Shown here piece after piece: positions 1 through 64,000 of a stretch of DNA of 64,000 nt. Position 1 is the first letter of the stretch. Every line of letters begins with the position of its first letter. Both the position numbers and the translations under genes were made by a program. The stretch lies in contig CAVYSR010000024.1 in NCBI GenBank assembly GCA_963771225.1, positions 101,181-165,180 on the forward strand, in the 5' to 3' direction. This stretch comes from an uncultured Pseudomonadota bacterium (GTDB taxonomy: Bacteria > Pseudomonadota > Alphaproteobacteria > Rhizobiales > Xanthobacteraceae). The notes under the pieces are model-generated. The model saw nothing but the letters and a program-made list of their open reading frames with translations, had not been told where the DNA came from and searched no databases.

Positions 1-1
1 T

Positions 2-568
2 GCGGTTTCCCGGAATGCCCCCGATGCAATGCTTGTCGACGATGATGGCGTCGGGCCATTTCAATTGTGTTCCGGCCCGCGCCATCGCCTGAACCAAAGC
101 GAGCAGCTCGCCGCTGGTCATGAAGCTGGCTGAGCCGATCAGGAACGCGGCGATCTCCATGTCGGAGTAGCGATAATGCGTGAGGTCGCCGATGATGGCT
201 TCGATTTCGGCTGGCTTCAGGGTCCGACCTTGGATCTTGGCACGAACGGCATCGAGGCTTTCGGGGGAAGTTGCGGGACTTACCGTAATCAGGTTGCCCG
301 CGGGTTCGGCAAAGCGCCGGAACGCCGGCTCGGAAAGGCCGATTTCATCGGGGCCGACCAGCGCGTCTTCGTCCGTGATGAGCAGCGTCGCGAGCAGGAC
401 TTTGGCGCCAGTCCGCAACTCGACCCGGCTGAAACCGCGGAAAACATCCGGTCGCAAGGCGCTGGAGTGGCGTGAGATCACGACCACGTTTTCCCGTCCG
501 GTATCCAGGCTGATCCGGCAGACTTTCAGTTGCGGACGGGATTTATCCGTATTGGTGTCTTCGGCCAT
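2..568 (-). CDS. Thymidine/AMP phosphorylase family protein, N-terminal part (runs off window start)
   Basis: Manual translation of the minus strand from ATG 568: [31 protein letters not shown]...[10 protein letters not shown]...[21 protein letters not shown] is typical of the thymidine/AMP phosphorylase family. Not in the ORF track because it has no stop in the window. Confidence 0.85.
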
Positions 569-614
569 TTGATCTCCGCGGCGCGCCGCCCGCGCCAGCA
601 CCGTCCTTGGTCGT

Positions 615-1455
615 TCAATGCGAAAGCAGGATCGGGAGCGGTGGCTTGGACAACAAGCTCTTGGTTGCGCCTCCCAGAATGAATTCGCGCCATCTGGAGT
701 GCCCATAAGCGCCCATCACGAGGACATCGACCTGATGCGAAAGTGTGTAGGTTTCAAGAACCTTGCCGATCGACCTCCCATCGGCGTCGACCTTGTCCAG
801 CACCACGTCGATGCCATGGCGAGACAGGTTCTTTGCCAGTTCCTCGCCAGAGTGTTTGGTATCGAGGCTCTTTTCGTTGGTGACAGTGACGACGCGTACC
901 TTCCGGGCGCGTTCGAGCAGGGGAAGCGCGTCGGAAACCGCCCGGGCCGCCACGCGGCTGAAATCCCAGGCAACGACCACGGTGCCCAGTTCGAATGGCC
1001 GCGCGCGAGGGGTCTCCGGCAGGATCAGGGTTGGCCGGCCCGATCCGAAGATCACCGTCTCCGCATACCATTGGTCATAGGATTCCGGCACCGGCACGAT
1101 AGTGAGATCGCGAAGCCGGGCATAGTCGACCAGCAGCTCCGGAACTTCGAAGGTCGGGCATCTTTCCACGAATCGTCTCGTGCGGAACGCCGGCCTTTGC
1201 CGCGGCCGCGTCGAATGCAGCCAGTAGTCCTCTCGCGCTCTGGCGGCTCTTTTCGGCCTCACCCGCGATGATGCCGGGAATGTTGGCAACCGCGCCCGAC
1301 AGGAAGTGGCCGGGTATCTGAACGTGCACCTCGCAGGAAACCGCGGCAAGGTGAGCGCCGAGCGTGGCGGCAATTGAAACCGCATCATCCAGCACCGAGA
1401 CTGGAGTTGGGTCGGGATAGCTCGTCAGTGTCAGCAAAATATCCTTGAACGCCAT
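615..1455 (-). CDS. Universal stress protein (tandem USP domains), one frameshift near 1165
   Basis: [15 protein letters not shown]... (frame of ORF 1075..1542) joins ...[15 protein letters not shown]...[24 protein letters not shown] (frame of ORF 615..1388). Confidence 0.85.
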
Positions 1456-1505
1456 GCGCCTGTCCCCTTCGAGACGGCAATCTAGGGTCCGGCAGGCATC
1501 GGCTT

Positions 1506-1519
1506 TTGATCCATCGCAA
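1506..1519. promoter_or_regulatory. FixK/FNR-type box
   Basis: TTGAT-CCAT-CGCAA about 50 nt upstream of the USP start; fits TTG(A/C)-N6-(T/G)CAA. Confidence 0.7.
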
Positions 1520-1704
1520 GGGGCCGGGCGCGGCTGGTGCACGAATTAGGGGATTACTACGAGTATTGGTTTGAGCATTTCAAGAGAGAACACGATGATC
1601 CCTGCGCCGAGCATCGGCGCCAGATCGTCGTTGACGTCTTTAAGTGCGTGGATTTCGTATCCGCCCGTATATGGCTCGACAAACCGCGATAGGTGGGAAC
1701 TCCG

Positions 1705-2769
1705 TTACGGAGCTCTTCGATAGGACTCAGCCGCGTCTGAGTTTCGCTCTTTCCAGATCTCCATCAAGGTCAAGGAAAGCGACACGACGAGAGGACCAAG
1801 AACCACGCCCGGTGCGCCCAAGAGGATCACGCCGCCGACGATGGCAATGAACGACGGGATTGTATGCAGCATGAGCTTGCTACCGACTAGAATTGGATAG
1901 ACGACGTTGTCGACCAGACCGACCACGACGGTACCCCATAGTGTGAGGATGGCGGCCGAAGCAAAGTCCCCCGAGACCGCGAGAAATATCGCCGCGGGCA
2001 CCCAGATCACGAAGGCGCCGAGAAATGGTACCACCGCGGCAAGGGCCATCAGAACTCCCCAGAACACCGGGGCCGGCAACCCGAGCCACCAGAACATGCC
2101 GCCGCCGAGCGCGCCCTGAAGCGCCGACACCGCTGCGGTGCCAACGACCGTCGCGAATATCGTGTTGGTGAATTGATCGGATGTCCTGGAAAATTCGGAG
2201 GCAGATAGCGGTAGCGTCTCTTGCGCCAGCTTGACCGCCTTTTCCCGGTCCCGAAGAATGTAGAACAGGAAATAGAACGTCAACAGCAGGTTTATCGCAC
2301 CCGAGAACGAAGCGCGGACAATCGAACCGCTTGACCCGGCAATCCAGGCAACGGCAGCCTGGATGAGATCGGCGAGGTCGAGCCGTTGGTTAACCCATCG
2401 CAACACCGGTGCAATCCGCGGGTGATTGTCGAGCAGATGTGTCCAGCGATCGGCCTCCAGCAAAGGGCTGATCACAGTCACGCTTTTCGCGGCTTCGTTG
2501 AGGAGCGAGCCAACCACCAAAATGCCCGGGACGACCACGATCAAAGCAACAATAGCGACGGTCACCGCGGCGGAAACTGCTGTGGAATGGGCCGACCTTC
2601 GAATTCTCTTATCCAGAGGCGCAAACAGAACGCCCAAGGTGAGCGACCAAACAATCGCAGGAAGGAACGGTAAGGTGAAAAAGTAACAAAGGATCAACCC
2701 ACCGACGATGGCCAATGTCAATATGGCGTAGGAAATCGTCCTACGGTCAGGCAGGCTGCCTCCACTCAT
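1705..2769 (-). CDS. AI-2E family (PerM-like) membrane transporter
   Basis: Multi-TM protein with PFLPAIVW, LLTFYFLFYILRD, VPFLGAFVIWVP and DNVVYPILVG motifs. Confidence 0.85.
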   Translation of the reverse strand: MSGGSLPDRRTISYAILTLAIVGGLILCYFFTLPFLPAIVWSLTLGVLFAPLDKRIRRSAHSTAVSAAVTVAIVALIVVVPGILVVGSLLNEAAKSVTVISPLLEADRWTHLLDNHPRIAPVLRWVNQRLDLADLIQAAVAWIAGSSGSIVRASFSGAINLLLTFYFLFYILRDREKAVKLAQETLPLSASEFSRTSDQFTNTIFATVVGTAAVSALQGALGGGMFWWLGLPAPVFWGVLMALAAVVPFLGAFVIWVPAAIFLAVSGDFASAAILTLWGTVVVGLVDNVVYPILVGSKLMLHTIPSFIAIVGGVILLGAPGVVLGPLVVSLSLTLMEIWKERNSDAAESYRRAP

Positions 2770-2943
2770 GCAGCATTCCGGCAGGCGATCGCAACCGTCC
2801 ACATCTTCATGCTTGCCGCATTCCTTCCCATCAATAAGGGATGATTTTAATAATCACTCTAACCGTTGCCCCGGTTTCATGCCTTGCGTTAGCGCAATAA
2901 ATCCCCATCGCTGGACGCTATCATAATGTTCGGATGACTTCGC

Positions 2944-4521
2944 CTATTCGCAAATGTCCGACAACCGGCTGACCACGTCATGCCCGAAACCGCGCTCGGC
3001 GATTTGATTGAGCTGCGCGTCGACAACATCGCGCAGCTTTTCCATACATTGGATCCGTTTCCGTTCCGGGAACGCGATCTGGATAGAGAGGCGGAAGAGT
3101 TCATTGTCGGTTGGGCTCGCGAATTGCCTACCGGCCGTGCCATAAGGATCATCGTTCACCTGCCGCCACGCTCCTTGTCCTTGAACTTCTAAAGAGGCCG
3201 TTTCGCCGTTCTCTGCGCGCTTGAGAACTACCGCCCACGATTCCAGCCGGACGTCATTCGATCGTGAAAAACGGCTCAATACCCTAATCAGGCCCCGATC
3301 AGGCCAAAGCGCGCCCACCCACGCCGCCAACCCGACCAATATCAATCCGGGGACTACACGGACCGCAAACAAGCGGCCCCCGCTGGTGCCGGCAAGGACC
3401 AGCTTGCTGATCGTGTTGGTGGAAAGTCCCGCGAGAATCGGCAGCACGGCATCGGCCGGGGTCATCTTTCCCGATGCGACGAGCGAAGCCACCGAGATCG
3501 CCGCGGAATGCGTGTCGACGAAGCCGGCAAGCGCTGCGGCCAGAATAATCCCATTCTCGCCGAACCATTCCTGGAGCGCGGCGGAGGCAACCATGATGCA
3601 TGAAAGGGTCAAGGCAAAGACGAGAGCCGTAGTGAAATTGAACGCGCGTCCGCTTTTTGCCTCTTCCCCGGCTTTCTGACGTAGCGCCAGAATCGTAAAA
3701 ATTGTCCCGTAGCTGACCGCAGTCAAGCCTGCGCTTGCGAGCGAAATAGAAAGCGTTCGAAGGGTCGGCAAGCTTGTGGCAGCAAGAACAATCGCCAGTT
3801 GCGCGATCGTCGCGACCGTCGATAGCACCGCGCCCGCGACTGCAGCCGCCATGACGTCGGTCCCGGCTTTCACCCGTGTGCCCATCGCCGCGATTGTTGC
3901 GGTGCTTGAGACGAAGCCTGACGCGAGCCCTGCGACAGGTAGTCCAAATCGGGTACCGAGCATGCGAACCGCAATGTAGCCGGCGCCGCTGATCGCCATC
4001 ACGAGAACTACCAGAATCCAGATCGAATGCGGGTTGAGGGCGCCGTACGGCCCCATCGAACGATCCGGAATAAGAGGCAGAACGACAAGGGTCGCACCAG
4101 CGAAGATCAGAATGTCGTTGAGTTCATTTTCTGTAAGCACCGTGCGGATAAAGCGGTGGAGCCGGGTTCGCGAGGCAAGGAGGATGGCCACGACGACGGC
4201 GAGGCCGCCCGCGAGCGTAGGCTGTTGCGTTGAAAGTCCGCCCAGCAGAACGGTCAGGATCAGCGCGATCTCGGTCGTCAAGCCCGGGTCATCATCGTGA
4301 TCACGCCAATAAGCTATAACGGTCAATGCGATGACACCCGCAGTCGCAATCGTAAGCAATAGCTCGGCCCCAACAATGAAGCTGATTGCACCAACAAGCG
4401 ACGTGACGGCGAACGTTCGTATCCCCGCGGGTGAACGCGCTGGACCCTCGCCTTTGCGCCGCTCGCGCTCAGCGCCGATCAGCAGGCCAATCCCGATTGC
4501 CACTATGAGGTTGACGATCAT
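2944..4521 (-). CDS. MgtC/SapB family membrane protein with DUF4010-like domain (natural end probably near 3290)
   Basis: GIGLLIGAERER, AGIRTF, GLTTE, GFVSSTAT motifs and many TM helices; the last ~110 codons do not look like this family. Confidence 0.8.
   Translation of the reverse strand: MIVNLIVAIGIGLLIGAERERRKGEGPARSPAGIRTFAVTSLVGAISFIVGAELLLTIATAGVIALTVIAYWRDHDDDPGLTTEIALILTVLLGGLSTQQPTLAGGLAVVVAILLASRTRLHRFIRTVLTENELNDILIFAGATLVVLPLIPDRSMGPYGALNPHSIWILVVLVMAISGAGYIAVRMLGTRFGLPVAGLASGFVSSTATIAAMGTRVKAGTDVMAAAVAGAVLSTVATIAQLAIVLAATSLPTLRTLSISLASAGLTAVSYGTIFTILALRQKAGEEAKSGRAFNFTTALVFALTLSCIMVASAALQEWFGENGIILAAALAGFVDTHSAAISVASLVASGKMTPADAVLPILAGLSTNTISKLVLAGTSGGRLFAVRVVPGLILVGLAAWVGALWPDRGLIRVLSRFSRSNDVRLESWAVVLKRAENGETASLEVQGQGAWRQVNDDPYGTAGRQFASPTDNELFRLSIQIAFPERKRIQCMEKLRDVVDAQLNQIAERGFGHDVVSRLSDICE
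2980..3192 (+). pseudogene. Probable truncated N-terminal fragment of a conserved hypothetical protein
   Basis: IELRVDNIAQLFHTLDPFPFRERDLDREAEEFIVGWARELP reads as a natural protein start but ends abruptly after 70 aa. Confidence 0.5.
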
Positions 4522-4585
4522 GGGTGCGGTTATGGCGATATCCTCGCTTCGGGAAGGGGAAGGCGCCGAGCCAAGCCGTGGCGGC

Positions 4586-5409
4586 CTAATGAGACATGAG
4601 ACAACAAAGCGGACACGACTCGAGAATGCTCCGCGTCATGCCGCCGAAGACCCATTCCCCCACCCGGCTGTGGCCATAGGCCCCGGCCACCAGCAGGTCA
4701 GCGTCCTCGTCGAGGGCAAACTGGACCAGATGATCCGCGTCAGATCTGTCGCGATGGACAATTGGCCGAGGATCGGCGCGATCCCGTGCCGCCCCAGGTA
4801 GCGGACGACATCTTCGGTCCGGGCTAACGCATTTCGTTCATCGTCCCGGCTGCAGACTTCGACAACCGAAACGCGTTTGGCGGCGCGTAAAAACGGAATC
4901 GCATCAAGCGTGGCCCGACGGGCCTCACGAGTATCCTTCCAGGCCAAGACGACATGTTCGGCCCGTAACGAGCCGGCGCCCGGGGCTACGAGTAGCGCAG
5001 GCCGGCCTAGTTTTAGAAGCACTTCGCGTGGATATAGGTTTCGGTAATTGTCATAACGGCCCTGGGCCTCCTGCCCGAGAATGACAAGATCGGCGGAGCG
5101 GGATTCACGCGTCAACGCCTCGGCCGGAAAGTCCAGCGCGGTTCGCCATTCGACGTCCGGACGATCCGCACCGACAACACCGCGGAACCAATCTCCTCTT
5201 TTGACCAACCCTGCCTGCATCTGCTTGATGTCGTCTTCCGTTGCTTCCTCGATGATCACGCCTTCGGCAACGAACGGCGGAGGAACGGCGCGGGCCGAGA
5301 TCCCAATCAGCGCTGCATCGAACTTCGCCGCAAGATCTGCGGCTATTCGAACTCTTTGTTCAGGAATGCCGTCGGCATCGACATACACCATCAGGGCTGC
5401 ATAAGACAT
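4586..5409 (-). CDS. Universal stress protein, one frameshift near 4760
   Basis: MSYAALMVYVD...VVLAWKDTREARRA, continuing in another frame as DLLVAGAYGHSRVGEWVFGGMTRSIL...LMSH-stop. Confidence 0.85.
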
Positions 5410-5466
5410 GAGGCCGCTCCTTCTCAAAGGAAAGCCTAAAATTGCCCTGCTTGGCGGATGCCGTTA

Positions 5467-5480
5467 TTGATGCATCGCAA
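5467..5480. promoter_or_regulatory. FixK/FNR-type box between the divergent USP and VIT1 genes
   Basis: TTGAT-GCAT-CGCAA. Confidence 0.7.
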
Positions 5481-5561
5481 ATCGCCTTCGGCATAGCGGT
5501 GCTAATTGGACAGGCCGCCTCGAACGAGCCCGTTTACGCGTCGGCGGCAAGGTGCTACAGA

Positions 5562-6257
5562 ATGCCTACAGTTCCGCATATCGAAAAGCATTTCACCGCC
5601 ACGGAAACCGTACGCGATGTCGTGATCGGCATGGCCGACGGCCTAACCGTTCCTTTCGCCTTGGCGGCGGGTCTGGCGGCCGCGGTCTCCTCGACCAAAG
5701 TTATCGTGACCGCCGGCCTCGCGGAAATCGTCGCGGGCGCGATCGCGATGGGTCTTGGGGGCTATCTCGCGGCCCGGACAGACGCCGAACATTACGGGTC
5801 GGAGCGAGCTCGAGAGAACTGGGAAATCGACAATCTCCGCGAAAAGGAAGTGCAGGAGGTGACAGAGATATTCCGCGGCTACGGTTTGGCAGGGCGAGCG
5901 CTGAAAACGGTGGTCACCGCGGTAACGGCGGACCGTAAACGCTGGCTGGACTTCATGATGCGCTTTGAGCTTGGGCTTGGAGAGCCGGATCCGAAACGCG
6001 CGCCGATCAGCGCCGGGACGATTGCGGCCTCGTATTTCGTCGGCGGGCTCATTCCGCTTACTCCCTATATTCTGACGTCGAGCATTTCGGAAGCATTCGC
6101 ATATTCGGTCGGGTTTACGGGCGTGGCTCTTCTCGTATTCGGCGGCATCAAGGGGCATTTCACCGGCATCAACAAGGCAAAATCCGCCGCACAGACGCTG
6201 CTGGTAGGCGGGCTTGCCGCCGCGGCCGCCTATGCGCTGGCGCATGCCTTCGGTTGA
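5562..6257 (+). CDS. VIT1/CCC1 family Fe/Mn transporter
   Basis: RDVVIGMADGLTVPFAL, AGAIAMGLGGYLA, FMMRFELGL motifs. Confidence 0.9.
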   Translation: MPTVPHIEKHFTATETVRDVVIGMADGLTVPFALAAGLAAAVSSTKVIVTAGLAEIVAGAIAMGLGGYLAARTDAEHYGSERARENWEIDNLREKEVQEVTEIFRGYGLAGRALKTVVTAVTADRKRWLDFMMRFELGLGEPDPKRAPISAGTIAASYFVGGLIPLTPYILTSSISEAFAYSVGFTGVALLVFGGIKGHFTGINKAKSAAQTLLVGGLAAAAAYALAHAFG

Positions 6258-6292
6258 TTTCGTCACCGGCGCTTGCCGCCTCCACGCCGTAA

Positions 6293-6306
6293 TTGATGCA
6301 GGTCAA
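6293..6306. promoter_or_regulatory. FixK/FNR-type box
   Basis: TTGAT-GCAG-GTCAA about 60 nt upstream of ATG 6366. Confidence 0.75.
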
Positions 6307-6365
6307 TGCGGATCGACCTGCGAAGTGTCTATGGATTAAATCTTACCTGCTCTGAGGCTGGTCCC

Positions 6366-6882
6366 ATGAAAGATATCACAGCCGAGACGCCTGTGCGGCC
6401 GGACATGATCTGGGATTTGCTAATCCGGCTATCGGGCATCGCACTATTCGTCCTGCTGGTCATCGCCTATTCCACGGGCGAGGAATTTCCGCATACCCAC
6501 GTCATGATCGGTTACGCCATCGCGGTCCTGGTGGCCGTTGGCATTTTTTGGGCGATCGTCAGACCGCACCACGTCCAGTTTCCGCCGACCGTCTATAGCC
6601 CGCGCGGAATCAAGGAGCTGTTTCAAAGCGCCGACCGGGTTCCCAAAACACTCGCATCGGTGTTCTCTGATCCTGGCAGCGCTGCCCTTGTGCGCGTTAA
6701 TCCTGATGTTGCTGACACATACGCTGTGGGGCACCGCCTGGATCGACGAGATGCACGAGGTGGTCGCTTATTTCGCGGTGGGATTGGTCGCCTTCTATGT
6801 TGCGATGGTGGGCATCGCCAGCAGCGGACACATCGAAGATCGCATGCGGAAGACGTTCGGCGGAAACAAGCATCCATACTAA
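6366..6882 (+). CDS. Degenerate cytochrome b/b6-like membrane protein, frameshift near 6665
   Basis: IWDLLIRL...THVMIGY...WIDEMHEVVAY; two frames join to a four-TM protein. Confidence 0.6.
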
Positions 6883-7555
6883 GTCAGGGCGCCCGCTCAC
6901 TTGAATAAGGCGCCCGCCATCATGGCGAGGCAGGTGACAAGCCCGATTGCAGGTATCCATATCGGAACGGTGACGTGCGGGTTGTCGGACCGCACAGCGC
7001 GGTAGCTCAGCCGCAGCAAGCGCAAGATTGACCAGCGCGAACACCGCCAGCGTCACCAGCGAGGTTGCTTCCGCAAGCGGCGTCAGCGGCACGAACAGCG
7101 CCAGCGGAACGACCAGCGCGGCAATACAGGCGGTAGCGACCAGCGGCGTGCCGGTGCGGCGATGCACCCGCGCGAAGATCGCCGGCAACTCGCCTTCTCG
7201 CGCCAGCCCGTAGACGACCCGCGCCGCCATCGTCATCTGTGCAAGGATCGTGTTCAGCGTCGCCACGATAGCGATCGCGCTGATCGTCGCCGGACTGACG
7301 CCGGCGACCTCGCGAAAGACCAGGCTGAGCGGCGCCGACGAGGACGACAATCGCTCGACCGGCACGGCGCTGACGGCGACCGCTGCGACCAGCGACATAC
7401 AGGACCGTCGAGATGCCAAGGGTCAGCACCATGGCGCGGGGGATGTCGCGGTGCGGGACCTTCGCCTCCTCCACGACATTGGCCAGATCCTCGAAGCCGA
7501 TGAAGGCGAAGAACCCGAGCAGGCTGCCGAAACCGATGCCCCATCGAAGGGTCAC
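6879..7555 (-). pseudogene. 3' fragment of an APC-family amino acid permease
   Basis: FFAFIGFEDLANVVEEAKVPHRDIPRA...ARVVYGLAREGELP...TGTPLVA split over several frames, with no N-terminal half. Confidence 0.75.
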
Positions 7556-7589
7556 TCTTCATTGAACATTCGAAACCACGCGCCGATGC

Positions 7590-8150
7590 TTACGGCTTGC
7601 CGCCAGGAAGCATGCGAATGAGCGTATTGTCGCGAAAAACAAAGTGATGAATCAGTGCGGCGACGCCGTGAAAAATCGCAACGATCACAAGTGCGTTGGC
7701 GAGTATTTCGTGGATTTCCGTTACATTATGCGCAAAGGCGCGGTCGCCTATCCAAGGTGATGCGATTTCGCCGAGTCCGAACAACGGCAGCGCGTTTCCG
7801 CGCGCAAACTGCGCAACGATGCCGGCGATCGGAACCGCAACCAGCAACGCGTAAAGCGTGTAATGCGCAAGACGCGCCGTCGGATCGGCGAGGGCGCCCA
7901 GCCATCTGCCGAATTCGTTCGGCTCGGGGGGCGGCGGCGGCTCGGCCACCCGCCAGACCAACCGCATGACGAGCGCCATCAGGATGACCAGACCCGCCGA
8001 AATGTGGAAAAGGAGTCCCGTATCGCGCGCGGCTCCCTTGGGCAGATCGTCGCCGAAGGTTCCCAGCGTCCACGCCAGCATTACCAGGATGACCGTTAGC
8101 CAGTGCAGGAACCGGGGAGCCAGTCCATACCGTTGGACGGGATTGGTCAT
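7590..8150 (-). CDS. Cytochrome b561 (YceJ/CybB-like)
   Basis: RFLHWL, FHISAG, LAHYTLY, HEILAN, HGVAALIHH haem-ligating His pattern; AGGAGG RBS. Confidence 0.9.
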   Translation of the reverse strand: MTNPVQRYGLAPRFLHWLTVILVMLAWTLGTFGDDLPKGAARDTGLLFHISAGLVILMALVMRLVWRVAEPPPPPEPNEFGRWLGALADPTARLAHYTLYALLVAVPIAGIVAQFARGNALPLFGLGEIASPWIGDRAFAHNVTEIHEILANALVIVAIFHGVAALIHHFVFRDNTLIRMLPGGKP

Positions 8151-8387
8151 TTGTATGATAGTCCTCCTGGTTGGTCCACTCTTTGTCGCAGCGTCAATGC
8201 GAAAACAGGATCGGCAGCAGGTTAAACCCACGACGATTTCGAGCTTTCGATTCACGTCAAAGCTGAACGACGTTCGACCGAAGCCAATTCAGGCGCTCCG
8301 CGATACCCAAAGTTTCGGCCTCAACTCGGCGTGGCTATGGGCACGGGCTTGCGGCCGATATCGAGAGTGTCCAGGGCGGAACTCGCG

Positions 8388-8612
8388 ATGAGCGATGGGC
8401 TTCATCCGAAAATCTCTGGAAGTGGGTTGATGCGCGAGAAGGATTCGAGAATCGGCTGCCCATATCTCGGCACGGACCCGCCGCATGTCGCACCGGTCGA
8501 TGGCCAGGAATATGCTGCGCACAACCATGGCCCCAAACACGCGGGATCGGACGTGAAGAAGGTGAAGCGCGTGGCCATACGGGATGACCCAGAGTCTCGC
8601 GAAGCGAGCTAA
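8388..8612 (+). CDS. Small hypothetical protein
   Basis: 74-aa ORF MSDGLHPKISG...; no recognisable family. Confidence 0.35.
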   Translation: MSDGLHPKISGSGLMREKDSRIGCPYLGTDPPHVAPVDGQEYAAHNHGPKHAGSDVKKVKRVAIRDDPESREAS

Positions 8613-8788
8613 GCGCCCCCGGTTCCCACATGGGGCCCGCAAAATAAAAAATCCGGGAATCCGTGACTTCCGTTGCTGGCACCAAGCAGAAGTCGATCCG
8701 TCGATCATTGATGTCCGTTGGCGGGGGTAAAGCCGAAGTGAGAACAGTTACCGATTGAAACGGATTCCAAGAAAGCCATAATTACTTT

Positions 8789-9217
8789 ATGGCGCAACTC
8801 CCAACCAGCGGGGCAACCGTGGCTACCCCGCATCGCGATGAAGCGGACCTTCAAAAGGTGCTGGCTGAATTGCGCCCTGAAGGGGACTTCGGCGAGTCCG
8901 ATACGACGGTGTTTTACAGACAGTTAGGGAGAATCATTGGTCAGTGGTCGGCTGACGACAATCGGCTGGACATTGCACCGCTGCTCAAGACCTTCTCGGT
9001 GATGGGCAGGGAGCTGAACAAATCAGCCAAGGTCCTCAGCGGACACGAGACCGGCCTTCGCGAGATCCAAGATATCGAGATCGTTTCACAGCTGGCGATG
9101 ATTCTCGCACTGGACCCCGGGGTCGGTTCGCGCCCGCAAGCCGATGAGCTGATAAATCGTTTCGGGGTGACGCCTCCAAGCTGGCTCACGCCTGTCTCGT
9201 GGCCGCCCACGACCTGA
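8789..9217 (+). CDS. Hypothetical protein (possibly truncated or frameshifted)
   Basis: 142-aa ORF with natural helical composition following an AT-richer spacer. Confidence 0.45.
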   Translation: MAQLPTSGATVATPHRDEADLQKVLAELRPEGDFGESDTTVFYRQLGRIIGQWSADDNRLDIAPLLKTFSVMGRELNKSAKVLSGHETGLREIQDIEIVSQLAMILALDPGVGSRPQADELINRFGVTPPSWLTPVSWPPTT

Positions 9218-9359
9218 AGCGAACGGTGGGAGAATATGGTCCCTCACCTCGCCGCGCGCAACGCGGATCGGCGGCTCTAAGAATTTTCGTGCGTCACCAC
9301 AAAAAGACTTTTGCAACAATATCTGCCGGAAGCGGAAGTGCCGCACTCGAAGCCCTAAG

Positions 9360-9662
9360 TCACCGCACTCGTGCGTCGTCGACCCACCACGTCTTTCCGC
9401 GATGCGTGACAACGGCATAGCCGTCGTCGTCTTCGTTGACGACATCGACTTTCGCGCCTTGTGGCAGCCGAATGGGGCAGTTCTTGTTGATCTGCCCGCC
9501 TTTCGGCGTCAGTGACTGCATCGTATATTCGTGCGCAGCGGCCCAACTCGTGCAGGCATAAGTTTCGGCGCTGATCACCCCGGGCCGGGCGTCAGCGGGC
9601 GTCGTGGTGCGGATTGCGAGAACGACCACGAGAACGCTGACGTTCAACAATACCCTGGTCAT
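9360..9662 (-). CDS. Small secreted protein with SH3-like C-terminus
   Basis: Hydrophobic signal MTRVLLNVSVLVVVLA, two Cys, LPQGAKVDVV...GYAVVTHRGKTWWV; GGAGG RBS. Confidence 0.6.
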   Translation of the reverse strand: MTRVLLNVSVLVVVLAIRTTTPADARPGVISAETYACTSWAAAHEYTMQSLTPKGGQINKNCPIRLPQGAKVDVVNEDDDGYAVVTHRGKTWWVDDARVR

Positions 9663-9726
9663 GCTCGCCTCCAGTATTTCGACTTTGTGCCAAAAGCGCC
9701 GTTTCGTCCCCTGCCAGCCACTTCGC

Positions 9727-10671
9727 CTATCGTCCCATGGCGGCGGCCAGCAGCGCCTGCGCCTGCTTTGTTGCCTCGGCAAACGATGGCTGCTGTGTCG
9801 CACGCCGGCTGAAGCAGCGGCTGTACGCGGTTTCACCCTGCTGGCGCAGGTCGCCCGACTTCTTGGCGTCGCCATCCTCGGCCCTCTTATTGTATTCAGC
9901 TCGCATCGCAATACAGGCCGGAATCTGCACGTTGGGCTCGATTGATCCATAGGCGATATACACCTTGCCGTTCGCAAGTGCGGCAACGAACACCTCATCT
10001 GCCGCGTCGGGAATGGTGTCCTGGGTTCGGCCTGCCAAGGTCGCATAGGCAAATGTGGCGGAGGCCGGCTTGGTAATAGGCAGAGAGTTGAAGTTCACCA
10101 CCGCAGACCCGCCCGCGGCCGCAATCGCCTGGGTATAGAAACTTTCGTCCTTGAGTGCTGTCCCGATCTGTTGCGGCACGTCCTTGCTGTCCTTGCCCCA
10201 CCAGCCCTTGTGGGCGCGCAGCCAGCTCACGAGCAGTGTCTGCGTCGTCACGACGATACGGGCCTTTGGCTCGACATACTTGCCGTCGGCGCCGTTCTGA
10301 CCAGCTTTCTCTCCGTTTTTCCCAACGTTGGCGTCGAACTGCAGGCCATCGAGCATGCCAAATCCTTCATCCCCCTTGGAGAGCGTTTCGACATTGAGCG
10401 CGGCCGGTCCGAAGCCGGGGTAAGCGGGTTCGCCCAGTATAGCGCTCAATTGTGCCTTGAGATCGGCGCGCGCGGCGTCCTCAGCCTTCTGCACCGCGTC
10501 ATCGAACTTTCCGGCGTCGTATTCCTTCGAGAATTTCTGGATCGCCTTATCCCGCGCAGCGATGTAGCGATCCTCAAGCGACGGGCTGAGCGGCGCGGCG
10601 GCAGCATTTGAGAGCATCGAACAACAAGCGGCCGCCAAAAGTCCGAAGGTAATGGGTAAGGTCCTGTACAT
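9727..10671 (-). CDS. Secreted hypothetical protein
   Basis: 314-aa ORF with N-terminal signal peptide and GC3-biased codons. Confidence 0.75.
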   Translation of the reverse strand: MYRTLPITFGLLAAACCSMLSNAAAAPLSPSLEDRYIAARDKAIQKFSKEYDAGKFDDAVQKAEDAARADLKAQLSAILGEPAYPGFGPAALNVETLSKGDEGFGMLDGLQFDANVGKNGEKAGQNGADGKYVEPKARIVVTTQTLLVSWLRAHKGWWGKDSKDVPQQIGTALKDESFYTQAIAAAGGSAVVNFNSLPITKPASATFAYATLAGRTQDTIPDAADEVFVAALANGKVYIAYGSIEPNVQIPACIAMRAEYNKRAEDGDAKKSGDLRQQGETAYSRCFSRRATQQPSFAEATKQAQALLAAAMGR

Positions 10672-10754
10672 GTGAGGTGGTCGTTCGCGCGGGCGGCTGG
10701 GTTCAAGGCGAAGCTTGCCCTAACCGGCGAGCTAAACGAAAAAGCGTTCGCTTT

Positions 10755-10860
10755 GGTCATTCGCGTCACCTGGACCGTGTGCCGATGACTTCCGGTCTTC
10801 TCCGATTGGTAGACATTCTCAGTGCCTGTCAGCATGTCCGAAAGTGCCAAAACCGGAAGT
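10755..10860. repeat. Dispersed intergenic repeat (related copy at about 22541-22649)
   Basis: AGACATTCTCAGTGCCTGTCAGCATGTCCGAAAGTGCCA (10811-10849) versus AGACATTTTCAGTGCCCGTCAACATGTCTCAAACGTGCCA (22599-22638). Confidence 0.65.
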
Positions 10861-11007
10861 CGCCAAATTATTCAAATACCCCGTCGGCGCAGACGAGCAG
10901 ACTTGACGCGACAGGGCGGCCGAGAGGCTTGGCCGCCTCCTCCCCTCCCAGCAACCTCGTCGAAATTTCGACGAGGTTGCTTCGCGACCGCAGTTGCCGC
11001 GATCGAA

Positions 11008-11021
11008 TTGATCTATCGCAA
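11008..11021. promoter_or_regulatory. FixK/FNR-type box
   Basis: TTGAT-CTAT-CGCAA about 80 nt upstream of ATG 11103. Confidence 0.7.
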
Positions 11022-11102
11022 CGACGTCCTCCTCTTCGGCGCGCAAATTGTCATCAGTTTCTGCTGGAGATTCGGAGGTATCCGGTGCCTACCCAAACCA
11101 AC

Positions 11103-11510
11103 ATGCGAGACAGGTCGCATTCCATCGTCGAACGATTGACCCATACGTTCGGCGACTGGCTCCAGCACCGGCGGGAGCTCAACGAGATGCGCCAGCTCAC
11201 CACGTCAGAGTTTGACCGCATCGCAGCCGATTTGCGGGTTTCCCCCGCCGATCTGAATGAATTGGTTCGTCTCGGGCCGCATGCTGCGGATGAATTGCCC
11301 AAATTGCTCAACGCCCTCGGCATCGACGGCAACGATCTCGCGCGCGTCGAACCACTCGTGTTGCACGACATGGAGCGCGTCTGCGCCTTGTGTGAACACA
11401 AGCGCGAATGCGACCGCGATCTCGCCGCCGGCACTTCTGCCGAGCACTATCAGGGATATTGCCTCAACGCGCCCACGATCGAACAATTGGGGCATGAGGC
11501 TAAGAAATAA
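11103..11510 (+). CDS. DUF6455-like four-Cys protein
   Basis: DMERVCALCEHKREC...YCLNA; N-terminal RRELNEM...FDRIAADL. Confidence 0.75.
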   Translation: MRDRSHSIVERLTHTFGDWLQHRRELNEMRQLTTSEFDRIAADLRVSPADLNELVRLGPHAADELPKLLNALGIDGNDLARVEPLVLHDMERVCALCEHKRECDRDLAAGTSAEHYQGYCLNAPTIEQLGHEAKK

Positions 11511-11655
11511 AGATTTAGGTTAGACCAGCGCCGCCTCAGGGTCGTCAGTCAAGTAGTTATCGACAAATCGCAGCCGTCTGCCACAACCCCTTCGCCGCAG
11601 TCTCATATCGGCAGGTCCGAAAAGTGAAATCGCCGCACCTCATTCCGACCCGGAT

Positions 11656-11669
11656 TTGATCTGCCGCAA
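11656..11669. promoter_or_regulatory. FixK/FNR-type box
   Basis: TTGAT-CTGC-CGCAA about 55 nt upstream of hemerythrin ATG 11724. Confidence 0.7.
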
Positions 11670-11781
11670 AAGCTGATACCGCGTCGCGGACAATATGTTA
11701 TGGTTCACTGTATGGAGCGCCGCATGATCATTGAGCGCTTATCCCAAGAGCATCGCAATATTGAGAAGCTGCTTGCCATCC

Positions 11782-12932
11782 TAGTGGTCTCTGCCTAACA
11801 TAAGAAGTCCCGTTCGGGATTCCATTTGGTTGGCGCGCGTGCAAGTCTTAGGCATGCGCGCCGGGATTTCCATCAAGATCACACGACCAGATCGCCATCG
11901 GCTTGAAGCGATCACCAGGGACCGTAACGCCTCGCAGAAGCACGTTTGGCGAGCAAACATTGTGCTTCTGAGCGCCGACGGTGTCGGGACCAACGCGATC
12001 ATGCGCCAGACCGGCACGTCGAAGACCTGCGTCTGGCGCTGGCAGCAGCAATTCATGGAAGAGGGCGTCGACGGCCTCCTGCGAGACAAGACGCGCCCCT
12101 CGCGGGTTCCCGGGCACGGCCCGGAAGTGGCCGAGCGTGTGGTCGCGCTCACGTTGGCCGACCCGCCGACCGAGACGACCCATTGGACGGCCGATCTGAT
12201 GGCGCGGGCGAGCGGAATAAGTGCCAGCGCTGTCCGTCGCATCTGGAAAGCGCACGGGCTCCAACCTCACCGGTATCGGCAGTTCAAGCTCTCGAACGAT
12301 CCAAACTTCGTCGCCAAGCTGCGCGACGTTGTCGGGCTCTATGTCGATCCGCCGGCCCACGCCATCGTGCTGTCGGTCGACGAGAAGAGCCAAATTCAAG
12401 CCCTCGATCGCACCCAGCCAGGGCTGCCGCTGAAGAAGGGACGGCTCGGAACCATGACACACGATTACAAGAGGCACGGCACCACGACACTGTTTGCCGC
12501 CCTCAACGTCCTCGATGGCACGGTCATCGGCCGCAACATGCAGCGTCATCGTCATCAGGAACTCATTCGATTTCTCAACGACATCGAGGCGGAGGTTCCG
12601 GTCGGCAAGATCATCCACGTCATTCTCGACAACTATGCAGCTCACAAACACCCCAACGTTCGTGCCTGGCTCAATCGCCACCCGCGTTTCGTTTTCCACT
12701 TCACACCAACCTCGTGCTCCTGGCTCAACGCTGTCGAGGGGTTCTTCGCCAAGCTCAGCCGACGTCGCTTGAAACGTGGTGTCTTCCGCTCCGTCGTTGA
12801 TCTCCAGGCGGCCATCAACCGCTTCGTCGCTGAGACAAACGCCGATCCGAAGCCATTCACGTGGACCGCCAACCCTGACAAAATCATCGCCGCCGTCAAG
12901 AGAGGGCACCAAGTGTTAAATTCCATCCACTA
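11782..12932 (+). mobile_element. IS630-family insertion sequence
   Basis: CTAG at both ends (11781-11784, 12930-12933); imperfect terminal IRs TAGTGG-N8-TAACA; intact transposase inside. Confidence 0.92.
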
Positions 12933-12933
12933 G
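11854..12933 (+). CDS. IS630-family DDE transposase
   Basis: VDEKSQIQAL, THDYKRHGTTTLFAAL, ILDNYAAHK, FTPTSCSWLNAVEGFF motifs; stop codon lies in the right target site. Confidence 0.95.
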   Translation: MRAGISIKITRPDRHRLEAITRDRNASQKHVWRANIVLLSADGVGTNAIMRQTGTSKTCVWRWQQQFMEEGVDGLLRDKTRPSRVPGHGPEVAERVVALTLADPPTETTHWTADLMARASGISASAVRRIWKAHGLQPHRYRQFKLSNDPNFVAKLRDVVGLYVDPPAHAIVLSVDEKSQIQALDRTQPGLPLKKGRLGTMTHDYKRHGTTTLFAALNVLDGTVIGRNMQRHRHQELIRFLNDIEAEVPVGKIIHVILDNYAAHKHPNVRAWLNRHPRFVFHFTPTSCSWLNAVEGFFAKLSRRRLKRGVFRSVVDLQAAINRFVAETNADPKPFTWTANPDKIIAAVKRGHQVLNSIH

Positions 12934-13504
12934 AGCTGGAACTTGAGGTCTTCGACCGGGGAGACCGCCCCGACTACGAAGTTATTCGCGCTGTTATCAG
13001 CTATTTCGAAGTCTACCCGGAGGTGTATCACCATCCCCAGGAAGACCTGGTCTTTGCCAAGCTAAGAACGCGCGATCCGGTTGCGGCTGCGAAGGTCGGT
13101 GATCTCGCTCGCGAGCACCACAAAGGGGCTGAACGCTTGCGCCGGGTCGCTCACGCGGTCGAGAACGTGCTCGCGGATGGTGAAGTTCTTCGGCAAACTG
13201 TCGATACCATTGTTCGCGATTTCATCGCGCACGAGCGGCACCACATGATGATGGAAGATCGAGATTTCTTTCCTGCCGCGCTTAAGGCCCTTAAGCCTGA
13301 AGATTGGACGGAGATCGCTTCGGCCGTAACCGGTCATAGGGACCCGCTGTTCAGCGATGTCACCGAAGAGCGGTTCGATGCGCTACGCTCACATATTTCG
13401 CGGCTGGAGCAAGAGGCCGAAGCCGAACGAAAGTAGGCGCGCTTTCATCCGCAGCGCTTGGTTGTGCTCTGCGGCGAGCACCGGTCACTATGTGGGGCGC
13501 TGCC

Positions 13505-14077
13505 ATGATCATTGAGCGTTTGAGCCAAGAGCATCGAAATATAGAGAAGCTACTCACAATCTTTGAGCGGGAACTTAAGGTTTTCGACCGCGGCGTCCGC
13601 CCCGACTTTAAGGTTATTCGCGCGCTCATTAGCTACTTCGAACTTTACCCGGAGGTTTATCACCATCCCCAGGAAGACTTGGTCTTTGCCAAGCTGAAAA
13701 TTCGCGACCCGGCTGCGGCTGCGAAAGTCGGTGATCTCGCTCGCGAACACCAAAGAGGGGCGGACCGTTTGCGCCGCGTCGCTGATGCGGTCGACAGTGT
13801 TCTCGCGGGCCGTGAAATCCCTCAGCAAGATGTGGATTTCATCGTTCACGATTTCATAGAGCACGAGCGGCACCACATTACGATGGAAGATCGCGATTTT
13901 TTTCCTGCCGCCCTAAAGGCTTTTAAGCCTCAAGATTGGATGGAGATCGCTTCGGCCTTGACCAATCCTGAGGATCCGCTGTTCAGCGAGGCGGCCGAGG
14001 AGACGTTTGACGCGCTACGGGCACGCATCTTGCAGCTGGAACAAGACGCCGGAGCTGAACGAAAGTACCCGATATAA
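13505..14077 (+). CDS. Hemerythrin (HHE) domain protein, intact paralog
   Basis: EHRNI...HHPQED...REHQ...HHITMED His/Glu pattern. Confidence 0.88.
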   Translation: MIIERLSQEHRNIEKLLTIFERELKVFDRGVRPDFKVIRALISYFELYPEVYHHPQEDLVFAKLKIRDPAAAAKVGDLAREHQRGADRLRRVADAVDSVLAGREIPQQDVDFIVHDFIEHERHHITMEDRDFFPAALKAFKPQDWMEIASALTNPEDPLFSEAAEETFDALRARILQLEQDAGAERKYPI

Positions 14078-14175
14078 CCGACGAGCGAGTATTTTTCCGT
14101 CCGCGACTGCCGCTATTTCTCGACGAGATGTCCGTTTCTCCACTTTAGCCGCGCGGGTCACTTCCAGTCTTCTCC

Positions 14176-15402
14176 TGCCGGCTCAACCGGTCGACGCAAC
14201 ACAGGCATTAAATCTCTCTGCTGGCGTTTCAAATTGCAAGGTCTCACGTGGTCGCTCGTTTAACTGACGAGCCACTTTGTTCAGATGGGCTTGCGAATGC
14301 ACCGACAAGTCGGTGCCCTTTGGAAAGTACTGCCTCAGCAGGCCATTAGTATTCTCGTTCGACCCACGCTGCCACGGGCTTTGCGGGTCGCAAAAATAGA
14401 CATCGATGTTGGTCGCCATCGTAAAGCGCCGATGATCCGTCAGTTCCTTGCCCCGGTCCCAGGTCAGGGACTTATACAGCTCTTTCGGGAGCTTCTTCGA
14501 CTGCTTGATGAGCGCGTTGACTACCGTTTGGGTTTCCTTGCCTGCCACCTTGGCTAACATCACGTAACGCGTTTGACGCTCGACCAAGGTCGCAATGTAG
14601 GTGTTGTTCGGCCCGGACAGCAGATCGCCCTCCCAATGGCCAGGCACCGCCCTATCTTCCACTGCGGCCGGTCGCTGACGGATTGAGACCGCATCCTTCA
14701 TATGTCCCCGTCTATCGCCATTCGGATCAACTGGTCTGGAGCGACGCATCGAGCGCTTCGAGCGAAGATGGCGGAGCAGCTCTTTCTTGAGCACTCCGCG
14801 CGCTTGGACAAACAGGCTGCGATAGATGGTCTCGTGTGACACCCGATTACACTCGTCTTCAGGATGCGTTCTCTTCAGCCAACCGGCTATCTGCTCGGGT
14901 GACCAATCCAATCTGAGCTTCCTTGCCACGGCCTGCCGAAGCCGCGAATTGATCGCCAATTTACAACATTTTTGACGACGCGATCGCGCCCAGGCATTCT
15001 CGTCCGCAACTGTCGCCCGGTAGCGTTCACAGCCGCCATTGCGGTTCATTTCCCGGCTCACCGTCGAGGGCGAGCGGCCAAGCAATTTGGCGATAGACCG
15101 GGCCGATCGACGTGCCGTAACGCCTCTGGAAATCATCTCGCGTTCCGCAAGCGTCAATGCCAACCTGGAGCGACGCCGCTCCGCAGGACGGAACCCTCCA
15201 TGCGGGGCAACCAGAAAATAGATCGACGAGGAACTCCTTACCAAAAGCTCGCCCGATCGCCTTCAATAACTCCCCGCGCTTCCAACGGTCCCATAATTCC
15301 GTCTTTTCTGCCGCGGTAAAACCCCTATGAAATCTCCGTTCCATCCTACACTCCATCTTTTCCCGTTAAGATAAAGTGTTGCGTCGATCAGTTGAGACCG
15401 CC
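14176..15402 (-). mobile_element. IS30-family insertion sequence
   Basis: Terminal IRs CTCAACCGGTCGACGCAACAC (left) and reverse-complemented CTCAACTGATCGACGCAACAC (right) enclosing a transposase. Confidence 0.88.
14183..15344 (-). CDS. IS30-family transposase, one frameshift near 15235
   Basis: WSPEQIAGWL, SHETIY, PGHWEGDL, TWDRGKE, PWQRGSNENTNGLLRQYFPKG. Confidence 0.92.
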
Positions 15403-15518
15403 TCCCATGAACAGACATTGTCCGACTAAGCCGACTGGTCCGGTTCGTGCCATGAACGGAAGTTACTTGCTCCATCCGATGATCTACCGATCCGGGCGGC
15501 TTGAACAGCGGCCCAGCT

Positions 15519-16116
15519 TTATTTGACAAAGCTCAGATACGAGGCGAGCGCCTCGATTTCATTCGGGCCAAGATGGCTCGCAACCATCGGCATCGGAGAT
15601 TCCGTACCCGAATGATAGCCTTGGCCCCATTGCTCAAGCCGACCCTTCAAATAGAAATAGGCCAGACCCCCCAGGCGAGGAATATCGCGCACGCCCTCGG
15701 CGTTCGGGCCATGACAGGCGTAGCAGGACACGATATTGGCTTCCGGGATTCCCTCCAGGTAGATCGTTCTTCCCCGCGACGCGAGCGTGCTGTCGCCGTC
15801 ATTGGCGGCTTTCGGCGGGATCGTGGCAAAATAACTCTGCCAGATCGCGTGCCGTATGGGGATCGAGGGCTGCGACCGCGCTCCACATGTATTGCTTCGA
15901 AAATGGATTATCCCGCGCGTGCGCGCGAAAGCTCCTGATCTGACTCATGATGTATTGCGGCCTCTGTCCAGCCAGCCGCGGCGCTACTGTATAACCCTGC
16001 GCCCCCGTTCCGTGACACCAGGTACAGTTGCGAACGGCGGGGCTCTCGCCGGCCCATGAAGAAGCGCTGGAGGCGAGGATCGCCATGATCGCCATTTTCA
16101 ACCCGATGCGCTTCAT
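15519..16116 (-). CDS. Dihaem cytochrome c4/c553-like, frameshift near 15833
   Basis: Signal peptide, CTWCH...PRLAGQ, then CYACH...PRLGG...MPMVA in the next frame. Confidence 0.85.
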
Positions 16117-16176
16117 GACCCCAAGCTTTCGCGCTTCATGTACCCACCGACATGTCGGCGTATGAGATGGCTGCAC

Positions 16177-16821
16177 TCACTGCAGATAACTGACATAGGC
16201 CGCGACCGCTTCAATCTGTGACCGGGTCATGTTGTGTGCCGTTGGCGCCATGATGGCGGATGTATCAACCGCCGAGCCTTGACCTCGCTCCGTCTTCCAA
16301 CCCGTCAACTGGCCTACAGTGTATGCGTAGACCTGACCCGCAAGTCGCGGAATTTCGTTTTGACCCTTGCCCTCCGTGCCGTGACAGGCGGAGCAAGCGG
16401 GAACGTTGGATTCGGGAAGGCCTTCCTCGTAGATTCGCTTCCCGGTCGCGATCGATCCCCTTGGCGCTCCGCCGAACGGTTTGGGATTGAGACCTCTAAA
16501 ATGCGTGGCCAGCGCCGTCAGCATCGACGGGCTCAGCACATGCGCGACGTTGAACATGATCGGATTGGTCCGCCTGCGCTCGATGAAGGCCCGCAGCTGA
16601 GCCTCGATGTATTCGGGCTGCTGCCCGGCCAGCCGCGGCATCGGAAAGTATCCGAGATACCCCTGGCCCGACAGCCCATGGCAGGTTTTGCAATATTCCA
16701 GCTTGGCCTCCAGCCCGCCTTGTCTTGCGGGGACGCCGCTGTCCGCCGCGTGACCCGTTGCGGAAAAAGCCAGCGCCAGAATTACTGCCTGCAAAATCAG
16801 CCGCACACCGAGGACTTTCAC
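16177..16821 (-). CDS. Dihaem cytochrome c4
   Basis: Signal peptide, CKTCH and CSACH, two PRLAGQ motifs; GTG start after GAGGAGG. Confidence 0.9.
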   Translation of the reverse strand: MKVLGVRLILQAVILALAFSATGHAADSGVPARQGGLEAKLEYCKTCHGLSGQGYLGYFPMPRLAGQQPEYIEAQLRAFIERRRTNPIMFNVAHVLSPSMLTALATHFRGLNPKPFGGAPRGSIATGKRIYEEGLPESNVPACSACHGTEGKGQNEIPRLAGQVYAYTVGQLTGWKTERGQGSAVDTSAIMAPTAHNMTRSQIEAVAAYVSYLQ

Positions 16822-16880
16822 GATCCGGCCTCCTCGTCTCTCGCCAGACGCATCCGCTTCATGTGAACGGGCTCCGGCCA

Positions 16881-17657
16881 TCACCAACCGGACCCCCAGA
16901 TGTGAAAGTTCAACCCGACCTTGACGACCTGAACGGTCTGCTTGACGTCGACGACACCTGAGAAGCCGTTGATCGAGTCGGCCATCAGGATGCCGCCATG
17001 CCCGAATGAATAGTAATCATATTCGACATTGACGGACCAATGACGCGCGAAAGCCCAATCCACGCCGCCGCCTACGATCCAGCCGTAGCGATTGTCCAGC
17101 CCTTGAAAGTTATAAGGAAGACCCGTGAATGTGCCGCTGACATTGTATTTGTCTCCGGCCAATGCGACGCCCGCTTTGGTGTAAAGCAGGACACGGTCGA
17201 AGGCGTAGCCGACCCGCCCGGTCACGCTCGCAAGAAAGTCGGTATTCGCCTGCACGATCCCGATGTCGGGATTGCCGAGCGGGAGCCCGACGGACGTGCT
17301 GCCTTTCATGGTGGAGCCCGAGGCAGAGCCTTCGATACCAACCACCATGAAGGAAGCGAACTCATAGTCGCAACCGATCTGCCCGCCGATCACGGCGCCG
17401 GTCGGCGAGGTGCTTGCGGTGGTGACGCCGGTTGTCGCACCGGGGAAGATAAATGAATCCTGCACGAGCTGCGCCGGATCGGTCATGTCCTTGCGGGCAG
17501 CCCCGCCGCCGAGATGTCCGCCGACATAGCAGCTTGTCCAGCTGAACTGCGGCGCTGCATAGGGCGCCTCCGGCTTCATCGGCAGGTCCGCTGCGATCGC
17601 GGGCGCCGAGAGGGTCACGGCGAGCACTGCTGCGTGGGCGAAAAGAAGTTTTCTCAT
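16881..17657 (-). CDS. Outer-membrane beta-barrel protein (Omp25/RopB-like)
   Basis: Signal + ADLPMK...FSWTSCYVGGHLG, GGQIGCDY, GRVGYAFDR, VKVGLNF. Confidence 0.88.
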   Translation of the reverse strand: MRKLLFAHAAVLAVTLSAPAIAADLPMKPEAPYAAPQFSWTSCYVGGHLGGGAARKDMTDPAQLVQDSFIFPGATTGVTTASTSPTGAVIGGQIGCDYEFASFMVVGIEGSASGSTMKGSTSVGLPLGNPDIGIVQANTDFLASVTGRVGYAFDRVLLYTKAGVALAGDKYNVSGTFTGLPYNFQGLDNRYGWIVGGGVDWAFARHWSVNVEYDYYSFGHGGILMADSINGFSGVVDVKQTVQVVKVGLNFHIWGSGW

Positions 17658-17687
17658 CAGACCATCTCCGTATGCGGACTCGTCCGC

Positions 17688-19228
17688 CTACATCGCAAAC
17701 CAGGCATGGAGGAACAGGGTATTGTTGTCGTGGGCTGCGACCGTGGTGCCGTTTAGCTTGTTGTAATAGGTGTATTGCAGGCCGATGCGGGCGTTGAACC
17801 ACGGCCAGCCGATCATCTTGCTTGCCCCGAACGGGATGTAGGCGATCTCGGTCATAAAGCCGTTGGTGTTTGGGGTGGAGGCAGCGCCCGTGACGGGGTC
17901 GGCCCCATACAGGCTCATGTCGGCGGTACCCCATTGATTGAAATATTGCCCGGTGAAAACGACCCTGTTGTCGGCGCCGTAGGCAAACGAGGCCTGCAGC
18001 TTGAGGCTGTTGAGCGTGTTGGTCGGATTGGACGCACTCGCGTTGAGGAAGCTCGCATCCAATTGCTCGAACTCGCGAATATAACTGGCGCGCAACGTGA
18101 GCCAGTAATTGTCGCCTTGAAACTGATATTGAGTGTCGAAACCGATATCGGTGAATCTGTCGGTTTGTGGAAACACGGAGGTCGACCAGGTCGCGAAGCT
18201 TGTATCGACCCAGGGATGGACGTTGAATTGCGCTCCGAATGCGCCGATCATCCACGTATTCCTGCCCCAGTGCGGCTCCAGCGCAATGCGCCAGTAGGGC
18301 GCAACGCTGCCGAGTGGACCGGGCTCACCGAACGGATCGGTACCCAGCGCGTTCTGCTGGCTGAAGCCGAGGGTCTTGTAGCCGGTGAATTCCAGATAAA
18401 GCAGGTCGTTGATAAAGGTGTAGGCGCCGACGCCGCCGACATGCGCTGCAAATGCGCCCTCGATCGCCGTAGGATGACCCTGCGGGCCAAGGATCGTCGA
18501 AACGGCGTAAGGGAAGGACCAGGCCGGTGTGGTGTTCCACACATCCTGCACAGTCGGGTTGTTGTTGGCCGTGATGCCGTAGATCAGGTCGAGCGATCCG
18601 ATGCGGGCAGTGCTGGCATAGCGAACGTCGGTATTATCCCACGTCCAGGTATGACCGAACGGATCGCCAAAACCTCCGGGGGGCACCGCGTTATAGGTGA
18701 CTTGCGCGAAGGCACCGATATTGTCGGTGATCGCTCCGCCGTAGAACGCGCTGAACGGCGAGAGCACGACATTGTTGTTCGCGCTATAGGGGTCCGTGCC
18801 AGTTAGCGGCGCCTGGGTGTGAGTGTAGCCGACGATCGTCATCATCGAGACCGGCGGGACATAATCCTTGTCAGCCTCGGGAGTCGTCGAAGTCGTCGGC
18901 AGCGATTTAACATAGCCAAGCATCTTGTCGTACTCGGCGCGCGCGTCCTGAGCGCCTTTGGACGAAAACGGCGTCGTCGGAATTCGCCGCCGCCGGTCGT
19001 ATAGCCGAGCAGCTTGAACCTGCGGCCATATGGCGTCAGCGCGGGAAAATCGGTGTGACAGGTACCGCAGGGTTGTCCCGTCTGCCGCGCGAAACTCGGC
19101 AGGGCTTGCGCCGGCGACGCAAAGCCGATCGTCAGGAAACCGATCGCGAGGGCAACAAGCGCAGCAGCAGCCAACAGCCTGCAGTTGCCGAAACGTGGGG
19201 TAGCGGAATGTCCGCCATCGCCTTGCAT
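17688..19228 (-). CDS. cyc2: Cyc2-like monohaem cytochrome c-porin fusion, one frameshift near 18978
   Basis: Signal peptide then ALPSFARQTGQPCGTCHTDFPALTPYGRRFKLLGY (Cyc2 N-terminal signature), followed by an aromatic-rich beta-barrel ending NNTLFLHAWFAM. An alternative start at 19291 is possible. Confidence 0.82.
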
Positions 19229-19370
19229 CGCGCGCCATTTCGTTGTTTGCGACGCTTCGTGCCGCCGCACGAAATCTGAATCCGCCTGCAAAGCAACGAT
19301 AGTCGAAGAGTCGCGAGCGCAGCTAAGACAATAGCCGCGATGAATCAGATTTCACGATTGAGAGACATTT

Positions 19371-19388
19371 ATGCAACTATAGTTGCAT
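19371..19388. promoter_or_regulatory. Perfect 18-bp palindrome, putative operator
   Basis: ATGCAACTATAGTTGCAT in the divergent cyc2/c4 intergenic region. Confidence 0.55.
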
Positions 19389-19521
19389 GCACATAATTCA
19401 ACGTTCGGCGAAATATCTATATTTCGTCGTCCGTCCGATCCGATGAAGGCAGACGATGGCCGATTTGCCCGGCCGTCTGCCCACTGGCGCATTAACTGGA
19501 CCGACCTTTGCGGAAAGTGAA

Positions 19522-19535
19522 TTGATCTAGATCAA
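19522..19535. promoter_or_regulatory. Perfect FNR/FixK box
   Basis: TTGAT-CTAG-ATCAA about 76 nt upstream of ATG 19612. Confidence 0.85.
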
Positions 19536-19611
19536 ATCGAGCAGAGAAAAAATGAGCTGGATCGAACAGCCCGGCGAGGCGTAACGTGGCCATCATCAAG
19601 AGGGCGGGCTA

Positions 19612-20254
19612 ATGCGCATTCTATCGGTACTGCTGACAGCAGCCTTTTTGATTGCCGTCTCCGCGGCGACAGAAGCGGAAGACAAAGCCAAGGCTGACTT
19701 CTCGCAAGCAGGAGCTTCAGGCCAAGATCGCCTATTGCAAAACCTGTCATGGGGTGTCGGGGCAAGGTTTTCGTGGATCGTATCCGATGCCGCGGCTGGC
19801 AGGACAGCAACCCGAGTATCTTACCAATCAGTTGCAGGCGTTTATCGATCGCAGGCGCACAAACCCTGTGATGTTTAACGTGGCGCATGTGCTGAGCCCG
19901 GCGATGCTGAAGGCACTGGCCGAGCATTTCAAGGACCTCAACCCTAAACCGTTGGGAGGGGGCCCGAAGGAACTCGCGGCCACGGGAAAGAAAATCTACG
20001 AAGATGGCGTCCCCAGCGCCGAGGTTCCTCCGTGCGCTACCTGTCACGGACCGGAAGCAAAGGGCGCCGATGCATTCCCTCGTCTGGCAGGACAGCTCAA
20101 TGACTATGTCGCAAAGAAACTTCTGAACTGGAGCAAGGAACGCGGTCAGGATCCGGCCAAGCCCGACAACTCGGCCATCATGCAGCCGATCGCGCATGGC
20201 CTGACCGAGGATCAGGTGAATGCCGTCGCAGCGTATCTCAGTTATCTCGAATAG
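19612..20254 (+). CDS. Dihaem cytochrome c4, frameshift near 19700
   Basis: Signal MRILSVLLTAAFLIAVSAA joins the frame containing CKTCH and CATCH; paralog of 16177-16821. Confidence 0.88.
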
Positions 20255-20411
20255 TTCCGCGTACCGAACCACAACGCTGCGAGGTTAATTGCAGACATCG
20301 ATGATGTGGAATGGCGTTTGGACTCCCGCAGATAACCCGCCGAGCCAACAATCGACTGCAAGAAGCCAAAAGAACTGCAATTAGTTGCCCTCTCACAGCA
20401 GGATGAAAATC

Positions 20412-20690
20412 ATGACTGCACCAACAGGAATTTCCAGGCGACAGGCGTTGACAATCGCGGCCGGCGTGGCCGGAGCCTCGGTCGCGAGCGCCGCAGCGGT
20501 CGTCGGCACATCGACGCCCGCGCAGGCGGCTAAGGCGTCGCAGAAAATCGTGAAGTATCAGGACACGCCGAAGGGAGATCAACGCTGCGAAAATTGCGTG
20601 CAGTTCGAAGCCCCGTCGTCCTGCAAAACCGTGGATGGAGCGGTTTCTGCGCAGGGCTGGTGCATGGTCTATGCGAAGAAGCCGGCATAA
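20412..20690 (+). CDS. High-potential iron-sulfur protein (HiPIP)
   Basis: Tat signal ISRRQAL; KYQDTP...CENC-x9-C-x11-WC four-Cys HiPIP pattern. Confidence 0.9.
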   Translation: MTAPTGISRRQALTIAAGVAGASVASAAAVVGTSTPAQAAKASQKIVKYQDTPKGDQRCENCVQFEAPSSCKTVDGAVSAQGWCMVYAKKPA

Positions 20691-20929
20691 ACTTCAATGT
20701 GCGGGCGCCATCGAAACGGCTGAACATTCAGGCTTCGATGGAACTTCAAATCGTCTCGGCTCACGATGTTCCGATGACCGGGGACAGGACGATCCTCGTT
20801 ATGCGTTTGACTTCCGGCCGATGGCTCTGAAGCCAACGCGCGCGGCTGCTCGGAAAGTGCATTCTGCTCAGCCCTGGCTCTCTTCAGTCCCCTGGAATCT
20901 CGAATCAGGCCAATCATCTGTGTGCGCAA

Positions 20930-21090
20930 CAGGAGTGGGAATTTATTATCAATCCCATTGTCGACGTGGGATTCGGCTCCAACGGAGAGGCCGACTTCGC
21001 GGCGGCCGTTCGGCTCGCCCGCAATCTCGGCGAGGATCAGTTCATCGGTCTCGAATATTACGCCGGGATCAGACCGCTTCTCAAGGCTAT
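20930..21090 (+). pseudogene. Internal fragment of a probable outer-membrane protein gene
   Basis: WEFIINPIVDVGFGSNGEADFAAAVRLARNLGEDQFIGLEYYAG with no start or natural end. Confidence 0.45.
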
Positions 21091-21411
21091 TCTTGGCTAT
21101 GCGTTCTCCGCGCCCAACAATGGCGGCCAGGATAACTCATTGCCATCGTCGTTAGAAATGGGGACACCTTCCCGACCGCTCCAGAACGCTTGGAATTTGA
21201 ACTCGGTCAACTAACTAAAATGGGCGAACGTTAAAGCCATTTCCGCTCTGGACTAAACAGCGATCCCGTTTCGAGGGTCGGACGGTCACCTCACAAAAAC
21301 TGGATGCATTCGTATTCCGCGTTCGGGGGCGTGCTCTGCCTGAAAGCAAGCTGAGCAACTAACTCGGTAGACGCCGCCGAGCAGGTTATTTTCCCTTTGC
21401 AATACGTCACT

Positions 21412-21425
21412 TTGATTTGGATCAA
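21412..21425. promoter_or_regulatory. Perfect FNR/FixK box
   Basis: TTGAT-TTGG-ATCAA 60 nt upstream of ATG 21486. Confidence 0.85.
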
Positions 21426-21485
21426 TGCGCTAGATAGAGCAGCATTCACATTCTCATCCCATGATCCCGAAGGGAGGAGGGTTAG

Positions 21486-21917
21486 ATGCCAGCCTCATAC
21501 GATCACCACTGGTCTATTTTCAAGGTTTGGAAAGTTTGGAAAGCATCCTGCTTGGGCTTCGTTGATTCGGATGTTTGTGGCGAATACGAACTGAAGCGCA
21601 GAGCCGATTACTTGGGTATTCCTGTTGCCCAGCTACGTTGGGTTTCGAGTTATAGACCCGACCCAATCAGTCTCTTGGAGCGCCGCATGGAAGCGCTTTT
21701 GCTCAATCCGGACGAAGTCGCACACATCGAGCCCTTATCGGTCCGGGAACTTCGGCATCGTTGCGTAAAGTGCGAGAAGCGTAAACAGTGCGCGTTAGAT
21801 CTCGCAGACGAATTCGCCGATCCCGGCTGGCAGTCTTGGCGGGATTACTGCCCGAATGCCGCGACACTCACGATGCTAAGCACCTTCCAAAGTTGCTCGA
21901 AAATTTGCTCATTGTAA
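21486..21917 (+). CDS. DUF6455-like four-Cys protein
   Basis: CVKCEKRKQC...WRDYCPNA; GGAGGAGG RBS. Confidence 0.75.
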   Translation: MPASYDHHWSIFKVWKVWKASCLGFVDSDVCGEYELKRRADYLGIPVAQLRWVSSYRPDPISLLERRMEALLLNPDEVAHIEPLSVRELRHRCVKCEKRKQCALDLADEFADPGWQSWRDYCPNAATLTMLSTFQSCSKICSL

Positions 21918-22149
21918 GCTGTACGCGCATCTTTGCCGATCGATCTTGCATGCGGTCCGCAAGAGGGTACCGAGACGGCCGCGTGAGGGACCAAAAATCT
22001 TTGCCAGCGAATTGTTCCGGCGCTAGCAGCGACGCGAATTATAACCATTCGCAATGGTCTCTCAGCGCCGAGGCACCAGCCACATTTGGATAAGTGGCGC
22101 GAGATATCTTCAGTTTTCGATCCCATGCCCTTGGGCAAATGTTTTGGCT

Positions 22150-22460
22150 ATTATGCCTTCTGGCCTAGTGAGTTGATGGTCGCTGCGTTGCCGCAATATT
22201 CCTCGTAGTGCTGACCGGATGTTCCGGCGGCGATTTCGTGATCGCACTGGCGCTTGTGTTGGCGAGACGCGTAGACGGGCTCCAGTCTCAAAGAACCAGC
22301 GGCGGCGTGCGTGCGATGGCCTTGTCGTCGATGCCGAGAGCCGAGAACAATTTCGGCAGTTCTTCGATCGCATGCGAGCCTCGGCGAACGAGCGTATACC
22401 CGGCGACATCCGCCGCCAGCACCGCTGCCAATCGTCGTTCCACCCGCTCGCTAGTCAAAA
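22150..22460 (-). pseudogene. Chimeric debris: adenylate cyclase N-terminal fragment joined to a DUF6455-like 3' remnant
   Basis: ERRLAAVLAADVAGY followed by EELPKLFSALGIDD...HKRQCDHEIAAGTSGQHYEEYCGNAATI. Confidence 0.6.
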
Positions 22461-22659
22461 GAATGCCCACGAATGGTAGTTCCGGCCCCACGCATGAAAG
22501 CATATCAGGCCGCTGCTGGACTAGGGGCGACTTCCGAAGTGGGTCAAAACCGGTCCTGACGAACCTGAAATGGGACTTCCGAAATACACCCGGAAAGCAG
22601 ACATTTTCAGTGCCCGTCAACATGTCTCAAACGTGCCAGCAGCCGACTTTTTCCTAGCG

Positions 22660-22870
22660 TGGGTTTCTTCCTGGTGAACGCAACCACCGAGCGGCTGCGC
22701 AAAATTGCCGAACTTATTGATCGTGGTGAACTGAAACACACGTCGGCGCGGTCCTTCCTCTCGCCTATGCGCGAGACGCCCACATGATGTTGGAAGGCCG
22801 ACGGCCGCTGCCGAGAGGAAAGATCATTCTCAACGTAGAAGCCGGGGGCGAAGTGACTTCAGCCGCGTGA
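22660..22870 (+). pseudogene. 3' fragment of an NADP-dependent (MDR/quinone) oxidoreductase
   Basis: LRKIAELIDRGELK...VLPLAYARDAHMMLEG...PRGKIILNV. Confidence 0.6.
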
Positions 22871-23020
22871 ATACGCGGTGATCCTTAGCTTCATTGCAAG
22901 CAGGCGTCGAGAACGGCGTCGGCCCGCCGCGCGATCGATGGCACACGGTCGACGAACGAGATCAGTGCGCCTTCGATACTGCGTCTTGATCGCAGTGATG
23001 GCCATGTCCGAGTTGGGTCT

Positions 23021-23178
23021 TGGCTGTGCAAAAACGCGAAGAGGCTCAAACGCGATAGAATAAGTTATTCGTCCAAGACCGCTTTAGTCGCCCAACATGC
23101 AATCCAATTCAACTTAGAAGTCGAACTGAAAAATATCATTCTCGTCGCGTTTCGATATTTTGAGTTTTTACACAGCCA
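23021..23178. mobile_element. MITE-like element with terminal inverted repeats
   Basis: TGGCTGTGCAAAAACGC ... GAGTTTTTACACAGCCA, AT-rich non-coding interior, GGGTC on both flanks. Confidence 0.65.
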
Positions 23179-23380
23179 GGGTCAAAAACAGACTTGTCTG
23201 CCGGTCGGGTTGATGCCTGCTTTGCCCCCGGTGAACGGACATCGAACCCGTTCGAAGGTGGTTTTATGAGCGAGCTTCTCGGCTGGCTCAAGATACACGG
23301 CTTAGGTAAAATGAGCAGATTGTTCGGATTAACGATGCCTAACCGGTGACACATGCTCTCCTCGCCTGTAACCGAGGAGT

Positions 23381-24022
23381 ATGATCATGCTGGATCAAAT
23401 GAATGCTGTCCCGACGCCCCATAAACGGATGCCCTGGAACAAGGGCAAGCTGACCGGGGCAAAGCGGCCGCTGCGACCAAAACACGTCTGGTCAATCCGA
23501 ACAAAACTTCAGATTGAGGGCCGCGTTCGCGACCTCGCCATGTTTCAATCTGGCAATCGACAGTAAACTTCGAGGGTGTGATGTCGTGGCGATCCGGGTC
23601 GAGGATGTCGCTGCCGATGGCTACGCGGCGGACCGCGCAACCGTCCGACAAAAGAAAACTGGACGGCCTGTTAGGTTCGAATTGAGCGAACAGACCCGCC
23701 AGGCCATCGATGATTATCTGAGGGCTGCCACAAGACGACTGGCGAGTTCTTGTTCGCGGGTCGTCGCGGTGCGAACGCCAGCATGACCACCCGCCAATAT
23801 GCGCGGCTCGTTTCCGAGTGGATCGGCAGCATCGGGCTGGACCCGAGGCTTTTTGGGACGCATTCGCTTCGACGCACAAAGGCGACCCTGATCTATCGGC
23901 GGACGGGAAATCTCAGGGCCGTCCAGCTCCTGCTCGGGCATACGAAGATCGAAAGCACGGTCAGGTATCTCGGCATCGAGGTCGATGACGCCTTGGAAAT
24001 AGCGGAACAAGTTGATGTCTGA
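23381..24022 (+). pseudogene. Tyrosine recombinase/integrase, two frameshifts
   Basis: PWNKGKL...FNLAIDSKLRGCD...HSLRRTKATLIYRRTGNLRAVQLLLGHTKIESTVRYLG across three frames. Confidence 0.85.
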
Positions 24023-24313
24023 AATACCGGGGGGCCGAGCGGACACGCTCTGCCCGAACCGTAACCGCCGGTTTTTGCCGCCATGGAGAGACATAGCCCT
24101 CATTCGATTGCAGTCGGCTAACTTAAGACAAAGATCAACGAATTTGCTACCTATATGCAGCCTGCAATAATGGACTAACAGTCGGCGTCAGCAGCCTATT
24201 GAAATCAATAGAGAAAAAGTTTCGAATAGAAATTTCCCTCTCCCCTTGTGGGAGAGGTGAAGTGAGCCGGCGTCGCATGGCCTGCCAGGTTCGACGTCGT
24301 CGTTTCGTAGACG

Positions 24314-24556
24314 TTAGAACGCCCACCGACGGCAAACGCCGCGACGCCAAACCACACACCTGCGCATGTGTCGGCGTGCTTGACGAATCGTCGATCTGGC
24401 GACACAGACGCCGGCAACTCTTGTCCTGAAGGGACCACAGCCAAAGGCGACTTGGGTTACAAGACCATCCGGCTGGTGAACCGGCGCAGCCGGCATCGCC
24501 TGCGCCGACGTTGTGAGAGCCAGAGCGAGGGCGGCAATGGCGATTAATCTGATCAT
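24314..24556 (-). CDS. Small secreted Cys/Arg-rich protein (GCG_CRPN-like)
   Basis: Signal ...SAQAMP, VTQVAFGCGPFRTRVAGVCV...CVVWRRGVC. Confidence 0.7.
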   Translation of the reverse strand: MIRLIAIAALALALTTSAQAMPAAPVHQPDGLVTQVAFGCGPFRTRVAGVCVARSTIRQARRHMRRCVVWRRGVCRRWAF

Positions 24557-24756
24557 CAGCTTTCTCCCATGCTTTGCGGCGATAACATTTTGAAGCAACT
24601 TGATGCCTGATGGCCGCTTTCGGTGAGTTGGTCTGTACCGCTCCTGAGCTTAGCCGGAACCCTGATGCAAGTAATGTGCAGTTTGTGCCAAAGTGGACTT
24701 CATCGCGCGTCGGGCATCATTTCGTCGCGCGCTTTTGACCGACACACGAAAATCCC

Positions 24757-24831
24757 GGACGCATTGCCCAGCGGGAGAGCGCTCCCTTCACACAAGAGAG
24801 GTCCAAGGTTCGATCCCTTGTGCGTTCACCA
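24757..24831 (+). tRNA. tRNA-Val(CAC), degenerate (possible pseudo-tRNA)
   Basis: GGACGCA/TGCGTTC acceptor stem, CAAGG-TTCGATC-CCTTG T arm, encoded CCA; one C-A mismatch in the D stem and two in the anticodon stem. Confidence 0.75.
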
Positions 24832-24860
24832 CCCAGCCCTTCAAGCGCGATCGTTTCGGG

Positions 24861-26273
24861 CTATTTTGCCGCTGCTGCGAGGCTTCTGAAATCCACGTCC
24901 GATGCCGCGGCGAGATAAATGAAGGCCGACCATATCGCGACCGCCTGGTCGAGCTGTCTTGGATCGATCTTGTCGAGCGTGTCGTCCGCGGTGTGATGGG
25001 TGTCGAAATAATCCAGTCCATCCTGTTGCAGTGATACCACCGGCACGCCGGCCTTCTGCAGCTCCCGGATGTCGCTTCCGCCGCCGAGGGCGGGCCGGCG
25101 ATCGAGGTTGGCGCCGAGCGGGGCAATCGTCCGATCCAGCATGCGGCCGAAATCACTGCCGGCGGCGCCGGCGGGAAGCTGCACGGAATAGACATTGCGC
25201 GCGCCGAAATCCGCCTCGCCGGCCACCACGATCTTGCCGGCTTCGCCTTCGTGGGCTTTGGCATAGGCGGCACCGCTGAAATTCATCTCCTCGGCGCCGA
25301 ACAGGACGACCCGGATGGTGCGGCTGGGATGCTGCGGGAGGCCTCCGATCAGCCGGGCGGCGCCGAACACAATGGCCATGCCGGCGCCATCATCGGTGGC
25401 GCCGGTGCCAAGATCCCAGGAATCAAGATGTCCGCCGACGAGAACGATCTCATCGGCGTGCTCGCTGCCCTTGATCTCGCCGACCACGTTCCACGACGGC
25501 GCGTTGTCGTGAACCGTCGGTGTCAGCAGCAGCCGGATCCTGACCGGACCCTGCGCCGCCAGCCGCTCGAGCTGCTCGGCGTCGGGGATCGCCAGCGCCG
25601 CCGCCGGAATCCGCGGCGCGCCGTCTTCGTAATTGAGCGCCCCGGTATGGGGCAGGCGATGGTTATCGGTGCCAAGCGAGCGCAGCAGATAGGCGACCGC
25701 GCCGCGCTTGGCGGCCTCGGAGGGACCGCGACGCCGGATCGGGTTGGCGGCGCCATAGCCGCTGCCGTCCTCTGCCCGCACCATGCGCTGGGTCACGACG
25801 GCGATTTTGCCGTTGAGCGATCCTGGAGCTGCGCTAAGCAACTCGTCGTAGGTCCGGAACAGCGCTATCTCGGCCTCGATGCCATTGGCATCGGTCGCCA
25901 CCGATCCGCCCAATGCGGTCACCGCCAGATGCTGCGGTACGGCGCCTGTGATCTCCGCGGTTTCGGCGCCGCGGATCCAGGCGGGCAAGGTAAACGGTTC
26001 GGAGTGCACATTCTCGAAGCCCGCTGCTTTCAGCCTGGCCTCGGCCCATGCGACCGCCCGCCGGTGGGCCTCGGTGCCGGCCAGGCGCTGTCCGATCTCG
26101 GTGGTCAGCGATGCCACGAAATCGAAGGCGGCGGGATCGTTGAGCGCTCGCTGTCCGAGGCTCGATGCGGTGACGACCAGCGAATTCGAAGGCGGCGCGT
26201 CCGCGGCACTCGTCGCGTTGGCGCTTGCCGCAAGCACCATCGCAGCGACAACAATGCGCAAGACGTTGCTCAT
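24861..26273 (-). CDS. Secreted M28 family peptidase (carboxypeptidase Q-like)
   Basis: GGHLDSWDLGTGATDDGAG, FGAEE, HHTADDT motifs; signal peptide. Confidence 0.92.
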   Translation of the reverse strand: MSNVLRIVVAAMVLAASANATSAADAPPSNSLVVTASSLGQRALNDPAAFDFVASLTTEIGQRLAGTEAHRRAVAWAEARLKAAGFENVHSEPFTLPAWIRGAETAEITGAVPQHLAVTALGGSVATDANGIEAEIALFRTYDELLSAAPGSLNGKIAVVTQRMVRAEDGSGYGAANPIRRRGPSEAAKRGAVAYLLRSLGTDNHRLPHTGALNYEDGAPRIPAAALAIPDAEQLERLAAQGPVRIRLLLTPTVHDNAPSWNVVGEIKGSEHADEIVLVGGHLDSWDLGTGATDDGAGMAIVFGAARLIGGLPQHPSRTIRVVLFGAEEMNFSGAAYAKAHEGEAGKIVVAGEADFGARNVYSVQLPAGAAGSDFGRMLDRTIAPLGANLDRRPALGGGSDIRELQKAGVPVVSLQQDGLDYFDTHHTADDTLDKIDPRQLDQAVAIWSAFIYLAAASDVDFRSLAAAAK

Positions 26274-26325
26274 CCAATTGCTCCTTCGCCCATTTATCAT
26301 GGTCTAGCGCAATTTCCACCTGGCT

Positions 26326-26434
26326 TCATCCTTCGAGACGCCCGCAAGAGCGGGCTCCTCAGGATGAGGTCTTGTCAGGATAAGGTCTCAGACCTCATGG
26401 TGAGGAGCGCATCTTCGCGCGTCTCGAACCATGA
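26326..26434. repeat. REP/RIME-like inverted pair of palindromic units
   Basis: TCATCCTTCGAGACG...CTCCTCAGGATGAGG and CCTCATGGTGAGGAG...CGTCTCGAACCATGA; same family at 54882-54976. Confidence 0.8.
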
Positions 26435-26573
26435 TCGCAATCCCGCCGGTCTGCTCCTCTCCTCAAAGCTGACGTCGGGCAACGGGGTTGATATTTTCGG
26501 AGCGGTCTACAGATTACCTGCGTCTGCTTCGATACAGTCAAATGGTCCGAAAAAGGATTGAACCACGAGCAAG

Positions 26574-28182
26574 ATGCCAAGCGAGCTTGCAGGCTTTAGT
26601 CGGCGCGATCTGCTGTCCCTGATCGGAGCGGTTTCCGGCAGCGCAGCGATGTATCATGCGATGACCAGTCTGGGGTTTGCCTCTGATTCCGGATACAAAG
26701 GTCCGATCAGGCTCGATGGCGATCCCAAGGGCGCATCCGTCCTGATCCTCGGCGCGGGACTTGCCGGCATGACGGCGGCTCTCGAGCTACGCAAGGCCGG
26801 CTACAAGGTCCGGATCCTGGAATTCAACAGCCGACCGGGGGGACGCAACTGGACCCTGCGGGGAGGAGATTCGTTCATCGAACTCGGCGGGTTCAAGCAG
26901 ACCTGCGAATTCGAGCAGGGCCTCTATATCAATCCGGGCCCATGGCGAATTCCCTATCACCATCGCGCGGTGCTCGATTACTGCAAACGCCTGGGTGTCA
27001 CGCTCGAGCCCTTCATCCAGCTTAATCATAACGCGTTTCTGCACGCGACCAAGGCATTCGGAGGCGTTCCGCAGCGCATTCGTGACGTCAAGACCGACTT
27101 CCAGGGCCAAATTTCGGAATTGCTCGCCAAGGTCACGCAACAGGGCAAACTCGACGAAGCGGTATCGAAAGAGGATCGCGAGATCCTGTTGCAGGCGCTG
27201 AAGTCATGGGGCGCGCTGGATGGCAACTACGCTTACAAGGCCAATCTCGTTTCCGCTGATTTTCGCGGTTACGCCAAGTATCCGGGCGGTGGCCTGGGTG
27301 CTGCGCCAATCCCGGGCGAAGTGATCAATCTATCGGATATCCTCAAATCGCGAGTCTGGCGCTATCTGCAGTATTTTTCGCTGCATACGTTCCAGAGCAC
27401 GATGTTTCAGCCGGTCGGCGGCATGGACGCGATCGGCAAGGCGTTTGCGAAAGAAGTCGGCGACATCATTCAGTACGACGCCAAGGTGACGCGGATACAA
27501 CAGGACGACCGCGGCGTCACGGTCACCTATACAAACCCCAAGGCTCCGGCGACGGCTCCGGCGACACTGCAACAGGCCAAGGCCGACTGGTGCGTGTGCA
27601 CGATCCCGCTCTCGATTTTGAGCCAGCTTCCGGTCGACGTCGGCACTCCCATGAAGGCGGCCATTGACGCGGTGCCATATTCGGGATCGATCAAGATCGG
27701 CTTGCAATTCAAGCGCCGCTTCTGGGAAGAGGACGATGCGATCTACGGCGGCATCAGCCTGACCGATCTGCCGATCCAGCAAATCGCCTATCCCAACACC
27801 GGGTTCAATGGCACCGGCAGGGGTGTGCTGTTGGGCGCATATCTGTTCGGCGGGCCGAACGCCTACGAATTCACGTCGATGCTACCTGCCGAACGAGTAG
27901 CCCGCGCGGTCGAACTGGGTGCCAACGTTCACCCGCAATACCGGGCCGAATTCGAGAACGGCGTGGCCGTGGCGTGGCATCGCATACCCTTTACATTGGG
28001 ATGCGCCGGCAGCTGGAGCGACCGAGCGAGGGCGGAGCACTACGACAACCTTTGCCAGATCGACGGCCAGACTCGTGTTGGCCGGCGAGCACGCATCCTG
28101 CATTCCGGCATGGCAGGAGGGCGCTATTCTGTCGTCCCTTGACGCGATCACCCGGCTGCACGATCGCGTCCTCAAAACGTAA
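26574..28182 (+). CDS. Tat-exported flavin monoamine/L-amino acid oxidase family protein, frameshift near 28067
   Basis: SRRDLL Tat motif, ILGAGLAG, RPGGR, GPWRIP; C-terminus LAGEH...WQEGA in the adjacent frame. Confidence 0.9.
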
Positions 28183-28221
28183 GATAGCGTCTTCAGAAAA
28201 GGATCCGGCGGCGTACCCCCG

Positions 28222-28659
28222 ATGATGCAGGTAAATTCGAGCCTTCGAACCATAAGCTTCATCGTGACGACGTTGGCGGCGTGTTTGCCGGTATCGTGCA
28301 TGGCCCAGGCCCAAGGCACCGGGCCCTCGGCATCCGAACCTGCGTTCAGCGCCGGTTTCGGATTCGTTGAGACAAGCGGCGAGCAATTGTTTGCCGATGT
28401 TTGTCGGGGCTGCCACATGTCCGACGGCAAGGGTGCCGTGGGCGCCGGAACCTATCCCTCCCTTGCGGGCGACAGAAATCTCGAAGTTAGCGGATATCCG
28501 GTTCACGTCGTCGTCAACGGACAGCGCGGAATGCCACCATTCGGATCGATGATGAGCAACGATCAGGTTGCGGCGGTCGTGAATTATCTGCGGACTCATT
28601 TCGACAACGGTTACCAGGATGCGGTGACGGCCGACGACGTGAAAGCGGCGCGTCGGTAA
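28222..28659 (+). CDS. Monohaem cytochrome c
   Basis: Signal peptide, CRGCH, GMPPF. Confidence 0.9.
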   Translation: MMQVNSSLRTISFIVTTLAACLPVSCMAQAQGTGPSASEPAFSAGFGFVETSGEQLFADVCRGCHMSDGKGAVGAGTYPSLAGDRNLEVSGYPVHVVVNGQRGMPPFGSMMSNDQVAAVVNYLRTHFDNGYQDAVTADDVKAARR

Positions 28660-28849
28660 ACCATCGGAACTTGCGGATCCGGATTTTCCTTCGCGGGTCA
28701 AACACTTTTCCAGACGAACGCAAAAACTTGCTGGGGAAAGCCGAAGCTGCCGCGGGATGGTAGATGGTTAGCAATTCGTTATCAGCCGCCGGCTGGTTTT
28801 CCTGTCACCGTTCACCCAGTTCTTAGATTTTGGCGGTAGAAGCGGCAGT

Positions 28850-29113
28850 ATGGAAGAGCGCCGTGCAAAACCTCGACAACGCGTTTTAAAAGCCGGAACC
28901 ATCGAGTTCGACGGCGGCAGCGTCGATTGCACCATTCGCAATATGTCCCCGATAGGGGCAGCGCTCGACGTCGCGAGCCCGGTAGGGATTCCGCACGAAA
29001 TCACGCTGAACATCATGAGCCGCCACGAACGTCAGAATTGCCATATCGTCTGGCGCAAGGAAAAGCGGATTGGCGTGGCCTTTGCCGATGGAAATTGGCA
29101 GGAAATTTCATGA
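28850..29113 (+). CDS. PilZ domain protein
   Basis: ERRAKPRQR and NMSPIGA (RxxxR, D/NxSxxG), IGVAF. Confidence 0.85.
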   Translation: MEERRAKPRQRVLKAGTIEFDGGSVDCTIRNMSPIGAALDVASPVGIPHEITLNIMSRHERQNCHIVWRKEKRIGVAFADGNWQEIS

Positions 29114-29361
29114 CTGACCGAATTAGAATTCAGTGTCCCAAATGCAGAAAGCCGTTCACCGAGCGAGCGCAGCGACTCCGCGAAGGCTATCAGATGCAGT
29201 GCCCGCATTGCATGAAGCTGCTTACCTTCGATAGCAGCTCGGAAGATCCAAATATCAGGCGTCCGCTCAAGGCGGCGCGGGATTTCCGGATTGCGGCAGA
29301 AACGGCGGTCGTTCTCGCCGGTATGGCGGCGCAAGCGGCGAAACGCGATTCGCAATTTTAG
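29110..29361 (+). CDS. Small zinc-ribbon protein
   Basis: CPKC...CPHC; ATGA overlap with the PilZ stop. Confidence 0.75.
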   Translation: MTDRIRIQCPKCRKPFTERAQRLREGYQMQCPHCMKLLTFDSSSEDPNIRRPLKAARDFRIAAETAVVLAGMAAQAAKRDSQF

Positions 29362-29394
29362 GCGAGCCCGCCGAAACGCCGGTCTGGCCCTCAC

Positions 29395-29574
29395 CTATTT
29401 CACCGACGCCCGCTCAATTTGCGCCATATCGTTGTGCTGAATGGTCTGCTCCCTGCGATTATTCCACTTTACCGTTAGACCGGCCCAATTCGTTTCGGTG
29501 ACAGTGCCCTGGTCGGCTTGATCGTTCTGCCAGCAAATGCGGTCGCCGACTTTCAGGAGTTCTTGATTGGTCAC
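29395..29574 (-). CDS. 59-aa SH3/Tudor-like microprotein (not in ORF track)
   Basis: MTNQELLKVGDRICWQNDQADQGTVTETNWAGLTVKWNN...; paralog of the adjacent ORF. Confidence 0.7.
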   Translation of the reverse strand: MTNQELLKVGDRICWQNDQADQGTVTETNWAGLTVKWNNRREQTIQHNDMAQIERASVK

Positions 29575-29577
29575 CGG

Positions 29578-29766
29578 TCATTTCTTTACCGCCAATAAAT
29601 CAACTCGCTTCATTTCGCGGTGGCCTGAAAAACTTCGGTGGCCGTCGTCCCATTTCAGGGTGACGTATTTCGCATTCGTCGCGGTGACCGTGCCGAGATC
29701 GGCCAAGTCGCCGTTAAAACAGACGCGAGCGCCGGGTTTGAGTTCGCGCGATTGTTCGGGTGTCAT
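29578..29766 (-). CDS. 62-aa SH3/Tudor-like microprotein
   Basis: LKPGARVCFNGDLADLGTVTATNAKYVTLKWDDG; GAGG RBS. Confidence 0.72.
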   Translation of the reverse strand: MTPEQSRELKPGARVCFNGDLADLGTVTATNAKYVTLKWDDGHRSFSGHREMKRVDLLAVKK

Positions 29767-29801
29767 TGTTGTTTGTCCTCACGCAACCGCACCTCAACAC
29801 C

Positions 29802-31064
29802 CTATTTCGGCGGTGCCGGTGGTCGAATGGCGACCTTGCGCCCGTCGGTCATGTCGACCTGCGGACTGAGGATGACCTGGTCGCCCTTGCTCACCCCGGC
29901 GTTCACCTCGACCGAGGTGCCGAGATCCCGCACCAGGCTGATTTTGCGGATATGGGCCATGCCGTCCTCGACCACGGCGACGCTCAGGCCATCGCGGTTG
30001 AAAATGATCGCTTCCGAGGGCACGATCAGCGATGGGCTCTTGCGCGGAATCTTGAGTTCGACCTTGCAGTACAGCCCGGGCGACAGCGCATGATCGGGGT
30101 TGGGCACGTCAATTTCGGTCAGCAGCGTTCGCGAGCCTGGCTGCAGCGCGTCTGCGATGCGGGTGACCGTCCCGGGAAACTCGCGGCCCGGCATTTCCGG
30201 CACCCGAACCACGGCCTTGGTGCCGGGAGTTACGCCGAAGGCGTCGTCCTGAGGCACATAAAGCTGAATGCGCATCACGTCGCTGTGCATCAGCTGAAAC
30301 AGAATGGTCCCGCTGGCCGCGTCCGCCTGCACCAGGCTGCCGACGTCGATATTCCGCTGCGTGATGACCCCGTCAAAGGGTGCGACCACGCTGAGATAGG
30401 TTTTCTGCTGATTGAGGACGCGCAGCTGCGCCTCCTGCGCGACGATATTGGCGGAGGCGACCGCGACCGCGGCGTCCCGCGCTTTCAGGGTGAGGCGATC
30501 GGTGTCGCCTTGTTGCGCCGTAAGCCAGCCTTGCTGAACCAGCTTGCCGTCGCGGTCCCAGGTCACCTGCGCCAGATCTTTATTGGCCTGCGCCTGCTGC
30601 AGGCTCGCCCTAAGCTGCGTGAGCGTGCCCTCGGCCTGCGCGATCTGGTGTTCGATTTCCGGGGCCGCGATCTCCACCAGCAACTCTCCGGCCTTGACCC
30701 GACTGCCGATATCGACGGTGCGCTTGGCGATGTAGCCGCTGGCCCGGGCGTAGAGATTGGCCTGCGCGAAGGCCTCGGTCGTTCCCGGCCATGTCACCGA
30801 CCTGAAATCCTCGCTGGCGCGTATCGCCGCGGTCCGGACCGACGGGACAAAGTCACGGCGCTGATCCGCCGTCGCCATCACTTCGGCGTGCAGGCTGTAA
30901 TGCTGCCAGAAACCGTAACCGAGCGCGCCGGCGAGCGCCAGCAGCACGACGATGCCCAGGATCAGCCGGCCGTTCGACCCCTTTGCCGGCGCCGGCATGA
31001 TGTCTCCATTGGGCGCTTCCTGCGCCGGTGTCCCCTCATGCGGGGGCGGGATGATCTGGTTCAT
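29802..31064 (-). CDS. RND efflux periplasmic adaptor (MFP)
   Basis: ARASGYI...VDIGSRVKAG, APFDGVIT, LSPGLY. Confidence 0.93.
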   Translation of the reverse strand: MNQIIPPPHEGTPAQEAPNGDIMPAPAKGSNGRLILGIVVLLALAGALGYGFWQHYSLHAEVMATADQRRDFVPSVRTAAIRASEDFRSVTWPGTTEAFAQANLYARASGYIAKRTVDIGSRVKAGELLVEIAAPEIEHQIAQAEGTLTQLRASLQQAQANKDLAQVTWDRDGKLVQQGWLTAQQGDTDRLTLKARDAAVAVASANIVAQEAQLRVLNQQKTYLSVVAPFDGVITQRNIDVGSLVQADAASGTILFQLMHSDVMRIQLYVPQDDAFGVTPGTKAVVRVPEMPGREFPGTVTRIADALQPGSRTLLTEIDVPNPDHALSPGLYCKVELKIPRKSPSLIVPSEAIIFNRDGLSVAVVEDGMAHIRKISLVRDLGTSVEVNAGVSKGDQVILSPQVDMTDGRKVAIRPPAPPK

Positions 31065-34000
31065 TGCGGATCCTCGGCGAAAACCCCACGCGCGGGCTTG
31101 CCATCGTTGCGTTTGCGTAGCACGGCAAAGAGATACGGCACCACGAACAGGGTCGTCGGCGTCGCGAACAGAAGTCCGCCGATGACGGCACGCGCCAATG
31201 CAGCGTTCTGCTCTTCACCCGCCCCGCCGATCGCCATCGGAATCATGCCGACGATCATCGCGGTCGCGGTCATCAGCACGGGACGGATGCGGGTGCGGCC
31301 CGCCGAGATCGCGGCGTCGAACGCTGTCATGCCGGCCAGCTGCTGCTCGCGCGCGAAGGTCACGAGCAGGATCGAATTGGCCGACGCGACGCCGATCGCC
31401 ATGATCGCACCCATCAGCGACGGCACGCTCAGCGTGGTGCTGGTGACATACAGCATGGTGATGATCCCGCAGAACGTGGCCGGCAAGGCCAGGATCACCA
31501 CGAACGGGTCGCCCCAGGTCTGGTAATTCACCACCATGAGCAGATAGACGAACACGGCCGCGAACATGATGCCGATGGCCAGATCGCGGAACGCCGAGTT
31601 CATGCTCTCGATCTGACCGATGACCTCGATCCGGTTACCCGGCGTCAACTGCGGCTTGTATTCCGCCACGATCTTGTCGATGTCGGCGGAGATCGAACCC
31701 AAGTCGCGGCCGTCGGCGTTGGCATAGATCTCATAGAGCGGCTGAATGTTGGCCTGGTTTGCATTGGTCGCGATCGAGTCGCGCGTCAGCGTTGCGACAT
31801 TGCTGAGCAGCCCCGGCACCGGATTGCTGTTGGCGACCGCGAACTTGGTCACCGGGGTGTTCTTGAGCTCGTTGATCGAGTCGAGCCGGTATTCGGGGGT
31901 CTGCACCGCCAGATAATAGGGCGTTCCGTTGGCCGGGTCGGTCCAGAAATTCGGCGACACCTGCACCGAGGAACTAAGGCTGGTGTTCAGGTTGAGAGCG
32001 ATATCGTTCACCGTGAGACCGAACTGGCTGGCGCGCGAACGATCGATCGTGGCGAACAGTTCGGGGGTGTTGATCTCCTGCTGCAGATGCACGTCGGCGA
32101 CGCCTGGAATGGCCGCGATCTTTTGCTGCAGTTCCTTCGCAATGCGCAGGTTGTTGGTGCGGTTGTAGCCGACGGTACGCACGTTGATCTGTGAAGGGAT
32201 GCTGAAATTCAGGATCTGGGTCACCATGTCGGCGGCCTGGAAGTAGAATATATTCTGCGGAAACTCGGCCGGCAGCACCTGGCGCAGCTTCTTGATGTAG
32301 CTCGCCGTCGGCTTGTGGTCTTCCTTCAGGGCGATCAGGATGACACCGTCGTTGACCCCGGTCGCGGTGCCATCACCGAAGGCATAATTGTAGGAGCGGG
32401 CCGGCAGGCCGATGTTGTCGACGATGAGATCGCGCTCCTCCGCCGGAATGATGTCACGGATCTTGTCTTCGACCTCCTGGAACATCGCCTCGGTCTTTTC
32501 GATGCGCGTCCCGGCCGGCACCCGCACGTGGAGCTGGATCTGGCCGCCATCGATCACCGGGAAGAAGTCGCGGCCAACGAACATAAACAACGTGCCGCCC
32601 AACAGCAGGATGATGGCGGCGACCACTGGTATGATAAGCCGATGCCGCAGCAAGCCGTCGAGCAGATCCGCATAGTTGCTGCGCATGCTCTCGAACCCGC
32701 GCTCGAATCTGGCGAACAGGCGCGCAAACCAGCCGTCGCCGGCCTCCGCGCCGTGGCGCTCGTTCTTGAGCAGCAGGCCGATAGTGATCGGCGTCAGCGT
32801 TCGCGAAAATGCGTAGGAGGCCAGCATCGCAAACACGACCGCAAGGCCGAGCGGGGTGAAGAGGTATTTGGCCGGGCCGTGCAGAAACACGACGGAGACG
32901 AACACGCAACTGATCGCGAGTGTCGAGACCAGCGTCGGCACTGCGATCTCCGCCGCACCGTGCAGCGTTGCGGACGGCAACGGCATGTGTTTTTCGGTAA
33001 GCAGGCGATGGGTGTTCTCGATCGTCACCGTCGAATCATCGACCAGGATGCCGATCGCCAGCGCCAACCCGCCCAGCGTCATGGTGTTGATGGTATCGCC
33101 GAGGAAATACAACACGATGAGCGAGGAAAGAATCGACAACGGGATCGAGATCATCACCACCAGCGTCGAGCGCCAGGACCCGAGAAACAGGATGATCATG
33201 AGCGCGGTGAGGACGGCGGCGATGGCGCCTTCCCGGAGCAGCCCCTGGATCGATGACTTGACGAACACCGACTGGTCGAACAGCTCCTTGATCACCATGC
33301 CGGGCGGAGCCGCCGCGCGCGAGGTGACCAGCGCGCCCTTGACCCCGTTCACGACGGCCAATGTCGAGGCATTACCGTTCTTGATGATGCTGAGCAGGAC
33401 CGAGCGACGGCCGTCGGTTCGCACGACGTTCTGCTGCACGGCGTTGCCATCGTGCACCTGACCGACGTCCTTGACGAAGATGGTGGCGCCGTTGGCGAAC
33501 TTGACCGGCATGTTGTTGAGATCGTCGATCGAGGTCGGCACCGCGTTGGTGCGGACGGTGTACTGGGTATCGCCGATCTTGGCCTGGCCCGACGGCACTG
33601 TCAGGTTCTGGGCATTGACGGCATTGACCACGTCGAGCGGCGTCAGTCCCTTGGCCTGCAGCTTCAGCGGATCGAGATCGACCATGATCTGCCGATACTT
33701 GCCGCCGGCCGGGGTCGGCAGGGTGACGCCGTGGATCGGCGCGAGCTGCTGCCGCAGGCGATAGATTCCGTAGTCGTAGAGTTGCTGCTCGCTGAGCGTA
33801 TCGGACGACAGCCCGATCTGCAGCACGGGAACGCTGGAGGCATTATACTGAACCACCACCGGCGCCTGGATGCCCGGCGGCATGATCAGGCGGATGAAAT
33901 TGGTCGCCGACACGATCTGCGAGATTGCGAGATCCAGGTTCACGTCGGGCTGGAAGAATATCTTCTGTACCGAGATGCCGTTCAGCGTCTGCGCTTCGAT

Positions 34001-34240
34001 GTCCTGAATGCCGTTGACGCTGGAGGACAGCGCGAACTGGCTGTAGGTCGTGACCCGCTGCTCCATCTCCGGCGTGCTGAGACCGGTGTACTGCCAGACG
34101 ATGGTTACGACGGGAATGTTGATTTCAGGGAAGATGTCCATCGGCATCGATACGATGGCGGTCGAGCCGAGAAACATGACAAGCGTGGCAAGCACGTAGA
34201 ACGTATACGGAAACCTTAAAGCGAAGCGAACAATGCCCAT
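31061..34240 (-). CDS. RND efflux permease (AcrB/NolG-like)
   Basis: 1059 aa; DIFPEINIP, GILVDD, RIRPVLMT. Confidence 0.95.
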   Translation of the reverse strand: MGIVRFALRFPYTFYVLATLVMFLGSTAIVSMPMDIFPEINIPVVTIVWQYTGLSTPEMEQRVTTYSQFALSSSVNGIQDIEAQTLNGISVQKIFFQPDVNLDLAISQIVSATNFIRLIMPPGIQAPVVVQYNASSVPVLQIGLSSDTLSEQQLYDYGIYRLRQQLAPIHGVTLPTPAGGKYRQIMVDLDPLKLQAKGLTPLDVVNAVNAQNLTVPSGQAKIGDTQYTVRTNAVPTSIDDLNNMPVKFANGATIFVKDVGQVHDGNAVQQNVVRTDGRRSVLLSIIKNGNASTLAVVNGVKGALVTSRAAAPPGMVIKELFDQSVFVKSSIQGLLREGAIAAVLTALMIILFLGSWRSTLVVMISIPLSILSSLIVLYFLGDTINTMTLGGLALAIGILVDDSTVTIENTHRLLTEKHMPLPSATLHGAAEIAVPTLVSTLAISCVFVSVVFLHGPAKYLFTPLGLAVVFAMLASYAFSRTLTPITIGLLLKNERHGAEAGDGWFARLFARFERGFESMRSNYADLLDGLLRHRLIIPVVAAIILLLGGTLFMFVGRDFFPVIDGGQIQLHVRVPAGTRIEKTEAMFQEVEDKIRDIIPAEERDLIVDNIGLPARSYNYAFGDGTATGVNDGVILIALKEDHKPTASYIKKLRQVLPAEFPQNIFYFQAADMVTQILNFSIPSQINVRTVGYNRTNNLRIAKELQQKIAAIPGVADVHLQQEINTPELFATIDRSRASQFGLTVNDIALNLNTSLSSSVQVSPNFWTDPANGTPYYLAVQTPEYRLDSINELKNTPVTKFAVANSNPVPGLLSNVATLTRDSIATNANQANIQPLYEIYANADGRDLGSISADIDKIVAEYKPQLTPGNRIEVIGQIESMNSAFRDLAIGIMFAAVFVYLLMVVNYQTWGDPFVVILALPATFCGIITMLYVTSTTLSVPSLMGAIMAIGVASANSILLVTFAREQQLAGMTAFDAAISAGRTRIRPVLMTATAMIVGMIPMAIGGAGEEQNAALARAVIGGLLFATPTTLFVVPYLFAVLRKRNDGKPARGVFAEDPQ

Positions 34241-34691
34241 CGTTGAACCATTGCCTGCGGCTTGCGATCAAGGCCGCCGAGTTGCGAGGATGTATCTTCT
34301 TATTGTGTCACTTCAAGCGAACCGGCCGAGGCTAGGCGCGGGAAGAGGTTCGGCCTCGACCGCATTTACTGAGGTAAATTCAGCATATTGCGCGAAAACT
34401 AGCCATACTCGAACCAGCAGGGCAAGCGTTGATATTCCACATGACAGGCGTGCCATAGACCGAAAACCGCGTTTTTTCCCGGGATTGCGCTTATTTCTTC
34501 CACGCCGCTTGGCACCGCGCAGCCGTGAGACTCCAAACTCCGATCAACTTTTTGCGTTTGTTTGCGCCAGTCGGGGCCTCTCGTACCCCCCAACGCATCC
34601 AGGGCAAATTTCCGTTACCGGCCCGACGGAGGAGACTGGTTCGATAACTGCGTGACGGATCCCCGGTTTGAGCCCGATAACCTCCTCAAGA

Positions 34692-35216
34692 TCAGCCCAG
34701 CCCCGCTTCCTTCAGACGCCGGGAGAACCAACGGGATAAAGCCGGGTTGATGGCACCGCCGACATACACTTCCGACGAGGCGACGTTTGTTTTCGCAAGC
34801 GTCACCAGCACGCCGATCTGGTAGGCGAACCACAGATGCGGATCGGTCAGGCCGCGCAGCTTGTGCTGGTCGTGTTCCGGCGGCTGACGGTTGGTTGCCT
34901 TCCTGACTTCGATCGCGAGCAGGTTTTCCGGAATGGCCCGGTGGTGCACGACAATGTCGGGGAAAACCGATTTTCCATTGCCATCGTCGGTCGAGATAAC
35001 GGTTCCCCTCGGCAGCCGAAGCATCCGCTCGCCGAGGCGATTGTAGTCGCAGTCGACGTCCCATCCGTCAAATTGCTTTTCGACATGCACAGCCAGGCGA
35101 TGGTTGAACGTGCGCTCGCCGAGATCCTTTTCGAACAACTGGCTCTCGCGCGCATAGAAATCCCCGAGCGCACTGACGATCTTGTCCAGCTCGGCCTGCA
35201 TCTTTTCGGGCTGCAT
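34692..35216 (-). CDS. Hypothetical protein, possible PD-(D/E)XK fold
   Basis: VDCDYNR...FPDIVVH...LLAIEVRK. Confidence 0.65.
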   Translation of the reverse strand: MQPEKMQAELDKIVSALGDFYARESQLFEKDLGERTFNHRLAVHVEKQFDGWDVDCDYNRLGERMLRLPRGTVISTDDGNGKSVFPDIVVHHRAIPENLLAIEVRKATNRQPPEHDQHKLRGLTDPHLWFAYQIGVLVTLAKTNVASSEVYVGGAINPALSRWFSRRLKEAGLG

Positions 35217-35272
35217 CGCACCTCCGTCACCAGCATCCTAGAGCCTGACCGGAAAGGCAGCGAGCCCTTTTG

Positions 35273-35344
35273 CAACCGTTCGAAGGACGGCGTCGCTTCC
35301 GCTCGTTCCAACCGTCCGAAGGACGGCGTCGCTACCGCTCGCCT
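35273..35344. repeat. 36-bp tandem duplication
   Basis: CAACCGT(T/C)CGAAGGACGGCGTCGCT(T/A)CCGCTCG twice. Confidence 0.8.
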
Positions 35345-35352
35345 ATGGCCAG

Positions 35353-36907
35353 TTATCCTCCCATCTGCACTTCGATCAGGCGCGGTCCCTTTTCGGCCAC
35401 ACCCTCCGCCAGCGCCTTGTTGAACTCGTCGACATTGGTCACCGCGCGGCCGGGCACACCCATGCCTCTGGCGAGCGAAACAAAGTCGAGCGTGGGCCGG
35501 TCGATCTTCAGCATGTCGAGGGCGCGCTGTCCGGGTTCGCCGGCGCCGACGCCATCGAATTCGCCGCGCAGGATCTGATAGATCCGGTTGGCGAACACGA
35601 TGGTCAGAACGTTGAGGCCTTCGCGGGCCTGGGTCCACAGCGATTGCAGCGTGTACATCGCGCTGCCGTCGCCGACCATGCAGATCACCTTGCGATCCGG
35701 GCACGCCACCGCCGCACCGGTTGAGATCGGCGTCGAAAATCCGATCGAGCCGCCCATGTTCTGCAGCCAGTCATGCGGGGCGGCGGCCGCCGTCGGCGGA
35801 AAGAAGCCGCGGCCGGTTGTGATGGACTCATCGACGATGATGGCATTTTCCGGGATCGCCAGCGCGATCGCCTGCGCGATCGAGGCGTGGGTCAGCGCCC
35901 CCGTCGGCCTGGTCAATTCGACGAGCTGCTGCGGCTTGACGTCCTGCGGCGTCGCGCGAAGCGCATCCGACAGCGCCTCCAGCGCGGCAACCGAATTTTC
36001 GCCCCACGCCGTCATGCGGTGGACCTCGCAGCCCTCGGGCTTGAGCATGCTCGGCTTGTTCGGATAGGCAAAGAAGGCGACCGGATCGTTGGCCTCGACC
36101 AGAATGATGTTCTTGAAGTCCTTCAGGAGCGGCAGCGCCGTCTCGATCACGTAAGGGATACGGTCGATCGAGAACCGGCCGCGGCCGCGCGCCATGCGCG
36201 GGTGATAGGTCTGGCCCATCACCTTGCAGCCGGTCTTGCCGGCAATCCGCTGCGCCAGCGCCAGCCCCTTTTCGGTCAGCGCGCTGCCGGTGATCAGCAG
36301 CAGGTTCTGCGCAGCCCCGCCATGCAGCAGCTTCGCCGCCCGCTCGACCGCCTCCGGCGGAATAACCGGCGCGCTGGCTTGGCGCCGGCACCTCGGCGAT
36401 GCCATCGGCTTCGTTCCATGCGGTATCCGCGGGCAGGATCAGGGTCGCGATCTCAGGCGGCGAACTTTTGGCCGCGGCGATCGCGGCAGCCCCATCGGCG
36501 GCGACCGATTTGGCGTCGGGCGAGGTTCGCACCCAGGCCGACATCGGCCGCGCCAGCCCCTCGATATCGGAGGTCAGCGGCGCATTCAGCCCGATATGAT
36601 AGGTCGCATGCTGGCCGACGATGTTGACGATGCCGGAATGGGCCTTCTTGGCGTTGTGCAGATTGGCAAGTCCGTTGGCGAGGCCGGGTCCAAGGTGCAG
36701 CAGCGTCGATGCCGGCGTGCCCTTCATGCGGAAATAGCCGTCGGCAGCCCCCGTCACCACGCCCTCGAACAGGCCGAGCACGCAGCGCATGCCCTCGACC
36801 CGGTCCAGTGCGGCGACAAAATGCATCTCCGAGGTGCCGGGATTGGCGAAACAGACGTCAACGCCACCCGCGACCAGGGTCCGCACCAGACTTTCCGCAC
36901 CGTTCAT
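35353..36907 (-). CDS. Acetolactate synthase large subunit-like ThDP enzyme, frameshift near 36380
   Basis: MNGAESLV...FANPGTSE; GDGSAMY...N ThDP motif. Confidence 0.9.
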
Positions 36908-37140
36908 CGTTCCACTCCCATTCGCGACATCTATCTAATCGTTGAGCGACCTAATAATTGAATAATTGAGCGCGCGCTCCGACGCAAAGCCTTGCCGGGC
37001 ATTGCTGCCATCGCCGCAGCCATGGTGGCTTTTTAACCTCAGTGCCGGAAAAACCGCAGCGCTCACGCTGCCGTGGGTTGCGAAATCGCATGATTTATGG
37101 CCTGTCTCGCGCTCAGGCCGATTTTTTCGCGAGGCAGAAA

Positions 37141-37683
37141 ATGTCCCGGGTTTTTGCATGGCTGCTGGCGGCGATGACCTTGCTGGCCGTCGACCCTGCG
37201 CGAGCCCAAGGCTTCAACTTTGGCAATTTCTTTGGAGGCGGCGGGATTCCGCGAGAACTCGTGAGCTTCTCCGGCCGCTATTCGCCCGGCACCATCGTCA
37301 TCAGCACCAGCGAGCGGCGGCTTTATCTGGTGCTCCCCCAGGGCCAGGCGCTGAGATACGGCATCGGCGTCGGCCGCGACGGTTTTAGCTGGAGCGGCAG
37401 CCATCGCATCACCGCCAAGAAGGAATGGCCGGGCTGGACCCCGCCCGCGGAGATGCTGGCGCGGCGGCCGGACCTGCCGCGCTATTTGCCCGGCGGCATC
37501 CAGAACCCGCTCGGCGCCCGCGCCATGTATCTGGGCTCGACGCTCTATCGCATTCACGGCTCGAACGAGCCGGAAACCATCGGCCATGCGGTATCCTCCG
37601 GCTGCATTCGGATGACCAACGAAGACGTGACCGACCTGTACAATCGCGTCGGCGTCGGCACCATGGTCATCGTCAGGAACTGA
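37141..37683 (+). CDS. L,D-transpeptidase (ErfK/YkuD)
   Basis: NPLGARAMY, RIHGS...SSGCIRM. Confidence 0.93.
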   Translation: MSRVFAWLLAAMTLLAVDPARAQGFNFGNFFGGGGIPRELVSFSGRYSPGTIVISTSERRLYLVLPQGQALRYGIGVGRDGFSWSGSHRITAKKEWPGWTPPAEMLARRPDLPRYLPGGIQNPLGARAMYLGSTLYRIHGSNEPETIGHAVSSGCIRMTNEDVTDLYNRVGVGTMVIVRN

Positions 37684-37870
37684 ACCCTATCCGCGCCAAA
37701 GGGAGCGCGCGCCGCAATCGCTTCATCGAAATGCCCAAGGCCGATGAAGGCAATCCCACACCTGTGTAATGTAAGTCGCGAATACGATCGGATCGGGCGC
37801 GCTTAGTGGCGCGTTCGAAACTCCGGACGTCGCAGCATCGAAATCACCAGCAACCCTGAAGGGAATTGTC

Positions 37871-38966
37871 ATGGCCTCGCGCCGTCATTTTCTGAAGGCG
37901 GGCGCCGACCGGCATCGTCTTTTGCGGCTGCGGTCTCCTGCACGGCGTGCACGCCCAGCAGCCGGCACGGCAGAAATTACCCGTCATGGTCGGTGGCAAA
38001 CGGGTCAAAACGATCGACGTGCACGCCCATTGCCAGTTCCGCGAAGCCGGCGCACTGCTCGGCGCCGGCGCTGCCTCGCTCGTCGACGGACGACCATTCA
38101 ACGAGGTCGCGGCCGTGGCCTTCATCGAGATCGACAAGCGGCTCGCCGCCATGGACGCGCAGGCGGTCGACATGGAAGTGCTGTCGATCAATCCATTCTG
38201 GTATGGCAGCGAGCGCGATCTCGCCGGCCAGATCGTGAAGCTGCAGAACGAAAAGCTGGCAGAACTCTGCGCCTCCAAACCCGACCGGTTTGCGGCCTTC
38301 GCCTCGCTCACCCTGCAGGCGCCCGATCTCGCCGTGCAGGAACTGGAAACCGCGGTTGGGAAACAGGGGCTCAAGGGAGCCGCGATCGGCGGCACTGTCA
38401 ACGGCGAGGCATTTTCCGATCCGAAATTTCATCCGGTGTGGGCCAAGGCGGAAGAACTCGGCGTGCCCCTGTTCATTCATCCGACGGGCATCCCCGAGCT
38501 TGCGAAGAAATTGGCCGGCAACGGTTGGCTCACCAACGCGGTCGGCTATCCCCTGGAGACGACGATCGCACTCTCGCACCTCATCTTCGAGGGCACGTTC
38601 GATCGCTTTCCGAAGCTCAAAGTGATCGCCGCCCATGGCGGCGGCTTCCTGCCGTCCTACGCCGATCGTTCGGACCACGCCTGTCTGGTCAGTCCGAGGA
38701 GCTGCAATCCGAATATCCAGCTCAAGAAGGCGCCGACGGAGTATCTCAAGCAGATCTATTTCGATTCGCTGATCTTCACGCCCGAGGCGATCCGGCATCT
38801 GGTGGCCCAGGTCGGCGCCAGTCAGGTCGTGCTGGGCAGCGACTGTCCGTATCCATGGCAGTTGCAACCGGTCGACCATATTTTCGCATCGGAATCGCTC
38901 TCCGACGACCACAAGGCCGATATCCTCGGCCGCACCGCGGCACGACTGTTGAATTTCACCGCCTGA
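37871..38966 (+). CDS. Tat-exported amidohydrolase_2 (ACMSD/LigW-like) protein, frameshift near 37907
   Basis: MASRRHFL Tat motif; IDVHAH, LFIHP, AHGGG, GSDCPY. Confidence 0.88.
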
Positions 38967-39010
38967 CATCTGCTGGGGCGTTAAAGCGAGCTGGATCTGC
39001 CCATGACGAG

Positions 39011-39026
39011 TGTGCGCGCGGTCACA
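39011..39026. promoter_or_regulatory. CRP-family-like site upstream of precursor 1
   Basis: TGTGC-GCGCGG-TCACA versus consensus TGTGA-N6-TCACA; conserved before precursor 2. Confidence 0.55.
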
Positions 39027-39106
39027 TCGCGCCGTCTCCACGTCTGGCTAGGTGGAAAGCGGTAGGCACTTCTGCCGACCCTAGCAACCTGACCTGGAGA
39101 TTACTC

Positions 39107-39304
39107 ATGATCGACGACAGCAAAGTTACCAAGACCAACTCGCGCATCCTGGCCCGCCAGCTCGCGCGGCCGCTCACCGACGAAGAGATCGATTACGTTG
39201 GCGGCGGCATGATTGCGCGCGCCGAGATCGGTGGCGCCTCGGCCACCCGCCGTGCCGATACGTGCTCGACCACGGGCTGCCCCGCGAACGACAGCGACTG
39301 TTGA
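39107..39304 (+). CDS. RiPP (graspetide-type) precursor peptide 1, 65 aa
   Basis: GGAGA RBS; MIDDSKVTKTNSRILARQLARPLTDEEIDYVGG-GMIARAEIGGASATRRADTCSTTGCPANDSDC; paralog at 40627. Confidence 0.88.
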   Translation: MIDDSKVTKTNSRILARQLARPLTDEEIDYVGGGMIARAEIGGASATRRADTCSTTGCPANDSDC

Positions 39305-39312
39305 CTTACCTT

Positions 39313-39347
39313 GTCCCCGCCGACCTATTGCGCCGGTCGGCGGAGAC
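39313..39347 (+). terminator. GC-rich stem-loop after precursor 1 (no U-tract; stabiliser or attenuator)
   Basis: GTCCCCGCCGACC-N9-GGTCGGCGGAGAC. Confidence 0.6.
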
Positions 39348-39389
39348 CGCTCAACTCAAGCGATATTCAAAGCAAGGGGTCGATATCCG

Positions 39390-40511
39390 ATGACCGTCCT
39401 CATTCTCGGCTTTCCCCAGGATGTCCATATTCATGCGGTCCGCTGGGCGATCGAACAGGCGGGGGGGCGGCATCACACCGTCTACGCGCCGGACCTGCCG
39501 CAGGTGCTGCGGTCATCGATGCACATTACGCAAACCTCACACGCCGTCTCCGTTCGCGATGGCGAGGGCCATGGAGCAAGCGGCGACTGGAGCACGGTAT
39601 GGTTCCGCCGCAGCGGGCTGCCGATGCGGCCGCCTGGCATGTCGGATGCGGATTGGGCCGTGGCTTCCCGCGAATGCGACTATCACATCCGCAACCTGCG
39701 GCAGCTCATCGCGCCTGACGCCTTCTGGGTGAATAATATCGCGGCACGCGAGGTGGTGTTGCTGAAGATGCCTCAACTCGTCGCTGCCGCGCAGTGTGGT
39801 TTGGCCATCCCTGAGACACTCTACAGCAACGATCCCGAAGAGATCCGCCGCTTCTGGGGTGAGCATCGCAACGCGGGCGTCATCTTCAAGCTGCATTTGC
39901 AGACGCATTGGCATGCGCAATCGAGCGGCGAGCGCCACGCGCTTTTCACCACCGAGCTGCGCCAGGAGAACCTTCAGGACGATGAGCCGCTTGCGGGCTG
40001 CCCGGCGATTTATCAGCGCAAGGTCGAGAAGGCCTACGAATTGCGCGTCACCTGCATGGACGAGCGCTGCGTGGCCATTCGTCTCGACTCGCAGTCGCGC
40101 GATTCGACGCGGCTCGATTGGCGATCGGATATGGTGGCGCCGCTCAAGCCGTCGCTGGTCGTATTGCCACGCACGGTCGAGGAGCGGTGCATCGCGCTCA
40201 TGCGCAAGCTCGGACTTGCCTTCGGCTGCATCGATCTCATCGTTACGCCCGAGGGGGAACACATTTTCCTCGAGGTCAACGAGATGGGGCAGTTTCTGTG
40301 GGTGGAACAGGACGAGCCAAGATCGGAGCTGCTCCGCTGCTTTGCGACGCTCCTGCTCCATCGGCAGCTTGGGCCGGCGAGCAGGCTCGTCGGCGATGAA
40401 GGATTGAGTTACGCGGGCTTTCTCGCTTCCGGCGCGTGGGAGCGAGGCTACGCCGAGGACGGCGAGAGCCATGCCAAGTATTCTCCACCGGGCCTCATCA
40501 ACGAACCTTGA
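39390..40511 (+). CDS. ATP-grasp peptide maturase (graspetide synthetase, MvdC/MvdD-like)
   Basis: TVWFRR, WVN, KMPQL, IPETLYSN, IFK, PAIYQRKVEKAYELRVT, RLDWR, GLAFGCIDLI, FLEVNEMGQFLWVE. Confidence 0.9.
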   Translation: MTVLILGFPQDVHIHAVRWAIEQAGGRHHTVYAPDLPQVLRSSMHITQTSHAVSVRDGEGHGASGDWSTVWFRRSGLPMRPPGMSDADWAVASRECDYHIRNLRQLIAPDAFWVNNIAAREVVLLKMPQLVAAAQCGLAIPETLYSNDPEEIRRFWGEHRNAGVIFKLHLQTHWHAQSSGERHALFTTELRQENLQDDEPLAGCPAIYQRKVEKAYELRVTCMDERCVAIRLDSQSRDSTRLDWRSDMVAPLKPSLVVLPRTVEERCIALMRKLGLAFGCIDLIVTPEGEHIFLEVNEMGQFLWVEQDEPRSELLRCFATLLLHRQLGPASRLVGDEGLSYAGFLASGAWERGYAEDGESHAKYSPPGLINEP

Positions 40512-40515
40512 CGAG

Positions 40516-40531
40516 TGTGGGCGCGATCACA
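40516..40531. promoter_or_regulatory. CRP-family-like site upstream of precursor 2
   Basis: TGTGG-GCGCGA-TCACA. Confidence 0.55.
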
Positions 40532-40626
40532 TCGCGCAGCCTCCACGTCTGGCAGCGTGAAAGCGGTCGGCGCTTCTGCCGACCCTAGCAACCCAGACTT
40601 GTTCAACCCAGACTTGGAGACTGCTC

Positions 40627-40827
40627 ATGATCAACGACACCAAAGTTACCAAGACCAACGCGCGGATCCTGGCCCGCCAGCTCGCGCGGCCGCTCACCGA
40701 CGACGAGATCGCCCACGTTGCCGGCGGTATGATTTCGCGCGGCGAGACAGGTGGCGTCAGCTCTGCGAGCGTGCGTCATACTCCCACTACGGCCTCGGTC
40801 TGCCCCGGGAACGACGCCGACGAGTGA
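40627..40827 (+). CDS. RiPP (graspetide-type) precursor peptide 2, 66 aa
   Basis: GGAGA RBS; MINDTKVTKTNARILARQLARPLTDDEIAHVAGG-MISRGETGGVSSASVRHTPTTASVCPGNDADE. Confidence 0.88.
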   Translation: MINDTKVTKTNARILARQLARPLTDDEIAHVAGGMISRGETGGVSSASVRHTPTTASVCPGNDADE

Positions 40828-40835
40828 TTTACTTG

Positions 40836-40862
40836 CTCCCCGCCGACCTGGTCGGCGGGGAG
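40836..40862 (+). terminator. Perfect inverted repeat after precursor 2
   Basis: CTCCCCGCCGACC-T-GGTCGGCGGGGAG. Confidence 0.65.
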
Positions 40863-40991
40863 AACTCGCAAGATAGGGAACCGGGGGTGAGCGCCCCGTG
40901 GCTTCCGCTTCGAGCGCCTCCGGTCAAGCGTGTCAAGCCTTGTTGCGCTCAAGCCTTGCGCGCGCGCGGCGATTGCGGCAGCGTCGATGCG

Positions 40992-41810
40992 ATGAGCGCT
41001 CCTCGCCGGTCTTGGCATATCTTGTTGCTGCTCGCGGTCGTTTTGGCCGCCCTCGCGTTCGACGCCGTGGTCTCACCGCCGTCGGCACGGGCTGAAAATG
41101 CCGCCATCGCATCGCGCCAGCGCACTGAGCGGAAGACCTTCACCGACGGCGAGATAACAGACGGATTCTTCAAGACCGCGTTCGGCGCCGAGTATCATCT
41201 CGCCGGCCGGGTCGATCGCATCCGAAAATACGATGTGCCGGTGCGGGTATTCGCCACCGGCGGCAATCGTCCGGATCGAAAGGCGCAACTCGCCAGGGTC
41301 GTCGCCGATATCGGCGCGCGGATTGCGCATCTCGACATCGCGATGGCGGACAGCCGCGACGCCGCCAATGTCATCGTCAATCTGGTGCGCGACCGCGATC
41401 TGTCGCGCAGCATCGCGACGTTCTACGGCAACGAGCGCGCGCGCGAGATCCGCTCCTCGCTCGATCCGCAATGCCTGTCCGGCTTTCGCAAGAATGACCG
41501 GTTTGAGATCGAGCATTCCGACGTGCTGCTCACCTTCGACAGCAGCGATTTTACCTTCCTCGATTGCGCCTATGAGGAATTGCTGCAGTCGCTGGGGCCG
41601 ATCAACGATACCAGTTCGGTGCCGTGGACCATGTTCAACGACAATGTGTCGATGGGATTTTTCGACGTCTACGATCAGTACATCATGAATGTGCTGTACG
41701 ATCCCCGGATCAAGGCCGGGATGACCGTGGAAGAGGTCAAGGCGGTGCTGCCGGACGTGCTCGCCGATGTGCGGGTCTGGGTCCGGAAGATCAATAACCT
41801 GCCGGAATAG
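40992..41810 (+). CDS. DUF2927 family exported protein
   Basis: Signal or anchor; GFFKTAFGAE, RIRKY, CAYEELLQSLGPIND, YDPRIKAGM. Confidence 0.8.
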   Translation: MSAPRRSWHILLLLAVVLAALAFDAVVSPPSARAENAAIASRQRTERKTFTDGEITDGFFKTAFGAEYHLAGRVDRIRKYDVPVRVFATGGNRPDRKAQLARVVADIGARIAHLDIAMADSRDAANVIVNLVRDRDLSRSIATFYGNERAREIRSSLDPQCLSGFRKNDRFEIEHSDVLLTFDSSDFTFLDCAYEELLQSLGPINDTSSVPWTMFNDNVSMGFFDVYDQYIMNVLYDPRIKAGMTVEEVKAVLPDVLADVRVWVRKINNLPE

Positions 41811-41828
41811 GCAACGGGCGCACTTCAC

Positions 41829-41849
41829 CTCTCCCCTTGCGGGAGAGGA
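41829..41849. repeat. RIME-like palindromic motif (also near 24237-24258)
   Basis: CCTCTCCCCTTG(C/T)GGGAGAGG. Confidence 0.6.
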
Positions 41850-41940
41850 GGCTCGCTGCCGTTGCATCCGCGATCAATCTAATCTTGTCATGCTCTTAGC
41901 TGTTCGAACCGCTGACGCTGAGTCAGAGCATGGGCGCACG

Positions 41941-43179
41941 TCAGGACGCCAGCAGCTTCTCGATTGACTCCGGCAAGAAAGCCTCGGCCGGCAGGCGTTC
42001 CGGACCGATCAGGCTCGCCGGTAGCGGCCCAAGCTGGCCCGCCGCCACGCGCTTTCCAACTCGTGCGCGCCGCTCGCGTGCCTCCTGACCGAACTCGACA
42101 CGGAGCGTGGTCGCGACCTGAGCGGTGATGCGAAGCCGCCGCATTCGCTCGGCGCGCTCCTCCACATAAGGCCTGAAATCGGGCTCCCGCCCCGCTGCCT
42201 TGGCCTCGCCCAGAATCTCGTTGACCAGGCGCACATCGCGCAGCGCGATCGAGAGCCCCTGGCCGAGAATCGGATCATTGTGGCCGGCAGCATCTCCAAT
42301 CAATACAATGCCTGAGCACGTCGGATCGTCGATCCAGTGATCCTCGTTGGAGAAAGAGTTGAAGGGGCCAATCGGAATTGATGCGGCGATCGCCCCGGCA
42401 TAGGGCAGACAAGTGAGCTTTCCGAACGCATTAATCAACTTCGCGCGGCGATCCGGACCATCGAAGTGCGACTTGTCTGCGAAGTGATAGCAGCCATAGA
42501 GGCGAAGGAGATCGTCACCCTGCGGAAACACCAGGAAGTGGAAGCGGTCCTCGACGCCGATCACTTGCATGTCGCGCGGCCAGGACGGTACGCCTTTGAC
42601 CAGCATGCCGCCTAGCAGATTGTGCGGCTCGTCCGCGTTCACCTTGAAGCCGAGATTCTTGCGCGTAGGTGAGTTGCGTCCATCGGCGCCGATCACAAAG
42701 CGTGGCCGGAATTCAAGGCTGATGCCGTTGTGCAAGCAACTGACGATCGGCCGCGATCCCGATGTTACCGATATGTCGCCAGCGCCGCGCAAGACGCTGG
42801 CGCCCGAAGTCGTAGCAAGTTGCGCGAAAATATCGCAGGTCGCGGGATGGCCCAGGCAGAGGCCACCGAGTCCTTCTGCGTGCATTTTCGTCAGATCGAG
42901 CGCGCGCGCCTCCGCCTCGGCCGGCGCGAATATCTCGTCATAAGGGATATTGCGCTTGGTAAACAGCGCGCCTGCCTCGCGCAGTGGCTGCAAGAGTTCG
43001 AGCTTCGTGAGTTCGGTCACGCCCCATGGCACAATGAACTCGCCACGCACTCGATCGGGATAGCTGTTCTCGCGCTCGAGTAGCACCACCTCGAAGCCGG
43101 TGCGCGCCAGCACAGTGCCCAGCGCACCGCCAGCAATTCCTGCGCCTACGACGACAACGTCGGGTTCTGAGGAACGCAT
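41941..43179 (-). CDS. FAD-dependent monooxygenase/oxidoreductase
   Basis: VVVGAGIAG, IGADG, LIGDAAGHNDPILGQG. Confidence 0.9.
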   Translation of the reverse strand: MRSSEPDVVVVGAGIAGGALGTVLARTGFEVVLLERENSYPDRVRGEFIVPWGVTELTKLELLQPLREAGALFTKRNIPYDEIFAPAEAEARALDLTKMHAEGLGGLCLGHPATCDIFAQLATTSGASVLRGAGDISVTSGSRPIVSCLHNGISLEFRPRFVIGADGRNSPTRKNLGFKVNADEPHNLLGGMLVKGVPSWPRDMQVIGVEDRFHFLVFPQGDDLLRLYGCYHFADKSHFDGPDRRAKLINAFGKLTCLPYAGAIAASIPIGPFNSFSNEDHWIDDPTCSGIVLIGDAAGHNDPILGQGLSIALRDVRLVNEILGEAKAAGREPDFRPYVEERAERMRRLRITAQVATTLRVEFGQEARERRARVGKRVAAGQLGPLPASLIGPERLPAEAFLPESIEKLLAS

Positions 43180-43369
43180 GCGAGTCCTCTGTCATGCTGA
43201 GGAACTATCGCTGATCGCCTGCACGCGATCAAGCCCATCAGGCGAGATGTACTTCCGACGGTGGCACTTTTCGAAGGTGCGGTGATGAAGGTGCGCTGAT
43301 GTCCGACTTGGGTCCGAAATGCGCACCGAAGCGGATGTCCCGACCACTCCGAATCTATGGGTTCACGTC

Positions 43370-44497
43370 CTAATTTTTCGAGCTGCAAATCGCCTTCAGC
43401 GAGGTCCATTCCTCCGCGCTCAACAGCGGCGGGCCGCTCGGCGGACGATCCTCGTCGCTCATGCGCTTGAGGCGATCCTCGGTCAGCGGGTGGCTCGACA
43501 GAATGGAGAGGCTCTTGTCCACTTCCTTTCCGGTCACGCGAAACAGCAACTGACCCATCGGCTTCGGCGACCGGCCGAGCTTGTGCATCACGTCGATCGC
43601 AAACGTATCGGCATTGTATTCCGCCTCGCGCGAATAGGACGACGTCACCAGCGAGCGCGAGGCAAAGATCAGAGCACCCGAGCCCGTGACGTCGCCAAAC
43701 AACAATCCGATCAGAAACGACGTACCGCCATTATAGATCAGGTTGCGCGTCGCATCGCGATGCCTGAGGTGACCGAATTCGTGCGCCAGCACACCGGCGA
43801 TCTCGTCCGGGTTTTCCGCCTTTGCCAGCAGACCGTTGAGCAAATAAATCCTGGCGCCGGGCAGCGCGAAAGCATTGGGAATCGGCGTCGCTACCACCGC
43901 GGTCTTGATCGAACTATCCACTATTCCGGCGGCCTCGCGAATGGCATTGACGAGCTTGTTGAAGGCGGCCTGTCCCGCTTTATTGGTACAGGACTTGCCG
44001 CCGAACAGCACCTTGACCTGTCCCTCCGCGGCATCGCCGAGACGACGCTCAAGCGACGGCGGCACCAACGGCGCGAGGCGATCGGCAGCCAGCGGCACGC
44101 CGAACACAACGACCGCGACGATTGATACCGCCGCTGCCAGCGACCAGCCTATGATGGCCCCAACGCCGTGCCGGCCGGGAATATTCTCGTCCAGCCGGGT
44201 GCAGCGCGCCGTGAGTTCGGCAGCCTGCGCGGCATCGCGAATCTCGAGCCGCGCCAGCGCGGGCGCCGAAACACAGCTCACGCGCAAAATTCCGATCGGA
44301 CCATCGGCGTGGCGGATGTCATCATAGGACCACCGCGTTGTGGTTTCCGGCGGCTCCTGAAGTTCGAGCTGGTCCTTGAATGCGAGCGTCACCAGGCGAC
44401 GGCGACTCGTGGCACCGTCGAAATAAACTGCCGGTCCGCTCGGCCCCGACGGCGCCGGTGTATTTTCCGGCCCCTTTTCGCCTGGCGCGCTGCTCAT
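43370..44497 (-). CDS. M48 family metallopeptidase
   Basis: NAFALPG, VLAHEFGH, YSREAE, SSHP. Confidence 0.92.
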   Translation of the reverse strand: MSSAPGEKGPENTPAPSGPSGPAVYFDGATSRRRLVTLAFKDQLELQEPPETTTRWSYDDIRHADGPIGILRVSCVSAPALARLEIRDAAQAAELTARCTRLDENIPGRHGVGAIIGWSLAAAVSIVAVVVFGVPLAADRLAPLVPPSLERRLGDAAEGQVKVLFGGKSCTNKAGQAAFNKLVNAIREAAGIVDSSIKTAVVATPIPNAFALPGARIYLLNGLLAKAENPDEIAGVLAHEFGHLRHRDATRNLIYNGGTSFLIGLLFGDVTGSGALIFASRSLVTSSYSREAEYNADTFAIDVMHKLGRSPKPMGQLLFRVTGKEVDKSLSILSSHPLTEDRLKRMSDEDRPPSGPPLLSAEEWTSLKAICSSKN

Positions 44498-44500
44498 AAG

Positions 44501-45640
44501 CTAGAACCCGGCGACGTCGAGACCGTCGGCGAAGCCTTCGCCGAGCGCATTGGCGAGTTCACCCCTGGCCGACACGTTGGCCGCGGCTTCAATGCCGTGC
44601 ACGGTGGTCGAGGCGATCACGCGGGCCCAGAGGTCACGCAACAGGTAGACCCGCATCACGACGTTCAGTCCGAGAATGGTGGCCAGATAGCCGATGCCGG
44701 CCAGCACCACCAGCGGAGTGCTTTCGAGCGCGGCCGGGGACTTGATGAACTCGGCAAACGCCTCGCCGTGCATGCTGGCGACCAGCGCCGCACATCCCAC
44801 GAGATAGACGCCGATCGCCACGGCGAACAGCAGGAACCAGCCGATGACTTTCCAGTACAGGCCGATCAGCGCACCGCGACCCATGGTGGATTCCAGGCGC
44901 ACGCCGCCGATCCGGATGCCCGACAGCCACCAGCGCCATTCGACCGCCTTGTACGCGGCATAGACGAAGGGCGCCGCCGGAAACAGATAGAAGGCGAACG
45001 GCGCCAGCAGCCATAGCCACCAGCCGCGCTTGAAGAAATCAGAGCCACGGCCCTCAAAGCTGCCCTGGAGGTCGCCGTAATAGGAATGGCTCATCTTGTA
45101 GCGTTCAAGTGCTGCTTCGCGCCAGGGCAGCAACAGACCGAGCGTCAGCGCGGTGCCGATGCCCCACAGCAGTGCCTGCCCGGCGTAAGCCCAGCCCGAA
45201 CCGTCCATCCAGAACCGCACCCCGCGCCATACGGTGCGGGTCAACCGGTAGCGGCGCGCGCGGTAGATCGCAAACTGTCCGAACAGATAAAAAAACAGGA
45301 ACAAAGGAATACTGGCGAACGCCTTGAAGCGCTCGACCTCCAGGCCGACCAGAAAATAGGCGAGATAGATCGGCACCAGGATCGCCAGCGCGAACAGGAA
45401 CCCGATCAGCAATTCCCGGGCCCGGCCGGTATATTCGGCCGCATCACCATCGATAATGGTGTTCGACCACAAGTGACGCCGGATGTCCGTCGCCAGCCAG
45501 AACCGGTAAAAGCCCACGGTAATGAGTTCGAGTCCGGCGCCGCGCGTGACCAGCCGGCGGAATTCACCGCGGTCGCCGGTGAACGCCACCGGCAACGGTG
45601 GCGGCAGTGCGGGCCGCGGCACAAGGGTCATCTGGTCCAT
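44501..45640 (-). CDS. DUF898 (YjgN-like) membrane protein
   Basis: ITVGFYRFW, YRLTRTVWRGVRF; usual partner of M48 peptidase genes. Confidence 0.88.
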   Translation of the reverse strand: MDQMTLVPRPALPPPLPVAFTGDRGEFRRLVTRGAGLELITVGFYRFWLATDIRRHLWSNTIIDGDAAEYTGRARELLIGFLFALAILVPIYLAYFLVGLEVERFKAFASIPLFLFFYLFGQFAIYRARRYRLTRTVWRGVRFWMDGSGWAYAGQALLWGIGTALTLGLLLPWREAALERYKMSHSYYGDLQGSFEGRGSDFFKRGWWLWLLAPFAFYLFPAAPFVYAAYKAVEWRWWLSGIRIGGVRLESTMGRGALIGLYWKVIGWFLLFAVAIGVYLVGCAALVASMHGEAFAEFIKSPAALESTPLVVLAGIGYLATILGLNVVMRVYLLRDLWARVIASTTVHGIEAAANVSARGELANALGEGFADGLDVAGF

Positions 45641-45713
45641 GAATTCGAATTCCTCGAAAAAAAATCGGCCGAAAACCTAAAGCACAACATTGTGACGCGA
45701 AGCGTGACCTAGT

Positions 45714-46887
45714 TCACGCCGACTTCTCGAACAGCTCCCTTCCGATCAGCATGCGGCGGATTTCGCTGGTGCCGGCGCCGATCTCGTAAAGCTTGGCGTC
45801 ACGCAGCAGCCGGCCGGTCGGATAGTCGTTGATGTAGCCGTTGCCGCCGAGCAACTGAATTGCGTCGAGCGCGCATTGCGTCGCCTTCTCGGAGGCATAG
45901 AGAATGGCGCCGGCGGCATCCTCGCGCGTGGTCTCGCCGCGATCGCAGGCCTTGGCCACCGCATAAACATAGGCGCGGGAGGCATTCATCGTGGTGTACA
46001 TGTCGGCAATCTTGCCCTGCACCAGCTGGAAGGTGCCGATCGGCTGGCCGAATTGCTTGCGCTCGTGCACATAGGGCATCACCACGTCGAGGCAGGCCTG
46101 CATGATCCCGAGCGGTCCCGCCGACAATACCGTGCGCTCGTAATCGAGCCCCGACATCAATACATTGACGCCGCGGCCGACCTCGCCGAGCACGTTCTCT
46201 TCCGGCACTTCACAATCCTCGAACACCAGTTCGCCGGTGTCGGAGCCGCGCATCCCGAGCTTGTCGAGCTTCTGCGCGGTGGAAAATCCCTTCATGCCCT
46301 TTTCGATGATGAAGGCGGTGATGCCGCGCGGGCCGGCAGACGGATCGGTCTTGGCGTAAACCACCAGCGTTTCGGCGATCGGCCCGTTGGTGATCCACAT
46401 CTTGCTGCCGTTGATGAGGTAGCGATCGCCCTTCTTCTCGGCGCGGGTCGACATCGAGACCACGTCGGAGCCGGCGCCCGGCTCGGACATCGCCAGTGAG
46501 CCGACATGTTCTCCGGAAATCAGCTTGGGCAGATATTTCCGCTTCTGCGCCTCGTTGCCATTGCGCCGCAGCTGATTGACGCAAAGATTGGAGTGCGCGC
46601 CGTAGGACAGGCCGACCGACGCCGACGCGCGCGAAATTTCCTCGATCGCGATGCAGTGCTCGAGATAGCCCAGTCCCGAGCCGCCATATTCCTCCTCGAC
46701 GGTGATGCCGTGCAGGCCGAGCGCGCCGATCTTCGGCCACAGATCGCGCGGGAATTGGTTGCTCTTGTCGATCTCGGCGGCGCGCGGCGCGATCTCGTTG
46801 GCGGAGAAATTGATGGACGGTTTCGCGAATCGCATCCGCGGTTTCGCCGAGATCGAAATTGAACATCCGATGCGTGTTGGAAATCAT
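45714..46887 (-). CDS. ivd: Isovaleryl-CoA dehydrogenase, frameshift near 46808
   Basis: [41 protein letters not shown]. Confidence 0.92.
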
Positions 46888-47118
46888 GGTCGGGCGGCCT
46901 CCGGGCAATCCTGCGGCTTGTTGCGCGCACAGCCTTATGCGTTGGAAATAAGCTTGTCACGGGCCAACGATGCTGAGAAGGGGGTTCCACGGAAACGGCC
47001 GCTTCCCGCACGGCGGAATGCCGCAAACTTCCCTTGCCCTGCCGCGCACAACGGGATGTAATTCGCTGATATCAGCGCCCTCCGGAGCAACCACCGAGGG
47101 CCATCAGGGAGCAAACCG

Positions 47119-48390
47119 ATGCACGGGACCATCGATCTCGTTCAGAATCCCCTTCAGGAGGCGGCGCGGGAGCGAGCTTATTCCATCCCGCTCGAGCAGT
47201 TCGATCCCGGCGACCCCGAATTGTTTCACACCGATACGTTCTGGCCCTATTTCGACCGGCTTCGCCAGGAGGCGCCGGTGCACTACTGCAAGGACGGTGT
47301 GTTCGGGCCCTACTGGTCGATCACCAAATACAACGACATCATGGAGATCGAGACCAACCACGCGGTGTTCTCGTCGGCGGCGTCGCTGGGCGGCATCACC
47401 ATCCGCGACGCACCGACCGACCTGCGCCGCGAAAGCTTCATCGCCATGGATCAGCCGCGTCACGGCGCGCAGCGCAAGACCGTCGCACCGATGTTCACCC
47501 CGACGCATCTCGACCAGCTCGCGATCAACATCCGCAAGCGCTCGGCCGAATGCCTCGACAATCTGCCGAAAGGCGACGTGTTCGACTGGGTCGACCGGGT
47601 CTCGATCGAACTGACCACGCAGATGCTCGCCGTCCTGTTCGACTTCCCATGGGAGGACCGCCGCAAGCTGACGCGCTGGTCCGATGTCGCAACGACGCTT
47701 CCCGGTCCGGGCGGCGTCGTCGCAACGGAAGACGAGCGGCAGGCGGAATTGCTGGAATGCGCGACCTATTTCGCCAAGCTCTGGAACGAGCGCATCGACC
47801 AGCCGCCGAAGAGCGACCTGTTGTCGATGATGGCGCATAGCGAGGCCACCCGCGACATGGACCCGAACAATTTCCTCGGCAATTTGATTTTGCTGATCGT
47901 CGGCGGCAACGACACCACCCGCAACACGCTGTCGGGCAGCATCTATGCCTTAGCCAAGAATCCGGATCAGTACCGCAAGCTGCGCGACAATCCGGCGCTG
48001 ATCGACAGTTTCGTGCCGGAGGTGATCCGCTGGCAGACGCCGCTGGCGCATATGCGCCGCACCGCGCTCGAGGACATCGAGTTTCGCGGCAAACAGTTCA
48101 AGAAGGGCGACAAGGTCGTGATGTGGTACGTCTCGGGCAACCGCGACGAAGAGGTCATCGATCGTCCCTATGAATTCATCATCGACCGGGCGCGGCCGCG
48201 CACCCACGTCTCGTTCGGCTTCGGTATTCATCGCTGCGTCGGAATCCGATTGGCCGAGCTGCAATTGAAGATCATCTGGGAGGAAATCATGAAGCGTTTC
48301 GACCATATTGAGGTGGTCGAGGAGCCGAAGCGGGTGTATTCAAGTTTCGTCAAGGGCTATGAGACTCTGCCGGTGCGTATCGCCGGCTGA
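47119..48390 (+). CDS. Cytochrome P450 (CYP153-like)
   Basis: LLIVGGNDTTRN, EVIRWQTP, FGFGIHRCVG. Confidence 0.93.
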   Translation: MHGTIDLVQNPLQEAARERAYSIPLEQFDPGDPELFHTDTFWPYFDRLRQEAPVHYCKDGVFGPYWSITKYNDIMEIETNHAVFSSAASLGGITIRDAPTDLRRESFIAMDQPRHGAQRKTVAPMFTPTHLDQLAINIRKRSAECLDNLPKGDVFDWVDRVSIELTTQMLAVLFDFPWEDRRKLTRWSDVATTLPGPGGVVATEDERQAELLECATYFAKLWNERIDQPPKSDLLSMMAHSEATRDMDPNNFLGNLILLIVGGNDTTRNTLSGSIYALAKNPDQYRKLRDNPALIDSFVPEVIRWQTPLAHMRRTALEDIEFRGKQFKKGDKVVMWYVSGNRDEEVIDRPYEFIIDRARPRTHVSFGFGIHRCVGIRLAELQLKIIWEEIMKRFDHIEVVEEPKRVYSSFVKGYETLPVRIAG

Positions 48391-48444
48391 CAGCATCGCC
48401 GGCTGACATGCGGCCGACGCCTCTATTTTATTTGGGACCGAACG

Positions 48445-49719
48445 ATGAACATCCAGACCGCAGTCAAGGCCGACCATGCCGAGATCCAGCGCGCCGCGCG
48501 CGAAGAGGCCTATTCCACGCCGCTGAAGGATTTTCATCCCGGCGCGCCCAGGCATTTCCAGAACAATACGCTGTGGCCCTGGTTCGAGCGGTTGCGCAAG
48601 GAAGAGCCGGTGCATTATTGCACCAACTCGCCGATCGAGCCCTATTGGTCGGTCACCAAATACAACGACATCATGCATGTCGATACCAACCACGGCGTGT
48701 TCTCCTCGGATGCCACCCTTGGCGGCATCTCGATCCGCGATGCGCCGCAGGGCTACGACATGCCGAGCTTCATTGCGATGGATCAGCCCCGGCACAGCGC
48801 CCAGCGCAAGACCGTGTCGCCGATGTTCACACCGACGCATCTCGACGAACTCGCCATCCTGATCCGCGAACGCGCCGGCAAGGTGCTCGACGCGCTGCCG
48901 CGCAACGAGACCTTCAATTTCGTCGATCGGGTGTCGATCGAGTTGACCACGCAGATGCTGGCGACGCTGTTCGACTTTCCCTGGGAAGAACGCCGCAAGC
49001 TGACGCGCTGGTCCGACGTCGCGACCGCATTGCCCAAGAGCATGATCGTTAAATCGGCGGAACAGCGCCGCGCCGAGATGGACGAGTGCGCGGCCTATTT
49101 CGGCAAGCTCTGGAACGAGCGCGTCAATGTCGAACCGCGCAACGACCTGATCTCGATGATGGCGCATAGCGACGCCACCCGGCACATGGATTCGGAAAAC
49201 CTGTTCGGCAACATCATCCTTTTGATCGTCGGCGGCAACGACACCACCCGCAACACCATGAGCGGATCGGTGCTCGCCTTGAACGAAAACCCCGACCAGT
49301 ATCAAAAGCTGCGCGACAATCCGGCGCTGATCAATTCCATGGTGCCGGAAGTCATTCGCTGGCAGACGCCGCTGGCGCATATGCGGCGCACCGCGCTGGT
49401 CGATACCGAGCTCGGCGGCAAGACCATCCGAAAAGGCGATCGGGTGGTGATGTGGTACGTCTCGGGCAATCGCGACGAGGAAGCCATCGAAAATCCCAAC
49501 GACTTCATCATCGACCGCGCCCGGCCCCGCACCCATCTGTCGTTCGGCTTCGGCATCCACCGCTGCCTCGGCATGCGCCTTGCCGAGCTGCAACTGAAGA
49601 TCGTCTGGCAGGAAATGCTGAAACGCTTCGACAACATTGAAGTTGTCGGCGAGCCCAAGCGCGTGTATTCGAGCTTTATCAAAGGCTACGAAACCCTGCC
49701 GGTGCGCATTCCAGCGTAA
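48445..49719 (+). CDS. Cytochrome P450 (CYP153-like), tandem paralog
   Basis: LLIVGGNDTTRN, FGFGIHRCLG. Confidence 0.93.
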   Translation: MNIQTAVKADHAEIQRAAREEAYSTPLKDFHPGAPRHFQNNTLWPWFERLRKEEPVHYCTNSPIEPYWSVTKYNDIMHVDTNHGVFSSDATLGGISIRDAPQGYDMPSFIAMDQPRHSAQRKTVSPMFTPTHLDELAILIRERAGKVLDALPRNETFNFVDRVSIELTTQMLATLFDFPWEERRKLTRWSDVATALPKSMIVKSAEQRRAEMDECAAYFGKLWNERVNVEPRNDLISMMAHSDATRHMDSENLFGNIILLIVGGNDTTRNTMSGSVLALNENPDQYQKLRDNPALINSMVPEVIRWQTPLAHMRRTALVDTELGGKTIRKGDRVVMWYVSGNRDEEAIENPNDFIIDRARPRTHLSFGFGIHRCLGMRLAELQLKIVWQEMLKRFDNIEVVGEPKRVYSSFIKGYETLPVRIPA

Positions 49720-49907
49720 TTTGAAGCGTAAACAGAGAAGCGTAAACAGAATAGTGTCTTGAACGCCACCCTCAACCCGCCGATCCCAGCCCGAGCCACG
49801 GCAAAGGATTTCACGCGCCCCGCGGGCTTCCGCATCGCCGCCATCCGACCGCGGCGCGGGAGGATTTCATTGCCGATCCGCGCCCTCGATCTGCCAGCCG
49901 AGACCCA

Positions 49908-51074
49908 ATGACCGCAACAGAACACGACGACCATGCCGACATCCGCGAAGCCGTTGCCAAATTATGCGGGCAATTCCCCGGCGAGTACTGGCGCAAGCTT
50001 GATCGCGAGATGGCCTACCCGCAAGCGTTCGTCGATGCGCTGACCACGGCCGGATATCTCTCGGTCCTGATCCCCGAGGAATATGGTGGCGCCGGGCTGA
50101 AATTGTCCGCGGCAGCCGCAATCCTCGAAGAGATCCAGCGCGCCGGATGCAATGGCGGCGGTTGCCACGCCCAGATGTACACCATGGGCACGCTGTTGCG
50201 GCACGGCAGCGACGCGCAGAAATCGAAATGGCTGCCGAAAATCGCCAGCGGTGACTTGCGGCTGCAGGCGTTCGGGGTAACCGAGCCGACCAGCGGCACC
50301 GACACCTCGTCGCTGAAGACCTTTGCCAGGCGCGATGGCAATAACGGCTACATCGTCAATGGCCAGAAAATCTGGACCAGCCGCGCCGAATATTCCGACC
50401 TGATGATCCTTTTGGCGCGCACCACGCCGAAGGAACAATCCAACAAGCGCACCGACGGCCTGTCGGTGTTCATCGTCGACATGAAGGCGGCCAGGAATAA
50501 CGGGCTCTCGATCAGTCCGATCCGCACCATGATGAATCACTCGACCACGGAGGTTTTCTTTACCGATCTGCGGGTACCGGCCGAAAACCTGATCGGCGAG
50601 GAGGGCAAGGGCTTTCGCTACATCCTCTCCGGCATGAACGCCGAACGCATCCTGATCGCGGCCGAATGCATCGGCGACGCCAAATGGTTTATCGCCAAGG
50701 CCTCCAATTACGCCAAGGAGCGCGCGGTATTCGGCCGTCCGATCGGCCAGAATCAAGGCATCCAGTTCCCGATCGCCAAGGCCTATGCGGCGATGCGCGC
50801 CGCCGAATTGATGGTCAGGGAGGCGACCCGCAAATATGAGGCCGGTCTCGATTGCGGCGCCGAAGCCAACATGGCCAAGATGCTGGGGGCCGATGCATCC
50901 TGGGAAGCCGCCAATGCCTGCATACAGACCCATGGCGGTTTCGGCTTCGCGGAAGAATACGATGTCGAACGCAAATTCCGCGAGACGCGGCTGTATCAGG
51001 TCGCGCCGATCTCGACCAATCTCATCCTGTCGTACCTCGCCGAGCACGTGCTGGGCATGCCCCGCTCCTACTGA
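49908..51074 (+). CDS. Acyl-CoA dehydrogenase
   Basis: FGVTEPTSGTD, NGQKIW, HGGFGF. Confidence 0.93.
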   Translation: MTATEHDDHADIREAVAKLCGQFPGEYWRKLDREMAYPQAFVDALTTAGYLSVLIPEEYGGAGLKLSAAAAILEEIQRAGCNGGGCHAQMYTMGTLLRHGSDAQKSKWLPKIASGDLRLQAFGVTEPTSGTDTSSLKTFARRDGNNGYIVNGQKIWTSRAEYSDLMILLARTTPKEQSNKRTDGLSVFIVDMKAARNNGLSISPIRTMMNHSTTEVFFTDLRVPAENLIGEEGKGFRYILSGMNAERILIAAECIGDAKWFIAKASNYAKERAVFGRPIGQNQGIQFPIAKAYAAMRAAELMVREATRKYEAGLDCGAEANMAKMLGADASWEAANACIQTHGGFGFAEEYDVERKFRETRLYQVAPISTNLILSYLAEHVLGMPRSY

Positions 51075-51083
51075 GAAAACCAG

Positions 51084-52239
51084 ATGCTGCCGCTCGAAGG
51101 ACTGACCGTTATTGCCGTCGAACAGGCGGTCGCCGCACCGTTCTGCAGTTCGCGGCTGGCCGATGCCGGCGCGCATGTCATCAAGGTGGAGCGGCCCGAG
51201 GGCGATTTCGCCCGCGGCTTACGACGCCGCGGCCAAGGGCCAGAGCAGCTATTTCGTCTGGCTCAACCGCGGCAAGGATTCCGTGGTCATCGACCTTGCT
51301 ACCAATGAAGGACGAAAAGAGCTCGAACAATTGATCGCCGGCGCGGACGTGCTGCTGCAGAACCTCAAACCGGGCTCGATGGACAAGCTCGGTTTCCCGC
51401 TGGAGCGGCTGCGAAAGGAATACCCGGCGCTGATCTGCTGCACCATCTCGGGCTACGGCGATGACGGCCCCTATGCCGATCGCAAGGCCTATGATCTCCT
51501 GATTCAGGCCGAGAGCGGGCTGGCCTCGATCACCGGCGGACCGGAAGGGCCGTCGCGGGTCGGCATTTCCGTCGTCGATATCGCCACCGGCGCCACCGCG
51601 CAGTCCGCCATCCTGGAAGCGCTGATCGCGCGGGGACGTACCGGCAAGGGCGCGGACATCCGGATCTCGATGTTCGACGTCATGGCCGACTGGCTGTCGG
51701 TGCCGCTGCTCAACGCCGAAGCCGGCAATCCGCCCAAGCGGATGGCGCTGGCCCATCCCTCGATCGCGCCCTACGGCGTTTTTAACTCGAAGGACGGCAA
51801 GGGAATCCTGATCTCGATCCAGAGCGAGCGCGAATGGAAAAAACTCTGCGCGGACGTGCTGGGACAACCGGCGCTTCCCGACGACCCGCGATTCTCCAAC
51901 ATGGTCGAGCGCGTGCGCAACCGCCAGCTCACCGACCAAATCGTCGGCGACAGCTTTGCGACCATGACCCGGGACAACCTCCTGAAGCGTCTGGCCGATG
52001 CCGATATCGCGTTCGCCGAGGTCAACACCATGGCTGATCTCGCTGACCATCCGCATCTGCGCCGGATCGAGGTCGAGACGCCGAACGGCAAGGTGACCTA
52101 TGCCGCGCCCGCCGCGATCTTCGTGGGCGAGCCGCGGCACTACGGCGCGGTGCCGGCGATCGGCGAGCGCCCGTCCGAGACCGTCAAGCGTTCCCCCAAG
52201 CCCGCGCAGCGTTCCAAAAAGCCAGCGAGCCAGTCATGA
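51084..52239 (+). CDS. CaiB/BaiF family CoA-transferase, frameshift near 51218
   Basis: [19 protein letters not shown]...KVERPEGD joins LNRGK...ISGYG...[11 protein letters not shown]. Confidence 0.9.
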
Positions 52240-53123
52240 CAGAAGCCACAGCCACAGAAGCCTTGGCCACAGAAGCCATCGATCTCGATCACTTGCGGCA
52301 ATGGATCGGCCGCACCGAGGAAAAAACCGACATCGTGACCGCGCATCTGGTGGCGGGATTGCGCTCGGCGTTGTTTCTCGACGTCGGAAATCCCAAGCAC
52401 GGCGACGCCGCACCTTTCACCGCGCATTGGTGCCTGACGCTTCCGGTCGTTGCGCTGTCGGAAGTCTCAGCCGACGGCCATCCCACTCGCGGCGGGTTCC
52501 TGCCGCCGGTGCCGTTGCCGCGCCGGATGTGGGCCGGCGGCGCCATCAACTTCGTCGAGCCGCTGCGCGTCGGCGACACCGTGACGCGCGCATCGACGAT
52601 CAAGGACCTGACGCTGAAGACCGGCAGCACCGGCACGCTGTGCTTCGTCTCGGTCGATCACGTGATCTCGACGCCGCGCGGCGTCGCGGTCCGCGAGCGT
52701 CACGATATCGTCTATCGCGAGATGCCCACGGACGGACAGAACGCCACGCCGGCAAAGCCGCCGGCGGCACCGCCTGCCGCCCGGCATTCCGAACGGCATC
52801 TTGCCGATCCGGTATTGCTGTTTCGCTATTCGGCGCTGACCTTCAACGGACACCGCATCCATTATGACCGCGACTACGTGACCAAGGTCGAAGGCTATCC
52901 CGGCCTGATCGTCCACGGCCCGCTGCAGGCGGCGCTGCTGGTCGAACTGGCGGCGAAGCTGCACGGCGGCAAGGCGCCGGCGGCGTTCGTGTATCGCGGG
53001 CTGCAGCCACTGTTCGACGGCAGCGAGTTCAGCGTCAACGCTGCGGATGTTTCGTCCGGCCTCGACCTGTGGACCGCCAATGCGGCCGGGCAGCCCACCA
53101 TGAGGGGCACCGCGACGTGGTGA
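52236..53123 (+). CDS. MaoC/FAS1-like double-hotdog dehydratase (HTD2/mesaconyl-CoA hydratase-like)
   Basis: DGHP, RRMWAGG, LFRYSALTFNGHRIHYD, HGPL. Confidence 0.88.
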   Translation: MTEATATEALATEAIDLDHLRQWIGRTEEKTDIVTAHLVAGLRSALFLDVGNPKHGDAAPFTAHWCLTLPVVALSEVSADGHPTRGGFLPPVPLPRRMWAGGAINFVEPLRVGDTVTRASTIKDLTLKTGSTGTLCFVSVDHVISTPRGVAVRERHDIVYREMPTDGQNATPAKPPAAPPAARHSERHLADPVLLFRYSALTFNGHRIHYDRDYVTKVEGYPGLIVHGPLQAALLVELAAKLHGGKAPAAFVYRGLQPLFDGSEFSVNAADVSSGLDLWTANAAGQPTMRGTATW

Positions 53124-53134
53124 GATTTTAATTC

Positions 53135-53218
53135 CGTCATTGCGAGCGGAGCGAAGCAATCCAGAGCTCGGATCAATAGTTGCAATTGCTGGATTGCTTC
53201 GCTGCGCTCGCAATGACG
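53135..53218. repeat. Long palindromic REP-like element
   Basis: CGTCATTGCGAGCGGAGCGAAGCAATCCAG ... CTGGATTGCTTCGCTGCGCTCGCAATGACG. Confidence 0.82.
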
Positions 53219-53248
53219 AGACCCATATCTCGATAAGGGCTAACGGCA

Positions 53249-54872
53249 TTGTCACGCAAGCCAGCCAAGACCAACGCCTTCCACCACCGTCAAACACGCC
53301 ACGCTCGATCTGTTGCGGGCGTTCGGAATCCGAAAGGTGTTCGGCAATCCCGGCTCGACGGAATTGCCGTTCCTGAGCGACTGGCCCGACGATATCGACT
53401 ACGTGCTGGGACTTCAGGAAGCGTCCGTGATCGGCATGGCCGACGGTTATGCGCAAGCCACCCGCAACGCCGGCTTCGTCAACCTGCATTCGGCTGCGGG
53501 CGTCGGCAATGCGCTCGGCAATATCTACACCGCGCACCGCAACCAGACCCCGCTGGTGATCACCGCGGGCCAACAGGCGCGCAGCATCCTGCCGCTGCAG
53601 GCCTTTCTGTATGCCGAGCGAGCGTCGGAGTTCCCGCGTCCCTATGTCAAGTTCAGCGTCGAACCTGCGCGGCCTGAGGATGTCCCGGCGGCGATCGCGC
53701 GGGCTTACTACGTGGCGATGCAGCCGCCTTGCGGGCCGGCCTTCGTCTCGGTGCCGATCGACGACTGGACGCATCAGGTCGATCCGGTAGAAGCCCGCAG
53801 CATCTCCAGGGAGTTCGGCCCGGATCGCGAGGCGATGGCGGCCCTCGTCGCAGCGCTTTCGGCAAGCCAACGCCCGGCCCTCGTCGTCGGTCCCGGCGTC
53901 GATCGCGCCGGGGCCGTCGATCTGATGGTGCGCGTTGCGGAGAAGACCAAAGCAGCGGTGTGGGTCAGCCCGTTCTCGGCGCGTTGTAGTTTCCCGGAAC
54001 GGCATCCGCAATTTGCGGGCTTCCTGCACGCCTCGCCGGCGCAGCTCTCGGACGCACTTCGCGACCATGATCTGGTGGTGGTGATCGGCGCGCCGGTGTT
54101 TACCTTTCACGTCGAAGGCCGCGCTTCGATCTTCGATGGCGCGACCACGATCTTCCAGATCACCGACGATCCGACCGCCGCCGCGGTAGCGCCGCGCGGC
54201 ACCAGCATCATCGCAACCCTCAAGCCCGCGTTAACGATGCTGATCGATCTTTTGCCCGAGACCCGGCGCGCGCTGCCGGCGGGCCGCATCGTGCCGCCGG
54301 CGCCGGTCGCGGCCGATCCAATTCCAGTTGAATATCTGCTGCACGCGCTCGCGGTCGCCATGCCCGATGACGCCATGCTGGTGGAGGAAGCCCCGTCGCA
54401 CCGTCCGGCGATGCAGAAATTCATGCCGATGCGCGGGCAGGACAGCTTTTACACCATGGCAAGCGGTGGCCTCGGCTACGGCTTGCCGGCCTCGGTCGGC
54501 ATCGCGCTCGGCCATCCCCGGCGCCGCACGGTTTGCCTGATCGGCGACGGCTCGGCGATGTATTCGATCCAGGCGTTGTGGACCGCGGCGCAACGCAGGC
54601 TGCCGCTGACGATCGTGGTGATCAACAATGCCGGTTACGGCGCGATGCGCTCGTTCAGCCAGGTGATGCAGGTGCGCAACGTGCCCGGTCTCGATCTGCC
54701 CGGTATCGACTTTGTGCAGATCGCCCAGGGGCTCGGCTGCGATGCGGTCCGGGTAACAAAAGCATCCGAACTTGAGCCCGCGCTGGCGCGCGGTCTTGCG
54801 CATGACGGCGTCAGCCTGATCGAGGTGATGGTGGATTCGGCGGTGCCGCTACTCTATGCGCAGAAGAGCTGA
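53249..54872 (+). CDS. mdlC: Benzoylformate decarboxylase, frameshift near the 5' end
   Basis: FGNPGSTELPF, GLQE, NLHSAAG, GDGSAMYSIQALW. Confidence 0.85.
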
Positions 54873-54881
54873 AGAGGGGTA

Positions 54882-54976
54882 CTCATCCTGAGGAGCGCGC
54901 CTTTGCGCGCGTCTCGAAGGATAGGCCACGCGGATCATGGTTCGAGACGGCGCAAGCGCGCCTCCTCACCATGAGG
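54882..54976. repeat. REP/RIME-like inverted pair between convergent genes
   Basis: CTCATCCTGAGGAG...CGTCTCGAAGGAT and ATGGTTCGAGACG...CTCCTCACCATGAGG. Confidence 0.8.
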
Positions 54977-54981
54977 GTCTT

Positions 54982-55776
54982 CTATTTCCCGTAAGCTTCT
55001 CGCATCTTCGCCTGAATCTTGGCCATGCCGCCGATCCAGCGATCGTAATTCTCGGTCTTCTTGCGCATGTAGCCCGCGACCTGCGGATGCGGCAGGATCA
55101 CGAATGTCTCCTGCTCCAGCCCCTGCAGGACATCCTGGGCGACCTGCTCCGGCGTCAGATCGCCGTCGCCGGATTGCGGACCCTTCGGGATCGACCGCAG
55201 CATGTTGGTATCGACACCCTGCGGACACAGGATCGAAACGCGGATGCCATGGGCCTTGTGCGAGATCGCAAGGTTCTCGGCAAATCCGACCGCGGCATGC
55301 TTGGTGGTCGAATAGGCCGGGCTTCCCACCTGCGACAGCAGTCCGGCGGCGGAAATCGTGTTGAGAAAATACCCGCCCCCGCGCGCCTTCATGCGCGGAA
55401 CGAGATGCCGCGCGGCGTAGACATGGGCCATGACATTAACGGCCCAGCTCTTGGCCCATGGCTCGTCCGAACTGCCGCCGGCGTTCTCCGACAGCGGATC
55501 GAATCCGCCGCCGATGCCGGCATTGGAGCAGAACAGCGCAATCGGCCCGAACCGCCGCTCGGTTTCCTCGATGACGTGGCGGATGTCTTTTTCCTGGCCG
55601 ACATCGCATTTGAACGCCGCGCCGTCGATCGCGGCGGCGACCGCTTCCGCGCCCGCCAAATCCAGATCGGCAACCACGACCTTGGCCGCACCGGCTTGAT
55701 GAAAGGCTTCACAAAGAGCGCGGCCGATGCCGTTGGCGCCCCCGGTGACAACCACGACCTTGCCGGCGACCTGCAT
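54982..55776 (-). CDS. SDR family oxidoreductase
   Basis: VTGGANGIG, NAG, YSTTK. Confidence 0.92.
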   Translation of the reverse strand: MQVAGKVVVVTGGANGIGRALCEAFHQAGAAKVVVADLDLAGAEAVAAAIDGAAFKCDVGQEKDIRHVIEETERRFGPIALFCSNAGIGGGFDPLSENAGGSSDEPWAKSWAVNVMAHVYAARHLVPRMKARGGGYFLNTISAAGLLSQVGSPAYSTTKHAAVGFAENLAISHKAHGIRVSILCPQGVDTNMLRSIPKGPQSGDGDLTPEQVAQDVLQGLEQETFVILPHPQVAGYMRKKTENYDRWIGGMAKIQAKMREAYGK

Positions 55777-55805
55777 CGTCACGCTCCCGATTTCTTTGAA
55801 ATGTC

Positions 55806-56501
55806 TCAGGCCAGAATGAGATCCAGCACCGCAGTGTAATGACATGCCGCGCCCAGCAGCACAAAGCAATGCCAGATCGCGTTCTGGAAACGCAGCCGCT
55901 GCCATGCGTGAAAAACAATCCCGAAGCTATAGAGCAAGCCACCGGCGACAATAAACCACAGCGCCAGCTGCGGGAGCGACGACAGGCCGGCATCGTAGGC
56001 AATCAATCCGCTCCAGCCCATCGCCAGGTAGAGACCCACCGCTATCCTGTCGAAGCGTCCCGGGAAAAAAAGTTTCAGCACGATCCCGACCGCGGCGACG
56101 CTCCATACTCCGGTCAGCAACGACAGCGCAAATACACGGTCCGGCAGTTGGGCAAAAACCGGCGTATAGGTCGCGGCGATCAGAATGTAGATCGCGGAAT
56201 GATCAAAACGGCGCAGCAGCCATTTTCGTCGCGACACCGGCCAAAGATTATAGGCAGCCGAAAATCCCAGCATGGCGAGCAGGCCTGTCGCGTAGACCGA
56301 CACCGTAACAATTTCATAGGCGGAGGCGAATACCCCAGCCAGCACGATCAGCACGGTGGCCGCGATCAACCCGCAGAACACGCCGATACCATGCACGACG
56401 CCGTCTGCGATCAGCTCGGCACGATCGTAGTTCCAGCGCATCGCGCCGGCCGCCGCGTGGGCGGATGTCGAGGCGAGTTGCTTTAGTCTGAAGATGGTCA
56501 T
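55806..56501 (-). CDS. Hemolysin III (PAQR) family membrane protein
   Basis: FDHSAIYILIAATYTP, YLAMGW, IWHCFV. Confidence 0.9.
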   Translation of the reverse strand: MTIFRLKQLASTSAHAAAGAMRWNYDRAELIADGVVHGIGVFCGLIAATVLIVLAGVFASAYEIVTVSVYATGLLAMLGFSAAYNLWPVSRRKWLLRRFDHSAIYILIAATYTPVFAQLPDRVFALSLLTGVWSVAAVGIVLKLFFPGRFDRIAVGLYLAMGWSGLIAYDAGLSSLPQLALWFIVAGGLLYSFGIVFHAWQRLRFQNAIWHCFVLLGAACHYTAVLDLILA

Positions 56502-56686
56502 GTCGGCCCGGCAAACTGGATGGTGCAGCGATCAATCATGCCCCTTGAGGGTTAACGAACCCCGGCAGGGGACTCCTCGGCTCAAATCGCGTCCTAAATA
56601 TGAAACTTGATTTCCCCCCGCCGATCGCCACTTTCCTGATAGTTTTCCGTTCCATAGCCTTTGTCAAACCGAGCTCCCCCGCCCGC

Positions 56687-58186
56687 ATGGCTGTCAGTTT
56701 TTCCGATATCGTCGAGGAAGCGCGGCTGTCGGCGCGGGCGTTGCTGGACTATGGCGACCACTTTTTCAATCCGACCGTTCGGCTCGGCGTCACCGGCCTG
56801 TCACGCGCCGGCAAGACCGTCTTCATCACCGCGCTGGTTCACGGCCTCACCCGTGGCGGACGTTTCCCGATCTTCGAGCCGTTCGCCACCGGGCGGATCG
56901 CGCAAGCGCGGCTTGCGCCGCAGCCCGACGACGCGGTGCCGCGCTTCGACTATGAAAATCATGTCCGCACCCTGATCGAGGAACGACGCTGGCCGAACTC
57001 GACGGTCGATATCAGCGAGCTGCGGCTCGTCATCGACTATCAGCGGCACAATGGCGCCGACCGCAAGCTGACACTCGACATCGTCGACTATCCCGGCGAA
57101 TGGCTGCTTGACCTGCCGCTGCTCAGCAAGAGCTACGAGCAATGGTCGCTGGAAAGCCTTGAGCTGTCGCGCGAACGTCTGCGCGCGCCGCTGGCAACCG
57201 AGTGGCACACGCATCTTGCAACATTGAACGCCGAGGATCGCGAAAACGAGCAGGCAGCGCTAACCGCCGCACGGCTGTTCACCGATTACTTACGGGCCTG
57301 CCGCAACGAACGCTTCGCCATGAGCCTGTTGCCGCCGGGCCGCTTCCTGATGCCGGGCAACCTTGCGGGCTCGCCGGCGCTGACATTTGCGCCGCTGGAG
57401 CTGCCGGCCAACGCCACAGCCCCCGAAGGATCGCTATGGGCGATGATGCGGCGGCGCTACGAGGCCTACAAGAACGTGGTGGTTCGTCCGTTTTTTCGCG
57501 ATCATTTCTCGCGGCTCGATCGGCAGGTCGTTCTGGTCGATGCGCTGGCGGCGTTCAACGCCGGGCCGGAAGCGCTGCATGACCTCGAGGCGGCGCTGGC
57601 GGGGATTCTCGACTGTTTCAGGATCGGGCGCAGCACGCTTCTCAGCAATTTGTTTCGGCCGCGGATCGACCGTATCCTGTTCGCCGCCACCAAGGCGGAC
57701 CATTTGCACCATTCGAGCCACGATCGGCTGGAGGCGGTGTTGCGGCGAACCGTGGCCCAGGCCGCGGCCCGCGCCGAATATGCCGGCGCCGAGATCGACG
57801 TCGTGGCACTGGCGGCGGTGCGCGCGACCCGCGAGGCGACGGTCGCACGCGGCCGGGAAAAGCTGCCGTCGATCCTCGGCACGCCCGCCGCCGACACGAC
57901 GGCCGGCGGCCAAGGCTTTGACGGTAAAACCTTTGACGGCGGGACTTTTGACGGCGAGACCGAAGTCGCCACCTTTCCGGGCGATCTGCCTGAAGACCCG
58001 GAGGAGCTGTTCAGGGGGGAAGGCGCGTTCCGCGGCCTTTCCAGCGCCAGCGCCGAGAAAACCGATTTTCGCTTTCTTCGTTTTCGCCCCCCCCAACTCG
58101 AGAGCCAGGACGCAGCCGGTCCCGTGCTGCCTCACATCCGCCTCGACCGCGCCCTCCAGTTCCTGATCGGAGACAGACTGCAATGA
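56687..58186 (+). CDS. ycjX: YcjX family P-loop NTPase (DUF463)
   Basis: GLSRAGKT, DYPGEWLLD, ATKAD, HIRLD. Confidence 0.92.
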   Translation: MAVSFSDIVEEARLSARALLDYGDHFFNPTVRLGVTGLSRAGKTVFITALVHGLTRGGRFPIFEPFATGRIAQARLAPQPDDAVPRFDYENHVRTLIEERRWPNSTVDISELRLVIDYQRHNGADRKLTLDIVDYPGEWLLDLPLLSKSYEQWSLESLELSRERLRAPLATEWHTHLATLNAEDRENEQAALTAARLFTDYLRACRNERFAMSLLPPGRFLMPGNLAGSPALTFAPLELPANATAPEGSLWAMMRRRYEAYKNVVVRPFFRDHFSRLDRQVVLVDALAAFNAGPEALHDLEAALAGILDCFRIGRSTLLSNLFRPRIDRILFAATKADHLHHSSHDRLEAVLRRTVAQAAARAEYAGAEIDVVALAAVRATREATVARGREKLPSILGTPAADTTAGGQGFDGKTFDGGTFDGETEVATFPGDLPEDPEELFRGEGAFRGLSSASAEKTDFRFLRFRPPQLESQDAAGPVLPHIRLDRALQFLIGDRLQ

Positions 58187-59214
58187 GCGAGCGATCCAAT
58201 CATCGGCGGCCGGTGACCTTCAAGCTCGACGATCCCGGCGTGATCGTGATGGACCCCGACAATTCCAGCCGCCCGTCCCGCGGCACCGTCCACATCACGC
58301 CCGAGGCCGACCCCGCGTTGCTGCCGGTCCCGATCGAGGCGCCGATTTTGCCGCCGCGACGGGGATTCCGCTGGGGCACCGTATTCTGGACCGCGTTGAG
58401 CGGGCTGATCCTGCTCGGGGTCGGGCTTGGCATTACCGGCCTGATCGAGGATTTGTTCGCGCGCAGCGAGAGCCTCGGCTTGCTCGGGCTGGTTTTTGCC
58501 GCTGCCGCTGCCCTCGCACTATCCGTTGTGGTCGGGCGCGAGATCTTCGGACTGGCGCGGCTTGCGGTGATCGAAAAATTGCATCAGCGCGCGGCCACAG
58601 CCCTGCTCAGCGATGACCGGGCCGAGAGCCGGACCATCGTGCATGACCTGCTTCGGCTGGCGCACCAGAACCCGCAATTGGCGCGGGCGCGCGCTACGCT
58701 GCAAAGCCATACCGACGACATCATCGACGGCGCCGATCTGATCCGGCTGGCGGAACGCGAATTGATGACGCCGCTCGATCAGGAAGCGCGCCGCCTGATC
58801 TCCCAGGCCGCGCAGCGCGTCTCGCTGGTCACCGCCGTCAGTCCGCGCGCCGTGATCGACGTGCTGTTCGTATTCGCGGCGTCCTTGCGCCTGATCCGGC
58901 AATTGGCGCGGCTTTACGGCGGACGGCCGGGAGCGCTCGGAATGATCCGCTTGATGCGTCACGTGGTCGCACATGTCGCCATCACCGGCGGCATGGCGGC
59001 GAGCGATAGCTTGATCCAGCAGGTGCTCGGCCACGGCATCGCGGCGAAATTGTCGCAACGGCTCGGCGAAGGCGTTCTCAACGGGCTGTTGACCGCGCGG
59101 CTCGGGCTTGCCGCGATCGACGTGACGCGGCCACTGCCGTTCGCCGCATTGCCGCGGCCCGCGCTCGGCGATCTGGCAAAGGACCTGCTGCGCAAGCGCG
59201 ACGGCGACGAATGA
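58183..59214 (+). CDS. ycjF: YcjF family membrane protein (DUF697)
   Basis: TAVSPRA, LYGGRPG, GEGVLNGLLTARLG; ATGA overlap with ycjX. Confidence 0.9.
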   Translation: MSERSNHRRPVTFKLDDPGVIVMDPDNSSRPSRGTVHITPEADPALLPVPIEAPILPPRRGFRWGTVFWTALSGLILLGVGLGITGLIEDLFARSESLGLLGLVFAAAAALALSVVVGREIFGLARLAVIEKLHQRAATALLSDDRAESRTIVHDLLRLAHQNPQLARARATLQSHTDDIIDGADLIRLAERELMTPLDQEARRLISQAAQRVSLVTAVSPRAVIDVLFVFAASLRLIRQLARLYGGRPGALGMIRLMRHVVAHVAITGGMAASDSLIQQVLGHGIAAKLSQRLGEGVLNGLLTARLGLAAIDVTRPLPFAALPRPALGDLAKDLLRKRDGDE

Positions 59215-59662
59215 TCGGGCGGCGGCTGCGATAGCTCCGGCGTTGAACCGGTTATTAGCTATCCATCGGCGGCGGAGGTCGTGGCGGCGCCCGCGCGATC
59301 ACATCGGGCACTCGTCGCCAACCAAATTAGATTCGAACATCGCCGAAACTCTCGCCACGACCTCCCAAAACCGGATCGAAACCGAAGCTTGCGCGCTTCC
59401 GCTGCCGGGCCTGGGCGTCGGGAGTTCAGATTTCGATAAAATTGGAACGGCTGGCGTTTTTGCGATGGTGCGCTGTGTCAAATGATGGCGAAACAGGCAA
59501 AAAACGCGAATGCGCCGCGATAATGATCGATTTCCGCCGAAATCCGGATGTCGTTTAAGCTATCAAGCGTGTCGTATACCGCGTATCGTGAGCCCGTCGG
59601 ACGTGCCGGTTTGCGGAGACCGGGAGTTCGTTATCGTTTTTTGATCCCGCGGAGACGACGTG

Positions 59663-59863
59663 ATGGCTAAAGGTACTGTGAAGTGGTTCAACGCGACCAA
59701 GGGCTTCGGATTTATCCAACCTTCAAGTGGCGGCAAAGACGTTTTCGTTCATATTTCGGCGGTCGAGAAAGCTGGCCTTTCCTCGCTCAACGAAGGACAA
59801 ACGGTGGAATACGAAGAGGTTGCCAATCGCGGCAAGACTTCGGCCGAGAACCTCAAGGTTTAA
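59663..59863 (+). CDS. cspA: Cold-shock protein
   Basis: [17 protein letters not shown]. Confidence 0.92.
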
Positions 59864-60251
59864 CGCCAGGAGCGCGGTTCGCAACAGCGCACTCTCGGAC
59901 CCAATCCGGGAGTGGGGCTTCCAGGAATATCCCAAAAACAAAGACATCCGGCAGGGGCGACTAGCGCCCATGCACGCATTTGAATGGGCGCGGAATGCGC
60001 AGGTTCGATCGATCGACTTTCGCGAGCACTGTTTCGACCGTCATGACCTCTCCGTCATGACTCAGCGCGCGTCCGATAGCCGCGCGGTCACAGGTTGGCG
60101 ACCACTGCGGTCCCCTCCCCCGCCACGCCCGCAAGCCAAAATAAATCTCGCCAAAACCATTGCGGCGGTTTCGCGGTGGCAATGATGGCTGCATATAGAG
60201 GATGGGAACCAAAGGGGATTCACCCCCGGACTTTCCAGCCCCAGACACGCC

Positions 60252-63200
60252 ATGACATCCGATGCCTTTTTCGTTCCGCCTTTTACGGCGGCCTATGCGC
60301 CGGATGATGGCGTTATGGCGGCCCGGCTTCTCAAAACCGCTGACTTGAAGCCCGGACAGAACGAACGCATCGACCGCACCGCGACCCGCCTGATCGACGC
60401 CATCCGCGCTTCCGACGATCGGCTTGGCGGCGTCGAGGACATGCTGCGGGAGTTTGCGCTCTCCACCAAGGAAGGCCTGGCGCTGATGGTGCTCGCCGAA
60501 GCCTTGCTGCGGGTGCCGGACGCCCGCACCGCCGATCAGTTCATCGAGGACAAGCTCGGCCACGGCGACTTCGTCCACCACGAGACCAAATCCAGCGCCT
60601 TTCTGGTCAACGCGTCGGCGTGGGCGCTGGGGATGTCGGCGCGGGTGATTCAACCCGGCGAAACCCCGCAAGGCACTATCGGGCGGCTGGCGAAGCGGCT
60701 CGGCGTTCCGGCGGTACGCGCCGCGACCCGCCAAGCGATGCGGCTGATGGGCAGCCATTTCGTGCTCGGCGAGACCATCGAATCAGCGCTGGCGCGGGCG
60801 CGGCCGCATTCGGCCGCAGCTTCACGCTATTCCTTCGACATGCTCGGCGAAGGTGCGCGCACCGCCGCCGACGCGGAACGCTATTTCAATTCCTACGCCG
60901 CTGCGATCGACGCCATCGGCCGCGCCGCCGACGATCGTCCGCTGCCCGATCGGCCCGGCATCTCGGTCAAGTTATCGGCGCTGCATCCGCGTTTCGAGGC
61001 GTTAAGCCATAGCCGGGTGATGAGCGAACTGGTTCCGCGGCTGCTCGATCTGGCGCGGCGCGCCAGGGCCTTTGATCTCAATTTCACGGTTGATGCCGAG
61101 GAAGCGGATCGGCTGGAACTGTCGCTCGACGTGATCGCGGCCACGCTCGCGGACGCATCGCTCAAAGGCTGGGATGGCTTCGGACTAGCCATCCAGGCCT
61201 ACCAGAAACGCGCCGAGGCGGTGATCGACCATGTCGATGAACTGGCGCGCGGATTGAACCGGCGGATGATGGTGCGGCTGGTCAAGGGCGCCTATTGGGA
61301 CACCGAAATCAAGCGCGCGCAGGAGCGCGGCCTCGACGACTATCCGGTGTTCACCCGCAAGGCGATGACCGACCTGAACTACGTCGCCTGCGCGCAGCAA
61401 CTGCTCACGCTCCGCCCCCGCATCTTCCCGCAATTCGCCACCCACAATGCGCTGACGGTGGCGACCGTGCTTGAACTCGCCGGCACCGAAAACGGTTTCG
61501 AGTTTCAGCGCCTGCACGGCATGGGTGAAGCGCTGTACGCGCAATTGAGCGCCGATCGCCCGAACATAGCCCATCGGACCTATGCGCCGGTCGGCAGCCA
61601 TCGCGATCTCCTGGCCTATCTGGTACGGCGGCTACTGGAAAATGGCGCCAACTCGTCCTTCGTGGCGCTCGCAGGCGACCCCGCCGTTCCGGTGGCGACG
61701 CTGCTGCGCCGTCCAGCCGACATTATCGGCATATCAGCCAACGCCCGGCATCCGAACATCCGCCTGCCGCGCGATCTCTATCAGCCGCAGCGGCTGAATT
61801 CGCGCGGCATCGAGTTCGGCGACCGCGCGGCATTGAACGATTTGGTCTCGGCCATCGCCGCGAGCAGCCCGGATGCCGGCGACATCATCGACGCTGATCC
61901 AAAAACCGCACGCGATGCTGTCATGGCCGCCCGCGCGGGATTTAAGTCGTGGAGCCGAACGCCGCCGCAGAGACGCGCCGAAATCCTGGAGCAAGCCGCC
62001 AACCTGCTCGAACAACGCGCCGCGCATTTCATCGCGCTATTGCAGCGCGAGGGCGGCAAGACGCTCGATGACGCGCTTTCGGAAGTCCGCGAGGCGGTCG
62101 ATTTCTGCCGCTATTATGCAGCCTCGGGCCGCGAACATTTCGGCATGGGCGAAACCATGCCGGGGCCGACCGGCGAGAGCAACCTGCTCGAGTTGCGCGG
62201 CCGCGGCGTATTCATCGCGATATCGCCGTGGAATTTCCCGCTCGCGATCTTCGCAGGCCAGGTTACCGCGGCGTTGATGGCCGGCAATACGGTGGTTGCC
62301 AAGCCCGCCGAACAAACGCCGCGGATTGCAGCCGCGGCCGTTCGCCTGCTGCATGAGGCCGGCGTGCCGGCTTCCGCGCTGCATATGGTGCCCGGCGATG
62401 GAAGCATTGGTGCGGCGCTGGTGGCGCAGCCTGATATCGCCGGCGTCGTCTTCACCGGATCGACCGAGGTCGCCCGGTCGATCAATCGCACCTTGGCTGC
62501 CAAGGACGGCCCGATCGTGCCGCTGATCGCGGAAACCGGCGGCATCAACGCGATGATCGTCGATGCGACCGCGTTGCCCGAGCAGGTCGCCGACGACGTC
62601 GTGACCTCGGCGTTCCGTTCGGCCGGCCAGCGCTGCTCGGCGCTGCGCTTGTTGTTTGTCCAGGACGACGTCGCCGACCGCATGATCGAGATGATCGCAG
62701 GTGCTGCCCGCGAGTTGCGGATCGGCGAGGTCAGCGATCCCGCCGTTCAGGTCGGACCGGTGATCGACGCTGAGGCCAAAGCGCGGTTAGAGGCGCATAT
62801 TGCGCGGATGAAGAACCAGGCGCGCGTGCATTACGCCGGCACGGCGCCCGACGGCAATTACGTCGCGCCGCATATCTTCGAACTGTCCGACGCCGATCAA
62901 CTGACCGAAGAGGTGTTCGGACCCGTGCTGCATGTGGTGCGCTACCCGGCCGACCGGCTCGAGCGCGTGCTGCAATCGATCGAACGCTCGGGCTATGGAC
63001 TGACGCTCGGCATCCACTCGCGTATCGACGACACCATCGAACATGTGATCGACCGGCTTTCAGTCGGCAATGTCTATGTCAACCGCAACATGATCGGCGC
63101 CGTGGTCGGCGTGCAGCCGTTCGGCGGCCACGGATTGTCCGGCACCGGTCCCAAGGCCGGCGGGCCGCATTATCTGACGCGCTTTGCGACCGAACAAACC

Positions 63201-63260
63201 GTCAGCATCAACACCTCGGCCGCCGGCGGCAATGCCGCGCTGATGTCCGATTTGGAGTGA
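60252..63260 (+). CDS. putA: Bifunctional proline dehydrogenase/P5C dehydrogenase
   Basis: SFDMLGE, RLVKGAYWD, RRLLENGANSSF, ETGG, SAGQRCSALR. Confidence 0.96.
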   Translation: MTSDAFFVPPFTAAYAPDDGVMAARLLKTADLKPGQNERIDRTATRLIDAIRASDDRLGGVEDMLREFALSTKEGLALMVLAEALLRVPDARTADQFIEDKLGHGDFVHHETKSSAFLVNASAWALGMSARVIQPGETPQGTIGRLAKRLGVPAVRAATRQAMRLMGSHFVLGETIESALARARPHSAAASRYSFDMLGEGARTAADAERYFNSYAAAIDAIGRAADDRPLPDRPGISVKLSALHPRFEALSHSRVMSELVPRLLDLARRARAFDLNFTVDAEEADRLELSLDVIAATLADASLKGWDGFGLAIQAYQKRAEAVIDHVDELARGLNRRMMVRLVKGAYWDTEIKRAQERGLDDYPVFTRKAMTDLNYVACAQQLLTLRPRIFPQFATHNALTVATVLELAGTENGFEFQRLHGMGEALYAQLSADRPNIAHRTYAPVGSHRDLLAYLVRRLLENGANSSFVALAGDPAVPVATLLRRPADIIGISANARHPNIRLPRDLYQPQRLNSRGIEFGDRAALNDLVSAIAASSPDAGDIIDADPKTARDAVMAARAGFKSWSRTPPQRRAEILEQAANLLEQRAAHFIALLQREGGKTLDDALSEVREAVDFCRYYAASGREHFGMGETMPGPTGESNLLELRGRGVFIAISPWNFPLAIFAGQVTAALMAGNTVVAKPAEQTPRIAAAAVRLLHEAGVPASALHMVPGDGSIGAALVAQPDIAGVVFTGSTEVARSINRTLAAKDGPIVPLIAETGGINAMIVDATALPEQVADDVVTSAFRSAGQRCSALRLLFVQDDVADRMIEMIAGAARELRIGEVSDPAVQVGPVIDAEAKARLEAHIARMKNQARVHYAGTAPDGNYVAPHIFELSDADQLTEEVFGPVLHVVRYPADRLERVLQSIERSGYGLTLGIHSRIDDTIEHVIDRLSVGNVYVNRNMIGAVVGVQPFGGHGLSGTGPKAGGPHYLTRFATEQTVSINTSAAGGNAALMSDLE

Positions 63261-63404
63261 TGCCGTTGCGCGCGCCATGACGTGGAAACTGCGGTTGCAT
63301 CTCGCTGACAACATCGGTCAAATGCGCCGTCCAAATTCACCTGTCGCAACAGCGATTCCACGCCGCGGAATAAAACCAACAACAATCACGGGAGCGAGAG
63401 CACC

Positions 63405-64000
63405 ATGGAAGACGGCATTTTCGAAGGCCTCAAGGTTCTGGACTGCGCGAGTTTCATCGCAGCCCCCGCGGCCGCAACCGTGCTGTCGGATTTCGGCGCC
63501 GAAGTGATCAAGATCGAACCGCCGGGAGCGGGCGATCCCTATCGCAACCTGCCGAATTTGCCAGGCTATCCCGCAAGTACCCACAATTTCGCCTGGCTGC
63601 TGGAATCCCGCAACAAGCGGAGCCTGGCGCTCGATCTCTCCAAGCCGGAAGGCCAGGCGGTGCTGCATCGGCTCGCCGCCGAGGCCGACGTTTTTATCAC
63701 GAATTTTCCCCCGGCCGTGCGCGCCCGGCTCGGGCTGACTTACGCCACGCTTAGCCCCCTCAACGAACGCCTGATCTATGCGTCGTTCACCGGCTACGGC
63801 GAAAAAGGCGACGAAGCCAACAAGCCCGGCTTCGACAGCAATGCTTATTGGGCGCGTTCCGGCCTGATGGATCTGGTGCGCGCGGATACCAGCATCGCGC
63901 CTGCGCGTTCGGTCGCCGGCATGGGCGATCACCCCTGCGCGATGGCACTGTACGGCGCAATCGTCACCGCGCTGTACAAGCGCGAGCGCACCGGCAAGGG
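63405..64000 (+). CDS. CaiB/BaiF family CoA-transferase, partial (runs off window end)
   Basis: MEDGIFEGLKVLDCASFIAAP...FGAEVIKIEPPGAGDPYR...RNKRSLALDL...FTGYG. Confidence 0.88.
   Translation, partial: MEDGIFEGLKVLDCASFIAAPAAATVLSDFGAEVIKIEPPGAGDPYRNLPNLPGYPASTHNFAWLLESRNKRSLALDLSKPEGQAVLHRLAAEADVFITNFPPAVRARLGLTYATLSPLNERLIYASFTGYGEKGDEANKPGFDSNAYWARSGLMDLVRADTSIAPARSVAGMGDHPCAMALYGAIVTALYKRERTGK

What the first reader, a model, noticed from the sequence alone, without database searches (positions are those of the whole stretch)
15519..20690. Cyc2-like cytochrome-porin with three dihaem c4 cytochromes, HiPIP and an OMP: candidate electron-uptake or Fe(II)-oxidation module
Seen: repairing one frameshift joins ALPSFARQTGQPCGTCHTDFPALTPYGRRFKLLGY to a beta-barrel of about 430 aa. 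It lies in a same-strand run with an Omp25-like barrel and two c4 genes, and a third c4 plus a Tat-exported HiPIP are transcribed divergently. Known: Cyc2 of Acidithiobacillus ferrooxidans is an outer-membrane iron oxidase with this N-terminal motif and works with the dihaem c4 Cyc1. HiPIPs (Iro, PioC) are carriers in Fe(II)-oxidation chains. Inference: an outer-membrane-to-periplasm electron conduit on an accessory island of a Bradyrhizobium-like organism. The electron donor is unproven.
Basis: partly seen in the sequence, partly recalled or inferred. Interest (0 to 1): 0.82.

Follow-up and report, generated by a model that had tools for sequence, protein, structure and literature searches.

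The report
Cyc2 haem-porin electron-uptake gene block
A soil Bradyrhizobium-type genome carries an outer-membrane haem-porin of the Cyc2 iron-oxidase family with three two-haem cytochromes, an iron-sulfur carrier and a small barrel protein, which together likely take electrons from dissolved iron at low oxygen; the core gene set is already published for Bradyrhizobium, so this is a new example rather than a new system.

Summary
Observation confirmed. All six genes are there. Three are frameshifted, not one (cyc2, c4-B, c4-C). These are probably assembly errors: near-identical relatives are intact and this assembly has about 0.28 frameshifts per kb of conserved coding DNA. The intact 97%-identical homologue has every sequence feature that defines Cyc2 and models as a 16-strand porin. 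The three c4 proteins match Acidithiobacillus c4 best, and the HiPIP matches PioC.

Not new: He et al. 2017 describe Cyc2 + HiPIP + three periplasmic cytochromes c in a pyrite-enrichment Bradyrhizobium. This scan also noted the set before in other genomes.

Added here:
- The core is c4, cyc2, omp, c4, c4, in 27 of 201 genus genomes.
- The 8-strand OMP and the c4 type track cyc2 exactly (27 of 27 versus 0 of 27).
- HiPIP is optional (12 of 27).
- A FixK2-type box lies in the divergent promoter.
- The block sits on a tRNA-Val island and does not track RuBisCO.

Most likely role: low-oxygen Fe(II) oxidation as supplementary energy (about 0.5). Donor, cluster assignment and OMP role are untested. 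Interest 0.3.

The parts
17688..19228 (-). cyc2: signal peptide + monohaem c domain + linker + 16-strand porin; one frameshift near 18978
   Evidence: 95-97% identical to intact P0001; AlphaFold2 model of P0001 pLDDT 83, 16 long strands; folds like 16-strand porins including OprP and OprO
16881..17657 (-). 8-strand outer-membrane barrel (Pfam OMP_b-brl) of a subfamily found only with cyc2 in the genomes tested
   Evidence: PF13505 E 3.6e-12; model of its L058 orthologue has 8 long strands, pLDDT 88.5; close orthologue in 27 of 27 cyc2-positive and 0 of 27 cyc2-negative genomes
16177..16821 (-). dihaem cytochrome c4 (c4-A), intact; start inferred from a GTG behind a GGAGG site
   Evidence: two CxxCH; best solved relative 1h1o, E 1.1e-29; 27 of 27 versus 0 of 27 genomes
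15519..16116 (-). dihaem cytochrome c4 (c4-B), frameshift near 15835
   Evidence: one ORF with two CxxCH in 19 of 20 related loci; intact orthologue hits 1h1o at E 1.5e-23
19612..20254 (+). dihaem cytochrome c4 (c4-C), divergent from cyc2; frameshift near 19708, just after the signal peptide
   Evidence: 62% identical to c4-A; 1h1o E 2.5e-25
20412..20690 (+). Tat-signal HiPIP, PioC/Iro type; accessory
   Evidence: PF01355 E 1.3e-5; best solved relative PioC 6xyv, E 5.5e-13; Iro model 71.3 bits, under its cut-off of 100; 12 of 27 cyc2-positive genomes
19522..19535 (.). perfect FixK2/FNR-type box in the divergent cyc2 / c4-C promoter region
   Evidence: fits the FixK2 consensus TTG(A/C)-N6-(T/G)CAA quoted in PMC5582078; TTGA-N6-TCAA in 9 of 21 orthologous intergenic regions versus a null mean of 0.18, maximum 2 in 500; only 35 strict boxes in the genome
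19372..19387 (.). 16-bp palindrome about 150 bp upstream of cyc2; regulator unknown
   Evidence: only exact TGCAAC-N4-GTTGCA site in the genome; related palindromes at the same offset in 10 of the 20 related loci
24757..24831 (+). degenerate tRNA-Val(CAC) copy: right end of a roughly 35-kb island whose left end is the intact tRNA-Val at G000:C24:90582-90656
   Evidence: 105-bp direct repeat at 90% identity, with lower GC inside both ends; integrase-like fragments at about 23514-24022 (judged by eye)

Best explanation
The block encodes a Cyc2-family haem-porin, three dihaem c4 cytochromes, a HiPIP and a small outer-membrane barrel, and it likely works as a low-oxygen electron-uptake chain that would oxidise dissolved Fe(II) at the cell surface for supplementary energy. 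Step 1 (inferred from the box): FixK2 switches on the divergent promoters when oxygen falls. Step 2 (fold predicted, activity inferred from family): Fe2+ enters the 16-strand barrel and reduces the single haem c on the periplasmic side. Step 3 (homology shown, partners inferred): the c4 proteins, helped by the HiPIP where present, carry electrons down to the cbb3 or aa3 oxidase or to NirK, and one c4 may feed bc1, as Cyc1 and CycA1 do in Acidithiobacillus. Step 4 (co-inheritance shown, role unknown): the 8-strand OMP is a fixed accessory of this Cyc2 clade. The three frameshifts in this copy are most likely assembly errors.
For: Every sequence criterion for Cyc2 in PMC8406198 is met. The fold matches OprP/OprO-type 16-strand porins, as reported for Cyc2. 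All three c4 types have the 183-aa cytochrome c-552/c4 1h1o as best solved relative; that 1h1o is the A. ferrooxidans c4 is recalled. The HiPIP is nearest to PioC. Gene order is identical in 20 of 20 related loci. The same set was found in a Bradyrhizobium from a pyrite-oxidising enrichment. One Cyc2 from each of the three clusters oxidises Fe(II) in vitro, and so does a further cluster 1 protein. FixK also controls the pio iron-oxidation operon of R. palustris. The genome has ccoN, an aa3-type COX1, cytochrome b of bc1, CcmF, napA, nirK and form I-type RuBisCO.
Against: No member of this clade was found to be assayed in the papers seen. Keffer et al. warn that function is uncertain over much of clusters 2 and 3. 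He et al. list over 100 homologues from bacteria not known to oxidise Fe(II), and say Cyc2 is not consistent among Fe-oxidising Bradyrhizobium. The block does not track autotrophy: RuBisCO in 19 of 27 carriers versus 21 of 27 non-carriers. Measured Cyc2 potentials span -130 to +560 mV, so the direction of flow cannot be read from sequence. The FixK box is missing in 12 of 21 loci. Three genes are frameshifted in this assembly.
Confidence: 0.5

Rival explanations
1. It is an outer-membrane electron conduit for another redox partner, not mainly for Fe(II): reduced humic quinones, sulfide-mineral surfaces, Mn or an electrode as donor, or export of surplus electrons at low oxygen.
For: It is common in soil heterotrophs with no known iron phenotype. 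It does not track RuBisCO. The best DNA-run holders are labelled soil metagenomes where a label is given. He et al. raise EET other than Fe(II) oxidation themselves. A Cyc2 at -130 mV exists.
Against: Every Cyc2 assayed in the papers seen oxidises Fe(II). A single haem in a narrow barrel is predicted to need a small dissolved donor. The partners are relatives of the iron-chain carriers c4 and PioC. soxB is equally common with and without the block (25 of 27 each), so no sulfur link is shown.
Confidence: 0.25
2. It serves iron or redox housekeeping at low oxygen: oxidising excess Fe(II) to limit toxicity, or coupling oxidation to metal uptake through the small barrel, with no energy gain.
For: The island also carries two hemerythrin-domain genes, a cytochrome b561 and several FixK2-type boxes. 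The OMP is strictly co-inherited.
Against: Three dihaem carriers and a HiPIP point to a respiratory chain. No iron transporter was seen among the neighbours scanned.
Confidence: 0.12
3. This particular copy is a decaying pseudogene block on an island: the three frameshifts are real.
For: Three of six genes are broken. An IS30-type element lies just past c4-B, and an IS630-type element abuts a truncated hemerythrin gene nearby. The breaks are not in long homopolymers. No run of this exact strain was laid.
Against: 39 frameshifts in 138.6 kb of conserved genes elsewhere in this assembly (26 of 134 genes) predict 1.3 in this block, P(3 or more) = 0.13. No in-frame stops were seen and identity to intact homologues stays at 95-97%. 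Contigs from other runs carry the frame-keeping form at all three places.
Confidence: 0.13

Closest known systems
Bradyrhizobium sp. Cyc2 cluster from a pyrite-oxidising enrichment (Percak-Dennett et al. 2017, as described in He et al. 2017, PMC5566968)
   Same: Cyc2 + one HiPIP + three periplasmic cytochromes c including Cyc1-like ones, in the same genus, with the same proposed relay.
   Different: The passage seen does not mention the 8-strand OMP, a FixK2 box, or that the HiPIP is optional. The original paper was not held, so gene order and identity could not be compared.
[quoted passage not shown]
   Same: Fused monohaem cytochrome-porin with dihaem c4 partners. A 514-aa Bradyrhizobium sp. 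STM 3843 protein is listed at 31.75% identity, E 6e-48, to A. ferrooxidans Cyc2; the 514-aa STM 3843 protein P0095 is 75.5% identical to P0001.
   Different: No rusticyanin, Cup or coxBACD genes in the locus. Three c4 genes, a HiPIP and an OMP instead. A longer haem-to-barrel linker in the closest homologues (about 65-75 residues versus about 30 in many distant ones). Neutrophilic soil host.
Cyc2 cluster 1 (Mariprofundus Cyc2PV-1, Ghiorsea Cyc2TAG1_1)
   Same: Same N-terminal motif and 16-strand OprP-like barrel.
   Different: Twelve proteins of the CLSCH type (the PV-1 motif) match only the first 31-74 residues and sit on the other side of a 100/100 branch.
PioABC of Rhodopseudomonas palustris TIE-1
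   Same: PioC-like HiPIP; FixK box in the promoter; same bacterial family (recalled).
   Different: No decahaem cytochrome and no large MtrB/PioB porin in the locus. PF11854 was not found in this 77.6%-complete genome.

Membership tests
Cyc2 fused cytochrome-porin (Keffer 2021) | AxPxFAR[Q/K][T/Y] motif just upstream of a single CxxCH | tested here: met
   window and 113 of 120 best homologues; one CxxCH each
Cyc2 fused cytochrome-porin (Keffer 2021) | PxL motif four residues after the CxxCH | tested here: met
   sequence shows P-A-L at that place
Cyc2 fused cytochrome-porin (Keffer 2021) | N-terminal signal peptide and length of at least 365 aa | tested here: met
   hydrophobic helix 14-36 ending in AQA, judged by eye (no SignalP); intact homologue is 513 aa
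Cyc2 fused cytochrome-porin (Keffer 2021) | C-terminal 16-strand beta-barrel like OprO/OprP | tested here: met
   16 strands in the model of P0001; OprP 2o4v Z 18.5, rmsd 3.8, 323 aligned; Foldseek E 3e-8
Cyc2 fused cytochrome-porin (Keffer 2021) | haem domain plugs the periplasmic mouth of the barrel | tested here: inconclusive
   model has no haem, pLDDT 60-77 over the haem domain, coordinates not available
Cyc2 fused cytochrome-porin (Keffer 2021) | match to a FeGenie Cyc2 HMM | not testable with these tools
   Pfam and NCBIfam returned no family for the barrel or for P0001; FeGenie models are not held
Cyc2 cluster 2 | groups with A. ferrooxidans Cyc2 in the reference tree | tested here: inconclusive
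   A. ferrooxidans Cyc2 could not be retrieved. Indirect support: full-length similarity to proteins that He 2017 Table S2 lists at 31-34% to it, and separation from the CLSCH type
Cyc2 iron oxidase (function) | haem is reduced by Fe(II) | not testable with these tools
   needs purified protein
Bradyrhizobium Cyc2 cluster (He 2017) | [quoted passage not shown] | tested here: met
   a CycA1 orthologue was not told apart from Cyc1
rus operon | rusticyanin, Cup and coxBACD beside cyc2-cyc1 | tested here: not met
   none among the 23 neighbouring ORFs scanned
PioAB / MtoAB | decahaem cytochrome plus large MtrB-type porin | tested here: not met
   at most two CxxCH per gene in the locus; PF11854 not found in the incomplete genome
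Iro iron oxidase (NF041615) | score above the curated cut-off of 100 bits | tested here: not met
   71.3 bits; still a HiPIP by Pfam and PioC similarity

The most novel reading that the evidence does not exclude
About one in seven Bradyrhizobium species-level genomes, mostly non-nitrogen-fixing soil lineages, carry a FixK2-controlled, two-barrel outer-membrane iron-oxidation unit. In it a dedicated 8-strand barrel with long surface strands is an unrecognised fifth component of the Cyc2-c4 chain, for example a surface scaffold that delivers organic-bound or mineral Fe(II) to the pore. That would make one of the commonest soil genera a hidden mixotrophic iron oxidiser, testable genetically in cultured strains.
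Probability: 0.15. Interest if true: 0.65.

Novelty: new member of a known kind. Interest (0 to 1): 0.3.

Why it matters
Cluster 2-like Cyc2 proteins of ordinary soil bacteria have not been assayed in the papers seen, and whether they oxidise iron is an acknowledged open question. Bradyrhizobium is culturable and genetically tractable (own knowledge), and the block is intact in closed genomes such as G107 and G122, so a clean knockout test is possible. The conserved OMP and FixK2 box tell an experimenter what to delete and under which oxygen level to look. The system itself is already in print, and this copy is a frameshifted one from an incomplete assembly.

Tried and rejected
No candidate had the length and residues given in PMC13741234. 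The 150 proteins were not screened for it.
3. No sequence relative of Cyc2 or of the OMP among solved structures. The OMP fold search gave only generic 8-10-strand barrels.
4. Idea that the OMP goes with the long haem-to-barrel linker: not clean. OMP-bearing loci have long or medium linkers, but so do 11 without it, and 26 of 74 rows could not be measured.
5. Idea that the OMP binds haem like Bartonella Hbp / Brucella Omp31 (recalled): no invariant loop histidine in 19 orthologues. Dropped.
6. Links to autotrophy, sulfur oxidation or nitrogen fixation: RuBisCO 19 of 27 versus 21 of 27, soxB 25 of 27 versus 25 of 27, nifH 5 of 27 versus 10 of 27. narG, soxB and nifH were not found in this 77.6%-complete genome.
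7. Contigs from 4 RNA libraries cover parts of all six genes at 85-99% likeness. These are relatives, no silent control was laid, and transcription is not shown.
8. The protein atlas gave no answer.
9. In the tree, 4 of 34 intended rows were dropped because the motif pattern did not find their start.
10. Papers read in passages with nothing on this block: PMC13702023, PMC13594681, PMC13345007.
Full report
OBSERVATION. The window is G000:C24:101181-165180 of a 5.86-Mb, 26-contig genome, 77.6% complete. The nearest named homologues of its genes are from Bradyrhizobium. On the minus strand: cyc2 (19228-17688), an OMP_b-brl protein (17657-16881), c4-A (about 16821-16177) and c4-B (16116-15519). 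On the plus strand: c4-C (19612-20254) and a twin-arginine HiPIP (20412-20690). Each is single-copy in the genome, apart from distant OMP and c4 paralogues.

FRAMESHIFTS. There are three. The intact 513-aa homologue P0001 matches the two cyc2 frames at 95% and 97%. Against locus L058 (92% nucleotide identity) the net frame-changing indels are near 18978, 15838 and 19708. Contigs from other soil DNA runs carry the frame-keeping form at each place: in 4 of 4 runs for c4-B, 3 of 4 for cyc2 and 2 of 4 for c4-C. These are relatives at 90-99%, not the same strain. To get the background rate I compared 530 ORFs from 400 kb of the closed genome G107 with G000. Of these, 134 passed the filters (at least 70% identity and coverage), and 26 of them held 39 frameshifts in 138.6 kb. 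That predicts 1.3 in the 4.5 kb of this block, P(3 or more) = 0.13. Assembly error is the likelier cause, but real decay is not excluded: IS elements flank the block.

CYC2 IDENTITY. Keffer et al. (PMC8406198; passages and sections 12-13) define the family by a signal peptide, an AxPxFAR[Q/K][T/Y] motif before a single CxxCH, a PxL after it, at least 365 aa and a 16-strand barrel. The window sequence and 113 of 120 best homologues have the motif and one CxxCH. AlphaFold2 on P0001 with a 150-row alignment gave pLDDT 83, pTM 0.82 and 16 long strands from residue 127 to 512. The fold matches 16-strand porins, including OprP (Z 18.5, rmsd 3.8, 323 aligned) and OprO. Pfam, NCBIfam and PDB sequence searches returned nothing for it. 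The family is large: 2,766 clusters at 50% identity reach E 0.001.

WHICH CLUSTER. I could not obtain A. ferrooxidans Cyc2, so this is indirect. Supplementary Table 2 of He et al. (read whole) lists a 514-aa Bradyrhizobium sp. STM 3843 protein at 31.75% and Ralstonia solanacearum CFBP2957 at 33.7% to A. ferrooxidans Cyc2. P0001 is 75.5% identical to the 514-aa STM 3843 protein P0095 (matched by organism and length, not by accession) and 35% over 92% of its length to the CFBP2957 gene. Twelve proteins from one family of small genomes carry CLSCH or close variants, the motif given for Cyc2PV-1 (PMC13741234 passages). They match only the first 31-74 residues and are split from the window type by a 100/100 branch (30 of 34 rows kept). 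Cluster 2, defined by A. ferrooxidans (PMC7029218 passages), is therefore likely but not shown.

PARTNERS. All three c4 types have 1h1o as best solved relative (E 1e-29, 1.5e-23, 2.5e-25; c4-B through its intact orthologue in L016). That 1h1o is the A. ferrooxidans c4 is recalled; the call names it cytochrome c-552. The methionines aligned to its distal ligands are kept in all six haem sites, which suggests His/Met high-potential haems (inference). The HiPIP is nearest to PioC (E 5.5e-13) and scores 71 bits on the Iro model, under the cut-off of 100.

DISTRIBUTION AND GENE ORDER. Of 201 genus genomes, 30 match the barrel and 27 do so at E under 1e-100. In the family, 42 of 301 match at E 0.001, some only weakly. 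In 20 loci picked from the best hits, the order c4-C(reverse), cyc2, omp, c4-A, c4-B is the same in 20 of 20; a HiPIP is in 7 of 20. I then compared the 27 strong carriers with 27 of the 171 genomes that had no match. The c4-A type is in 27 versus 0. A close OMP orthologue beside cyc2 is in 27 versus 0; the best hit in a non-carrier is 42%, E 8e-48. The close HiPIP is in 12 versus 0. Among 80 GTDB loci, the OMP follows cyc2 in 28 of 34 with at least 50% identity and in 0 of 45 more distant ones (one locus too short; some loci appear to be the same contigs as above, so counts do not add). Kin are not independent, and a mobile block moves as a unit, so co-occurrence shows linkage and not interaction. 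The OMP models as 8 long strands with a short helix in loop 1 and has conserved loop motifs but no invariant loop histidine.

REGULATION AND ISLAND. A perfect TTGAT-N4-ATCAA box lies at 19522, 77 bp before the c4-C start and about 290 bp before cyc2. It fits the FixK2 consensus (PMC5582078 passages). TTGA-N6-TCAA occurs in 9 of 21 orthologous intergenic regions, against a null mean of 0.18. By position it may drive c4-C/HiPIP more directly than cyc2. FixK also activates pioABC in R. palustris (PMC3050613 passages). A 16-bp palindrome at 19372, unique in the genome, is partly conserved and unexplained. The block lies in a roughly 35-kb region bounded by tRNA-Val(CAC) and a 90%-identical degenerate copy, with lower GC at both ends. 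In other genomes the flanks differ.

METABOLIC CONTEXT. G000 has ccoN, COX1 genes, bc1 cytochrome b, CcmF, napA, nirK and RuBisCO. So microoxic or nitrite-linked electron sinks exist. Across genomes the block does not track RuBisCO (19 of 27 versus 21 of 27), and the closed genome G107 has the block with no RuBisCO match at E 1e-60. soxB is 25 of 27 in both groups; nifH is 5 versus 10. This favours supplementary energy in a heterotroph or mixotroph over obligate lithoautotrophy.

MECHANISM. Shown: genes, order, motifs, co-inheritance, boxes, island. Predicted: the two barrel folds. Inferred: FixK2 induction at low oxygen; Fe2+ oxidation at the haem; transfer through c4 and HiPIP to cbb3/aa3 oxidase, NirK or bc1. 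I give this 0.5, another donor or electron export 0.25, housekeeping 0.12, and a dead copy 0.13. Against the main reading: function is unverified over much of clusters 2 and 3; over 100 homologues come from bacteria not known to oxidise iron; measured potentials range from -130 to +560 mV (PMC13692758 passages).

PRIOR ART. He et al. [quoted passage not shown] That is this gene set. The primary paper (doi 10.1111/gbi.12241) was not held, and its figures may already show the OMP. I found no mention of the OMP or the FixK2 box in searches or in the passages read; the library lacks most subscription papers. Li et al. 2023 (PMC10654088 passages) also link Acidithiobacillus Cyc2 to Hyphomicrobiales homologues. 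Five earlier notes of this scan describe Cyc2 blocks in other genomes, three with three c4 genes; I reached the He 2017 passage independently.

VERDICT. Real, correctly read, and a new member of a known kind. The additions are a fixed OMP component, an optional HiPIP, a FixK2-type box and a prevalence of about 13% in the genus sample. Interest 0.3.

Noticed in passing
window 21412-21425 and 21486-21917 (+); 11008, 11656 and 10677-11510 (+): A second perfect FixK2-type box precedes a small DUF6455-like cysteine-motif gene; another DUF6455-like gene lies near 11.2-11.5 kb with boxes nearby. DUF6455-like genes recur beside cyc2 blocks in 7 of the 80 GTDB loci.
   Followed up: partly
window 12930-14077 (+): Two tandem hemerythrin-domain genes (73% identical); the first lacks its start next to an IS630-type element. 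Close homologues lie near the cyc2 block in 5 of 20 related loci.
   Followed up: partly
window 1-12000: Eight of the window's 12 FixK2-consensus boxes fall in the first 21.5 kb beyond the one in the block's promoter (six of them below 12 kb), among genes that look by eye like a universal stress protein, a VIT1-type transporter and cytochromes b: a low-oxygen island.
   Followed up: no
G026:C3 and G026:C5; G091:C7 and G091:C290; G081:C89 and G081:C21: Some genomes hold two copies of the block or its core genes.
   Followed up: no
G017, G190, G196, G198 (second, more distant cyc2 matches at 34-51%): Several genomes carry additional, more distant Cyc2 types besides the block.
   Followed up: no
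L057:5839-9609 (Methylocystis sp. MJC1 plasmid): A plasmid-borne cyc2 homologue followed by three c-type cytochromes, with a Crp/Fnr regulator nearby and no OMP.
   Followed up: no
P0001 residue 130 (first barrel strand): A methionine kept in all 60 close and 89% of 90 distant homologues: a candidate for the unknown sixth haem ligand. EPR of a cluster 1 Cyc2 shows two axial ligands while models show one.
   Followed up: partly
whole assembly G000: About 19% of conserved genes tested carry frameshifts (26 of 134), napA among others is split; other broken-gene findings from this genome should be read with that in mind.
   Followed up: yes

What the first reader, a model, noticed from the sequence alone, without database searches (positions are those of the whole stretch)
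39004..40862. Compact RiPP cassette: graspetide-type ATP-grasp ligase flanked by two paralogous precursor peptides
Seen: a 373-aa ATP-grasp gene sits between two 65/66-aa ORFs. These have GGAGA RBSs and near-identical leaders (KVTKTNxRILARQLARPLTD(E/D)EIxxV(G/A)GG) but divergent Ser/Thr-rich C-termini ending in CPxNDxD. Precursor 1 is hidden at the end of a spurious 477-aa ORF and would be missed by annotation. Known: microviridin (MdnB/MdnC) and plesiocin (PsnB) type ATP-grasp enzymes carry a D(W/F)R motif and link Ser/Thr/Lys side chains to Asp/Glu. This enzyme has RLDWR and FLEVNxxGQFLW. Inference: one enzyme matures two different ester-macrocyclised peptides. The leader lacks the microviridin PFFARFL motif and the cores lack TxKYPSD, so the products may be undescribed.
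Basis: partly seen in the sequence, partly recalled or inferred. Interest (0 to 1): 0.9.

Follow-up and report, generated by a model that had tools for sequence, protein, structure and literature searches.

The report
Two-core cysteine hairpin graspetide cassette
A peptide-cross-linking enzyme gene sits between two small peptide genes in a soil bacterium and is predicted to turn each into a two-ring cyclic peptide; it is an unstudied branch of a known peptide class, already listed but unclassified in published genome-mining tables.

Summary
Observation confirmed: a 373-aa ATP-grasp gene between 65- and 66-aa precursors. The enzyme is a graspetide synthetase, not RimK/GshB, in its own well-supported subclade. 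Novelty is lower than claimed: the leader is that of graspetide groups 8/16 (36, 37), and the Bradyrhizobium Ec3.3 orthologue with its precursor is already in Carter 2026 (group blank) and in Makarova 2022's tree. What I did not find in those tables: both cores share [ST]x[ST]xCPxxDxD (57 of 62 homologues, 0 of 77 precursors outside the subclade; 86), pointing to two ester rings; precursor 2 is not a fresh duplicate but a widespread second core type (B), never seen upstream of an intact enzyme and often beside a deleted one; each precursor travels with a CRP-type box and a hairpin; the unit is a rare insertion (2 of 400 genus genomes) without the transporter kept by distant relatives. Ring pattern, cysteine chemistry, activity and expression are inferred. 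This scan earlier noted a cysteine-core group 8 locus on other DNA.

The parts
39011..39026 (+). CRP/CAP-type box TGTGN-N6-TCACA (9 of 10 match) upstream of precursor 1
   Evidence: perfect in 15 of 17 loci whose enzyme is 88% or more identical
39096..39100 (+). RBS GGAGA of precursor 1
39107..39304 (+). Precursor 1 (65 aa), type A core, three Cys (C53, C58, C65)
39143..39208 (+). Conserved leader R13-G34 of precursor 1 ending in a double-glycine site
39266..39298 (+). Core motif S54-x-T56-x-C58-P-x-x-D62-x-D64 (predicted donors and acceptors)
   Evidence: pairing inferred
39315..39345 (+). GC-rich hairpin between precursor 1 and the enzyme, no U-tract
   Evidence: (z -3.2)
39390..40511 (+). 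Graspetide synthetase (ATP-grasp ligase, 373 aa); R73/R74, K126, K167, R219, D243-W244-R245, E295, N297 invariant in 61 homologues
40516..40531 (+). Second CRP/CAP-type box (9 of 10 match), 5 nt after the enzyme stop
40616..40620 (+). RBS GGAGA of precursor 2
40627..40827 (+). Precursor 2 (66 aa), type B core, one Cys (C59)
40789..40821 (+). Core motif T55-x-S57-x-C59-P-x-x-D63-x-D65 (predicted donors and acceptors)
   Evidence: pairing inferred
40836..40862 (+). Perfect 13-bp hairpin after precursor 2
   Evidence: (z -3.5)
37947..38966 (+). Amidohydrolase_2 gene; inside the same inserted stretch but not part of the cassette in any other locus

Best explanation
The 373-aa gene encodes a graspetide synthetase that likely binds the near-identical leaders of both neighbouring precursors and is predicted to close two side-chain ester rings in each core, giving two different small cyclic peptides. 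Inferred chemistry: ATP-dependent activation of the two conserved Asp residues and attack by the two conserved hydroxyls, most likely nested as a hairpin around the Cys-Pro turn (precursor 1: T56-D62 and S54-D64; precursor 2: S57-D63 and T55-D65). Type A cores would in addition form a disulfide; type B cores have one Cys and cannot do so within the chain. The leader would be cut at the double glycine and the peptide exported by an unlinked C39 peptidase ABC transporter. Each precursor carries its own CRP-type site, so the module is likely switched by a cyclic-nucleotide-binding regulator; the hairpin likely keeps precursor mRNA in excess of enzyme mRNA. Precursor 2 is a type B module that was likely joined to the end of a type A cassette by short-homology recombination. 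Confidence about 0.93 for 'graspetide cassette', 0.75 for 'both precursors are substrates', 0.55 for the whole account with the named rings.
For: Enzyme: TIGR04184/04187/04185 E 3e-52 to 5e-49, RimK E 0.003; MdnC E 5e-42; model pLDDT 93.6, Foldseek ranks MdnC, CdnC, AMdnB, MdnB, PruB, PsnB above RimK; D(F/W)R loop and arginines described as critical in PsnB (bioRxiv 10.1101/2021.03.09.434688, passages) have invariant counterparts (R219 mapped by position, not by direct alignment to PsnB). Cores: positions -4 and -2 from the Cys are S or T in 22 of 22 type A and 36 of 37 / 37 of 37 type B proteins, with S and T swapped between the types, D+4 and D+6 in 59 of 59, while -3, -1, +2, +3 vary; no Lys in either window core. 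Leader: RILARQLAR invariant with only synonymous changes in 19 distinct DNA copies. Cys: type A holds 2-3 Cys in 21 of 22; the four W(-5) loci all carry C+7. Transporter: C39 peptidase gene linked in 10 of 25 more distant subclade loci, 0 of 21 close ones; one full C39 transporter with HlyD elsewhere in this genome. Regulation: 18 perfect boxes at spacer 6 against 0-1 at spacers 4, 5, 7, 8 in this genome, half-sites kept while spacers change; a cNMP-binding CRP with a CAP-like RESVNR helix beside a nucleotidyl cyclase gene (motif meaning from PMC10187061 passages).
Against: No biochemistry. S/T swaps are single-base changes (TCG/ACG) and the homologues are related, so counts overstate independence. 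Type A has a further near-invariant Thr at -6 (21 of 22) that the two-ring model leaves unused. Eight of 25 distinct subclade precursors do not fit the motif, some lacking D+6. Both window boxes carry one mismatch. The hairpins have no U-tract and were not called terminators. The deep tree is unresolved: AU tests did not reject joining the subclade with RimK+GshB (p 0.39), the thatisin type (0.42) or the group 8 reference (0.47); only microviridin enzymes were rejected (0.007). A synthetase with an intact DFR motif can be inactive without a partner protein (MirB, PMC13097080). RNA runs gave only low-depth pieces of enzyme homologues and none of a precursor in the two true metatranscriptomes.
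Confidence: 0.55

Rival explanations
1. It is a graspetide cassette acting on both precursors, but with other connectivity: crossed rather than nested esters, use of Thr(-6), or the conserved Cys as a thioester donor to one Asp.
For: Cys0 is invariant in 22 of 22 type A proteins and 19 of 19 DNA copies; ester-forming synthetases can make thioesters on engineered substrates (PMC12291112 and PMC13097080 passages); both cage and hairpin topologies are known; T(-6) is near-invariant in type A.
Against: Cys0 is replaced by Ala or Phe in 5 of 63 type B sequences; two hydroxyls and two Asp are conserved at matching spacing in both types; the papers read call thioester linkages non-native.
Confidence: 0.25
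2. Only precursor 1 is a real substrate; precursor 2 and other type B copies are relics that spread from an allele whose enzyme was deleted, and are not expressed or not matured.
For: Type B was upstream of an intact enzyme in 0 of 19 close loci with a precursor in that place (17, the plasmid, the window); the C9 copy is followed by a 32-codon enzyme remnant and the same deletion joint appears in runs X1, X8, X16; type B tolerates loss of the Cys.
Against: 37 type B clusters keep T(-4), S(-2), PGND and D+6 while the linker before them varies in sequence and length; RBS, leader, box and hairpin are intact; type B occurs with both short and long leaders.
Confidence: 0.13
3. The enzyme needs an unlinked partner, or modifies the peptides in another way (RimK-like addition of amino acids), so no macrocycle arises from this cassette alone.
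For: Partner-dependent synthetases exist (PMC13097080); the enzyme is below the cut-off of every NCBIfam model; it has a C-terminal extension of about 50 residues absent from MdnC; the AU test did not exclude a root next to RimK/GshB.
Against: No gene other than the precursor is conserved beside the enzyme in close loci; no BLASTP hit to E. coli RimK at E 10 and 26 bits to the genome's own GshB, which lies elsewhere.
Confidence: 0.07

Closest known systems
Graspetide group 8 as labelled in Carter et al. 2026 (PMC13097080, supplement) / precursor cluster 75 of Makarova et al. 2022 (PMC8939145)
   Same: Leader RxLxRxLAxxLxxEExxxxxGG (group 8 rows with LARQLAR and LARRLAR), single synthetase, short single core, frequent multiple precursors, some Cys-bearing cores, linked peptidase transporter in relatives.
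   Different: Enzyme only 35% identical to my one labelled group 8 enzyme (score 53); rows of this subclade have a blank group; core motif absent from 77 of 77 outside precursors; no transporter in close loci.
Group 16, thatisin (Ramesh et al. 2021; paper not held, seen only through PMC10849128 passages and Carter rows)
   Same: Leader matches the leader profile built here (E 2e-4); Asp-x-Asp-type acidic end.
   Different: Enzyme 33% identical, separate clade; core has no Cys and fails the motif in 4 of 4.
Ungrouped Bradyrhizobium sp. Ec3.3 pair, WP_027527464.1 (Carter 2026 row 20516; Makarova 2022 tree leaf 2359)
   Same: Direct orthologue: 91% enzyme identity, type A precursor, same box and hairpin.
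   Different: One precursor only; listed without group, core motif or experiment; no type B core found in the stored table.
Microviridins (group 1; MdnA/MdnB/MdnC) and plesiocin (group 2; PsnB)
   Same: Same fold and catalytic motifs; the microviridin leader FFARFL...LTDEExxxVSGG parallels ILARQL...LTDEEIxxVxGG; plesiocin is the model for a nested two-ester hairpin.
   Different: One ligase, not two; PFFARFL, TxKxPSD and TTxxxxEE absent; grouping with MvdC/D rejected; no Lys, so no lactam.

Membership tests
Graspetides (class) | ATP-grasp enzyme of the graspetide synthetase subfamily | tested here: met
Graspetides (class) | D(F/W)R loop, core-binding arginines, ATP/Mg ligands intact | tested here: met
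   against PsnB passages; arginines mapped by position
Graspetides (class) | Adjacent precursor with conserved leader and core holding S/T/K donors and D/E acceptors | tested here: met
Graspetides (class) | ATP-dependent side-chain ester or amide formation | not testable with these tools
   needs co-expression and mass spectrometry
Graspetide group 8 | Leader type | tested here: met
   (group 8 precursor of L025 scores E 1.5e-8 on the leader profile)
Graspetide group 8 | Enzyme inside the group 8 network cluster at alignment score 70 | tested here: inconclusive
   Authors left the orthologue ungrouped; direct score to L025 is 53; but my single-linkage network of 124 enzymes joined the subclade to an 85-member component through four edges of 71-74 to L010, whose precursor is labelled group 19
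Graspetide group 8 | Published group 8 core consensus (Lee et al. 2020) | not tested
   paper not read; Makarova notes cluster 75 precursors do not match it either
Graspetide group 8 | High co-occurrence with a peptidase-containing transporter | tested here: not met
   0 of 21 close loci (0 of 10 that are 5 kb or longer), 10 of 25 distant subclade loci
Graspetide group 16 (thatisin) | Enzyme cluster and core sequence | tested here: not met
   scores 43-44, separate component and clade; core differs
Microviridins (group 1) | PFFARFL leader, TxKxPSD core, MvdC/MvdD cut-offs | tested here: not met
Plesiocin (group 2) | TTxxxxEE core | tested here: not met
RimK / GshB | Family model score | tested here: not met
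   RimK 17 bits against cut-off 143; GshB model finds only the gene on contig C14

The most novel reading that the evidence does not exclude
A new graspetide group in which the conserved Cys is part of the product's chemistry (a native thioester ring, or an ester hairpin locked by a switchable disulfide), made from a dispersed set of precursor modules: one cyclic-nucleotide-controlled synthetase matures type A peptides in cis and enzyme-less type B peptides in trans. A native thioester would be a first among the graspetides described in the papers I read.
Probability: 0.12. Interest if true: 0.75.

Novelty: new variant of a known kind. Interest (0 to 1): 0.4.

Why it matters
Graspetide groups already number 43 and precursor families 174, so one more ungrouped branch is not surprising by itself. 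Its value is practical: a minimal two-gene system with a natural pair of substrates on one leader, a sharply defined core motif that gives a testable ring prediction, and conserved cysteines that let one ask whether thioesters or disulfides occur in natural graspetides. The orphan type B modules and the CRP-type box also give a handle on two open points for this class: maturation in trans and when the peptides are made.

Tried and rejected
Structured RNA or riboswitch upstream: no Rfam match near threshold; consensus fold of 8 copies has 0 of 23 pairs with compensatory change, so the possible pairing over the RBS is unproven; the palindrome is better read as a CRP-type DNA site. Sigma-70 promoter and intrinsic terminator scans: nothing on the + strand. 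Sigma-54 site: GG-to-GC spacing is 10 only in copy 2 and 11 in the others (read), rejected. 477-aa ORF as a gene: rejected. Precursor 2 as a fresh duplicate of precursor 1: rejected. Self-mobile element or phage cargo: no transposase, integrase or terminal repeat in the unit, and no match in viral contigs; an IS110 fragment beside L004 and IS256 beside the plasmid copy differ from locus to locus. Expression: contigs of four RNA-labelled runs cannot show it. Tree placement among groups: unresolved. Papers not held: Ramesh 2021, Choi 2024. Carter's supplement is stored cut and its PDF tables were not available, so rows or motif tables that I could not see may bear on the novelty claim. Searches for prior description: graspetide + Bradyrhizobium, 0 papers; graspetide + thioester + cysteine, 5 papers, none on a natural case by title and abstract start; graspetide + disulfide, 18 papers, 16 listings seen only.

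Full report
Observation. RBSs, leaders and CPxNDxD ends are as described. The repeat is larger than the ORFs: about 100 nt upstream (84-94% identical), the leader (88%) and the stop-plus-hairpin region (78%) are all doubled. The second copy starts directly at the enzyme stop, where CCTTGA-CGAG resembles CCATGA-CGAG at the start of the first copy. The 477-aa frame is broken in 5 of 5 homologous loci tested.

The enzyme. NCBIfam gives four graspetide maturase models at 96-178 bits, all below their cut-offs, and RimK at 17 bits. All six PDB sequence matches are listed as ATP-grasp ligases, CdnC, AMdnB or an MvdD-like protein, best 5ig9. The model (pLDDT 93.6) matches MdnC, CdnC, AMdnB, MdnB, PruB and PsnB before RimK. 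In 61 aligned homologues (chosen from the best 120) R73, R74, K126, K167, R219, D243-W244-R245, E295 and N297 are invariant, matching by position the residues called critical in PsnB (bioRxiv 10.1101/2021.03.09.434688, passages). In trees of 124 and 42 enzymes it lies in a subclade of 56-94% identical proteins on a long stem with full support, apart from MvdC/MvdD, the thatisin type, RimK and GshB. Deeper order is unresolved: AU tests rejected only union with MvdC/D (p 0.007), not with RimK+GshB (0.39), thatisin type (0.42) or the group 8 reference (0.47); the case against RimK/GshB rests on profile, BLAST and fold scores.

What is in print. Carter et al. 2026 (PMC13097080; main text parts 1-2 of 6, passages, and searches of the stored, cut supplement table) list the Bradyrhizobium sp. 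Ec3.3 enzyme WP_027527464.1 with its precursor, and Azospirillum rugosum, two Piscinibacter and a Hyphomicrobium row of the same subclade, all with a blank group; new groups needed 20 members. The Ec3.3 enzyme is 91% identical to ours. Makarova et al. 2022 (PMC8939145; abstract, sections 3, 5, two of three parts of 6, supplement searches and three parts) hold the same enzyme as an unlabelled leaf with unchecked precursor candidates, and their cluster 75 has the same leader. Rows labelled group 8, 16 and 20 share the leader, and some group 8 cores carry cysteines. The microviridin precursor of Nostoc PCC 7120 shows the same leader plan, FFARFL then LTDEExxxVSGG. So the leader is not new. Five of six exact core strings, including the type B one, had no hit in Carter's stored table; the sixth hit only the Ec3.3 row. 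No held paper contains both Bradyrhizobium and graspetide. The thatisin paper was not held (passages in PMC10849128), and Lee 2020 was not read.

The cores. A leader profile grown from the two precursors found 118 matching ORFs in 133 loci. A protein search with precursor 2 gave 61 homologues. Of these plus the query (62), 22 are type A (DT[CW][ST]xTGCPxxDSD), 37 type B (T[AY]SVCPGNDAD) and 3 have broken ends; 57 of 62 fit [ST]x[ST]xCPxxDxD, as do 17 of 25 distinct subclade precursors from loci and 0 of 77 outside. The search was seeded with type B, so the 37:22 ratio is no frequency. Positions -4 and -2 stay hydroxylated while S and T trade places between the types, D+4 and D+6 never change, and the positions between vary. 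I read this as two esters, nested by analogy with plesiocin and other hairpin graspetides: T56-D62 and S54-D64 in precursor 1, S57-D63 and T55-D65 in precursor 2. This is inference; the swaps are one-base changes and the sequences are kin. The central Cys is kept in all 22 type A but is Ala or Phe in 5 of 63 type B sequences, which argues against it being a required donor. Type A keeps two or three Cys in 21 of 22, and the four loci with W at -5 all have Cys at +7, a hint of a disulfide, possibly from one event.

Precursor 2 is a type B module. The same genome holds a second full type A cassette (contig C17, enzyme 93% identical) and a type B precursor on C9 followed by only 32 codons of enzyme. 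Precursor 2 shares the short KTN leader with precursor 1 but 32 of 32 aligned bases of its last codons with the C9 copy, against 26 of 33 with precursor 1; all four combinations of leader length and core type occur, as expected from recombination between copies. In 19 close loci with a precursor directly upstream of an intact enzyme, all are type A (17, the plasmid, the window). The deletion joint seen on C9 recurs in contigs of runs X1, X8 and X16, three studies. Type B therefore looks like a substrate matured in trans or, less likely, a relic; its context is known for few copies.

Regulatory parts. The upstream stretch is no known RNA and shows no covariation. It carries TGTGA-N6-TCACA 92-106 nt before the start, perfect in 15 of 17 close loci and one off in the other two, with changing spacers; one-mismatch boxes occur in 2 of 14 more distant subclade loci and in 0 of 83 outside. 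This genome has 18 perfect sites at spacer 6 and 0-1 at four other spacers. That is the CAP consensus (PMC10187061, passages); one of the ten CRP-family helices examined is CAP-like and its gene neighbours a nucleotidyl cyclase. Both window boxes have one mismatch. Each precursor is followed by a stable hairpin (z -3.2 and -3.5) without a U-tract.

Spread and export. The unit sits among different neighbours in each of the close loci examined, on a conjugative plasmid in Bradyrhizobium sp. CB82, and in 2 of 400 sampled genomes of the genus. In 23 of the 24 best-matching relatives the L,D-transpeptidase gene adjoins the DUF2927 gene with nothing of the amidohydrolase or cassette between; the 24th is cut by a contig end. 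So about 3.3 kb, 37690-40945, is an insertion. No mobility gene is part of it, and viral contigs gave no match. A C39 peptidase gene is linked in 10 of 25 distant subclade loci and 0 of 21 close ones; this genome has an unlinked one. The host is probably a Bradyrhizobium, inferred from the named 90% homologues. Four precursor copies in one 78%-complete assembly could partly reflect strain mixture; contigs of X1 and X3 support the left flank, the right flank and, one letter short of the threshold, the central junction.

Verdict. A real graspetide cassette of an ungrouped subclade in the group 8/16 leader family: listed in print, not characterised in anything I could read. The shared core motif, the second core type, the orphan alleles and the CRP-type box are what this analysis adds. 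New variant of a known kind, interest 0.4.

Noticed in passing
L059:7140-8670 (G000 contig C17, about 87139-88666, - strand): Second complete type A cassette in the same genome, enzyme 93% identical, perfect CRP-type box, W(-5) core.
   Followed up: yes
L060:5091-5580 (G000 contig C9, - strand): Orphan type B precursor with box, RBS and hairpin, followed by a 32-codon enzyme remnant; the same deletion joint is in three public runs.
   Followed up: yes
L061:6537-7805 (G000 contig C19, - strand): A second, unrelated graspetide pair: enzyme 37% identical over 195 aa and a 95-aa precursor with a signal-like start and a CxxC core, close to a row labelled group 13 in Carter 2026.
   Followed up: partly
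L238:2963-8606 and 13787-15301 (G000 contig C14): CAP-like CRP gene beside a GAF/HAMP nucleotidyl cyclase; a perfect CRP-type box lies upstream of a nearby caspase-domain gene. Caspase-domain genes also neighbour the cassette in L003 and on the CB82 plasmid.
   Followed up: partly
L029, L031, L042, L199-L215: Lysobacter synthetases about 40% identical, with no leader-profile hit nearby in the three loci checked (L029, L031, L042); many lie within open frames of about 1000 codons, possibly fusions.
   Followed up: no
proteins P0154 and P0184: A type A and a type B precursor with the same short leader both have a longest contig of 8537 bases: a hint of a second A-plus-B arrangement elsewhere, not verified.
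   Followed up: no
L238:1265-1654: DarT-like ADP-ribosyltransferase fragment (130 aa).
   Followed up: no
window 11830-15244 and 24757-24831: Two transposase genes (DDE_3 and integrase-core types) in the lower-GC left part of the window, and a tRNA-Val at its right edge, suggesting an island.
   Followed up: no
window 35356-36907: A thiamine-diphosphate enzyme gene appears split over two frames (C-terminal domain 35356-36405; N-terminal part in 35828-36907), a frameshift or assembly error.
   Followed up: no
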